64,000 nt of DNA from Macrostomum lignano (Eukaryota). Below, piece by piece: positions 1 to 64,000 of the stretch. The notes under the pieces are model-generated. The model was given only the letters and a program-made list of their open reading frames with translations, was not told the DNA's origin and made no database searches. Position 1 is the stretch's first letter. Every line of letters starts with the position of its first letter. The stretch lies in contig NIVC01000177.1 of assembly GCA_002269645.1 (NCBI GenBank), forward strand, positions 128,887 through 192,886, read 5' to 3'. Made by a program: the position numbers and the translations under genes.

Positions 1-988
1 GGTCCTACTCCCCCCACTGGTAGCGCACATGGCTTGTGCACACGCCGCGCTGGACTTGATCATCAGCTGATACAGTCACGCCCGCCCTCTTAGCCCCCCT
101 AACCCCCCTGTCTCTCTTAGTCTTTATAGCAAGCACATGGAGCGCTTTAATCTTTCTCACATATATGCCCCTCCCCACCCTCCAGTTGGTTTGTCTCGCT
201 GCGCACATAGTTGATCTAGAAACCGCTGCCTGCCCGCCTGTTTGCCTTCACTCACTGCCACCCCCTTGCGTCTCCCCGCATTGCCTAAGATTTTTAACAC
301 GGCTTTCTCTTTCTTTCACCAAGCCCTTTAGCCCATGTAAACCCAATGGTAATTTGTCAGGGTGTAGAATTGTAGAACTAACCTGACTAACATCAGCTAA
401 AAGGACGGGCTTTAATAATGCATTCTTATTACTCTGAGGTGCTTGCTGGGCTGGCTGCTCAGCCTTGATGCCCAGCTAGCTATTTAACAGCCATTGTACA
501 GTGCAGTTGCAACACTTGTGCACGCGGGCTCATGGGCCCGTTGGGCCTGTACTCAGAGAGTCTGTCTGTTCACACAGAAGTGTTCACAGCTAGCTTACTG
601 GAAATGCCAAAAAAGCTGAGCAATGAAGAGTAGCCAGAGACTGTGACTGTGAGAGAGAAAAGCAAGGGAAACAGACAGGATTATTACAGGAAACAATCTT
701 AGTGAAGCGTAAGAAGCAATTCCAAATCCTTATGTCCGACTGTAAGCAAGGCTTACTAGCAGCAGTGATCGCAAGAATGTAGAACTGATGCCACCCCTTG
801 CTTGTAGCAGTTTTTGTTTTCAGCCAGCCACCAATCCAACCCACCGCTGTGTTGTACTTGTTGCTAATTCAGATTCGAATACTATCAATAGATGCTGCTG
901 TTTCCGATCGAATGAATGCAGCAAATGCTTTCTGCAATTTTCTAAGACATTCAGGCTTTTTGTTGTGACACTGGCTTTTCCGTGACAG

Positions 989-2066
989 CAAGTGACCCAC
1001 TGTCTAGCCGGTGACCCACTGTCTACCCGGTGACCCACTGTCTAGCCAGTGACCCACTGTCTACCTGGTGACCCACTGTCTAGCCGGTGACCCACTGTCT
1101 ACCCGGTGACTCACTGTCTACCTGGTGACCCACTGTCTATAGCCAGTGACCCACTGTCTACCTGGTGACCCACTGTCTATAGCCAGTGACCCACTGTCTA
1201 GCCGGTGACCCACTGTCTAGCCGGTGAACCACTGTCTAGCCGGTGACCCACTGTCTAGCCGGTGACCCACTGTCTACCTAGTGACCCACTGTCTACCCGG
1301 TGACCCACTGTCTAGCCGGTGACCCACTGTCTAGCCGGTGACCCACTGTCTAGCCGGTGACCCCCTGTCTAGCCGGTGACCCTCTGTCTAGCCGGTGACC
1401 CACTGTCTAGCCGGTGACCCCCTGTCTAGCCGGTGACCCTCTGTCTAGCCGGTGACCCACTGTCTAGCCGGTGACCCACTGTCTAGCCGGTACCCAGTGA
1501 CCCACTGTCTAGCCGGTGACCCACTGTCTAGCCGGTGACCCACTGTCTACCTGGTGATCCACTGTCTACCCGGTGACCCACTGTCTAGCCGGTGACCCAC
1601 TGTCTAGCCGGTGCCCGGTGACCCACTGTCTAGCCGGTGACCCACTGTCTAGCCGGTACCCAGTGACCCACTGTCTAGCCGGTGACCCACTGTCTAGCCG
1701 GTGTCTAGCCGGTGACCCCCTGTCTAGCCGGTGTCTAGCCGGTGACCCCCTGTCTAGCCGGTGTCTAGCCGGTGACCCCCTGTCTAGCCGGTGTCTAGCC
1801 GGTGACCCCCTGTCTAGCCGGTGTCTAGCCGGTGACCCCCTGTCTAGCCGGTGTCTAGCCGGTGACCCCCTGTCTAGCCGGTGTCTAGCCGGTGACCCCC
1901 TGTCTAGCCGGTGTCTAGCCGGTGACCCCCTGTCTAGCCGGTGTCTAGCTGGTGACCCCCTGTCTAGCCGGTGTCTAGCCGGTGACCCCCTGTCTAGCCG
2001 GTGTCTAGCCGGTGACCCCCTGTCTAGCCGGTGTCTAGCCGGTGACCCACTGTCTAGCCGGTGACC
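989..2066. repeat. Minisatellite, 19-bp unit GGTGACCCACTGTCTAGCC, switching to a 30-bp derived unit (19+11) from ~1693
   Basis: Head-to-tail copies read directly; the 30-bp unit GTCTAGCCGGTGACCCCCTGTCTAGCCGGT is near-perfect over ~1693-2062. Confidence 0.97.
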
Positions 2067-2891
2067 CACTCTCTTGGCAGACGATCGGTAAACGTGTGTA
2101 CAGTCACAATGTACGCCAGCAATTTTTAGTCGAACTTTTTATTACATTAACCCTATGAGCAGGATTATAGCAGGAATACCGCTAGCCAAAGCCTCCCAGC
2201 GAAAGCAAAAATTACAACCAAAACCACTTCCAGGTCTCCCCCCAACCCCCCTACCCTATCTCTGTCGAGTACGAACCGGGACTGCATCTGCTGTCTGAGT
2301 TTCGAGACTAGGAGCAAGAGCTCGTGAGCAGTGGGGGCATAGTCCGCATACGTATCGGAGAGAGCTTGAAGCGAATCTTTTCAGAGAGAAAGAGAGAGAG
2401 AAATACGCAGAAATCGATCAACGCGCATTGCATACTTTGCGAGCCCATAGGCCCGCTTCACTCCTTCCTCTTGTGATCCCCTCTCCTCACAAGCTAATAT
2501 CCCTCTCTCCCTCTACTAAGTCCCACTCCCTGCTGTCTGACTCAGATATGAAAGATCTTGGTCGGGAGATGATTTTTTCAACTTACTCTCTCCCCTCACA
2601 ATACAATCTGTACCGTCTAGAGTCCTTGGCTTGCCCTAGGCATAATATAGTATAATCTATTTCACACAATTCGTTTTGAGCACAGAAAAAACAACCCCGA
2701 GTGTCTAACACTCTAAGACTCTAAGCTTGGATCCCAGTTGGTAGGAATTTTTAAGATTGCAAATCTGAGTCACCTTCTCACCCACTCATCTTGTGTGCAC
2801 GCGAGAGTGACGTGATTGACTGTTGAAAATAATCCACGAAATATTAGCTAAAAGTATTAATGTATTAAAATATTAGCAAGTTTCCAGCGTG

Positions 2892-4330
2892 CCACTGCAC
2901 GTCTAGACCCACTGCACGTCTAGACCCACTGCACGTCTAGACCCACTGCACGTCTAGACCCACTGCACGTCTAGACCCACTGCACGTCTAGACCCACTGC
3001 ACGTCTAGACCCACTGCACGTCTAGACCCACTGCACGTCTAGACCCACTGCACGTCTAGACCCACTGCACGTCTAGACCCACTGCACGTCTAGACCCACT
3101 GCACGTCTAGACCCACTGCACGTCTAGACCCACTGCACGTCTAGACCCACTGCACGTCTAGACCCACTGCACGTCTAGACCCACTGCACGTCTAGACCCA
3201 CTGCACGTCTAGACCCACTGCACGTCTAGACCCACTGCACGTCTAGACCCACTGCACGTCTAGACCCACTGCACGTCTAGACCCACTGCACGTCTAGACC
3301 CACTGCACGTCTAGACCCACTGCACGTCTAGACCCACTGCACGTCTAGACCCACTGCACGTCTAGACCCACTGCACGTCTAGACCCACTGCACGTCTAGA
3401 CCCACTGCACGTCTAGACCCACTGCACGTCTAGACCCACTGCACGTCTAGACCCACTGCACGTCTAGACCCACTGCACGTCTAGACCCACTGCACGTCTA
3501 GACCCACTGCACGTCTAGACCCACTGCACGTCTAGACCCACTGCACGTCTAGACCCACTGCACGTCTAGACCCACTGCACGTCTAGACCCACTGCACGTC
3601 TAGACCCACTGCACGTCTAGACCCACTGCACGTCTAGACCCACTGCACGTCTAGACCCACTGCACGTCTAGACCCACTGCACGTCTAGACCCACTGCACG
3701 TCTAGACCCACTGCACGTCTAGACCCACTGCACGTCTAGACCCACTGCACGTCTAGACCCACTGCACGTCTAGACCCACTGCACGTCTAGACCCACTGCA
3801 CGTCTAGACCCACTGCACGTCTAGACCCACTGCACGTCTAGACCCACTGCACGTCTAGACCCACTGCACGTCTAGACCCACTGCACGTCTAGACCCACTG
3901 CACGTCTAGACCCACTGCACGTCTAGACCCACTGCACGTCTAGACCCACTGCACGTCTAGACCCACTGCACGTCTAGACCCACTGCACGTCTAGACCCAC
4001 TGCACGTCTAGACCCACTGCACGTCTAGACCCACTGCACGTCTAGACCCACTGCACGTCTAGACCCACTGCACGTCTAGACCCACTGCACGTCTAGACCC
4101 ACTGCACGTCTAGACCCACTGCACGTCTAGACCCACTGCACGTCTAGACCCACTGCACGTCTAGACCCACTGCACGTCTAGACCCACTGCACGTCTAGAC
4201 CCACTGCACGTCTAGACCCACTGCACGTCTAGACCCACTGCACGTCTAGACCCACTGCACGTCTAGACCCACTGCACGTCTAGACCCACTGCACGTCTAG
4301 ACCCACTGCACGTCTAGACCCACTGCACAT
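2892..4330. repeat. Homogeneous 17-bp satellite ACCCACTGCACGTCTAG, ~84 copies
   Basis: Lines 2941 and 3961 are identical (1020 = 60x17); no variant seen inside the array. Confidence 0.98.
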
Positions 4331-5109
4331 CTCTACCCCTGGGACCCCACTGCACAACTATTTAATAACTGCTTCGTGTTTATGCAATTCAATCACTAGT
4401 CGGTCACCAGAAGAAAAACAGAAAAAAGTACAAACTGACAGGTACAAGGCTGACCGACCGACACGAAGGCAAATAGACACTCTTGCAGACGATCGTATAT
4501 AGCACATTGAAAAGTTTACTGTTTTTTTCAGCTTGTGGAAAGGTACAGTCTTGTGCTTTGTTAGTACAGACTTTCTCTTTACGTACTTACTATTACATAT
4601 ACATGCAGCCATCATTATGCACTTGCTTCTCATTAAGTCAAAACTGACTCATTGTAATTTGTAAGCCTTTCATGTATTTTGAGTCACTCACTGATTTAGA
4701 CCGTGCAATAATCTAATGAGTGTAGTTACAAAATTACTTTATTTGTTAGATATGCTACTGTTTGAAGTTTAAGTAGTATTTGTCGCACAGTTTTAGACGC
4801 TTCTCTCGTAACCAACATTTGACTGGTTTGGTCGATTCTGAAATTCAGAATCTTTCCTCTTAGGATAGAAAGCTCAAGGCGCGTACATGTACGAGTATCA
4901 ATAGCCGTACACACACATGCATTCTAGTGAGATCAAAAGTTTGGATAGCAGGACGAGGCATTTTAGTATAGCTTTACGATGCTCTACAGAGATACGATAT
5001 GTAATGAATGAGCCTAGCTTAATGCATGTCTATAATTACTCTCGAAATAGACTCAGATCGACGGCAAAAATGCTGTCTTCCATCTTCCTTACCCAGATAC
5101 TTGGGACCA

Positions 5110-5165
5110 CCGAGCACGCACTCGGCGGTCGGGCACATGCACGTGATCCGCTGAGCATGCGCCGA
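5110..5165. promoter_or_regulatory. CpG-rich putative promoter: E-box CACGTG (5140-5145) and NRF1-like GCATGCGC (~5155)
   Basis: Motifs lie ~250 bp upstream of the JmjC ATG; short motifs, function inferred. Confidence 0.3.
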
Positions 5166-5392
5166 AAGTGCGCATTGTGTTGCGCTTTGACTCAGTGGAA
5201 GCATGTCTTGCTCAGTACAAGACAATAGACACGACTCGAGCAAGCACAATGGCAGAAATGTACAACAGAGACAGTGGCGCAGACAGAGACTCTGGTAGCA
5301 TGCAAATTGATAGTTGAGTGAGAAGAGAGAAAGATAAAAGCTGGCCCAGCTAGGACTCAGCTCGGGCAAGAACAAGCGCGCATCAGACAGCC

Positions 5393-6627
5393 ATGCAGAT
5401 GAAGCCCGAAGCTCGGCAAGCCGCCCAGGCCGCCTTTCTATCGGAGGCGCTCGCTCTCCAGCCAGCCGACCGAGCCCGTCTCCTGTCCGAGTTGGACAGC
5501 CGAAGCTGCCGCGGCCGCCGTCCATTGCTGGCAAACTTCTGGACGATCCTGACGGTGATCGTAGTTGCACTGTACGCGGCCGCCATCGGCTTGGGCCACC
5601 TGCGGCCAGGTGGAACGTGTCTAATCTTCGCGGGAGAGTTCCTGTCTGACGCCGCTCGCTACCCGGCCAACTGCGACCGGGTCTGCGCCGGCCTGACCGC
5701 CGTGCCAGTGGAGCCAGCCAATATCAGCCGGGCTCGATTCCGGGAGCTCTACGCTTACACCGGTCGGCCGGTGCTGGTGAAAGGCGCCGCCAGCGACTGG
5801 CCAGCCAAGCAGAACTGGAACCTGACATTCTTCCGGGACCTGTACGACCGCTACCCCGACTCCTACCGGACCCAGAAGCGCCGGGCCCGCTACCTGCCAT
5901 TCAGAATCGAGCTGCAGACGTTCTACGAGGCGCTGCACATGTCCGAGGAGCGACAGCAGCAGCCGTACTATTTCGGCTGGAGCAATTTGGACAACAATGT
6001 GCACAACGAGTTGATGAAGTACTACACCTGGCCGCAGTACCTGCCGTTAGGTGTGCAGGGCTCCGTGCTCGATTGGTTCTTCATTGGGGCGGCCGAGTTC
6101 GGGGCTCCGGTGCATGTGAGTTAGCGCTAAAACTGTTGACTTGCATCGGAACATTTTCAAACCAATAAACACGAAATGTTGACTTTTTAAAAGCAGCAAC
6201 CATTGCACTATATCTCTATTTAATCAAACGCAGCTCGATCACATTCTGCGACCCAGTTGGCAGGCCCTGATCAAGGGTCGCAAGACTTGGGAGATTCAAC
6301 CGCCTAGCGAGTGTTCCAGCGTCTGCCAGACCCTCCGAGTTCAGATGGAGCCCGGGGACATATGTAAGCCAGGCCCGAGAGCATTGATGAATGATATAAG
6401 AATTTTATAGAAGTTTTGTTCGTGAAATCTTGGATAAAACATGCATGAAACACGTGTCAAACCATGCATAGCTGCATAATTGCGTCATATAATTTCTAAC
6501 CTTTCCAAGCTAGCTAAATAAAAACTAACTAATCATTCCAGTCAACGTGGACACGAACCAGTGGTATCACGCTACCTTCAACGAGCCGGGTGTGTTCAGT
6601 CTCACTATTGGAGCCGAGTACGACTGA
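5393..6627 (+). CDS. Membrane-anchored JmjC/cupin-like 2-oxoglutarate oxygenase, 312 aa, 3 exons
   Basis: Exons 5393-6115, 6234-6363, 6542-6627 with GT-AG and matching phases. Hydrophobic helix FWTILTVIVVALYAAAIGL; RPVLVKGAASDW; HxD motif (PVH|LD) spans intron 1; PSWQALIKGRKTW; distal His in WYHAT; ends LTIGAEYD*. Confidence 0.9.
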
Positions 6628-6936
6628 GTTAAACGCAAATTTTAAACAAACTGCATGACCATCAAAACAGACTTTTAGACTTTTAACCAACACTTGGTTT
6701 GATACTGAAGCCGGCGTTGACTTCTTACAAGCATACTTAATCAGTGCTATTAAGTGAATTTAAAAAAATAATGCACAATATGTTTAATACAATTGCTCTC
6801 TAATAAACTACCATTCATCGAAATTGTGACTTACAACGTGTTGGTGTTGATGCGTTTGAATTTAGTCAAAAACAGCATATCACTGACATCAGTTTCTTCA
6901 TTCAATGCTTCTAAATTATTCATTACTCAAACAATA

Positions 6937-7070
6937 CATTCTTCAGTGAGCCTCATTAAAACTTCATTCTTCAGTGAGCCTCATTAGAGCTTCACTCTTC
7001 AGTGAGCCTCATTAGAACTTCATTCTTCAGTGAGCCACTGGTTCCTTATTCGGTGAGGCTCATTAAAACA
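6937..7070. repeat. Short ~28-bp tandem repeat CATTCTTCAGTGAGCCTCATTA, 4-5 degenerate copies
   Basis: Read directly. Confidence 0.85.
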
Positions 7071-7567
7071 CTATTTTTAATTAGATACCCCTTCATTATT
7101 CAGTGAATGATCTGTTTTATTAAAGGTTCTATCGTGGGAAAAGAACAAAATAAGCGAACAAAACTGATTTGATTGCGCATTTCCGCTACAACAATTGATG
7201 TAGGGTAAAAGGGAAACAAAACAAAACGACTTTTATCTGTTCTAGGCACAATTATATAATATAGTAATTACCAATTTTTATTGAAACAAGCGACAACACA
7301 ATACTCGACAAGACAAATAACAATCTATTTAGCGCGATATTCTCTACACAAAAGTAAACTGAGTCAAAGGGTGGAGCCCGCACAACAAGGTGCGTCGCAA
7401 AACAAATGTTAAGAAGCAAAAAAGCAAAGACAAAAATAGGATTAAGTGTATATAACTTGGTGTATATGTGTAGCAAAGCATACCCGGAGGAAAAAGATAA
7501 CAGTACTTTGCGTACTTTAATTTGACTGAACTAGGGTGGAAGTTGATTTCACTTCTACGGGTAGCGA

Positions 7568-7840
7568 TTGGTGTTATCAGGGCTGGGCGTGGCCGTATGT
7601 ACATTGGGGTAGGAGTTGATGTTTTCAGGGCTGGGCGTGGCCGTATGTACATTGGGGTAGGAATTGATGTTATCAGGGCTGGGCGTGGCCGTGTGTACAT
7701 TGGGGTAGGAATTGATGTTATCGGGGCTGGGCGTGGCCGTGTGTACATTTGGGTAGGAATTGATGTTATCGGGGCTGGGCGTGGCCGTGTGTACATTGGG
7801 GTAGGAATTGATGTTATCGGGGCTGGGCGTGGCCGTGTTT
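7568..7840. repeat. 48-bp minisatellite, ~6 copies
   Basis: AGGGCTGGGCGTGGCCGT recurs at 7579, 7627 and onward; this explains the spurious 16-aa repeat ORFs. Confidence 0.95.
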
Positions 7841-8507
7841 ACAGTACCGTATTAAACAGCCAAGGCATTTCAAGCAGCCAATAACCTAGCCGCAAAACCA
7901 AACAAAACTTTCCATCCGGATATGAATACACTCGTATATGAGCGTAATAAAGAAATAATCACAACTCGTAAACTCGCTTATGTTTTAACACAGACACAAG
8001 GAAGCAGAGAATAATTGACGAACAGAGATTGATAAATAGGAGAGACGATCTCCTGTGCAATAGACTTCATACACATGTAAATGAATGAATCGGCAGCAAG
8101 GGCTGTGCAACCATAACACCAACGCGCCCTGTGACCAGAAAGAAAATGAATGGTAGCCAAATAAAAATACTAACGATATCATAGAAAGAATATGCCACTG
8201 AAGTCGGAATATGAACTGGACTGTGCATTGCTTTGTTTTGGAATAGATAACAAAACATTTGGAAGTTTCACATTATAAGCAAGCAAGTAGACAATAATTA
8301 CAATATTCATTACTCAATTATCAATGATAAATTGTTTACTGCAAATTTCAGGTACTCGTTTGTAGTATAATCAATAATGCTAACACGAATGTCCTACGAG
8401 TAAAATAAGCCATTTCTATGCAGACGCTTACTGGAAAAGGGGGACTGTGTCTAGCAGCTGATTTCAAGCTCAATTACTGCCTGGGTCAGACAGGGACCCA
8501 GGCTGAG

Positions 8508-8700
8508 TTATCGATTTTCTGACACGACAGCCACCTCCCCCAAAGGTCTATCGATTTTCTGACTGGCTAAAGGATAGCCATCTCCCCCGGAGGTTTATCG
8601 ATTTTCTGACTGACTACACGACAGCCACCTCCCCCAGAGGTTTATCGATTTTCTGACTGACTACACGACAGCCACCTACCCCAGAGGTTAATCGATTTTC
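8508..8700. repeat. ~45-bp degenerate tandem repeat (TTATCGATTTTCTGAC...ACGACAGCCACCTCCCC), ~4-5 copies
   Basis: Read directly. Confidence 0.85.
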
Positions 8701-8972
8701 TAGAATACAGCCTACATTGAAGAATAAGATATGATTGCTCGATATCCAAAATAAAACGCTGACAACCAAGACGTTTGGAATAATCGCGCACTATGTAAAG
8801 GCGAGATACATGCATCCGGGAGCGCATACGTACACAACACGCAACTGATTAGCTAGTAAAGTTTGATTGATAACACAGATAAAGGATCGATCAGTTAAAA
8901 GACAGCCGACAGAGACGGCTAGGGACAACAGATCTAATTTTAAATAAAAATAAATCCGCCAGAGTGGGGAGT

Positions 8973-10623
8973 TTACGCAGCCTCCTGGTGCAGCTCGGGA
9001 AACAGTCTGAGTAGAAGAGGGTCGACCAGAGTAAACAGCAGCTGCTTGTTGACCCTAGGATACTGCAGCAGGTCGTGCAGACGGCTCAACGTCGCCTCGG
9101 CAGAGTCCGCGCCAAGCGCTTGCGACACGTCTGAGTAAGGGTAAAAAGCAAGTAGTAAAAGTTTTCATAAAATTGTTGTGATACATCAAAGTCACGATTT
9201 GAATTTTGACATCCCCTATTCTGTTAATTGAAATCCTCATTCTGCCAATTGAAATCCCACTATGCTCATCAATATCCTCATTCGGAGGATTACCAAATCA
9301 ATCTTATGACCCTTAACGCTTCAAGTTTCAGAGCCACAATTTTCATGCGCGCAACAAATAAAGAACTGAGAGGACAACCACAATAAGGAGACTCACACAC
9401 GCTGGAGCAGGCAGTTTTCAGGGCTGCCAAAGCGTCGGCTCGTCGTTTCTGTTTGTCGCCGTCGCCGGGAGCGACGCGACGCTCCGGGAAGAAGATTAAA
9501 TCTAGGGTGGCGCGCATTGGCAGTTTGAAATTCGATAAGCTACTACTTTAAACTACTATAATACTAGTATGAGTAGTCAAGCAGCAATACGAGCTCGGGC
9601 TCACCCCTGAAGAGTTGCACAATGGGCACAGCCCTGTAGTCGCGAGTGAGTTCCAGCACCTTGGCGTTGATGAAATTGCGAATCAGTCGGTCAATCAGAG
9701 GACGCGCCAGCGGCCGGAGGCCCACAAGCAGGTGGCAGAGCCAGCGCCTCCACCAGGGGGTGTCTTCGCTGCCGCCGCCGACGCTTGCAAAGACGACTCG
9801 CTCCAGCAGGAACAGGGCCAAGTCGTAGATGCCGAACACGCGGGGCACGGACACCGGGCAGGGGGCGGTCAGGCTGGGCGACTGGTCGGGTGATAACGCC
9901 GCGTTGTTCCAGAATAGGTAATTGTGCAGCTGCAGCCGGATGGCGGTTTAGAGAGCGATTTTTAGTGTGGGGTTGGAGGTGATTTTTATTGTGGTTGGAG
10001 GCGATTTTTATTGTGGGGTTGAAGGCAATTTTTTTGTGGTTGGAGGCGATTTTTATTGTGGGGTTGGAGGCGATTTTTATTGTGAGGGGGAAGTGGAGGC
10101 TATTTTTATTGGGGGGTTGGAGGCGATTTTTATTGTGATTTTGAAGGCAATTTTTTTGTGGTTGGAGGCGATTTTTATTGTGGGGTTGAAGGCAATTTTT
10201 TGTGGTTGGAGGCGATTTTTATTGTGGGGTTGAAGGCAATTTTTTTGTGGTTGGAGGCGATTTTTATTGTGGGGGGTTGGAGGCGATTTTTATTGAGGGT
10301 CAGGGGTCGATTTTTTAGAGGATTGGAGGCGATTTTTATTAGGAGTTGGAAGCGATTTTTTGGAGGTTGGAGGCGATTTTTATTGTGGTGTTGGAGTTTA
10401 CTTTATTCGAGGGAGGTTTGGAGGTAACTTTTACTGGGTGTTAGGGCGATTTTTAATAGGTTTGGAAGCGATTTTCATTAGGATTATTGAGAAAGTTTCG
10501 ATTCGGGTTTTCATGGCGGGTTTTGACATCGCATACGGGTAGTACGAGAATAACAATCTGAGGTCAAATTGCAAACAAACAAGTTAACTGAGCAACTAAC
10601 CCGACTCTGCTTGAGCGATTCGA

Positions 10624-10655
<32 letters not shown>

Positions 10656-13600
10656 GTACCGCCGCGCGGCGCCAACGGCTCGGGCGTGGGCGCCTGAGTA
10701 GAAGCCAACAGACCGGGCAGGAAATCCTTAGCCAAAAAGAAGCCGCGCCGTTGAAACTTAGACGTGAGCCGGTTGAGACTGAGATCGGGCAGCAGGCTGG
10801 TCTCGAACTCCTGCAGCTGGTCGGACAGGAATAGGCGGAGCAGCTGAGACTGGCGCAGCAGCGGCTTGGCCAGCAGGGCGCGCAGGAAGCTCTCCAGCTC
10901 GGCCCGCTTCCCGGCTAGGAACTCCCTGCTTGAGCTGCCAATCAGCCGCTTCGACTGCAGCGGCAGGTCGCCGAGAGCGGCGCCGTGAAATTCACGAAGC
11001 TTCTCCTCCAGCACGTAGAATTCCGAATACTTTCTGTACACCTTCCAGCTGTCGCCGCCGTTCTCTGCCGGGCAGCTAACGTGGATGACGTATTTCATCA
11101 CTCCGCTGGACAGCTGGCCGTCGTCGGCCGAATTCTCGCCGAGGCCGGTGACCGTCACGCGCCAGTTGGCCATGTCGCTTTGTCGACGCTGCTGCTGTTG
11201 TTGCTGCCGTTGACGAGAGCTGGCGGACAGAACCGAGGATGGCGGGCGGGTCAGCTGGTCGGCTAGAGAGGCGGCTTCCGGATACTCGGACGCGATGGTT
11301 GCCGGGTCGTTGCTAGGCAACATTGCCGCACCGCCAAGCGTAGAGTCCTCCAGTGCCTCCTCAGCTGGCAGCAAAGGAGGCAGCGACGAAGGGTGCTGGG
11401 CGGTGCGGACGGCCTGGCCGTCAACTATGGCCGACTGCTGCTGGCGGAAGAATCGAGACCGGCCTTGACGCTGCGGCGGCGCCAGGGAGCTGGCGAGTGT
11501 GAAAGAATAGACGATGGCTTTCAGCGGCTTGAACAGACTGTTGGGCTGCTGATGAGGGATCGATCAGGAGGGTAGGTAGGGAGCCTACTGAGGGATCGAT
11601 CAGGGGGGTAGGTAGGGAGGCTACTGAGGGACCGATCAGGGGGGTAGGTAGGCTACTGAGGGACTGATCAGGGGGTAGGGAGGCTACTGAGGGACTGATC
11701 AGGGGGGTAGGGAGGCTACTGAGGGACTGATCAGGGGGGTAGGGAGGCTACTGAGGGACCGATCAGGGGGGTAGGGAGGCTACTGAGGGACTGATCAGGG
11801 GGTAGGTAGGCTACTGAGGGACTGATCAGGGGGTAGGGAGGCTACTGAGGGACCGATCAGGGGGGTAGGGAGGTAGGGAGGTAGGGAGGCTACTGAGGGA
11901 CCGATCAGGAGGGTAGGGAGGTAGGGAGGCTACTGAGGGACCGATCAGGGGGTAGGGAGGCTACTGAGGGACCGATCAGGGGGGTAGGGAGGTAGGGAGG
12001 TAGGGAGGCTACTGAGGGACCGATCAGGAGGGTAGGGAGGTAGGGAGGTAGAGAGGCTACTGAGGGACCGATCAGGGGGGTAGGTAGGCTACTGAGGGAC
12101 TGATCAGGGGGGTAGGGAGGCTACTGAGGGACTGATCAGGGGGGTAGGGAGGCTACTGAGGGACTGATCAGGGGGGTAGGGAGGCTACTGAGGGACTGAT
12201 CAGGGGGTAGGGAGGCTACTGAGGGACTGATCAGGGGGGTAGGGAGGCTACTGAGGGACCGATCAGGGGGTAGGTAGGCTACTGAGGGACTGATCAGGGG
12301 GGTAGGGAGGCTACTGAGGGACTGGTTAGGGAAGTGCAGCAATGCAGACTTCGGATGGCACACAAAAACATAAATTTAAACAGGATACGAGCTTACTAAC
12401 AAAGAAACGAAAAAACCAGTTCAACGTAGGTACAAATCATTTGAATCGAGGTAGAACCAATTAAAATTATTGGTCCAATGAGGGACCACCAGTCAGTTAA
12501 AGAAAAACACTATTTAAAAATTGTTGAGATAAGATATTAAAAATGCTGGACTAAAAGACCTCAACAAAGGGTGTAAAAGAACGACACCGCCTTACCAGCA
12601 GGACAAATACGGTACATGCAAACTGAGTAACTTGATTCAAGGCTAAAGCTGCAGTCTCCTCTCACCCAGCTGAGCCTTCATCATCCGACAGGGCGCTCTT
12701 GGCCGCCGCCTCTGCGGTGGCGGCAGCGGCCGCTTTGGTCCGCTCCCACCACCAGGATAGGGTGGATGCGGCGGCGGCGGCGGTTGCCATGGGGTTGCTA
12801 TGCCTTTTATTTTATATCAATAGTTAATAGCATATTAATGAATAGGTTAATCAGTTATAAGGAGTGTTTTAAAAAGACCACCTGCTATTAAGAGTTAGAG
12901 GTTAGTCAGGGGGCTGTGTGCACCGCGGCGCACTTTAAGCGACATTGAGAGGCATTACTGCCCATTCCGCCGACTCCCCTGAGCAGGCACACAATCGCGC
13001 GGATACGTACGCAGTCATACGCACAGGCACACACTCACACAGGAGTGTACAGCGGCCCTAACTTTATTTTATCGTTAGGCATGCACACTTCACTGTGTCA
13101 TGGGGGTTGGCCCTCAATGGCGTTAATTGCACGAGCAGAGCCAAGCCGAGATTCCAATTTAACTCCAAATTAATGTGACTGCACTTGGAATCGAGCCTGG
13201 GCCGCTGGCACATCAGAGCGCCGCGCTAGACCACTGGGCTACGGCCGGCCCCCCCTGCTATTAAGAGCAGCAAACACTCAAATAAGTTCAGAACTGGATC
13301 AATTTTCAATTGAGAGCTTAAAACTGAAAATTACCTGTCTCGCTAATTCGGCCTTCTGTTGAGTGCTGCGACAGTGACCCTTAACATTATATACTATATA
13401 GTAAAGCTTCACAACATTTAGATAATAAAAAACAAGGGCTTCAGTACTACTAAAATATATATTATAAAATCTCTAAGCTTAGCGCAAGTGGATAAAATAT
13501 GAAATTTCGAGCTTTTAATAATTGCATTTGCATCACATTAAGTCGGCGCCTTGCTTACTTGGCTTTAGCCGAACCTTGACCGCTGTCCCTGGAGCCCGAC

Positions 13601-16600
13601 TCCTCCAGCACAACCAGCTTCATGTAGCAGTCGCTATTGGCGAAGGCTGGCAGGTAGTGAGTCTCCAGAAAGTTGCACACCCGCTCGTGAGCTCTGCAAT
13701 GGCGGGGAAAGAAAGATGTTGATATTTATATTATACGAGCGTAACTGTGTTGCAAGCCTCTTGCTTCACAATGCTCGGGAATTGACCAACTGTGCTCATA
13801 GCTGACCTTAGCAGTGACCAACTGTGCTCATAGCTGACCTTAACAGTGTTCAACTGTGCTCATAGCTTGCCTTAACAGTGACCAGCTGTGCTCATAGCTT
13901 GCCTTAACAGTGACTAACTGTGCTCATAGCTGGCTTTAACAGTGACCAACTGTGCTCAAATTTGGCTTTAACAGTGACCAACTGTGCTCAAATTTGGCTT
14001 TAACAGTGTTCAACTGTGCTCATAGCTTGCCTTAATAGTGACCAGCTGTGCTCATAGCTTGCCTTAACAGTAACTAACTGTGCTCATAGCTGGCTTTAAC
14101 AGTGACCAACTGTGCTCAAATTTGGCTTTAACAGTGGCCAACTTTTTCCAACTCAAATTAAGAAAAAAATCACTTTTCAAACTCACATGAACCAAGCTGA
14201 GCTAGTCCGAAGGTTGGGCACGGAACTGGCGCCATCTTTGACAACTGGATAATAAAATACAGGGTAAATTTATTACACCCCTAATTTAAGGAGAGAGCAG
14301 GTAAAAAGATAAAACCGGCTCACCATTTCGCAGGCAGTTCATAAACTCATCTGGAAGCTGCAGAGCCGCTATGATGTCCTTGTTGTGATGCAGAAGCGAC
14401 TCGTAGATTCGCTCAATGTCCGAGTAGATTCTCTGACAGGTGTTGTCGCGAATCTCAGCCGCCACCAGGTCTTTGTTGATCATCTCTGCGGAGAATGGCG
14501 ATTCAATTGGAGAAGTTACAAGCCAAATCATTGAGAAAAGATTCTCCAGACTGAGGTAATTCTCTAGCAATGTAAGAGGCGATTCCCCAGACTCATAAGG
14601 GATTCCCAGACTGAGATGGATTCCCCCGACTCAGAGGTGATTCTCCCAACTAAGAGGGGATTCCCCCGACTCAGAGGTGATTCTCCCAACTAAGAGGGGA
14701 TTCCCCCGACTAAGAGGTGATTCTCCCAACTAAGAGGGGATTCCCCCGACTAAGAGGTGATTCTCCCAACTAATAGGGGATTCCCCCGACTAAGAGGGGA
14801 TTCCCCAGACTCATAAGGGATTCCCAGACTGAGATGGATTCCCCCGACTCAGAGGTGATTCTCCCAACTAAGAGGGGATTCCCCCGACTCAGAGGTGATT
14901 CTCCCAACTAAGAGGGGATTCCCCCGACTAAGAGGGGATTCCCGCAGACAGAGCTAATTCCCCAGCAGCGCAACAGGCGATTCCCAAGCAGTGTGAAAGC
15001 AATTCCTTTGCGGTATAAGAATTCTCCAGTTTGAAAAGCGATTTACTAGTTTAACAGACAAAAAATGAAAAGGAGGTACAGAAGGCAAGCCAGCCGGCCC
15101 CTCACCCAGATCGCCGTAGAAAATCATCAGCTCCAGACTGTCGCACAATTTCATAAAATCGATGAAAGCCTGCCGAAGGCCGTGATGCTCGTACACGCTG
15201 CCAATATTGCTGGGAGGCTGCAGGCCCTGCTGCGGCTGCTGCTGCTGCTGTTGCCATTCGGCTTTGCTGGCAGCCATAGCCATCTCCGTGTACCGGTGCA
15301 GCACAGGCACCCTGGCGACTGGCTGGCCGCTCGGCTGCGGCAGCGGGAAATCGTCCAGCGCCTCCAGGATCAACCGGTTGACGGTGTGCGGATTTGCTAG
15401 CGAGTCCAGCGCCGGCATCAGCACGGCGACGGTCAGGATCTCCGTTAGTAGCATCTCTAGGCTCCTGGGGACGATTCATTGGGTTTGTTGTGATGAGCTG
15501 TTGTGGGGATGTTGTTTGTTGTGGGGATACGGGATTCTGTAGGATTATGGGAAAATAGGATATGGGATTTATAAGATTATTGGAAAATAGGATATGGGAT
15601 TCTGTAGGATTATGAGAAGAGGGGATAAGGGATTCTGTAGGATTATGGGAAGCGGGGATATGGGATTCTGTAGGAATATGGGAAGCGGGGATATTGGATT
15701 CTGTAGGATAATGGGAAGCGGGGATATTGGATTCTGTAGGATAATGGGAAGCGGGTATATGGGATATTCTAGGATTATGGGAAAAGGGGTTATGGGATTC
15801 TGTTGGGAAACGGGAATATGGGATTCTGTAGGATTATGGGAAGAAGAGATACGGGATTCTGTAGGATTATAAGGAGCGGGGATATGACTCTAGGATTATA
15901 GGAAGAGATATGGGAAATGGGATCTCAAATCATAATTTTCAGCTGAAAGCGGGAAAACAGGGTTATTATTGAAATTGCTGACTGGGCTGGATATGTGAAA
16001 CAATCAATGCTTACTTGGAGCCCTTGGCCGTGGGGTGAAGCAGATGCGGCAGTACCTTGGACACAAGGCCTTTCACATAGTCATATTCTGCGGTCCGATC
16101 CTTCATGGCCACGTGCAGGTGGCCTCGCATGTTGCGCAGCATCAGCGACTCAAAGTTGGATGTGGAGCCCAGGTTGCCTGCGGATGGCGGGGTGCGGTGT
16201 CAGTCCTTGCCAGATCCAAATTGTCAAATTTCAAATTCGGGAACGGTTCCGGAGAATTTCGGGAACGGTTCCAGTGATTTTCGGGAACGGTTCCAGTGAT
16301 TTCGGGAACGGTTCCAGTGATTTCGGGAACGGTTCCAGTGATTTTCGGGAACGGTTCCAGTGATTTCGGGAACGGTTCCAGTGATTTCGGGAACGGTTCC
16401 AATCATTTTCGGGAAAGGTTCCAGTGATTTTCGGGAACGGTTCCAGTGATTTTCGGGAACGGTTACAGTGATTTTCGGGAAAGGTTCCAGTGATTTTCGG
16501 GAACTGTTCCAATGATTTTTGGGAACTGTTCCACTCATTTTCGGGAACGGTTCCAGTGATTCTCGGGAACGGTTCCAGTGATTTTCGGGAACGGTTCCAA

Positions 16601-19600
16601 TGATTTTCGGGAAAGGTTCCAGTGATTTTCGGGAACGGTTCCAATGATTTTCGGGAACGGTTTCAATGATTTCGGGAACGGTTCCAATGATTTTCGGGAA
16701 CGGTTCCAGTGATTTTCGGGAACGGTTCCAGTGATTTTCGGGAACGGTTCCAATGATTTTCGGGAAAGGTTCCAGTGATTTTCGGGAAAGGTTCCAATGA
16801 TTTTTGGGAACTGTTCCACTCATTTTCGGGAACGGTTTCAGTGATTTTGGGAACGGTTCCAATGATTTTCGGGAACGGTTTCAGTGATTTTCGGGAACGG
16901 TTCCAATGATTTTCGGGAAAGGTTCCAATCATTTTCGGGAACGGGTCCAATGATTTTCGGGAATTGTTCCAATCATTTTCGGGAAAGGTTCCAATGATTT
17001 TCGGGAACGGTTCCAATTATTTTCGGGAAAGGTTCCAGTGATTTTCGGGAACGGTTCCAAAGATTTTCGGGAACGGTTTCAATGATTTCGGGAACGGTTC
17101 CAATGATTTTCGGGAACTGTTCCAATGATTTTTGGGAACGGTTCCAATCATTTTGGGGAAAGATTCCAGTGATTTTCGGGAACGGTTCCAATGATTTCGG
17201 GAACGGTTCCAATGATTTTCGGGAACTGTTCCAATGATTTTTGGGAACGGTTCCAATCATTTTGGGGAAAGATTCCAGTGATTTTCGGGAACGGTTCCAA
17301 TGATTTTCGGGAACGGTTTCAATGATTTTCGGGAACGGTTCCAATGATTTTTGGGAACGGTTCCAATGATTTTCGGGAAAGGTTCCAGTGATTTTCGGGA
17401 ACGGTTCCAATGATTTTCGGGAAAGGTTTCAGTGATTTTCGGGAACGGTTCCAATGATTTTCGGGAACGGTTCCAATGATTTTCGGGAACGGTTCCAGTG
17501 ATTTTCGGGAACGGTTCCAGTGATTTTCGGGAACGGTTCCAGTGATTTCGGGAACGGTTCCAGTGATTTTCGGGAACGGTTCCAGTGATTTCGGGAACGG
17601 TTCCAATCATTTTCGGGAAAGGTTCCAGTGATTTTCGGGAACGGTTAGTGATTTTCGGGAAAGGTTCCAGTGATTTTCGGGAACTGTTCCAATGATTTTC
17701 GGGAACGGTTCCAGTGATTCTCGGGAACGGTTCCAGTGATTCTCGGGAACGGTTCCAGTGATTTTCGGGAACGGTTCCAATGATTTTCGGGAAAGGTTCC
17801 AGTGATTTTCGGGAACGGTTCCAAACATTTTCGGGAACGGTTTCAATTATTTCGGGAACGGTTCCAATGATTTTCGGGAACGGTTCCAGTGATTTTCGGG
17901 AACGGTTCCAGTGATTTTCGGGAACGGTTCCAATGATTTTTGGGAACGGTTCCAATCATTTTGGGGAAAGATTCCAGTGATTTTCGGGAACGGTTCCAAT
18001 GATTTTCGGGAACGGTTTCAATGATTTTCGGGAAAGGTTCCAATCATTTTCGGGAACGGTTCCAATGATTTTCGGGAACGGTTCCAATGATTTTCGGGAA
18101 CGGTTCCAATGATTTTCGGGAACGGTTCCAATGATTTTCGGGAACTGTTCCAATGATTTTCGGGAACTGTTCCAATGATTTTTGGGAACGGTTCCAATCA
18201 TTTTGGGGAAAGATTCCAGTGATTTTCGGGAACGGTTCTAATGATTTTCGGGAACGGTTCCAATGATTTTCGGGAACGGTTTCAATGATTTTCGGGAACT
18301 GTTCCAATGATTTTCGGGAAAGGTTCCAGTGATTTTCGGGAACGGTTCCAGTGATTTTCGGGATTATTAATAGACAACAAACCTCTGCGAAGCACATCGT
18401 TGCACACCTGGTAGTGCGCCACGGCTCCCGGTATCACCTGGTCTTCAACAAACTGGCCGATATCGCACTGAAAATCAAGTGAATTTCTGAAATTTAAGAC
18501 TTGAAAATGAAACATTATTATTGGTATAGCAATAAGTTTATTAAATCAACATACCCGAGAGCACCGATGCAGCAGTGCAGAGACGGCGTACTTCAGGTGC
18601 AAACGAACATCATTTACGAAATCTTCGCGAGAGCTAATCTCTCTGGAACATTTTAAACAAGATTTATATAATATTTTACTTGTCAGTACACAGATACTAA
18701 AATAACTAGATGGGCCACTCAGGCATATATGAGACACCACAAAAGGTGTTGGTCGATACTGACAGCAGGACGGTGGCCATGGAATACACTTAGTAAAACA
18801 GCTTTCTACTTTCAGTTCAGTAGCAAAGAAGAATACATAAGCTATTTTATAAAAATAAAGCCAGCTGAAACGACTTTGATAAGTTTAGAAGCCCAAGCTT
18901 GCAGGCGTAAATAGCTTGCTAATTGGCTCAGCAATAATGTACATTGGCCAGTCCACTGAAATGTACATGGCAGCTTTAGGCTGGAATTCCGAGAAAGGCA
19001 ATAAAGATTGGGGCGGGGTGGGGGTAGTGTGGAAAGGCGCGGTTGGAGGGTTTAAGCTGGGGGTAAGAGCCAATAAATGAGCCTTGGCTTTAAAAATACA
19101 TTAAAATGCTTCTGTTTAACTTACTACTGAACTGAAAGTAGCTTGCACGCAAATGTGCTGAGTGGCCCATCTGGTTATTCTAGTATCTGTGGTTAGTACT
19201 CAGTTTGAAGGCTCAATACAATAATATTTAACTCACTTATACCAACAGAGAATGTATCTGTCTATCACGAGCTCAAAAAACTGTAAATGAAAAGATGTAA
19301 TAAACAAATAATAAAGCTTCATTTGCTAGACTTTATGATACTTAATTGGGTGTGCAAGCTGAGTAAAACAGAGGCTGAACTCACCTCGAACAAAGCGTCG
19401 CTGACTGGCTCGTCAACAGTAAAGTTGATGTTCAAATAGGGCGGAAACGAGCTGGTCGATGCACTTCTGAAGTCAATCGAATAGTTACAGTAATAAAATA
19501 CAAACTGCATCATTGTAAAGTAGAGTTCCATGTCCGTAGCTAATTAATTTCCCGAAAATTTCCAAAAGTATTAATAAGCAATCCAATGGCAAGACTTCTT

Positions 19601-20185
19601 TTATTCTTTTACTATAATAAAGTGATGAAGTAAAGAGTGACAGCAATAGTTTAACCTAACACTCATTAACATCTAATTTATTAATGGTACAAGAAAAATG
19701 GCTAGGATTGCATTTATCTTAACTTCAGCCCCCCACCACCCATCTACACAATGTGCCACATATAAAAAACATCTATATTCATAACTTCCCATAGCCACAT
19801 CTATTACAGTGGAACTCTATTGTAAAGCTGTTTTCATCATCAAAGCTGCTTACTTACCTTGGCCTATAGCAGTTAGAATTTCCACAGACTGTGCAATGTG
19901 GCTCTGCAGAGCAGCTTACTGACTCACTTGATTCTGAGCTATTGTCTTCATAGCGAATCCAGTTTGTCTTACTAGAAATTGAATAGTTAAATAAAAATTC
20001 AAAGATTTACAAAATGTATGTTTGAAAACAATGAAATACTTAAATGCAAATTTACTCACTCAGTCAGATACCAAATGACTGCCAGGCCAATCAAAAATGA
20101 TGACACATAGAGTAGAAGATAGAGCAGAATTGAAAACATTCTAAGCCCCAACTCTTGATAGCTGCTTGTTTGTATTTTCAATTGT
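8973..20185 (-). CDS. SNX14: Sorting nexin-14 (TM-PXA-RGS-PX-PXC), 16 exons, ~1020 aa; first exon or start codon uncertain
   Basis: Exons (minus): 20185-20060, 19971-19858, 19466-19385, 19280-19237, 18642-18555, 18467-18383, 16177-16015, 15464-15106, 14485-14324, 14244-14187, 13693-13559, 12797-12666, 11537-10601, 9929-9605, 9501-9397, 9130-8973; all GT-AG and phase-consistent. Motifs: CTVCGNSNCYRPR, LHVAMKDRTAEYDY (PXA), AHERVCNFLETHYLPAF (RGS), VYRKYSEFYVLEEKLREFHG (PX), LLQYPRVNKQLLFTLVDPLLLRLFPEL (PXC). Possible ATG at 20139. Confidence 0.92.
9960..10450. repeat. Degenerate G/T-rich ~21-23-bp repeat (GGTTGGAGGCGATTTTTATTGTG) in SNX14 intron
   Basis: Read directly. Confidence 0.9.
11550..12326. 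repeat. ~30-bp G-rich minisatellite (GGGAGGCTACTGAGGGACTGATCAGGGGGTA) in SNX14 intron
   Basis: Read directly; has GGGAGGTA sub-repeat insertions. Confidence 0.95.
12905..13255 (-). mobile_element. tRNA-derived SINE, apparently full length (tRNA-Glu-like head plus ~280-bp body)
   Basis: Minus strand reads GGCCGTAGCCCAGTGGTCTAGCGCGGCGCTCTGATGTGCCAGCGGCCCAGGCTCGATTCC (A box 13241-13231, B box 13197-13187); the body matches 43640-43853. Confidence 0.8.
13783..14143. repeat. 32-bp minisatellite (CAGTGACCAACTGTGCTCATAGCTGGCTTTAA), ~11 copies
   Basis: TGACCAAC at 13783 and 13815, and onward. Confidence 0.95.
14575..14945. repeat. 20-bp minisatellite forming a 40-bp dimer (GATTCCCCCGACTCAGAGGT/GATTCTCCCAACTAAGAGGG)
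   Basis: Read directly. Confidence 0.92.
15525..15915. repeat. ~33-bp degenerate repeat (GGGATTCTGTAGGATTATGGGAAGCGGGGATAT)
   Basis: Read directly. Confidence 0.9.
16236..18363. repeat. 22-bp satellite GATTTTCGGGAACGGTTCCAGT (21-bp variants), ~95 copies, filling one SNX14 intron
   Basis: The array occupies nearly all of intron 16178-18382. Confidence 0.98.
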
Positions 20186-22842
20186 CTGCATGAAAATCCA
20201 TAAACAATTAAGATGTAAGCATGGTTTATAAATTAATAAATGCCTATAAATAAATATATGTTAAAGATTATGTTAAAATAAAAAATGCATATGAAATATT
20301 ATTATTAAATAAATTAATCAATACAATTCTTATTAAGAAAAAGTTCTTAAAATTAGGCCTACTATTCTAAAAATATATTATCCAATAAATATTTCTAAAC
20401 ATAATATCTTCTTCTACCTTTATTATTACAATTACATTCAAAAGCATTCTAGAAAGTTTGAAATTTTTTTAAATGGTATAAAGCTAATAATGTAAGAGAA
20501 AAAATATTTGGTACTATATTCATGATTATTAAAAATCAAGCCATAGGCCGACCCATTTTTATTATTGTTATAAATAATTACTATAGCTATAATCTATTAT
20601 AACAACTGGTAAAAATACCAATGATAGCTACAAATATGCTTATAAGAAAAACTATATATACAAATATGCTTATATATATAGCTAGGCCTAAGCCCTATAC
20701 TAAACAAATATAACCTGTGGTTATACAGAATCATACTACTAGCTACATAACTTAGTTTTGACTAAAATATATAACTTATTATCTTTGTAACTTACCTAAA
20801 AACAAAGTAATAATCTTTTGTTATCAAATTTTTATCAAAAAATATCAAACTGTCTATAAAGTCATAAATTCTATTTGGTACCATTGGCTTTAGTCTATGC
20901 CTACTGCAGCTTACTCTATCTAGAAAGATTAGCTGTGATTTCAAAAGAAGCCATAGTTTTTCATATGGCCTAATAATAAAGGCTAAAGATATGCTCTAGC
21001 TCCACAACATTAAAAAGTCACCACTCTTTGCCCCAGTGAACAATATCTTTTGACTAGCCTCTCTTACATGGCCAAGCATTTTGATCTATTTAAAAATGCT
21101 TGAAAAAACAATGAAAACTGGGTGGAAGCTTCAATCCATCCAATATTCACCCTCCACTCTTCCCAATCTCTTGCCACCTAGCCCAACTCTACTCTGTGTT
21201 GTGTGGCGCATGTTTTGTCACTCAAAAGACGATACTGAGCTAGAATACTGCGTGTGCACACTCTTAAAGGTGGCGACCCTTAAATATATAATATAGTATA
21301 TAAAGATCCTATTTATGATAAAAATATTAAATAGACCTATATATTATTCGGCCTACTTTGTAATAAACATTCAAGATTCAAGATTAGATTCAAGGTCTCA
21401 AATTGAAAATTCACAAAATAGTATTTAACATATACCACTATCAATGGAACTGGGCTCTTCAGTTTTTAGTCATGTCAATCCATTACCATTTTTTCGTCTA
21501 GACGTCTAAACGTCTAGCCACAGCCTACAGACATGAGACATACAACCTACTACAGCATAATAATATATACTGTTTCTAATAAAATTATTCAAAACATGGC
21601 TTTAAACTTCGCTTAATTACGTTACAACAAAAGCCTTAAGAAGTGTATGCTTATATTTTATTCAAAAACTTTACTACTACTAGTCTTGAGGTTGAATTAA
21701 GATGATTTATGTCTATTGGATCGAAATCTAAAGTAGTTCAATATCACCGCCTCATTTGAACGATTTTTTTGTTTTGTTTTAAATTAGCGTTATTAAGTAC
21801 TGCATGTCATACAACAGCAACAACAGTGACAACCATAAAATTACGCTGTCGCTTAAAATAGAGGAGCTGTCAAGAAGCGTCACAGCTGATGGAGCGACTC
21901 AGGGGCCTGACATGGACGTAGTCGGCGCCGCCGACCCATTCCGGGGCGCCAGCCTGTCAGTATCCAAGTCTCGGCGTTTTATTTTAAGCAGGACTGTCTC
22001 AACCATGCCTGGATCAACAACGCCGCCCTCTGGCGCTAGGTAGTTCGGACTGCGCAAGAATGCCCTACATTCGCTGCATATAGTCAAATTAAAAGGTGTT
22101 GCAATGTTTCTTTCCTTCGCCTACAACCAAAACAGACAATTTTGACCTTTCGTCCTAATTCCGTTCAAATTTGCACTCACAACAAAATAAAATTGACTAA
22201 AACAGAACAGAACTCCTGGCAAATTATTAAATTGTTTTTTTCCATATTTCTCTTTTACTTACATAAAGAACTTCTGCGATATACTACCACAGATAGAAAA
22301 TAATCTAATAGAATAAAGCTTGTAAACACGATGCTTGACAAGAACTGTTTATCTATGTATATAGGTTCGCCATTAGAAAAATTGCAAAAATACTGTTAGT
22401 TAAACTCTGGTTGAAGAATACCAGTCAAAATAAATAGATCATAATACACGAAGTCAACTGTATAATATAAAGGTAAAAATACTAATGTATATACATTATG
22501 CTAATTAATTTGTTGACCAAAATCGAAGAAAATGGGTGAAAGCCGAAATACTAGATGAACATCTGACATGTACGCTCGTATTAATGACTTCTAGCCAAAA
22601 TAGGGGTACATGTACATCTATAGCTTTTGCGCGAGTGAGTGTACGTATACTAAGATAATTTCTCTATCCCGTTCTTCACGCTAATTGGCCAAGATTTTGT
22701 TCCGATAGAATTGTATGGGGTGGTGCGGCGCAGAATATAATGAATTGTTGCCAGAGTCGACTATTCTTTCATTCATGGCTAGCCAGTTTATTAGTGCATC
22801 GAAATAAAACAGTCGTCGAGAAATCATTCGCGTGCACCAAAA

Positions 22843-25800
22843 ATGTACCAAGAAATTGACGCCGCCAGTGCCGACGCACAGCATGTTGGCCGGTTGACGC
22901 GGCTGCGCGAATCCAAAGGCCTAGTCGTGGCCGTGGTCACCCTGCTGCTCATGCTAGACGTGATGCTCATCACTGTGCTTGAGCCGCTGCTGCCGGCAAT
23001 GCTATTTGAACTCGACCAGCTGCAACAAGGCGGCATCACTTGGTCGGCCTGGCTATCGAGTCTGTTCCGCTGCGGCGGAGGCGGCGTCAGCAGCATCGGC
23101 TACTTTTCTAACAGTTCCAATGACCAGCTCGACGGCAGCAGCGAGCGCCAGCTGTACGCAAAGTACGCCCCACAGATTGGTCTCGTGCTTGGTCTGAAGC
23201 CGGGCGTTGAGGTTATCGGTAACCTGCTAGTCGGGCCGCTGGTAGATCGAGTCGGGCACAAGGCGCCACTTCTGATTGGCTCCGGGCTGTACCTAGTGCG
23301 TGTAATGCCCTTTGTTCTTATTTTATGCAGCATGCAACTGTAAATAAGAAGGATTTCAAGGTTACAAGATTACTATAGTCAGCATAGATTTTAAGGGCTA
23401 AAAGAAGCGAGGTTTCAGCAGTTCAACAACTAACCAGATAGCGTAGGGCAGGGGTCGGCAAACTCGGGCCCGCGAGCCATATGCGGCCCACCAAGCCTCT
23501 CTATCCGTCCTTCGGACTTTTGAAACTTCACAATAACAATACGGCCCCGCTCAAGGTTTATGTCTCTTCTCAGCTCTCCTCTCTAATCTCCTCTCTTTTC
23601 TCTCCTCTCCTCTCTTTTGCCTCTGTGACAATAGCCGTTTGCTTAACGCTTTTTAATATGTAATGACACATTCAAACAAAAGACAAGTTATAAGATTTTC
23701 CAAACAATTATTATAAATCATAATCATTTTTACGGTCTCTTTCCATACCCAAGTATTGAATATTTCAGCATAGGGCATAAATTGTACTTTCATCAGAAGC
23801 CAACAACGTAAATTACTCATCGTAAATAAGTGACCAACCCGTCTCACCATGCAGGTAACGGCTGGCATGTTCGGCTTCAGTCCCAACTATCCAATTCTTC
23901 TGATCGCCCGCCTGCTGCAGGCCGCCTCCTCTAGCTTGTCCACCGTGGCCGGCCTCGCCCTGCTGGCTGCCACCTTCGCCGGCGACGAAGTCGAACGAGC
24001 AAAAGCAGCCGCCGTAGCTTTTGGCGGCCTCAGCTTCGGCCTCATCATGGGCTTCCCGTTTGGCGCCGTCCTGGCGCAGTGGTTCGGCAGAGCCAGCCCG
24101 TTCCTGGTGCTCGGCGGCCTCTCCCTGCTGGACATGGTGCTCCGGCTGGCAGTCCGAATGCCTGCGGACTCCGCCTCTCATACCAGGAGGGACCGCGGCA
24201 ACAAAGACAACAGGGATAAAGACAACGAAGAGGAGGAGAAAAAAGCCAAGCGGAGAGAGTCTACTTCGGCGTCTTTGAAAGAGATCGGGTAAACTCGACG
24301 CTGTTTCTGTCCGTAAAACACTGGAAGGATTGCTCACTTCTTTTTGATCGCCATTGCTCTAAAATTAAAAGACGTTTAATGTTGATTTAACTTTAAATTT
24401 AGAGCGATGTGATCAGTTGAAACAGAAGTGGCTCTACAGCTACTTGACTCAAACAGTGATCTCCTTTTTTCAAGTACTCGCCGATCACTTAGTGACAAGT
24501 GACAAAAATCGCTAGAGTCATTGGAAACAATTCACTAGTTGGCGACTCATATGATACGCTCATGACTCAACAGTCGCCAATCCGTCGCATTTACAGTTTT
24601 TTGAGCTGTAAAAAAGTCTAAAAAGTCACGTGAATTGTAGAATCGTAAAATAGTCAATAAAAAGTCGTCCAATAGTCGTCGTGTTAGCGCTTAACTTTCT
24701 ATTAACTCAAGTAGAATATATAGAATAATACGAAATGCGGTTCTACGAGCGCAATTCATATAAAGTGGCGCAGAGGCGCTTTAGACGCAACTCGGTGATT
24801 GTACAGCGACTCGAGCAAGACTCAGATACGATTCTATGCTCGTACGGCCCCAGAGTCATTATAGAAGTCGTTTTATAGTCGCAGACAAAAAACGCCTCAA
24901 ATTGACTTTTAGGCGATTTTTTGGCGACTTTTACCGTGATACTTCGTCGTTTTAGAGTTGTTCAGAGTCATTTGTTTCCTATTTTACCTGTGTTGCCTGC
25001 AATTACTCTGAAACTCGATAAGAATCGCTAGAGTCATTCAGAAAACAACTGACCTATTGCAGAGCCACTCCGGTGGGAGCTCGCACCTTGTGGCGCCTCG
25101 CCACCAACAGGTACGTCGGCACCATCCTGATGGCCGACTTCCTCATCCACTTCGGACTTGGCGCGGTGTTTACCACGGCGCCCAGCTTTATGCAGGACAC
25201 TCTGGCCGGCTCGCTCTGGCAGATGGCCGTGGTGGCGCTGGCCTCCACCTGCCTGCAGTTCGGGGTGCAGTACGCCTGCTCCGGCTGGCTGGCAGCCAGG
25301 CCGCTCGCGAGATGGCGCGTCCTGTTTCCCAGCCTGGTTGTATTCGGCATCGGCATGCTGCTGTACCCGGTTGTTGGCGCCACCCGCAGCATCTGGTTTG
25401 CTGCTCTGCCCGAATCAGTAAGAAACTTGAGGATTTGCAGTTCTTCTCAGAAGTTTCCAACTCTCCTCAGTAGTTACCAGCTCTCCTCAGTAGTTACCAG
25501 CTCTCCTCAGTAGCTACCAGCTCTCCTCAGTAGCTACCAGCTCTCCTCAGTAGTAACCACAGATACTATAAACAATATAGATACTGTTTATAGTATCTAT
25601 GGTAGTAACCAGCTCCCCTCAGTAGTAACCAGCTCCCCTCAGTAGTAACCAGCTCTCCTCTGTAGTTACCAGCTCTTCTCAGTAGTTACTAGCTCTCCTC
25701 AGTAGTTACCAGCTCTCCTCAGTAGCTACCAGCTCTCCTCAGTAGCTACCAGCTCTCCTCAGTAGTAACCACAGATACTATAAACAATATAGATACTGTT

Positions 25801-27221
25801 TATAGTATCTATGGTAGTAACCAGCTCCCCTCAGTAGTAACCAGCTCCCCTCAGTAGTAACCAGCTCTCCTCTGTAGTTACCAGCTCTTCTCAGTAGTTA
25901 CTAGCTCTCCTCAGTAGTTACCAGCTCTCATCTGTAGCTACCAGCTCTCCTCTGTAGTTACCAGCTCCCTCAGTAGTTACTAGCTCTCCTCAGTAGTTAC
26001 CAGCTCTCATCTGTAGTTACCAGCTCTCCTCTGTAGTTACCAGCTCCCTCAGTAGTTACCAACTGCCCTCAGTAGCTTTTTTTCACAAAAACATTGTCAG
26101 GTACTCCGCATCGCCCTGGCTCTGTTCACCTGCACGTGTTTTCCCTCGTTAAACTACCTGGCTGACCGGCTGTTCACAGCCGAGTACGGAGCCGTGAACG
26201 GTCTGTACACCGGTGCTTTCAACCTGGGCATGTTCTGCGGCAGTCAGTACGCGGGTCTCCTGCTGGGCTGGCTGGGCTTCGAAGTCTTGTACAGCGCCTT
26301 CGCCATGGTGCTGCTGGCTTCAGCCGCGATTGGACTGGTGAGAAACTCAGACTGGTAGCACTGTGGACATTGGGATTGGGGTATTGGGATTGGGGTATTG
26401 GGATTGGGGTATTGGGATTGGGGTATTGGGATTGGGGTATTGGGATTGGGGTATTGGGATTGGGGTATTGGGATTGGGGTATTGGGATTGGGGTATTGGG
26501 ATTGGGGTATTGGGATTGGGCTATTGGGATTGGGCTATTGGGATTGGGGTATTGGATTGGGGTATTGGGATTGGGGTATTGGGATTGGGGTATTGGGATT
26601 GGGGTATTGGGATTGGGGTATTGGGATTGGGGTATTGGGATTGGGGTATTGGGATTGGGGTATTGGGATTGGGGTATTGGGATTGGGGTATTGGGATTGG
26701 GGTATTGGGATTGGGGTATTGGGATTGGGCTATTGGGATTGGGCTATTGGGATTGGGGTATTGGATTGGGGTATTGGATTGGAGTATTGGGATTGGGGTA
26801 TTGGGATTGGGGTATTGGGATTGGGTATTGGGATTGGGGTATTGGGATTGGGGTATTGGGATTGGGGTATTGGGATTGGGGTATTGGGATTGGGGTATTG
26901 GGATTGGGGTATTGGGATTGGGTATTGGGATTGGGGTATTGGGATTGGGGTATTGGGATTGGGGTATTGGGATTGGGGTATTGGGATTGGGGTATTGGGA
27001 TTGGGGTATTGGGATTGGGGTATTGGGATTTGGGCACTGGGACTCGGACATTGGGATTCGGGTATTGGGAATCGAAGAGGCATCAAATGCCTTGCTCCCA
27101 TCGCCTGCAGGTGCACCGCAGTCTCACTGATGACAGAGCGGCGATGTCAGCATCAGACCATGGCGGACGGGACCACCTCACCATTCTCGGCCACTCCTCA
27201 GCCAGCGGCACAGTTGTTTGA
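22843..27221 (+). CDS. Divergent SLC18A (VMAT/VAChT-like) MFS vesicular transporter, 529 aa, 5 exons
   Basis: Exons 22843-23295, 23855-24288, 25063-25417, 26101-26337, 27111-27221 (1590 nt, phases match; read-through of exon 4 would instead stop at 26358). Motifs: LMLDVMLITVLEP (TM1), ILLIARLLQAASSS, DEVERAKAAAVAFGGLSFGLIMGFPFG, SPFLVLGGLSLLD, YLADRLFTAEYGAV. Confidence 0.88.
23449..23560 (+). mobile_element. hAT (Charlie/MER58-like) non-autonomous element, left end only
   Basis: CAGGGGTCGGCAAACTCGGGCCCGCGAGCCATATGCGGCCC resembles the Charlie-type terminus; no right TIR found nearby. Confidence 0.6.
25450..26078. repeat. ~20-bp minisatellite CAGTAGTTACCAGCTCTCCT in SLC18 intron 3, with a twice-copied AT-rich hairpin
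   Basis: Read directly; hairpin copies at 25561-25598 and 25772-25809. Confidence 0.95.
26370..27070 (+). repeat. 14-bp G-rich satellite GGGATTGGGGTATT, ~48 copies, in SLC18 intron 4
   Basis: Read directly. Confidence 0.97.
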
Positions 27222-27555
27222 GATGCAAACCTCTCTCTAGCTTCATATCTTTATAGATTTATCTTTGCTTCCTTGCGACACTACTTTTAATCAGTAGTAG
27301 AAATAGGTTGTTTTGCTACTTGTCTGATTACTGATTGCAGTGTCACGCATGCTTAACTCCTAATGATCCATTGCTATTATATTATTACTAATAGTTTTGT
27401 GAACCGTATGTCTATTGTCGCAATAGCAAGTTAATTAAATATTGTCTAAAAAATAAATACAAATCGATGTTCATTTCGTTGATGCAGTTTTGTTTCTAAA
27501 AAAATGCGGGCTGAGTGATCTGTTTCCGGTAGCCAGCAGGGTTACTTTTTTAATT

Positions 27556-27626
27556 GGGAGCAGAGCGGCTGGCGGTGAACCGTCTGACTCTCGCGCAGCG
27601 ACCCCTGGTTCGATTCCGTCTTGGAA
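27556..27626 (+). pseudogene. tRNA-Glu(CTC)-like relic or SINE head
   Basis: CTGACTCTCGCGCAG (7-nt loop, CTC anticodon) followed by GCGACCCCTGGTTCGATTCC (B box 27607-27617); acceptor and D stems are degenerate. Confidence 0.55.
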
Positions 27627-28111
27627 AGGAAAGCACAATGCTCCGGCTTGGACACTGGGGTCAAATTATGAAAAAAGATCTCTGGTATCGTTTTGAAACT
27701 TTAAAGCCGTGATGACATGGAAATTTCCAAAAATATTTAAGAAGTTGGTAATAATATTTTTAAGTACAGACTAACTAAAACATTGAAAAGTGCATCAAAT
27801 AATAACCAATGAAGTGGTAAGTCGTCCAAGCAACGTGAAATTCCGAAAAAACGAAAATTCTATAAAGCATCGAAACCGGAAATTTGAAAAATCGTTGCCG
27901 TGTCTAAATAAGTTATTAGTGGTAGAGTAAAAACAATGAAATTTCTGATGCTATATGCATAACATCTGTACTACATATGCTACATCTAAATAGCACTAAT
28001 TATATTTATGCGTAGGGTTTTGTGCAAACAAAAATAAGTGCATTCCATGAATTTAAAATAATATTTAATTGATGAATTAATTAAACTGGCTCTCACTAAA
28101 AGTAAGATTTC

Positions 28112-30222
28112 TGATTCGGACACATAGTGATCAGATTCGGACACAGAGTGATCAGATTCGGACACAGAGTGATCAGATTCGGACACATAGTGATTAGATT
28201 CGGACACAGTGATCAGATTCGGACACATAGTGATCAGATTCGGACACAGGGTCATCAGATTCGGACACAGAGTGATCAGATTCGGACACATAGTGATTAG
28301 ATTCGGACACAGTGATCAGATTCGGACACATAGTGATCAGATTCGGACACAGGGTCATCAGATTCGGACACAGAGTGACCAGATTCGGACACGGAGTAAT
28401 CAGATTCACACAGAGTGACCAGATTCGGACACAGAGTGATCAGATTCGGACACAGAGTGACCAGATTCGGACACAGGGTAATCAGATTCGGACACAGAGG
28501 GATCAAATTCGGACACATAGTGATCAGATTCGGACACAGAGTGACCAGATTCAGACACAGAGTGATCAGATTCGAACACATAGTGATCAGATTCGGACAC
28601 AAAGTGACCAGATTCGGACACAAAGTGATCAGATTCGGACACAGAGTGACCAGATTCGGACACGGAGTAATCAGATTCACACAGAGTGACCAGATTCGGA
28701 CACAGGGTGATCAGATTCGGACACATAGTGATCAGATTCGGACACAGGGTCATCAGATTCGGACACAGAGTGACCAGATTCGGACACGGAGTAATCAGAT
28801 TCACACAGAGTGACCAGATTCGGACACAGAGTGATCAGATTCGGACACAGAGTGACCAGATTCGGACACAGGGTAATCAGATTCGGACACAGAGGGATCA
28901 AATTCGGACACATAGTGATCAGATTCGGACACAGAGTGATCAGATTCGGACACAGAGTGATCAGATTCGAACACATAGTGATCAGATTCGGACACAGAGT
29001 GACCAGATTCGGACACAGGGTAATCAGATTCGGACACAGAGGGATCAAATTCGGACACATAGTGATCAGATTCGGACACAGAGTGACCAGATTCGGACAC
29101 AGAGTGATCAGATTCGAACACATAGTGATCAGATTCGGACACAAAGTGACCAGATTCGGACACAAAGTGATCAGATTCGGACACAGAGTGACCAGATTCG
29201 GACACGGAGTAATCAGATTCACACAGAGTGACCAGATTCGGACACAGGGTGATCAGATTCGGACACAGAGTGATCAGATTCGGACACAGGGTCATCAGAT
29301 TCGGACACAGAGTGACCAGATTCGGACACGGAGTAATCAGATTCACACAGAGTGACCAGATTCGGACACAGAGTGATCAGATTCGGACACAGAGTGACCA
29401 GATTCGGACACAGGGTAATCAGATTCGGACACAGAGGGATCAAATTCGGACACATAGTGATCAGATTCGGACACAGAGTGATCAGATTCGGACACAGAGT
29501 GATCAGATTCGAACACATAGTGATCAGATTCGGACACAGAGTGACCAGATTCGGACACAGGGTAATCAGATTCGGACACATAGTGATCAGATTCGGACAC
29601 AGTGATCAGATTCGGACACATAGTGATCAGATTCGGACACAGGGTCATCAGATTCGGACACAGAGTGACCAGATTCGGACACGGAGTAATCAGATTCACA
29701 CAGAGTGACCAGATTCGGACACAGAGTGATCAGATTCGGACACAGAGTGACCAGATTCGGACACAGGGTAATCAGATTCGGACACAGAGTGATCAGATTC
29801 GGACCCAAAGTGGTCAGATTCGGACACATAGTGATCAGATTCGGACACATAGTGATCAGATTCGGACACATAGTGATCAGATTCGGACACAGTGATCAGA
29901 TTCGGACACAGAGTGATCAGATTCGGACACAGTGATCAGATTCGGACACAGAGTGATCAGATTCGGACACAGAGTGATCAGATTCGGACACAGAGTGATC
30001 AGATTCGGACACATAGTGATCAGATTCGGACACAGTGATCAGATTCGGACACAGTGATCAGATTCGGACACGGAGTAATCAGATTCACACAAAGTGACTA
30101 GATTCGGACACAAAGTGATCAGTTCGGACACAGGGTCATCAGATTCGGACACAGAGTGACCAGATTCGTACACAGAGTGATTAGATTCGGACACAAAGTG
30201 TTCAGATTCGGACACGGAGTTG
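28112..30222. repeat. 21-bp satellite TGATCAGATTCGGACACAGAG, ~100 copies, with higher-order repeats
   Basis: Variant marker CAAATT at 28504, 28899, 29046, 29441 (spacings 395, 147, 395). Confidence 0.98.
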
Positions 30223-30264
30223 TCAGAAATTTAATCAAGGTCTGCACCACTGACGCGAGGTGCA

Positions 30265-31199
30265 TCAGCGGTTCACAATGGTCTGGCCCTCGGCAACCAG
30301 CCGGCGGCTGCGCTGCATCTGCAAGTCGACCACCTGACTGTAGCTCCGCTCCAAACGGTTCATCTGCTCGTCCAGCTGCTGCCGCACGGCGGACAGAGCG
30401 GCCAGCATCATCGCCTTGCGGCAGCGGGCCATCTCGTCGGCGTCTGCGACCCGATACGATTCTGTCGTTGGCTTCTGCTGCATCATTTGCGACGGCGCTC
30501 CAATCTCAGTCAGCTGGCGAATGCGGGCCTCCAGAGACTGCTCGATGCGGCAAATCTCCGCCGACGTGCCCTCCTCGCTGTCGGCGGCAATCGAAGCAGT
30601 CGACGTCGCCGTGGACCCGACCAGCTCCGTCAGTCGGAGGCTGCTGGACACTGTGGACGCACTGCCATCGCCGCCGTTTCCTCCGTTGTCGCCGCGAACC
30701 GACGAGGTCGATGAGAACAGCCGCAAAGAGTCGGCGTCGTCTCCCTCGTCGTAGAACTCCAGGACGGAGCTGCCGCTCCAGACGTCGCTGCCGACGCTCC
30801 GCGGCTGACCGCGTGGATTCCGTCGCCGATGAATTTCTCGGCGTCGGTCGTTGTCGTCTTCGGCAGCTGAGCAGTCCAGAGCCGGCCCGCCGTCCTCCCA
30901 GCGGTGTTGCCGGCGCAGGCGGCGAACCTTTGACGGTGGCTGCGACGGCTGCGGTTGAAAAATCGGCAGCACAACGCCTTGACAGTGCGGACAGAAGGCC
31001 GTCACCAGCTGCTGCTGATCCTCCAGCGACGAAGCCGAAGCTGGCAGGCCTTCATCGGAGCTGCCGCTGCTGTAATCGACAGCGTCATCGGCGGTAATGG
31101 CATGCTCGGCGGCTGAGACTCGGTGGCTGCGGCGCCGGGACAGAAGCCGACCCAGGCTAAACGCGGACTTCCGGCTGTTCTTGGCGTCAGCCTTGCCGT

Positions 31200-31238
<39 letters not shown>

Positions 31239-31302
31239 GCTTCGGCCGGCGGAACAGCTGGCCCCAGCGCATCTGCGGGTCCATGGCGGCAGAGGTCGGC
31301 AT
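30265..31302 (-). CDS. Uncharacterised intronless protein, ~345 aa (low complexity, one CxxC, C-terminal coiled coil)
   Basis: Long open frame with GC3-rich codons and poly-Ala like neighbouring genes; first in-frame ATG at 31302; CPHC; heptad-like VRQQLDEQMNRLERSYSQVVDLQ. No family recognised. Confidence 0.7.
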
Positions 31303-32051
31303 GGTGACTTCGGGGATGCCGTCGGCTACAGAATCGGGCAGGCTGGATGAGTTTTTATATTCGTATTTTTGTGTGCAGATGGCGAGCAGTTTAGGAATCG
31401 GGCGAGGCGGCTTGAGCAGCAAAGCTGAGCGCCCTGTCCGGTCCAGTCCGGAGCAGCGGAAGTCGCTAATTCCGATGGTTCCCCTCTCACTTTTCGATCA
31501 ATAAAGCTGCAGAAATGCACTGGAACTATATAACTCATGGCGCCATGGCGGAACCTCGCGGCCATCAGAAAATAAGTCTATATAATTAAGGCGCCTCTAT
31601 CATTAAAAGTTTTTTTGACACTTTTTGCCTACTTTCAGTAGTTTAACTGCAAACTTTACGCTGTAAAACATGATGAAATTGCAAGACCTATATGGCTGAG
31701 TGGACGGCTATGTGAGCGACGGAGATTTCTCATGAGAAGTCCTCGAAATTTCAATCAATTAATCTGTCACTGAACGGCTGAAGTGCTTAAAATTTCAAGC
31801 CTTTAATTCTTCTTTGCTACCGACCTGCCATTCGAAGACTTAACTAAGATGTTATAGATTTCTGCTTAAATAATGTTAGCATTGAGTGCTAGTTCGAAAA
31901 AAGTACACTAAGAAGTTATTTTATAAGGGGAACTCGTTGAGAATTTTTCCTGAAAGTCCATTCAAAAGATTGCACTGTAATCAACTCTACTCTATATTCT
32001 ACCCAACTGATTGACCCTTCTCTTTCCTGCTCTATTCTACCCTACGAGACC

Positions 32052-32846
32052 CTACGTATTCTACTTTACTCTACTCTACTCTACTCTACTCTACTCTACT
32101 CTACTCTACTCTACTCTACTCTACTCTACTCTACTCTACTCTACTCTACTCTACTCTACTCTACTCTACTTTACTCTACTCTACTCTAATCTACTCCATT
32201 CGACTCTACTCTACTCTACTCTACTCTACTCTACTCTACTCCATTCGACTCTACTCTACTCTACTCTACTCCATTCGACTCTACTCTACTCTACTCTCTC
32301 TAATCTACTCTACTCTACTCTACTCTACTCTACTCTAATCTACTCTACTCTACTCTACTCTACTCTACTCTACTCTAATCTACTCTACTCTACTCTACTT
32401 TACTCTACTCTACTCTAATCTACTCTACTCTACTCTACTCTACTCTACTCTACTCTACTCTACTCTACTCTACTCTACTCTACTCTACTCTAATCTACTC
32501 TACTCTACTCTACTCTACTCTACTCTAATCTACTCTAATCTACTCTACTCTACTCTACTCTACTCTACTCTACTCTACTCTACTCTACTCTACTCTACTC
32601 TACTCTACTCTACTCTACTCTACTCTACTCTACTCTACTCTATTCGACTCTACTCTACTCAAATCTACTCTATTCTACTCTACTCTATTTGACTCTACTC
32701 TACTCTACTCTACTCTACTCTACTCTACTTTACTCTACTCTACTCTAATCTACTCCATTCGACTCTACTCTACTCTACTCTACTCCATTCGACTCTACTC
32801 TACTCTACTCTACTCCATTCGACTCTACTCTACTCTACTCTCTCCA
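32052..32846. repeat. (CTACT)n pentanucleotide microsatellite
   Basis: Read directly, with CTAAT and CCATTCGACT variants. Confidence 0.98.
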
Positions 32847-33169
32847 CTCTATAATATATTTCAATTAAGAAAACCTCATTAACGATAGTTTAGTAAAATA
32901 TTAACTTTCCTTATTGTTACCGTTGTTATTAAAGGAAAAAGAAACCTCTACCTTTTAAAGTCGCTTAGAAAATCTGTAGACTGCCTGTCAATTATTATAT
33001 CTTTCCAAGAGCAGTCGCATGGGGCGTCTCGGGCAAGCAAACAGAAAGAGATCCGAGTCTTTAACGGTAGCCTCCCCACACGATTATTTGGCCTCCTGCA
33101 TGAGCCAATCAGGGGCTACGAAGTATTCGAGCATTTGCATAGATTCCCACGATTTTTAATTTCAAGACT

Positions 33170-33800
33170 CTAACTTAAACCATAAACTAAACCCTAACCT
33201 TAACATGAACCTAAACCCTTAACCCTAAACTAAACCGTAACCTAAACCCAAACCTAAATCAAAGCTTAAACCCTAACCTAAATCCTAACCTAAACCCTAA
33301 ACCCTAACCTAAAACCCAACCTGAACTACCTAAACCCCAACCTAAACCCTAAACCCCAACCTAAAACCTAAATCTCAACCTAAACCCTAAACCCCAACCT
33401 AAACTGCAACCCAAACCCAAACCTAAACCGTAACCTAAACCGTAACCTAAACCGTAACCTAAACTGTAACCTAAACCGTAACCTAAACCGTAACCTAAAC
33501 CGTAACCTAAACCGTAACCTAAACCCTAACCTAAACCCTAACCTAAACCCTAAACCCTAACCTAAACCCTAAACCCTAACATAAACCCTAAACCCAAACC
33601 TAAACCGTAACCTAAACCGTAACCTAAACCGTAACCTAAACCCTAAACCGTAACCCAAACCCTAAACCCTAACCTAAACCCTAAACCCTAACATAAACCC
33701 TAAACCCCAACCTAAACTGTAACTCAAACCCAAACCTAAACCGTAACCTAAACCGTAACCTAAACCGTAACCTAAACCCTAAACCCTAACCTCAACCCGA
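33170..33800 (-). repeat. Interstitial telomere-like array (TTAGGG/TTTAGG/TTACGG on the minus strand)
   Basis: Plus strand has CCCTAA, CCTAAA and CCGTAA hexamers, often as a 12-bp dimer CCTAAACCGTAA. Confidence 0.85.
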
Positions 33801-34964
33801 AATCATTGGCAGTCAAGTAGCAGGTAGAGAAGTGACTCTACTTTACTATATTTTTTCCGGTCTACTCTAACCATCTCTACCATCTACCCTAGTCCTCCAC
33901 TCTACCCCACTCAACTCTAGCTTCAGTGAAATGCTCTATTCAACTTTCTCTGCTCTACTCCTCGAAATACTCTGCAATACTTTACGAGACTGTCGTCTCC
34001 GCCCGATCAGTGCGCAAAAAACGCATTTCCCCTGAGGCCGACGCGCTGCGGCGCCTTCCAGAAGATGTCGATTATCCAGCATCCCTGGGGGCGCCAGGCT
34101 GCACTGGTCGAGCCAGTTCTTTGCCAGATTCTTCCAGCGAGTTGCTAATGAGATATTCGGCCCATTGACAAGCCGTCTCAGGCTCAGGAACAGGGAGCTC
34201 ATTTCTTTTTATATTTCTCCCATTAGGCGTCGGCCAAATGATGAGAATTGGGATATTGAAAGAATTGAGCTTCATCTGAGAGGCTGCAAATCCCGCGAGG
34301 ATGCGGGATTCTGTGCGCCCAAGGCTGAGCTAGACTGATTCGCTTCAATATAAAATTTGGACAAATCGTACGCATTTTACTCTACTTATTGATATGGCCA
34401 CTGAGTAGTAAGTAGCGTTTATTTCAAGGAATTTTTGTAATCATGAATTTTTCACCTGCCTGCCAGTAAGATTGACGATTTTGATTTTGATAAAAATGCT
34501 ACTGAATACTACCAGGTGAGATTACAGCTTTTCCTATGTATCCTACGCAAATCCTTATTTGATTTGATTAGAGATCTGCAAAATCTGGGCTTGAAATCAA
34601 TTCCCGTAGGGTAACTATGGACTGCATTGCTCAAGAGGCCATGTGGGAAGCCAGCAAAGACCAAAACAGCTCGTGTTTCATGTCAGGCTGCCAATTCAAT
34701 GCTAGACGATCACCTGACCAGTCGAACCAAAGTGGCCTGCACGGTTAAACAGCTGAGCCACAGAGCAGTCAGGTCGCAGGCAATCCACTTGGGCGGCTCA
34801 CGAGCATTAAAAATTTATACGGCTATTGATCGGGACCTCGGTAAACTACAAAGCCAATAAAAACTTTCACTCGGCTCTGGGAGCTAGAGAACCTGCCGCC
34901 GCGTCTCTGCTCTTTGATAGCTCTCTCGATGCCCGCTGAGTTTATTACTCATATTGGAGGACTT

Positions 34965-35328
34965 ACTACAGTCCAGTCCGCTAAAACCCAGTCCACTCAT
35001 TCCAGTCCACTCATCCTAGTCCACTCACCCCAGCTGCAGTCCACTAATCCCAGTCCACTAATCCGAGCTACAGTCCACTCATCCCAGTCCGCTAACCTCA
35101 GTCCGCTCACCCCAGTTCACTAATCCCAGCTGCAGTGCACTCGCCCCAGTCCACTCATCCCAGCTGCAGTGCACTCGCCCCAGTCCACTCATCCCAGCTG
35201 CAGTGCACTCGCCCCAGTCCACTCATCCCAGCTGCAGTGCACTCGCCCCAGTCCACTCATCCCAGCTGCAGTGCACTCGCCCCAGTCCACTCATCCCAGC
35301 TGCAGTGCACTCGCCCCAGTCCACTCGC
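34965..35328. repeat. 34-bp minisatellite (GCAGTGCACTCGCCCCAGTCCACTCATCCCAGCT) with a degenerate left flank
   Basis: About 6 clean copies at 35128-35325. Confidence 0.92.
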
Positions 35329-35804
35329 TGTTTTAGGACTGGGACAGTATACAAGCTACAAGAGCTCAAAATCGCGGCAATACAAGCTCACAGGCTAAGT
35401 TGCTTCTCGCAGTTTTGAAATTCGTCTGTAAAATAATTATTGATAAAAGTGCAAGCAAGACCGGCATCATCCAGTCCTCAGCCTCTCTCTCTCTCTCTCT
35501 CTCTCGCTCAGCATGGCAGCATGGTGGCATCGAATATTCCGGCCACGTCTTCAGCAACAGCTGCCCGCAATCAGCGTCCGAGACTTCATCTCACCCCCTG
35601 GCTAGCACCCGCCCCTCGCCGGGGGGCTCTAGCCGCAACATGCTTTATAAGATTTATCGAAGTGCCGAGTCTGCAAGAACAATCGATCTCTGCCGTCAGC
35701 CAGCCCTAACATAAGTTATCCTAACAGCGAGTGTCTGAGCTGCATTCGCAACACTTAATTGCCTGTTCAAAAACTGCTGATTTATAACGAAGCGTATTGT
35801 TCAA

Positions 35805-36250
35805 GGGGGGTTGTAGCCCAGTGGCGACTGAAAGGTCGGGGGTTCGATTCTCGACCCAATTGGAACATTAAGCAAGAAACTTAATTCTGCATTGCTTCAG
35901 TTCTCCCAGCTGTAAAATGGGTGCCTGCATTAGCTGGGGCAATTGAGGCTGTGTGGCGACCCCCCCCCCCAGTCCCTGGACTGAACAGCCGCAATAGTTG
36001 CTTGAGCTGTCGGTTGCACATCTGGCCCAATTAGGGCGGGTGTAATCAATTACTAATGTCATCTGCATTGTTCAAACTCTCCGACCTAAAGCTCCGTTGC
36101 TAAGGGGCTGAGTCTGTGCAAGAATTCCCCGAGATAAGCTCGGCAGATGGTCAAGCTGATTGTCAGCAGAACTGACCAAGCATGCCGCATGCGGATGGCT
36201 GCGAAATAATTGCTCACGGCTGCCAGTCGATAAAGTGACCCCTGCTGCAA
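35805..36250 (+). mobile_element. tRNA-headed SINE with a CORE-like central block; 3' end uncertain
   Basis: A box TAGCCCAGTGG (35814-35824), B box GGTTCGATTCT (35841-35851), then AGCAAGAAACTTAATTCTGCATTGCTTCAGTTCTCCCAGCTGTAAAATGGG (35871-35921). Confidence 0.7.
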
Positions 36251-36926
36251 CATTTGAATTGAAGAGAACGCGGGAGAGCGGGAGCGTGAGAAGCTGGGAG
36301 GAGGGGTGTAAAAGCCATTAGCGCGCTCGGAGCAGATGGATGAGGCGTGCAGCAGCCTCTTCAGTGCATCCAGTGTTGAGCCGTCAACTCTCGTGTTCAA
36401 AGCGCTGCTGCACAGACCGCTTAAGCATTAAAGAGAGAAAGAAACACACCTCTTTCCCTTTCAGCATCTTCTCCCCTGCATCTTTTCCTGATGGTCTATT
36501 TTTCCCCTGGAGGATGTATCTACCCCCAAGCCCGCCGGCTTTCTTCTCAGCTCCATATTCCAGGAATCATCCAATTGGTCGAGCCCGACTCCCCCCCCCC
36601 CTGCTGCCCTCCATTTCACCCCTCCACCGAAAAAGTCCTCGGGTTTAGTTTGGGGATCCTGGCGACTCTGCATTGTATTTGGGGAAGAACGGGGGGGAGG
36701 GGGAGGAGGGGGCGGAGAAAGCGGCCGGCCAACCCGAGGAGGAGTTTGAGGCCTGCGGGGAGCGAGAGGGCGCAGTCGTCGAAAGATAAACACCGAGCAG
36801 GCTGGGGCGCTCGGGCTCCTGCCTCCTCCGCTGCCTTCCCTTCTGCTCCGTTGCCTGACTCCGCGCTGTGAAGAAAAGTAGACGGACAAATCTCTGACGA
36901 AGTGTCGTTGGTAGTGCAGGACCTCA

Positions 36927-40593
<3,667 letters not shown>

Positions 40594-41158
40594 GTAATTA
40601 GCAAGCTAGAAGCACCGCAACCCGGGGAGGCTGGGAGAATGGACGAGAGTTCGATGAGTAACTTAACTTAAAAAGCTTCCTTTTTCCTATCTTTAGGAGA
40701 GTTAACTCCATCAGGATTTACCACAGCCCGCAAGACAAGCTGTCAATAACTAAATTGATAGATAGCCATCACAGGTCAGGGCGCATTAGGAGGGCTAGCA
40801 GGCCTAAATAGAAAGCAAACACTGCCTATAGTCAATGCTTCATTCCGTGTGTTTGCTGAACAATTTTGCATTATTTTGAATGAAAGTTTTGGGGCCTCCG
40901 TTACCATGGCAGTTTTGAGAGACTGAGCCGTGGGGATGCGGTGCAGAGGTCTTTAGCTTCAGCTATGCTTCAAGCATTCAATGGGCTACAGTCATTGAAT
41001 CAGATAATAACTATATGAGGTTACCTTCCTGCTGAATTAAAATGCAAAGAGCTCTGTCTAGATGATGACACTGACAGTCACTAAGGTACGAAAATGAGCG
41101 ACAGCATGCCTGAGATTCCCCCCCGGTAACCGTTTCAGCCGCCAGGCGTCAGTCGCCG

Positions 41159-42931
41159 ATGCCGCCACCCCGCAGCGGCATGATGCTGTTCTGCGAGTGC
41201 AGCTCCATCCGCGGCATGCCCAAAATTGCGCGCTCCTCGTCGAACTTCCTGCGCAAAATGTGGCTGGCCTTCGTCGTGATCATGACACTGGTGCTCATCA
41301 TCTCCTCTTCTCTGTCCGTTCACTCCTACCTTCAATATGATGTCATCGTTCACACATCTGACATCCCCAATTTTGCTTCACCTTTCCCTGCCATCACCGT
41401 TTGTCTTCACCAGCCTTTCTCGTCGAGGGCCTTCAAGCTGTGGAGCAACAGGTCCGTGATGTCGCCGCGCGAGTACAATGCTCTGCTGCGTCGCTGGGCC
41501 CTGGAGGCCATCAACAAGACTAGCGATTTCTTTCGGATCCAGAAAAAGGACGCCGATCCCATATCCTACTCCCTCTACTACGACATGCTGGAGGTGTACT
41601 ACCAAAACATCCCGCTGCGTGACATCACTGTACTAAGCCACGATCCCAGCGTCATACGAAAGTGCATCGTAAAAACTGACGGCGTCAGCCACTTCAAGGA
41701 CCCGTGCAACCTGACGGAGCACGGCTTCAGCATAAAGCTTTTCTCGCATCCGAAGCACCTGAACTGCTACACGGTGGAGCCGAATACTCCAGCGGCCTCT
41801 TTCGACACTCAGTTCCTCGGCCTCGCAGTGGACCTCGGCCCCCCGCCTGACTATGCCAATTTCCAGCAGGGCTTTCTCAACGACGTCTTCGACCAGGCCA
41901 CGGGCCTGCGAGTAGTCATCCACGAACCCAACCGCTACCCGAACGTGGAGCACTTTGGCAAAAACATCGAGGCTGGCAAGATGACTGAGCTGGCCTACAC
42001 TCCCACGCTGTGGAATCGCAGCAACACCCCTGTGAATCCGTGCATCACCAGCGGCGAGTCATTCACGGATCTTGGGCGCAGGTTCGATTACACTCAGCGA
42101 GAGTGCGCCAACAAGCACCTGCAGGAGTTGGCGATTCGCCGCTGCAACTGCATCGTCTGTTTGCCCGGGGTTCCTCGCACCCAGCCTCCGAGCAAGGAGC
42201 TGCCCTATTGCGCCTCTTTTACAAGCGAGTACAACAGTACTTTCGAGGACTTTGTCCGCCAGCTGCAGTGCTACGTTGAAATAACGCGGGACCTGCCGCA
42301 GTGGCCCTGCCTGCCACGCTGCCTCCTGACGGAGTACGAGACAAAATTGTCGGTGACCTACTGGGGCGCGACCGACTGGCAAGTTTACTGGTCAGGAAAG
42401 TTCGTCAATGACATTGAGGAGCTCGGCGACCTCATTAAAGAGCGCGAGGGCAGGACGGGCCACGGCGAGGCTGCTCTGCGACCGCGCTTCGAGGCGCTGA
42501 AGGAGCGGCTCCTGCGATACCTGACCAAAGCCAACCTGACTGCGATCGCCAATGGCCAGGGGCCGGACGACATGGTCGAGTCCAAGAATTTTGCTTACGT
42601 TGTGCTGAAGCGCAAAAGCGAAAACCTCATTCTCAAAGAGGAGAAACAAGTGCTGACGCTAAACGCGCTCATGTCGCAGATCGGCGGCCTCTGCTCTCTC
42701 ACCATCGGGCTCACCTGTGCCTGCGCCGTCGAGGTCATCGAATTTTTCTACATCTACCTGACTGGCAAAGGCGGCGGAGCGGGGAATGCCGCTGCCCCCG
42801 CCATCCGACAGGAGAAGTCAGTTCCGCTCCGGTCGTCTCGGACGGAAGACGAAGACGCTTCTCCAGCAATTACGCATCCAGGGCAGTCTCTGAATTCGCA
42901 ACATCACACTGCGAAACCGTCTGAACTGTAG
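41159..42931 (+). CDS. DEG/ENaC (amiloride-sensitive type) channel subunit, 590-aa ORF without introns
   Basis: TM1 MWLAFVVIMTLVLII, YLQYDV, FPAITVC, GLRVVIHEP, Cys-rich thumb (YTQRECANKHLQELAIRRCNC; CLPRC), TM2 QIGGLCSLTIGLTCACAVEVIEF. Confidence 0.93.
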   Translation: MPPPRSGMMLFCECSSIRGMPKIARSSSNFLRKMWLAFVVIMTLVLIISSSLSVHSYLQYDVIVHTSDIPNFASPFPAITVCLHQPFSSRAFKLWSNRSVMSPREYNALLRRWALEAINKTSDFFRIQKKDADPISYSLYYDMLEVYYQNIPLRDITVLSHDPSVIRKCIVKTDGVSHFKDPCNLTEHGFSIKLFSHPKHLNCYTVEPNTPAASFDTQFLGLAVDLGPPPDYANFQQGFLNDVFDQATGLRVVIHEPNRYPNVEHFGKNIEAGKMTELAYTPTLWNRSNTPVNPCITSGESFTDLGRRFDYTQRECANKHLQELAIRRCNCIVCLPGVPRTQPPSKELPYCASFTSEYNSTFEDFVRQLQCYVEITRDLPQWPCLPRCLLTEYETKLSVTYWGATDWQVYWSGKFVNDIEELGDLIKEREGRTGHGEAALRPRFEALKERLLRYLTKANLTAIANGQGPDDMVESKNFAYVVLKRKSENLILKEEKQVLTLNALMSQIGGLCSLTIGLTCACAVEVIEFFYIYLTGKGGGAGNAAAPAIRQEKSVPLRSSRTEDEDASPAITHPGQSLNSQHHTAKPSEL

Positions 42932-43309
42932 AAATTAGTTTTTTATCTCTCAAAGCGAACAACTTCAAAACTGTTCTTAGTTTCTAGTTTACAAATTAAA
43001 CAAAAATACTCCTTATCTGCGTTCCTCTTTCTTTGATTTTTCCTCTGCACCGCTGCATCACGCTCGCTATATTTTGTATCTGAGCTGACTTTCATCTGGC
43101 ATTGTACTTTTAATAAATTTAGCTTTATCAAGACACAAGAGAAAATATTGCAGTCAATAATTGTCTTGTTGTTTATTCATCAAAGTACACCGAGGGAGGA
43201 ATAGGTTAAGAGGTGAGCTGAAATCGGTGAGGAGTGAAAATAATTGAGATCACTGGTGTAATCTCTGCATGGTAGAACAGAGGACAAAACTGCTCTCACT
43301 GAATGATCT

Positions 43310-43618
43310 GAGAGGGTATCATCCATCACCCACTGAATGGTCTGAGAGGGTATCATTCATCACTCACTAAATGGTCTGAGAGGGTATCATTCATCACTCA
43401 CTGAATGGTCTGAGAGGGTATCATCACTCACTGAATGATCTGAGAGGGTATCAGCTCTGATCTGAGAGGGTATCAGCTCTGATTTGAGAGGGTATCAGCT
43501 CTGATCTGAGAGGGTATCAGCTCTGATCTGAGAGGGTATCAGCTCTGATTTGAGAGGGTATCAGCTCTGATTTGAGAGGGTATCAGCTCTGATCTGAGAG
43601 GGTATCAGCTCTGATCTG
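43310..43618. repeat. Minisatellite with core CTGAGAGGGTATCA (~34-bp, then 22-bp units)
   Basis: Read directly. Confidence 0.92.
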
Positions 43619-43639
43619 AATAATCCAACCAAATCAACC

Positions 43640-43853
43640 AAACCCCAAGGCGCAGTGAAGTGTACATGCCTAAAGATAAATAAAGTTAGGGCCGCTGTAC
43701 ACTCCTGTGTGAGTGTGTGCCTGTGCGTATGACTGCGTACGTATCCGCGCGCTTGTGTGCCTGCTCAGGGGAGTCGGCGGAATGGGCAGCAATGCCTCTC
43801 GCCGGTTGTGCGACAATGTTGCTTAAAGTGCGCCACGGTACACACAGGCCCCT
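43640..43853 (+). mobile_element. 5'-truncated copy of the SINE at 12905-13255
   Basis: Near-identical to the reverse complement of ~12908-13110, with a small insertion near 43801. Confidence 0.85.
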
Positions 43854-44611
43854 GCCTCTAATAAAAAAATCTTCTGAAGTCTAAACAGCTGGTTTCTTCC
43901 AGTCTCCGCTCCCGCTGCAGGCTAGGCTTTCCCGTCTCCCATTCCACCTCCATCAGCCTGTGTAGCAATTTCTGCTCCCCTCCATCTTTGCTCTCACAGC
44001 GAGCTTTTCTCTCCCCCCCACCCCCTAGCCAAAACCTTTTGTCTTCGTGTAAGCTTTGTCCCCATCCCTTGCTGCGCTCGACTGATTGCGAGAAACTGTT
44101 CACAGCTGAGAGGCTCTTGTATAGTGGCAGCAGAAGCGCGCGTGTTGCATAAACACACTTAACACATGCTCTGAGAGCATAGGAGAGGCGGAATAGCACA
44201 GGCGGTCTCGTTGGATAATTTGTAACCCGCCTCCAGATGCAGCTGAGCCAGAAATGCCGCTTCACGTCACTCTGCGCTTTGTCCATCCCGCGGGCAAAGC
44301 AAACACAAGCGATTGGTTGGTCCGCACTAATGAAAACTGGAAAGATGAAGGCAGAAAAAAGATGTTGCTCTAGAAGCCAAATGCTATAGTTTCAACCCGA
44401 GCCGAAACGTAGGCTAAATAGTCTGCCAGGTGAATTTCTGGACCGATTCTACCTCTGCCCGGCCATTGCAGCATGCAGCTGCATTGCATACATTGCCAGT
44501 GTGAAAAATTAACCTTGCCAATTGCAATTGCCATCCAAGTATTGAAAGTTTTGAGTTGATTATTTTCCTGTAGCTTGTATTGCAGACACAGATTTGCAAC
44601 TAAATAATTGG

Positions 44612-45120
44612 TAGACAGGTAGGTAGATAGGTAGGTAGGTAGGTAGGTAGATAGGTAGGTTGGTAGATTGGTAGGTAGGTAGATAGGTAGGTAGTAGGTA
44701 GGTAGGTAGATAGGTAGGTTGGTAGATAGCTAGGTTGGTAGATAGGTAGATAGGTAGGTAGGTAGATAGATGGGTAGGTTGGTAGATAGGTTGGTTGGTA
44801 GATAGGTAGGCAGGTAGATAGGTAGGCAGGTAGATAGGTAGGTAGGTAGATAGATGGGTAGGTAGGTAGGTAGGTAGGTAGGTAGATAGGTAGGTTGGTA
44901 GATTGGTAGGTTGGTAGATAGCTAGGTTGGTAGATAGGTAGATAGGTAAGGTAGATAGATGGGTAGGTTGGTAGATAGGTTGGTTGGTAGATAGGTTGGC
45001 AGGTAGATAGGTAGGCAGGTAGATAGGTAGATAGGTAGATAGATGGGGGTAGGTAGGTAGATAGGTAGGTTGGTAGATAGGTAGGTAGGTAGATAGGTAG
45101 GCAGGTAGATAGGTAGGCAT
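44612..45120. repeat. Compound (GGTA)n/(GATA)n microsatellite
   Basis: Read directly. Confidence 0.96.
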
Positions 45121-45715
45121 GCTGACACACAGATAAAGCTGACCGCAGAGGGTAGGGCGTTGCCTCTGCTTGTCAATGGCTTCCATCAGAACGATTATCT
45201 CTGGTCGCAAAGGCAGTCCACCTTATCCCCAGTTATCCCTGGCAAACCCTGCCGCTAATCGCGACCCTGCTATCGAACCTCTGATGCAAGCAAGTGCGTT
45301 AAACTGGCGCATTTCCTGCCGGATCCCGCAAATCCAGCGCCTGCACTCAAGCCCCGATTTCCACTGCTACCTCAGAGCTTGGCTGTTGGCGCGCGATTGA
45401 TAAGTCTGGCGGATCAGAGCGGACAGGCAATTGCTGGATTTGCGCTTTTACAACTCCGATGCATTAACGGATTCTTGCTAGGCATGGCTGCCCGCACCCA
45501 GAATCAAAGGTTCATAAAAAATCCTCAAATCGTTAAGATAGAAGATAGAATTCAGGTGACTGCTTTGTCATTATTATCTGAATTTTTATTTCGATTTACA
45601 TCATACTACTAGAAGTATCACACTGCAGCGTTTCTTCTTTTTTAGTTATCAGTAAAACTGGCCAACTAGTTTATTAACAAACTGCAAAATTACATAATTA
45701 CAAATAGCGATTTGT

Positions 45716-45717
45716 TT

Positions 45718-45769
<52 letters not shown>

Positions 45770-45773
45770 GCTT

Positions 45774-45855
<82 letters not shown>

Positions 45856-45941
45856 TGCTTCTACTACTGCTACTACTACTACTACTACTGCTACTACTGC
45901 TACTACTACTACTACTACTACTACTGCTGCTTCTACTACTG

Positions 45942-45977
<36 letters not shown>

Positions 45978-45983
45978 ATGCTT

Positions 45984-46040
<57 letters not shown>

Positions 46041-46055
46041 ATGCTTCTACTACTG

Positions 46056-46111
<56 letters not shown>

Positions 46112-46200
46112 GCTACTACTACTACTACTACTACTGCTTCTACTACTGCTACTACTACTACTACTACTACTACTACTAATACTACTACTACTACTACTAT
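45716..46200. repeat. (CTA)n trinucleotide microsatellite with CTG/CTT variants
   Basis: Read directly; source of the poly-Tyr and poly-Leu ORF artefacts. Confidence 0.98.
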
Positions 46201-46401
46201 AGTCTTACTGCTGCTGCTGAAGCCGCTGCTACTATAGCTTCCATTGGGTAGTAGCCGGATTCAATTCTGACCAATCAAAGCCCAGCTGACAGGGCTTAAG
46301 ATTTTAAAATGATCTTTTAAAAGCTACTGGTAGGTCGCCTCTATTCTGCTTTCAAACAGCGAGCTGGTAATAAAATTAGTCAGTCTGACAATTAGCTGGC
46401 C

Positions 46402-47796
46402 ATGAACGACAGTTGCGCTGGCATTCTGAGCCGGCACAGCAGCAGTCTCAGCCTCAGCCTGGCATTCGTGCCCTACAGTGTGCACCTCGCCCGCACTCTG
46501 CTGCCGCTTTGGCTGGTGCTTGGCGTTCCAGGCAGCCTCCTCAGCCTGGCCGTCTGGAGCAGTCGCCAGATGCGCAGCAGCTCCAGCATCTACCTGTGCG
46601 CCTTGGCCGTACTGGATGCGGCATTCCTGTTGATGCAGCAGCTGCCCTGGCATCTGCGCGAGTACTATGACGTCAGAGTGCTCGACAACCGGCCCGTCTG
46701 CTGGGCCTTCCCTGTCTACAGCATCTGGATGCAGTACCTGTCCCCAGCCCTGATTCTCGGCTTCACTGTTGAGCGCTACATTGGCATCTGCCATCCGTTC
46801 AGCAGCCACCGGCTCTGCACCGTCCGCCGGGCTCTGGCGGCCACCGGCTGCCTGTCTGTCGGCTGCCTGCTGGTGGCGCTGATGCAGCTCCGCTTCTATC
46901 ACTACGACGCTAGCGTTCAGATCTGCACAGAGGACAAACGGATTCTGGAGGCTGGCACGATGCAGCACCGGTTCTACAACGTGTGGACGAAGATCACGGA
47001 AGTGCTGTTCTTCGCCGCAGCGCCGCTGACTATCCTGGCCTTCAACCTGCTGGTGCTGGTGCAGGTGAGGCGGTCAGCGGCTAGCGGGGCGGCGGCCACC
47101 GTGTCCGAGCCATCTGCGCCCATGCCAACGTCGGCGGCGCAGCGGCGACAACCAACGGCAGCCACGGTGACGCTGCTGAGTGTCTCCTTCTACCAGATCG
47201 GCGCCATGCTGCCGGTCACCGCCCTGCTGTTTGCCAGCATCAGCCTGGTCAGCACCGACTTGGAGGGCCTCACCTGCAACCTCACCGACGCCCAGGTGCG
47301 CCAGCAAATCGATGACGGCCAGCTGCCCCAGCTGCGCACCTATTTCGCTCACCTGGCCGCTAGTCACATAGTTAACAGCCTGGCCGTCAGTCACAATGCG
47401 CTGAAATTCTTTGTCTACCTGGCCACCGGCGCCCTGTTCCGCAGGAAGCTGGCCAGGCTGCTGTGCACCCGGCGACTCGGGGTCGCCGCGGCTGCCAGCG
47501 TCGGCGGCGGTCAAGACCGAGCCGGCAGAGACGACGCCTTCATCGTCTCGGTGCAGCTGCCGTCCCGACGCACGTCGGAGCAGCGTCGACGTCTGCGTCG
47601 GTCGGTGCGCGGCTTTTCATCTGCAGCGCCGGCCGAAGCCGAGGCCGGTAACAACGCGGTCGATGCTGAGAAGAACGGAGCGTCGGCGCTGTCAAAATCC
47701 GAGGAGAAGCCGCCGCTGCTTCTGCAGCCGCCACCGCATCCGATGCAGACTTCGATCGAGTTGGAGGGCGAGCAACTGCAGCTGTCCTGGGTCTAG
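46402..47796 (+). CDS. Class A neuropeptide-type GPCR (FMRFamide/sex-peptide receptor-like), single exon, 464 aa
   Basis: Seven hydrophobic segments; GVPGSLLSLAVW, IYLCALAVLD, VERYIGICHPF, HNALKFFVYLATGALFRR. Confidence 0.92.
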   Translation: MNDSCAGILSRHSSSLSLSLAFVPYSVHLARTLLPLWLVLGVPGSLLSLAVWSSRQMRSSSSIYLCALAVLDAAFLLMQQLPWHLREYYDVRVLDNRPVCWAFPVYSIWMQYLSPALILGFTVERYIGICHPFSSHRLCTVRRALAATGCLSVGCLLVALMQLRFYHYDASVQICTEDKRILEAGTMQHRFYNVWTKITEVLFFAAAPLTILAFNLLVLVQVRRSAASGAAATVSEPSAPMPTSAAQRRQPTAATVTLLSVSFYQIGAMLPVTALLFASISLVSTDLEGLTCNLTDAQVRQQIDDGQLPQLRTYFAHLAASHIVNSLAVSHNALKFFVYLATGALFRRKLARLLCTRRLGVAAAASVGGGQDRAGRDDAFIVSVQLPSRRTSEQRRRLRRSVRGFSSAAPAEAEAGNNAVDAEKNGASALSKSEEKPPLLLQPPPHPMQTSIELEGEQLQLSWV

Positions 47797-48332
47797 AGGA
47801 GTCTTATCTCGGAGGCCCAGCCGCAGATTCTTGACCCATTCCGCCGGCTCCTTAAGCGGCCTGCCTGTTCACATAGAGGAGGTCACCCCGCACTGTCTAT
47901 AACTTGAGCAAAATCGAAGAGTACGAAAGCTGTTTATAAAACACATTCAAATACATTCAATGTCCACTGCGGCATTAATTGTTTAACTGATGAGATCTGA
48001 CACTAAAACAGATCATGCAAGATTTCATTGGTGTAAGCCTTATATAATTGTTTAGAATTTGCACTTTTGATACGAGTAAATCAGCAGCTACTGCCGTCAA
48101 CACTCAGCTGCTTTGGCAAATAACTTTCAAGTTAGGGTGAAAATAAGATTTTAAGTATTTAGCAGCTTTCGTTTTCTGTCAGAGATAATCTCTACTTTTG
48201 CTTTCCCAACTTAATCCAAAGACTAAGAAAATGCTGTGGTTTTAACTTTTCTCACAATTTCTTGTCTTGGCTAATTCAACTTCTATTTTTTATAAATTCC
48301 TATCTGTCTTAGTAACTGGCCGGGTGACCTAG

Positions 48333-49010
48333 TGTCTGTCCCTTCCTGTCTTAGTGTCTGTCCCTTCCTGTCTTAGTGTTTGTCCCTTCCTGTCTTAGTG
48401 TCTGTCCCTTCCTGTCTTAGTGTCTGTCCCTTCCTGTCTTAGTGTCTGTCCCTTCCTGTCTTAGTGTCTGTCCCTTCCTGTCTTAGTGTCTGTCCCTTCC
48501 TGTCTTAGTGTCTGTCCCTTCCTGTCTTAGTGTCTGTCCCTTCCTGTCTTAGTGTCTGTCCCTTCCTGTCTTAGTGTCTGTCCCTTCCTGTCTTAGTGTC
48601 TGTCCCTTCCTGTCTTAGTGTCTGTCCCTTCCTGTCTTAGTGTCTGTCCCTTCCTGTCTTAGTGTCTGTCCCTTCCTGTCTTAGTGTCTGTCCCTTCCTG
48701 TCTTAGTGTCTGTCCCTTCCTGTCTTAGTGTTTGTTCCTTCCTGTCTTAGTGTCTGTCCCTTCCTGTCTTAGTGTCTGTCCCTTCCTGTCTTAGTGTCTG
48801 TCCCTTCCTGTCTTAGTGTCTGTCCCTTCCTGTCTTAGTGTCTGTCCCTTCCTGTCTTAGTGTCTGTCCCTTCCTGTCTTAGTGTCTGTCCCTTCCTGTC
48901 TTAGTGTCTGTCCCTTCCTGTCTTAGTGTCTGTCCCTTCCTGTCTTAGTGTCTGTCCCTTCCTGTCTTAGTGTCTGTCCCTTCCTGTCTTAGTGTCTGTC
49001 CCTTCCTATC
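48333..49010. repeat. 22-bp satellite TGTCCCTTCCTGTCTTAGTGTC, ~30 copies
   Basis: Read directly; very homogeneous. Confidence 0.98.
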
Positions 49011-51182
49011 TTGCGCCAAAATCCGACAGCTACCCATGACAGCCCATGAGAGTCCGGGCATCCCCAGCCCCAATCCAATCTAATCCTGTCGGTAAAATTG
49101 AAAAGCCCCTAACCTTCCGCCTCTAAAATAATCTTCCGGCTGATTCGAAGCCGGCGCTGACGCATCAGAAGCCACCTGACAGGCCAGTGACGGACGGCCG
49201 CGCGCTGCCAGGGCGGACAGGCTAACACGCCGCACAGAATAGGGGAAGGCTAATCAGTCATTCGCCGACAGCGGGGAATCTGTTGCCAGCTCATCTCTTT
49301 CGCTCTGTTTCTTTCTTTTCCCATCTTGACTTCAGAGGCCACTTCGCGTAGCGGCAAAAGGCCCGGCCAGCAGCAAGTCAGGCACCAGAAAGTACTTTCT
49401 ATATAGGTTCAGTATAGGCCGCGGGTCAGCCAGCCGTGACCACCAATAACTCACGGAGCCCCCCGCCTGCTGGCGCATTCGAATGGCGAATGGCGTACGC
49501 ACGTATGCTGGCGCATTATAGCAAGCAACTGCATATGCCAACTGGGGCGCTAGCCGGCTTCCCTTGAGCCTTGGGCATCGACTTTGCTTGATTGATTTTC
49601 ATTTTCTTCTTCTCTTTCTCTAGTTGTAATTAACTAATAATAATATTATTATTACTAATATCATTATTAACTTTGAAAACAGCGTGATTCACCCATCATA
49701 GGCTAGGCTGGCCATGTAAAAATTAATTCTAACAGGCTAAGCATTACTACTAGCGTATATGGCCTTTCATAAATAAACATTAGCAAATGTCTGTCAGTAC
49801 GGTTGCTTATTTACGAAGCCTTTAGCGGTTAAGCGGTTTAGCGGTCAGTCGTGTGGAAAAATGCCTAGCATTATAATGTATACTTCAGCCTGCGGGCAGA
49901 AACTGCATGCATGCCAAACTGGTTGGGGAAATTGTTCTGCTAATTGGAGAATTCGATGGATTTTGGCAATGAAATCAGGTTCTGATTTAAAATAAAATGA
50001 GCATTTACGGTAAAGTAAAGTACATATTCGTCTGCGTATAGATAAGTTGAGCTAAAGTAATAAAGGGAAAATGTAATTTTCACATTCATTTAGATGATTT
50101 ACCAGTAAAAGTTAAAAAAATAATTATAAGGTTTGTTTTAATCTTCAAAAATTATTTTCCAGGAAACAAAATACCCGTCCATCTACTTTCCTCAGGGGTC
50201 CCTGCCGGGCTTACTGTTATGAAAGCAGTTTGAAGTATAGCTCGTAAAAATCAATAATGTAAAAGACTTCCGAATTTCAAACAACCCTTATAATATTTTA
50301 ATGTTCAAAAGCCCATGGTTTCTTTAAGCTAAGTACCGGTATGCAAAGCATTGCATTTCAAAACAACTGTTTAAAGCTTTGGTTTAGAATTGATCAGATC
50401 ATTTCTAAGACAGTCGAGTGTAGCGGCCCTTTACTGCGGTTGTCCATGTGTATTCCCGTCCAGCTTCCAGGTGGTCCTTGAATCGACTACTATGAGTAGC
50501 TAACTATCAAGATAGCTATTGCTCAATTGATAGCGCAGGTAAAGTCAATCATCTTCTTATCTCAGCAGTCTTTATCCATAAATTTCTCTCTTTCCAAGCA
50601 AATCGTTTCTTAGAAATCTCCATCTCTCTTTGACTTGAAGAAGCCGCAGAATTTATCGCACAAAGAAGCCCTAGAAATCCCGCCCATCAGATGATGACCA
50701 GTGACAACGAAAATGGCCCACTATGGATTAGTCAGTAATAAAAGATTAACCAGTTGCACAGAATACCAGAAAGAAAATGAGCCAGTATCTAGTCAATAAC
50801 TCATGATAGAGATAAAGAGTTAATTGGAAAAGGCTATAGCAAAAGAGAAAGTGCTGCGCAAGCCTCCTCAGGTCTCCTCTACGCAAGCAATTGCTCATTC
50901 TTGCCTTATCCTGCCTGTCTATGCCAGTTAGCTGCAGGAAATTTATTTGCTCTGTCCCTGTCTTGGCGTTGGACAGTTGCAGTGGGCGGGAATATTTATT
51001 AGCAGCAATACAGGCCTCAACAATGGCCGAGCAGATGCCAAAGCTAGTGAGCTGGCTTGATTTATTACGCAAAGAAAATAAGAGTACCATGCATGCTATC
51101 CAGCATAGCTCTCGTTTCCTGATGCAATCACTGTTGCGACTGTTAGAAGAGTTCGGTTGTGCTCTGCTTGCTGAGATTGAGG

Positions 51183-52522
51183 GGTAGCGGAGGGTAACTA
51201 TCTGAAGGATATTGGGACTGAAGGACGGAGGGTAGCTACCTGAAGGACACTGGGTAGCGGAGGGTAGCTATCTGAAGGACACTGGGTAGCGGAGGGTAGC
51301 TATCTGAAGGATATTGGGTAGCGGAGGGTAGCTATCCGAAGGACATTGGGTAGCGGAGGGTAGCTATCTGGAGGACACTGGATAGCGGAGGGTAGCTATC
51401 CGAAGGACATTGGGTAGCGGAGGGTAGCTATCCGAAGGACATTGGGTAGCGGAGGGTAGCTATCCGAAGGACACTGGGTAGCGGAGGGTAGCTATCTGAA
51501 GGACATTGGGTAGCGGAGGGTAGCTATCTGGAGGACACTGGATAGCGGAGGGTAGCTATCTGAAGGACACTGGGTAGCGGAGGGTAGCTATCTGGAGGAA
51601 ATGGGTAGCGGAGGGTAGCTATCTGAAGGACATTGGGTAGCGGAGGGTAGCTATCCGAAGGACATTGGGTAGCGGAGGGTAGCTATCTGAAGGACATTGG
51701 GTAGCGGAGGGTAGCTATCTGAAGGACACTGGGTAGCGGAGGGTAGCTATCTGAAGGACACTGGGTAGCGGAGGGTAGCTATCCGAAGGACATTGGGTAG
51801 CGGAGGGTAGCTATCCGAAGGACATTGGGTAGCGGAGGGTAGCTATCCGAAGGACATTGGGTAGCGGAGGGTAGCTATCTGAAGGACACTGGGTAGCGGA
51901 GGGTAGCTATCTGAAGGACATTGGGTAGCGGAGGGTAGCTATCTGAAGGACATTGGGTAGCGGAGGGTAGCTATCTGAAGGACACTGGGTAGCGGAGGGT
52001 AGCTATCTGAAGGATATTGGGACTGAAGGACGGAGGGTAGCTACCTGAAGGACACTGGGTAGCGGAGGGTAGCTATCTGAAGGACACTGGGTAGCGGAGG
52101 GTAGCTATCTGAAGGACATTGGGTAGCGGAGGGTAGCTATCCGAAGGACACTGGGTAGCGGAGGGTAGCTATCCGAAGGACACTGGGTAGCGGAGGGTAG
52201 CTATCCGAAGGACATTGGGTAGCGGAGGGTAGCTACCTGAAGGACATTGGGTAGCGGAGGGTAGCTATCCGAAGGACATTGGGTAGCGGAGGGTAGCTAT
52301 CCGAAGGACATTGGGTAGCGGAGGGTAGCTATCCGAAGGACACTGGGTAGCGGAGGGTAGCTATCCGAAGGACATTGGGTAGCGGAGGGTAGCTATCCGA
52401 AGGACACTGGGTAGCGGAGGGTAGCTATCCGAAGGACACTGGGTAGCGGAGGGTAGCTATCCGAAGGACACTGGGTAGCGGAGGGTAGCTATCCGAAGGA
52501 CATCGGGTAGCGGAGGGTAGCG
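51183..52522. repeat. 32-bp satellite GGGTAGCGGAGGGTAGCTATCTGAAGGACACT, ~41 copies
   Basis: Period 32 (51241 to 51273); the irregular block ATTGGGACTGAAGGACGG recurs at 51211 and 52016. Confidence 0.98.
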
Positions 52523-53284
52523 GAGAGTCACTGAAGGACTTTGGGCAGTGGAGTGTCACTGATTTTCACGATCAAATTAAAGTTGAGAGCCATATCGGAC
52601 ACTTCATCCTAAGCAAGCAGGCATGTATTGCAGGCAGAAATTTAAACAAATTGTACTTGTGACTGAGTATTCTGATTGTGTCCAGCACTCCTCCTGTAAT
52701 GTCACGATGTCACGGTCGCCTAGTTTTGCGACAAACATGTCATGTCTCTATGACTTCGTGTCTCCTGTCAGAGTGCAGAGTGAAGTTACCGCCAGACACC
52801 CAACGGTAGCCACCTGCTAGCCGCTGTAGTTTTCGTGTCAGATTTTATCGAGTCCAATCTTACACAGAGGCCTATAGACGCTACTGCCAGGCCAGTAAAA
52901 GCTAATGAATATTAATGGATAGGAGAGACGCGAGCTCCAAGCTGCTTTCGGTTGGCACGCGATCGAGCGTTTCTTGAAATTGCTTGTGCAAGAAGAAAGA
53001 TAAGAAATAGGGAAATTCGAATAGAATGAACCAGAGGGATGGGGAGAGTGAATGGACTGCGAGAGGATGATCGGAAATGTCCGCTCGAAGCATGGAGAGA
53101 ACGGAGGCCACTGCGTATTTGATTTTATCTAGAAGAACTCTGATATTTAATATTTACATGCTATTGAACACCAAGTGCGCTGATCCAAAAGTTCATAAAA
53201 TCTATTTTAAGCAGAGTCGATATCCTTTCAAAGGTGATAATTAATGTTCTCATTGCTAATGTGTACTGCGTGTGTGTGTCATGG

Positions 53285-53323
53285 GTCTGTCTGTCGGTCT
53301 GTCTGTCTGTCTGTCTGTCTTAG

Positions 53324-53376
<53 letters not shown>

Positions 53377-53379
53377 TAG

Positions 53380-53472
<93 letters not shown>

Positions 53473-53513
53473 GCCTGCCTGTCTGTCTGTCTATCTGTCT
53501 GTCTGTCTGTCTA

Positions 53514-53570
<57 letters not shown>
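53285..53570. repeat. (TCTG)n microsatellite with TCTTAGTG variants
   Basis: Read directly. Confidence 0.98.
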
Positions 53571-53819
53571 GTAAAACGCTGGTAATAATTATTCAATAAT
53601 GATTAGCCAACGCAGCAACTCCTGTCTTCATTTACTTTTCAAGCCGCAAACAGGTGAAACGAATCAGAAGCTCGAATGTAAGCTTCAGCGCACAGTGAGT
53701 GCCGCTCCTGTTCTGACAGAGCAGCTTTGGCAATCTGCAATTCAAATTCTGCTGACCAGACTGCGTGCAACACTCGACTATATGAGGCCAGCGAGCCCCA
53801 GGCAAGCCGGCTGACAGCC

Positions 53820-55410
53820 ATGCACAGCCCGGACAGCACGGAGGAGATCGGCCTCAGCCCCGTTGGCGAGGCTTCCAACCAGCGCCCGGGCGTCATCGGC
53901 CAGGTCGACAGCAAAGTCGCGCACTGCGACGCGTGCACGACGGCCCGAGGCTGACGCCGCTGCCGGCGCTGCTGGCTGGCCCGGCTGGCGGCCTGGCCGG
54001 CCTCCTGCTGGGCGTCAGCCTGCGGATTCTCTGCGCAGACGTCGCCGCTGGCGGCCTGCTGGCCTGGGCGCTCGGCTGGCCCGGCCGGGCCTGGGCGGAC
54101 CTCCTCCGCTGCGCTGTGCTGCCGCAGGCCACGGTTGCCGCTGCCGCTGCGCTGCTCGAATTAAGTCTTGGCAGCGTCGCGGCGCTGGTCTTAGTAACGG
54201 TTGCTATGCAGATGGCAGCCTGGATTCTGGCCACCGGGGCATTATGTCGCTGATGCTGTGGCTTCGGCCTGGACAGCTGAGAGTCGAGGACAGCAGCGGC
54301 GGAGGCGGCGGCGAGTTCACCTCAGGTGACACCCTGGCCGCCGCGGCCGCTATTCTGGACGTCCTGGGCGGTCTGCTGTTCCCCGACAGCTTGGCTGCGG
54401 CTGCCATGAGCAAGCGGCCCCTGAGGCTGCACGCTTGGCAGCTCCGCTGGGCCAATGCCAGCAATGCAACCAGCAGCGCCGATCCGGCTGACTTTGCCGT
54501 GTTCGCCCCGCCCGGTCCGAACTTGCTGGGCCTGCTGGCCGTCACAGGGACAGCCGTAGCCCTGCTGAAGCATCGCGACGTCCACGGCGACCTATTCGAA
54601 ACGGTAAGAGCTCTGCGGAGTGCCGTCGCGCGCGCCCACCACTGCCTGCGCCACCTGGCGCCGTTTGGCTTTGCCAGCCTGGCCGCCCAGGCCGCGCTGG
54701 AGGCGCCGCCGCCGCCGCCGCTGGCCGACGTTGGAGCCAGCGTGCCCGGCCTGGCGCTGTGCCTCGGCCTGCTGGCGGCCTGGCTGCTGCTGCTGGGACT
54801 CGCACTGCCTCTGCCGCCGCTGCTTGCCGCTTCCGGCGGGCGGCCCAGCCCCGTCCGCTGCCTGGCCGAGGCGCTGCCCGCTGCCGGAGTCGCCTTCGCC
54901 ACGGGGTCCGGCGCTGCAGCGATCGGCGCCAGTCGGCGCTGTTGTCGCGCCCTCGGCGCCTCGTCAGCCATCGGCGGCGCGGATTTTCTGCTGCCGTTGG
55001 CCGCTTCGCTGAGCGCCGGCGCCGGCGCCTCCAGGCTGGCCGGCTGCGCCATCTTCCTGGGCCAGCGCAGCCTGGCGGCCAAGCTCGGCGCTGACGTGCA
55101 CCGGCTCCTGGCGATCGCTGCAGTGGCCACGGCCTGCGCACTGGTCTCGGCCGGCTCTTCGTCTCCTGCGCCGGCCGGCCTGGCCGACCTTCGTCTCGTC
55201 CTGCTGGCCGGGGCAATTCGAGCCGACGAGCTGCACCTGCTGGCGCCGACCGAGAGGTTCGCGGCCCGGTGCTCGGCGGCGGTCGGCGCCCTGATCGACA
55301 TCGCCTGCTGCTGCGTTTCCGACCGGCTGCACAGGCGGTGGTCGAAGGCGGCTGACGGCGATATAGGAGAGGCAGAGGCGGAAGCCGACGTAGCAGAGGC
55401 TGAAGCTTAA
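53820..55410 (+). CDS. Highly divergent SLC1/EAAT (dicarboxylate/amino acid:cation symporter) fold protein; two single-base frame breaks
   Basis: Three consecutive frames: MHSPDSTEE... (53820), GLLLGVSLR...GWPGRAWADLLRCAVLP (TM1-3), then LWLRPG, LDVLGGLLFPDSL, GPNLLGLL, LAPFG, AFATGS, FLLPLAASL, AIFLGQ and the TM8 equivalent. Breaks near 53930-53954 and at GGGG 54236-54239. Confidence 0.8.
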
Positions 55411-55899
55411 AACTTTGACTGACTAACTCAGCCCCAAAGTCCAGGTTCATCGTGTATTAAATGGGCACGCAATCGGCATCAGAGGAAATAGCCAGCGAAA
55501 CTTTGACAGCAGAAATGACTGAATTTGCTTATTGCAGCCTGCGGCTAGGTGCCCTTTGGCTAACAGCTGGCACTGCATTGCAAAGTGGCACAAATGTTTA
55601 CATTGCGTTCTACTGACTAGAATCAGTCTTTGACTGCTGCTACAAACCTCTTGATTTGGCTTGGTAAAAGAAGCAATTTCGTGATCGCATCATTCATTGT
55701 GTGTAAAATAAAATTTTAGCTCAAGAATCTAGTTATTCAACTCCGAGCTCGTATAGATAATACAATTTTAATTAACCTGTGGAATGATTAAAGAGAGCTC
55801 CTACTGACAAGTAGGCAGGAACGAATCATATTGGATAGTGGGATGCGAATACTGTTGCACACTGACAGATCAATAGTAGTGCGAAACCACTCGGAGTGT

Positions 55900-56290
55900 G
55901 TATGGAAGAGCTGGGCACATGTTTAACCTCCATTATATTTATCGGACATTGGGTTATTGAATTTGAACAGCAAGCTCTTTAGGACTTGCTTACTGCATCA
56001 CCCAGGGACTCGGGACAGGAAACGGCCGAGTCATGCAAAAAAGTTTACGACTAAACTCACCTGAAATGTAGTACACAGCGGCATTCTCATGCGATGTGTC
56101 CCAATGTCCCAAAGTGTCCCAATTTCATCAACTTGATATTTTACTAGTAACGCTGCACTGAGCAACACCTGCTCAACTGAAATAAAGTGATTTCCGTCAC
56201 CCATTTGACGGTACACACCGAATTTGCCTTCCAAATTATCTGTGTGGAATTCAGAGAGCAGTACATACTTCATAGAAATACGTACGAGTA
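55900..56290 (-). mobile_element. Decayed P-element/THAP9/Galileo-type transposase fragment
   Basis: KYVLLSEFHTDNLEGKFGVYRQMGDGNHFISVEQVL resembles the catalytic-Glu motif (Y-L-x-x-x-F-x-Q/T-D-x-L-E-x-x-F-G-x-x-R-Q-x-x-G-x-N); a downstream YNGG before a stop resembles the xRGGL motif. Confidence 0.65.
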
Positions 56291-56632
56291 CTGGTCTACT
56301 TTCTAAAGCATACTTTCTAAAAATAAATGTGCCAAAGTAAATGGTATATATTCCCCATTTATACCAGTGCTAAGGCAATATTTTTTTGCCATAGACACTT
56401 GTATAAATGGGAAATATTTGATGTATCCATCAGTTGCCATTTATTTGCGCTCAGTTCCATCACACACTGGAATAGTGCGTCACACACTGAAGCGACATAA
56501 ACGGAAGCTTCCAAGCAAGCGAGTGGCTAAAAGAAAAGTCAGAAGTTCATGCATGCGATCTAAGAGCTACACTGAACACTGCATACCGGAGCCACGCAAA
56601 CGGTTTTCTACTAAGTGGATTTCATCATTAAA

Positions 56633-57794
56633 ATGCCTCGGTTGCTGATTGGATGCACTGCTCAGCGGATTTTAGGGTATTTCCTGTTAGCAGCGTTCAG
56701 TACAATAACTGCGAAGCTGTATTTTGATTACTTGAACGCACAGGTAAAGAAAAGTTTGCCATGGGAATCGGCTAGCGATAATAAACGTCCCATAACGCAC
56801 CAAGGCTTCAGTGGGAAAAGCACGGAGAGCACCACTCAGCCCGCTGAGCTGCCCCAGCTGCCTTCCTCTGAGTTCTACATTCGAATGTTGAGCGCAAGGT
56901 CGCCGCCTCGAGGTGATCTGTTCGATCCGCAGATCAATGCGACTGAACTGCGAGCAACTGTCAAGCTGCTGTGGGCGTTTTTGGACCTGTGCAAACAGCA
57001 CAACATCCAGGTGATGCTGTACGGAGGTACACTGTTAGGCTCGTACCGGCATCATGGCGTCATTCCATGGGATGACGATCTGGACATGCTGATGAGGGAG
57101 GCCGACAAGCGCAGACTTATTGAAGCTCTGAAGGGGTGAGTCTATCGACATTGCGTGCAACTATAGGCGTTCCTGTCATAGACGGTTGGTTAGTCAAGTC
57201 CTCGCACCCTTAGTAGACGTTCCTAAAAATGGTAGTCAAAAAAGACAAAACATCAACATCAACAGGCACCCGGACCTTCGCCTAAGGCAAGCTGGTCGGT
57301 GGAAAGTGTCCAGCAAGTCACATTGTCTTAACGTGGCCAGACACGGCTGCTGGCCCTTCATTGACCTGTCATTCCACGAGCTGGAGGGTGGCTGGGTTAA
57401 TGACTTGCACGACTCTTTTGGGAAGAAGTGCCGCTACCCAGAAAAGGTGACCTTCCCGCTGCATAAGAGGCCGTTCATGGGCCGCTGGGTCGACTCACCC
57501 AGAGATGCGCTCAACTTTCTATCCTACTCGTACGAGCCTTCAAACGCATGCATCAGCCTGCACTATTCCCACAAGTTTGAGCGCTATCCAAACGTTACAT
57601 CGGTGTCAATCGACTGCAAGGAACTCGCTCTGACCTACCCGTTTGTGTATCGCGTCCCGGACTCTGCTACCTCTCGTGGTGGCGTCTTGGAGACGCTGGT
57701 ATTTTCTGACGGCGGACCGGTGTACACTGTGCCAGTTAATGAGCCAAACGGTGTGATCAACGCTATTTACAGCACTCTGTTGGTGAAGAATTGA
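56633..57794 (+). CDS. LicD/fukutin-family nucleotidyltransferase-fold protein, type II membrane, 2 exons (~343 aa)
   Basis: Exons 56633-57135 and 57266-57794 (phase 2); N-terminal [21 protein letters not shown]; [23 protein letters not shown]; WPFIDL; FPLHKRPF. Confidence 0.9.
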
Positions 57795-58902
57795 GGCAAG
57801 AAGGCAGAGAGCGATACTACGAGTTACCGATTAAGTAGCTTTGGAATGAACAAGGAAGATAAACTATAACAATAGGTCTGGGATAAAAACAATATGCTGA
57901 AGCTTAGCGATTCGTTTGCATTTATTGTATCATTTTGAGGGGCATTTTGGTTTTTAGATGTAAAGTAAATCCAATAGTTGCAAGCATATCCAATATCCTA
58001 TCGTGCCGATGACGAGGTCAATAAACGTGGCACGAAAGCATTTTTTGCTATAACACTTGCATAAAGGGGGAATACTTCTTTTTCTGTTCAATTTCAACAA
58101 CACTCGCATTCAGTTTCGGCAAGCTGACATTCAATTTTATCACTCTACGCTAGTATATTTAGCTACTTCAACCGTCATTCAATTTCGGCAAGTGGCATTC
58201 AATTTCGTCAATTGGATATTCTATTTCATACCATAGTGAGGGCGTTACTTCTGTCTATGGACAAAGCTTGTTCCTGAATGCAGATTTCCCATTCAATTTC
58301 GGCATGCTGCATTCAATTTCAGCACTACATTTTCGGTGCGCTTTTTTAGCGTACTGTATTAATCTTAAACAGCCCACTCTTAAACTGATAACAAAAGCAC
58401 TGCTCTCCAAAATCGGAGTGGCCTGTACTAAATCTAAAACTAGCGTCCACGCAGCTGCATGGCCGCCTCTCTGTCGTAGTCATACTTTTCTCACCGATAG
58501 AGCCAATCATTGTAGACAGCGCGTGTGCGTGTTTTTTCGGATGTACTTTTCCACAGCGCTTGCCGAGTTGCCGATTTCCCGAGTTGACACTGAAGACCAA
58601 CTCAGCTCGGTTGTCATGGTGACTCTTAGATTTTTTGCCTATGTTAACAACCAAGGCAAAAGTGAATGACGACATTTAAAAAACGCACTGAAGAAACGGT
58701 CAAGCGTAAGGAATGCATGCAAGAAAAACTGAACCATTTTTTCCATTTTTTGCGTAAAAACCTTTACAAAAACGAGTACTTGCTACTGACAAGTAGTAGT
58801 CTAAAACTGGACGGCCACTCTCCCCTTTACAAGTCACAGATTTTCTGCCTTGCGCTCCTGATCCGTAATGTATTTCGTTTGGCTAAAATCACGAGCTGCT
58901 TG

Positions 58903-61187
58903 CTAATGCGCTGCTGCTTTGTCGCCGCTGATTGACAAAGGCGGTACTGAAGCGCCTGACGCCACGGGCCGGTCATCGGACAAGTCGAGCGGCTCCGGCA
59001 GCTCCCAGGCTAAGCCGAAGTCGTCATCGCTCTTTCGTTGGCCCTGCTCGCCCTCGCCGTCGCGGCAGGCAATGACGCCAAGCCGCGGCACGGGCACTGC
59101 GGCCGAGTGAAGCACGGCGAGGCAGCGCCCGCTGGCTGAATGGATTAGGCGGCGCTTCAGAGGCTCGTAGCACCAACTTTGCAGCCTCGCCAGACTACCC
59201 TCACCGTTGTCAGTGTCCTGACACGGCGCCAGCGACAGCTGTTGGTTGTTGTAGTGCAGACAACTACCATCGGATCGCGCCAGAACCAGTGGCCTGCCGC
59301 CTCTATCAGCGGAGGTGGCGGAGGCTGCTGCCGCTTCCGCGATCACCCAAGTCTGGCCGCCGCCTTCGCCGTGGCATTCCCGAATCATAGGCGTCGCCGC
59401 CTTCTCTTCCGTGTCGAGGGTGGAGAACACGGCGTCGAGGCACCAGATGCGGCCCGAGAGTGTCGTAGCTACGCGCAGTTGCCCCATGCGAACGGCGGTG
59501 GCGTTATCGGCCTCCAGACGCCACCACCGCGCCGCCAGCTGTTCCGGGCAGACGGTGTCCAGGTACCAGCGGAACGAGCGGCAGCCAAGCCTTCGTCGGA
59601 GCTGCCGCCTCTGCGAGACGTCGCCGAAGTCACCCAGCCGATAGTTGAACTGGCGATACAGGATATGCTTGAAGCCGTCCAGCCACACTTCCGCCAGTCG
59701 GATGGCATTCCGCTTTAACACCTCGGCGGCGCCGCTTTTGCCCCAGGTGTAGGGGCTGACGGAGCGAAACAGGTGGCCGACGATCGAGCAGGGCACAATC
59801 TCGATTCGGCCTTGATCGCCGCACATCCACACGCGGAAGCTGAGCTCGAGATTCTCGCTGCCCCAGATCTCCATCCCTGGGTCATAGCCGCCGAGCTCAG
59901 CAAAGAAGGCCCGGTCTATGGTGAAGAGGCCGCCTGGCATAGTGGCGCTCGGCACTGGATCGGCGCGGCCTGTGAGGTTCCGCCGTACCCGGTCTGGCAC
60001 CGGGCGCCAGGCGAACGCCAGACCCGGCCAGTCGAAACCGCCTACCGTCATTCGCTCCGGGGCCACGTGCAGGAAGGCCAGAGACTCGCTGCTGACCACG
60101 TCGATGTAGGGCACGGCCACCGTTCGTCGGCTGCGGGCCACTCGGTCCAGCAGGGGCTCCAGCCAGCCTTCGGCGCATTCGACGTGCGAGTCCAGGAAAG
60201 TGAGCGTCTGGCCAGTTGCGGCCGCGGCGCCAACCAAGCGGGACCTGAAAGATTCAGAGTTTGGGATTCCTACTGTGCGGTAGTTGAAATTGAAAATGCT
60301 CGTCATGACAAAGCGGTGTCAGATTGCTATCTAAGACCCAGAGTTGACCTTATAGTGCCTGCCTGTGTACTGGTAAATGAGAACCTGTACAGCTTGTCAC
60401 CTCTCACCTGACCAGCCCTTCGCGGCGGGAATTCCGTATTAATCTAAGCCGAGCGCTCGTACCGGACCGGCCCAGCTCAGCCAGGTAATCCTCCAGAGGC
60501 CGGCCGAGCTGCGGTCGAGTTGACGCGTCGTCCACCAGGATGACCTCGTGCAGCAGGTTCGGAGGCGACCTGTCCAGCACGGAGTGCAGCGTCCTGAGCA
60601 GCGCCGACCAGGCCTCGTTGTGCGCGCAGACGATGACGCTGGTGTTGGCAGGCCGGCCGCTGTCCAGTTATTCTTGCGGCAGGCCAGCGGCCGAAAGTCT
60701 TGCAGGCGACGTCGCGGTCCAATTCGATCGCTGGCAAACTCGTTGAAGCCGCTGTCGCGCCAGCCAGCCTCGAATCGGTCGCGCTCGTCGGCGTTCAGCA
60801 GGCTCGGGTCGACCCACACCGGGGCACCAAGGTCGCCGGGACCGCCGGCCGCTGATGTCGGCGCACCGGTTGATGGCGCCGTCAAGCTTGTCTTCATGGC
60901 GGACGTTGCCGTCGAGCTGGTCGCTTCTTCCATCATGAGGATGCTGCGCAGCCGGTCCTGACGCTCGCGCAGTCGCTGCAGCCGCTTCCCCGGTCGCTGC
61001 GCCTAAACTCGGCGCTCAGGCGGGATTTTTCAGCCAGCACTCGGTCGCTGGAGTCGGTGTCATCGTTGAGGCCGTGATCTGCGTGGATACTGAGCAGCGC
61101 AGCTACCAGGGTCAGCCACAGAAGCGAGGTGACCAGAAGCAGAAGACGAAACAGCGGGTAACGCCGCCAGAACAGCCAAACTCGCAT
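58903..61187 (-). CDS. GALNT: Polypeptide N-acetylgalactosaminyltransferase (GT27 plus ricin-B lectin); at least two single-base frame breaks in exon 1
   Basis: Exon 1 61187-60408, exon 2 60244-58903. [20 protein letters not shown]; FNEFASDRI; [23 protein letters not shown]; EVILVDDAS; REGLVR|SRLVGA; FLDSHVE; [16 protein letters not shown]; [10 protein letters not shown]. Breaks at CCCC 60988-60991 and GG 60647-60648. Confidence 0.92.
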
Positions 61188-62649
61188 AATCAAACTTATT
61201 TTTGCTTTCTAATGCTGCTCTGGCGGAAGACTGGGGGCTCAGTTCCACTCGCTATAGTTGAAGAGGAAGCTCCAGTTATTAAAGGCTTCGAGTGGCCTAT
61301 GCGCTAAGTTGGCTAATCTCCATCCAATTGGCCGAACAACCAAAATCACTTCTTCAACCGGCTTTCCTACGAGAGGTCGGAGAGCATTGGAAACGGATTG
61401 TGAGCCATTGGTTTTCGACTATTGCCCAGCCAAGGAGAAGAGAGCTCAGCAGCTAACTCTCTAAACCCTGTTGCTACCCTCCAGAGCGGCTGTCCAGCCG
61501 AAAGATTGAGCAGAAATCCGTTTCCTAGCTGCGCTGCGCAGACAGCCTGCTTCCTGCGGACTATTTGCTGATGTGCTGGGTGAGTGGTAGGCAGTTGGGG
61601 GCTGGGGGGTCCAGATCCAATCCCTACCTTTGCAGGCGCCGTATTTGTCTACTCCTAGCTGACAGTGCGAGCTCATTGGTGCCAGCAAACCCTCGATTTT
61701 TATTTAAAAAGTGCGTGCACCTTAGCTACTCACCCGAGAATGCATAGTTGCCAGCGAGTCGCTCAGAGCAGGGAAGGCAGTCAGCCGAAGCAAATTGGGA
61801 TATTCTTTCCGACCTCTTTGGGGAATATCCTCCCCAATGCTGAGGCGCCTCTGCGTGAGCACAGCTGAGCAATTCCGGACTAACTGCTTTCAAGCCGCCT
61901 GGCTCAACTGCGATCAAGAAATCAGCCCGAAGGCTCCTAATTAGAAATCAATCAAGTTTCTCGTCCACCCCGGTAGCGCACAAACTGCATGCCCCGCTGC
62001 CGCAGGGGACTCCCGATAGACTTAGCCGAATCGCCTTCAGTCCGAGGCTCTGAATAAAGCTTTGCCGCCTTTCCCCCTCGGGTCCGGATTCTGATCCCTC
62101 TGGTGGATAAGCTCTTCTTCATCCTAAACTTGTGGGGGTTCTAAACTGGACTAGCTAGTGCTCAAGAATTCCCTTACAGCTTAGTAGGCTTGTACATCAT
62201 ATTCTGTCCCATTGTACAGCAGCCGAATGGGTTTGAAATAATGTACGCTCGTACTTGCATTTATTTAATACAAGCTGCTTATTGAGTGCCAACTTCATTG
62301 AAACACCTCATTTTTTATTGCTCCGTGGCGCAAACCCTGAATATTGACAAGAACCAAGACTGAGCACCCAAAAACCAAAGCTTGTTATTAATTCTACTAG
62401 ACTACTCTAAGTCGTGTAACTAAGTATCTTTAAGCAAATAAAAATTGGAAATTCTATAAAAATACGTCTGACTCGCCTATCAAGGTGGCCAGATGTCCCG
62501 GCGCATCAGAGGACTCGGAGAGGAGCAGGCGTCCTTCAGTCTTGTGAAATTATTTACTTCGGTCCGATGAAGCGTACCGCTGTCGAGACTGTGGGGAGGG
62601 CAAAGCTATGGCGCAATAAAACTGCAATTGAACCTATGGCCGGGCCCTA

Positions 62650-63165
62650 ATGGGGAATAAATAGGTTTCTGTAGTCTATGGCCGGACCCAAGCATGGAAT
62701 AAATAGGTTTCTGTAGTCTATGGCCGGACCCAAGCATGGAATAAATAGGTTTCTGTAGTTATGGCCGGACCCAAGCATGGAATAAATAGGTTTCTGTAGT
62801 CTATGGCCGGACCCAAGCATGGAATAAATAGGTTTCTGTAGTCTATGGCCGGACCCAAGCATGGAATAAATAGGTTTCTGTAGTCTATGGCCGGACCCAA
62901 GCATGGAATAAATAGGTTTCTGTAGTTTATGGCCGGACCCAAGCATGGAATAAATAGGTTTCTGTAGTCTATGGCCGGACCCAAGCATGGAATAAATAGG
63001 TTTCTGTAGTCTATGGCCGGACCCAAGCATGGAATAAATAGGTTTCTGTAGTCTATGGCCGCGACCCAAGCATGGAATAAATAGGTTTCTGTAGTCTATG
63101 GCCGGACCCAAGTGGAGGAATAAATAGGTTTCTGTAGTCTATTGTCCGGGCCAAGTGGGGAATAA
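62650..63165. repeat. 42-bp minisatellite TATGGCCGGACCCAAGCATGGAATAAATAGGTTTCTGTAGTC, ~12 copies
   Basis: Read directly. Confidence 0.97.
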
Positions 63166-63904
63166 ATATCTTTTATCTGCTTGTCAATCAATCACTATAA
63201 TGATAATACAAGACCTCTAAAATCAAGACATGCCGTTTAGCACTAATGACAGATATTAAAATAGTTTGTTATAAACTACTTTGACGTCCACATTTCATGC
63301 ACAAGAGTATAATAACGTGTATTAGATGGACATATACTATAGGCGTATAAATGACCCAAAAATCATTTGAAGTGAAAAGTTTACTTTATACCCGCAAGAA
63401 AAAAGCGCAGCATCCTACTAACTTGAAATTTGTTGGTTGATTTCTACTTTTGTGGAGAGATTTAGAAAAGCAATTTAGAGCTATTCGGCAAGTATTGCAG
63501 CAGGTGCGGGGCAATTGCTACCAATTCTATCATTCCCTGCACTGGCGGTCTAGCAACTACTTTAATCCCAATGAACTATTGAGCTGAAAATCCTGTCTGT
63601 CAGCTACCGGGCCAGATCTCAAGCAGCGGTAGTCTTCCTTCACCCCCTTACCCTCCAGATCGCTGATCGCCTTGGGGGGAAATCGATAATATATCGATCA
63701 GCGCCAACTGCTCGCTAGCATGGGGAATGGGGATTGGGGCGTTTCTCTGTCCCTCTCTCTCTCTCGCTCCCGCCCGCTCCCTGCCGCAAATGCTTAGAAA
63801 CTACAATAGGGGAGGGAGAGATCAAGAAAGATTTTGGCAGAGTCGAAAGCAATAGAATTGAAAGCCAATTTTTGAAGCCAGCAGGACCTGAGCAAGCAGA
63901 GACG

Positions 63905-64000
63905 ATGCCGCAGTCACCCACATCGCCTGAGTCGCCCAGGACCGGCACCGGATCCAAGCAGAGCATCCCGTTTGCCAGCCCGCTGAGGGCCAACATTCTG
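63905..64000 (+). CDS. Probable start of a gene running off the window (MPQSPTSPESPRTGTGSKQSIPFASPLRANIL...)
   Basis: ATG in a GACGATGC context, 32 open codons with coding-like usage; no product can be assigned. Confidence 0.45.
   Translation, partial: MPQSPTSPESPRTGTGSKQSIPFASPLRANIL

What the first reader, a model, noticed from the sequence alone, without database searches (positions are those of the whole stretch)
53820..55410. SLC1/EAAT pseudo-transporter: fold kept, substrate and sodium sites erased
By-eye alignment with GltPh numbering: the HP1 serine motif becomes TGSGAA; NMDGT (310-314) becomes SAGAG; TM8 D390-x3-D394-R-x-R397-T398-x2-N401-x3-D405 becomes E-RFA-A-R-C-S-A-AV-G-ALI-D. 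So D394, R397, T398, N401 and N310/D312/T314 are lost and only D405 remains. Scaffold motifs persist, and the last frame stays open for ~390 GC3-rich codons, which argues for selection. Established: SLC1 trimers also carry an uncoupled anion conductance. Inference: a non-transporting channel, a regulatory subunit, or a carrier for a quite different solute.
Basis: partly seen in the sequence, partly recalled or inferred. Interest (0 to 1): 0.75.

Follow-up and report, generated by a model that had tools for sequence, protein, structure and literature searches.

The report
Divergent flatworm SLC1 transporter-like gene
The flatworm Macrostomum lignano has a real, unannotated gene for a glutamate-transporter-family membrane protein that appears to keep the family's fold but has lost nearly every residue known to bind sodium or amino acid; it could be a repurposed protein or a decaying duplicate, and the data here cannot yet tell which.

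Summary
Window 53820-55410 encodes an SLC1/SDF-family protein (Pfam PF00375, E=4e-17 over the whole domain once the frame is right). HMMER and MAFFT both align HP1 SSS to GSG, NMDGT to SAGAG, and TM8 D-x3-D-R-x-R-T-x2-N to E-x3-A-R-x-S-A-x2-G.

The window is Macrostomum lignano, assembly Mlig_3_7. Its two frame breaks are one-base contractions of a CCC run and a GGGG run. A second subgenome copy (L001) has neither and carries one uninterrupted 530-codon ORF. A third copy (L003) has only the second contraction. A neighbouring gene has the same kind of lesion, so assembly error is likely but not proven.

No protein among 1.84 billion cluster representatives exceeds 32% identity, and the gene is not annotated.

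Evidence for past or present selection:
- An intact ORF despite extreme divergence.
- Third-codon-position composition typical of this genome's genes.
- Hydrophobic positions kept.
- Two N-glycosylation sequons among only four Asn.

Evidence for decay:
- Ala/Gly/Arg/Pro-skewed composition.
- All four differences between copies change the amino acid.
- No orthologue and no expression data.

Verdict: a new, strongly degenerate variant of a known family. It cannot be a canonical Na+-coupled amino-acid carrier. Its function is unproven.

The parts
53820..53887 (+). Start codon and cytoplasmic N-terminus (MHSPDSTEEIGLSPVGEASNQR, then a truncated Pro codon). Read in frame 0.
   Evidence: The translation is continuous with the intact ORF of L001. 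The GC island begins about 53800.
53885..53887 (+). Frame break 1. A CCC run here is CCCC in copies L001 and L003.
   Evidence: Four-way alignment of the copies.
53888..54238 (+). Rest of the N-terminus and TM1-TM3, read in frame 2.
   Evidence: It aligns to TM1-3 of SLC1 homologues. Codon-position GC fits this frame. It is part of the Pfam match in the intact copy.
54236..54239 (+). Frame break 2. A GGGG run here and in L003 is GGGGG in L001.
   Evidence: With the extra G, the spacing from the start of TM3 to the R-P-G motif equals that in EAAT1.
54241..55410 (+). TM3 end to C-terminus and stop codon, read in frame 1 (about 390 codons).
   Evidence: Pfam SDF match, PDB EAAT1 match, and tblastn of the conceptual protein.
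54454..54474 (+). NASNATS, two N-x-S/T sequons in the metazoan-type TM4b-4c extracellular insertion.
   Evidence: These are two of only four Asn in the protein.
54514..54534 (+). GPNLLGL, the conserved G-x-N-x-LG scaffold motif at the start of TM4c.
   Evidence: Alignment. Coordinates.
54892..54927 (+). HP1 loop AFATGSGAAAIG, in place of the canonical A(F/L)GTSSSSATLP.
55012..55026 (+). TM7 SAGAG, in place of NMDGT (Na1/Na3/substrate ligands).
   Evidence: Of the 58 nearest homologues, 48 keep N[MLT][DN][GA]T.
55126..55182 (+). HP2 region ATACALVSAGSSSPAPAGL, with a 3-residue insertion at the hairpin tip.
55252..55299 (+). TM8 ERFAARCSAAVGALID, in place of DWLLDRFRTxxNVxGD. Only the EAAT1 R477 and D487 equivalents are retained.
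   Evidence: The role of R477 comes from PMC4924932.

Best explanation
This is a genuine single-exon gene of the flatworm Macrostomum lignano. It encodes a 530-residue, very divergent member of the SLC1/SDF (glutamate transporter) family and is present once in each of the three subgenomes.

Shown:
- One copy (L001) is fully intact.
- The two frame breaks in the window copy are one-base homopolymer contractions.
- The protein is collinear with the whole SDF domain.
- It keeps the animal-type glycosylated loop and is predicted to adopt the EAAT fold.
- Every side chain that binds the amino-acid substrate and the three Na+ ions in canonical members is replaced by Ala, Gly or Ser.

Inferred:
- Most of its divergence accumulated while the reading frame and the membrane-protein character were under selection. 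It is therefore, or was until very recently, a working protein and not a long-dead pseudogene.
- Because the coupling and substrate sites are gone, it cannot act as a Na+-coupled amino-acid carrier.
- The most likely mode of action is an uncoupled one. It could be a constitutive or differently gated leak/anion pathway at the interface between the transport and scaffold domains. Or it could be a facilitator for a different, possibly anionic, solute bound by the new Arg residues (R406, R480, R484).
- Whether it works alone or as a partner in trimers with canonical EAATs is open.
For: Identity:
- Pfam SDF 62.6 bits over profile 10-386/387.
- PDB EAAT1 E=3.5e-8.
- Foldseek top hits are EAAT3, ASCT2 and EAAT1, with TM-score 0.75-0.86 normalised to the target.

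Organism and locus:
- The neighbouring ORF is about 99.5% identical to an M. lignano UniRef protein.
- Window 46633-64000 is 100% identical to GCA_002269645.1 contig NIVC01000177.1.

Intactness:
- L001 has ATG 7232 to stop 8824, 530 codons, with no stop or frameshift.

Frame breaks as homopolymer artefacts or lesions:
- Between the window and L001 there are five single-base indels. In all five the window lacks a base in a homopolymer.
- Two of the five lie in ppGalNAcT, where the annotated protein P0065 supports the longer run.

Selection on the frame:
- No protein among 1.84e9 representatives exceeds 32% identity, yet the ORF is open and collinear end to end.
- Between the window and L001 in this region, indels arise at roughly 1 per 7 substitutions. 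Neutral divergence of this depth would therefore have wrecked the frame many times over.

Coding signature:
- Third-position base composition (A .07, C .44, G .37, T .12) equals that of the neighbouring GPCR gene.
- T at codon position 2 is 0.27, as in the neighbouring membrane-protein genes.
- The GC island ends exactly at the start and stop codons.

Other points:
- Only 4 Asn remain in 530 residues. Two are N-x-S/T sequons in the extracellular TM4 loop and one is the conserved GxNxLG Asn.
- The CDS is much less variable between copies than its immediate flanks: 4 of 1591 against 15 of 993 sites, p=5e-4.
- The arginine that sets anion selectivity (EAAT1 R477) is retained.
Against: - There is no evidence of expression. 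The gene is in no annotated proteome.
- No orthologue or closer paralogue is known.
- All four substitutions between copies are nonsynonymous, with none synonymous.
- Composition is strongly skewed to Ala/Gly/Arg/Pro (46%), with almost no Asn, Lys or Tyr. GC-biased erosion under relaxed constraint would produce this.
- Only 31 of 61 family-conserved columns are kept, against 64-95% in ordinary members.
- Two of the three copies carry frame breaks, which could be real.
- Low CDS divergence against the flanks is also seen for the neighbouring genes and could reflect regional effects.
- The AlphaFold model is only of moderate confidence (pLDDT 63). It was driven by a homologue alignment, so it is not independent proof of foldability.
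Confidence: 0.55

Rival explanations
1. It is a decaying duplicate or young pseudogene. A lineage-specific SLC1 copy lost its function. Under relaxed constraint, the genome's GC-biased substitution in genic DNA converted polar residues to Ala, Gly, Arg and Pro. Individual subgenome copies are now picking up frameshifts. The open frame persists because GC-rich sequence rarely generates stop codons and the loss is recent.
For: - Total loss of the functional motifs.
- Amino-acid composition skewed to Ala/Gly/Arg/Pro, with GC1 0.76 and GC2 0.60 against 0.55-0.66 and 0.42-0.53 in neighbouring genes.
- 4 nonsynonymous and 0 synonymous differences between copies.
- Frame breaks in two of the three copies.
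- The antisense frame is open as well.
- The gene is unannotated and has no relatives.
- Triplicated subgenomes give redundancy (PMC10733133).
Against: - One copy is fully intact.
- Divergence to 32% identity or less without a single real frame-breaking indel is hard to reconcile with long neutral drift.
- Third-position composition still equals that of active genes and is far from the 45% GC non-coding background.
- Hydrophobic codon-position-2 T is retained.
- Sequons and the scaffold Asn and Phe residues survive against the GC drive.
- The frame breaks look like the assembly's homopolymer under-calls, because the neighbouring conserved gene shows the same thing.
Confidence: 0.33
2. It is an ordinary Na+-coupled EAAT/ASCT-type transporter, and the motifs only look lost because of misalignment or sequence errors.
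For: The assembly does carry indel errors or lesions in this region.
Against: - HMMER and MAFFT give the same register, with conserved flanking landmarks: F-x-LP before TM7, AIF-x-x-Q after it, P-x-AGL in HP2, and the final D of TM8.
- The three genomic copies are identical at all motif positions.
- No NMDG-like or D-x3-D-R-x-R-T string exists in any frame of the locus.
Confidence: 0.02
3. It is a bacterial contaminant or a recent horizontal transfer of a high-GC bacterial SDF gene.
For: The gene is 72% GC in a 45% GC neighbourhood with sharp boundaries, it is intronless, and some bacterial proteins are among the weak hits.
Against: - It sits between flatworm genes in three syntenic subgenome copies.
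- GC3 of 0.8 is normal for this genome's genes.
- It has the metazoan TM4b-4c insertion with N-glycosylation sequons, which is absent from the shorter, bacterial-type homologues in the alignment.
- The best hits are animal proteins.
- NCBIfam, whose models cover prokaryotic families, gives no hit.
Confidence: 0.01

Closest known systems
Animal SLC1A transporters (EAAT1-5, ASCT1-2)
   Same: - Full-length SDF domain and a comparable length (530 aa).
- The TM4b-4c extracellular insertion with N-glycosylation sequons.
- The G-x-N-x-LG, F-x-LP, AIF-x-x-Q and P-x-AGL landmarks.
- The TM8 Arg at the EAAT1 R477 position and the last TM8 Asp.
- The predicted structure superposes on EAAT1, EAAT3 and ASCT2.
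   Different: - About 19-25% global identity.
- The HP1 serines, NMDGT, and TM8 D476/R479/T480/N483 are all replaced by Ala, Gly or Ser.
- The TM3 Thr/Ser are probably lost too.
- Composition is extremely Ala/Leu/Gly-rich, with no Tyr.
- There is a 3-residue insertion in HP2.
Archaeal GltPh/GltTk aspartate transporters
   Same: Same fold family.
   Different: The protein lacks the equivalents of N310, D312, T314, D394, R397, T398 and N401. It has the eukaryotic TM4 insertion. The Arg sits in TM8 (EAAT type), not in HP1.
Reconstructed ancestral uncoupled aspartate transporter (PDB 9BGY, 9BGZ, 9BH0; PMC12668577)
   Same: It shows that an SLC1 fold can bind and move substrate without Na+ coupling. 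It is among the structural and sequence matches.
   Different: That protein still binds aspartate. Here the substrate ligands are missing as well as the ion sites.
Partly degenerate invertebrate SLC1 paralogues: Plakobranchus ocellatus GFO22672.1 (P0001) and Oedothorax gibbosus KAG8195426.1 (P0009)
   Same: - They are the best or near-best hits.
- They also carry altered HP1, NMDGT and TM8 motifs (TLHGD, HMNGG, E-W-L at the start of TM8).
- They also keep a low share of the family-conserved columns, 46% and 66%.
   Different: - Only 21-25% identical to this protein, with no shown common origin.
- They retain the TM8 R-x-R-T and Asn, so most of TM8 is intact.
- They are not GC- or Ala-skewed.

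Membership tests
SLC1 / Pfam SDF (PF00375) sequence family | Match to the family HMM above the curated gathering score across the domain | tested here: met
   62.6 bits against a cut-off of 27.9, residues 59-503 on profile 10-386/387. The window ORF alone gives 50.6 bits.
SLC1 / Pfam SDF (PF00375) sequence family | Eight-TM plus two re-entrant hairpin (elevator) fold | tested here: met
   The AlphaFold2 model has pLDDT 63 and pTM 0.62. Foldseek against the PDB gives EAAT3, ASCT2 and EAAT1 at E about 1e-12 to 1e-9, with TM-score 0.75-0.86 normalised to the target. This is a prediction guided by a homologue alignment, not a solved structure.
Metazoan SLC1A subfamily | Long TM4b-4c extracellular insertion bearing N-glycosylation sequons | tested here: met
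   A roughly 40-residue insertion relative to the shorter, bacterial-type homologues, containing NAS and NAT.
Na+-coupled amino-acid transporters of SLC1 (EAAT/ASCT/GltPh type) | Serine-rich HP1 tip (S-S-S) contacting the substrate | tested here: not met
   TSSSSATLP aligns to TGSGAAAIG.
Na+-coupled amino-acid transporters of SLC1 (EAAT/ASCT/GltPh type) | NMDGT motif in TM7 (Na1/Na3 and substrate ligands) | tested here: not met
   SAGAG sits at the aligned position, identically in all three genomic copies. Of the nearest homologues, 48 of 58 keep the motif.
Na+-coupled amino-acid transporters of SLC1 (EAAT/ASCT/GltPh type) | TM8 D-x3-D-R-x-R-T-x2-N-x3-D (substrate amino and carboxyl ligands, Na1) | tested here: not met
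   E-x3-A-R-x-S-A-x2-G-x3-D. Only the R477 and D487 (GltPh D405) equivalents are kept.
Na+-coupled amino-acid transporters of SLC1 (EAAT/ASCT/GltPh type) | TM3 Thr/Ser ligands of Na3 | tested here: inconclusive
   MAFFT puts A134 at a conserved TM3 Thr column. A by-eye register against EAAT1 puts M-Q-M opposite T-T-T. TM3 is weakly aligned, so the register is uncertain.
Na+-coupled amino-acid transporters of SLC1 (EAAT/ASCT/GltPh type) | Measured Na+-dependent substrate uptake, substrate-gated anion current, and trimer formation | not testable with these tools
   This needs heterologous expression and electrophysiology or biochemistry.
Pseudogene | Frame-disrupting lesions in all genomic copies | tested here: not met
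   L001 has an uninterrupted 530-codon ORF. The window has two one-base homopolymer contractions and L003 has one.
Pseudogene | Neutral substitution pattern (dN/dS about 1) | tested here: inconclusive
   Only 4 differences between copies, all nonsynonymous (pN 0.0036, pS 0). The probability of that under neutrality is about 0.26.
Pseudogene | No transcription or translation | not testable with these tools
   No read data were reachable. Absence from annotations is uninformative, because the clearly real ppGalNAcT gene is also missing from the GenBank gene list of these contigs.

The most novel reading that the evidence does not exclude
This is a naturally evolved SLC1-fold protein that has given up ion-coupled substrate transport altogether. 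It has been kept in all three M. lignano subgenomes as an ungated or differently gated anion or leak channel, or as a silent subunit that modulates canonical EAATs in heterotrimers. That would be the first 'dead-transporter' member of the glutamate transporter family.
Probability: 0.15. Interest if true: 0.8.

Novelty: new variant of a known kind. Interest (0 to 1): 0.45.

Why it matters
SLC1 proteins are both carriers and anion channels. How the uncoupled conductance relates to the ion and substrate sites is still studied mostly with mutants. A natural protein that keeps the elevator fold and the selectivity arginine, but none of the Na+ or substrate ligands, would be a ready-made separation-of-function variant. 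It would also be the first candidate pseudo-transporter in this family.

M. lignano is a laboratory model with RNAi and transgenesis, so the question can be tested.

If the gene turns out to be decaying, it is still useful. It shows how GC-biased substitution reshapes a membrane protein in a neopolyploid genome. It also warns that homopolymer contractions in Mlig_3_7 split real genes.

Tried and rejected
- Word-indexed search of 5.8e9 proteins with the conceptual protein found no hit. The candidate list was probably swamped by Ala-rich words.
- Exact look-ups of the window ORFs and of the intact L001 protein found nothing on record.
- dN/dS between the subgenome copies is underpowered, with only 4 changes.
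- I looked for an older, more diverged copy next to the paralogous LicD genes (L004, L005). Those segments share LicD and ppGalNAcT at 86-89% identity but have no SLC1-like gene, and homology stops about 70 nt after the SLC1 stop codon. They give no outgroup and cannot separate insertion from deletion.
- NCBIfam gave no hit.
- The antisense ORFs of 365 and 302 aa have no Pfam family, so the antisense strand shows no sign of coding.
- A literature search for divergent SLC1 members lacking NMDGT found no paper.
- Small introns as the cause of the frame changes were rejected. Introns of about 48 nt do exist here, for example in LicD. But the TM3 spacing leaves no room for one, and L001 differs by exactly one base at each site.
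- The split 'scaffold kept, polar residues erased' is only a trend. The protein keeps 25 of 43 apolar and 6 of 18 polar family-conserved columns (no significance test was run).

Full report
**What is there**

Window 53800-55410 is a 72% GC island in flanks of about 45% GC. Its edges coincide with an ATG at 53820 and a TAA at 55408-55410. The longest ORF (53863-55410, 515 aa) matches Pfam SDF/PF00375 at 50.6 bits against a cut-off of 27.9. It also matches crystallised EAAT1 at E=3.5e-8 with negligible composition bias. The N-terminal third of the protein lies in two other frames. tblastn of a conceptual join recovers three abutting pieces in frames 0, 2 and 1, and each piece shows the coding pattern of codon-position GC in its own frame. 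No other SLC1-like sequence is in the window. The antisense ORFs have no family match.

**Whose genome it is**

A neighbouring ORF is about 99.5% identical to a Macrostomum lignano polypeptide GalNAc-transferase in UniRef. Window 46633-64000 is 100% identical to contig NIVC01000177.1 of GenBank assembly GCA_002269645.1, Mlig_3_7. That assembly was built with Canu from PacBio reads and polished with Pilon (PMC5730564). The other genes in the window are ordinary animal genes: a DEG/ENaC channel, a rhodopsin-type GPCR, a LicD/fukutin-like gene and a PX-domain protein.

**The frame breaks**

Using the LicD neighbour as a handle, I fetched two further copies of the locus from the same assembly. L001 is on NIVC01003800.1 and L003 is on NIVC01001111.1. 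Three copies fit the three subgenomes reported for this neopolyploid (PMC10733133).

Over the gene and its near flanks the copies are about 99% identical. They compare as follows.

| Copy | Run at 53885-53887 | Run at 54236-54239 | Reading frame |
|---|---|---|---|
| Window (= L002) | CCC | GGGG | broken twice |
| L003 | CCCC | GGGG | broken once |
| L001 | CCCC | GGGGG | one uninterrupted ORF of 530 codons, ATG 7232 to stop 8824 |

The intact protein matches the SDF profile from position 10 to 386 of 387, at 62.6 bits and E=4.4e-17.

The same kind of lesion occurs in the neighbouring GalNAc-transferase gene. There the window copy alone lacks one base in a CCC/GGG run and one in a CCCCC/GGGGG run. 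Both L001/L003 and the annotated protein P0065 support the longer runs. All five single-base indels between the window and L001 are homopolymer contractions in the window.

I read these as probable uncorrected long-read consensus errors in GC-rich, triplicated DNA. I cannot exclude real, copy-specific frameshifts sheltered by redundancy. Either way, an intact copy of the gene exists in this genome.

**The motifs**

HMMER against EAAT1 and MAFFT against eleven homologues give the same register. Conserved landmarks on both sides anchor it: G-x-N-x-LG, F-x-LP, AIF-x-x-Q, P-x-AGL and the final TM8 Asp.

- HP1: TSSSSATLP aligns to TGSGAAAIG.
- TM7: NMDGT aligns to SAGAG.
- TM8: D472-x3-D476-R477-x-R479-T480-x2-N483-x3-D487 aligns to E-x3-A-R-x-S-A-x2-G-x3-D.

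The three copies are identical at these positions.

Among the 58 nearest homologues, 48 keep N[MLT][DN][GA]T and 51 keep the TM8 pattern. None is erased to this degree. A sea-slug paralogue and a spider paralogue are partly degenerate.

The one polar TM8 residue kept besides the last Asp is the arginine at the EAAT1 R477 position. That residue sets the anion selectivity of the uncoupled conductance (PMC4924932).

**Fold**

An AlphaFold2 model built on a 12-sequence alignment has pLDDT 63 and pTM 0.62. It superposes on EAAT3, ASCT2 and EAAT1 in outward-facing states with TM-score 0.75-0.86 normalised to the target. Because the model was guided by homologues, this shows compatibility with the fold, not stability.

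**How isolated it is**

A full HMMER scan of 1.84 billion cluster representatives found only 58 hits at E<1e-3. The best was 4.9e-10, and none exceeded 32% identity. The locus's own product is not in the collection. No gene is called there on any of the three contigs, but that is uninformative because the GalNAc-transferase gene is not called either. In the global alignment the protein is 19-25% identical to the others, which share 31% on average.

**Alive or dead?**

*For selection, past or present*

1. Between the window and L001, indels in this region arise at roughly one per seven substitutions. A sequence that drifted neutrally to 32% identity or less would have lost its frame many times. 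Here the frame is intact and collinear with the whole domain.
2. Third-position base composition (A .07, C .44, G .37, T .12) is the same as in the neighbouring GPCR gene and far from the non-coding background. The island stops exactly at the start and stop codons.
3. T at codon position 2, which marks hydrophobic residues, is 0.27, as in the neighbouring membrane-protein genes. A at position 2, which marks polar residues, falls to 0.13.
4. Only four Asn remain in 530 residues. Two form NAS/NAT sequons in the extracellular TM4 loop, and one is the conserved scaffold Asn.
5. Three conserved Phe residues survive against the GC drive.
6. The CDS is less variable between copies than its flanks: 4 of 1591 sites against 15 of 993, p=5e-4. 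The neighbouring genes show the same contrast.

*For decay*

1. Ala, Gly, Arg and Pro make up 46% of residues. Tyr is absent and Lys is 0.8%.
2. GC1 and GC2 are well above those of neighbouring genes, while GC3 is merely normal for this genome.
3. Only 31 of 61 family-conserved columns are kept.
4. All four differences between copies are nonsynonymous.
5. There is no orthologue and no expression evidence.

The antisense frame is open for 389 codons, and shuffles give such runs in 0.4-2.8% of trials.

**Verdict**

The locus is a real, probably intact gene for a strongly degenerate SLC1-family protein. It cannot work as a canonical Na+-coupled amino-acid transporter.

- I put about 0.55 on it being, or very recently having been, a selected protein with an uncoupled function, either channel-like or a carrier for a different solute.
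- I put about 0.33 on it being a decaying lineage-specific duplicate.
- Misalignment and bacterial origin are essentially excluded. The metazoan loop, the synteny in three subgenomes and the animal best hits all argue against them.

It is a new variant of a known family. Its interest is moderate until expression and conservation across Macrostomum species are checked.

Noticed in passing
window 60640-60650 and 60985-60992 (minus-strand ppGalNAcT gene, 58906-61190 plus upstream exons to about 63999): The window copy of a conserved polypeptide GalNAc-transferase gene has two one-base homopolymer contractions that break its frame. Copies L001 and L003 and the annotated protein A0A1I8I2Z2 (P0065) read straight through. 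This points to residual long-read indel errors, or copy-specific lesions, in Mlig_3_7.
   Followed up: yes
window about 53570 (end of the (GTCT)n microsatellite at 53285-53570): Identity between the subgenome copies jumps here. It is 95-97% with many indels upstream of the microsatellite and about 99% downstream, which suggests a recombination or gene-conversion boundary at the repeat.
   Followed up: partly
L004 9298-9371 and L005 9143-9216, against window 55480-55553: Older paralogous LicD-ppGalNAcT segments (86-89% identity) lack the SLC1-like gene. Shared sequence begins about 70 nt after the SLC1 stop codon, so the gene sits exactly at a duplication or rearrangement breakpoint. In these paralogues the ppGalNAcT stretch equivalent to window 59153-60428 is also missing.
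   Followed up: partly
window 51182-52521: A 32-nt tandem repeat (consensus CGGAGGGTAGCTATCCGAAGGACACTGGGTAG) has at least 15 copies by TRF and extends further by self-similarity. The copy number appears to differ between subgenome copies.
   Followed up: no
window 16224-17955, 26363-27240, 28677-29355, 36616-37542, 44560-45210: Several long tandem or low-complexity repeat arrays give spurious ORFs of 180-300 aa in several frames. One is a second (CTGT)n-type array like the one upstream of the SLC1-like gene.
   Followed up: no
window 41159-42931 (+) and 46402-47796 (+): Two long single-exon genes: a full-length DEG/ENaC (ASC, PF00858) channel of 590 aa and a rhodopsin-type GPCR of 464 aa. Neither exact product is on record in the protein collection.
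   Followed up: partly
window 55149-55211 (inside the HP2 coding region): TRF reports an imperfect 33-nt direct repeat of 1.9 copies at 80% match. It overlaps the HP2 tip, where the protein has a 3-residue insertion. It may be a small internal duplication or a chance match in GC-rich sequence.
   Followed up: no
window 55707-55712, against L001 about 9121-9126: The only AATAAA within 300 nt downstream of the stop codon is AATAAC in copy L001. An ATTAAA about 45 nt after the stop is shared. The true poly(A) signal is unknown.
   Followed up: no
proteins P0001/P0059 (Plakobranchus ocellatus) and P0009 (Oedothorax gibbosus): Other invertebrates carry annotated SLC1 paralogues with partly lost HP1, NMDGT and TM8 motifs (TLHGD; HMNGG; E-W-L at the start of TM8). 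Whether these form an old divergent clade with the flatworm gene was not tested.
   Followed up: partly
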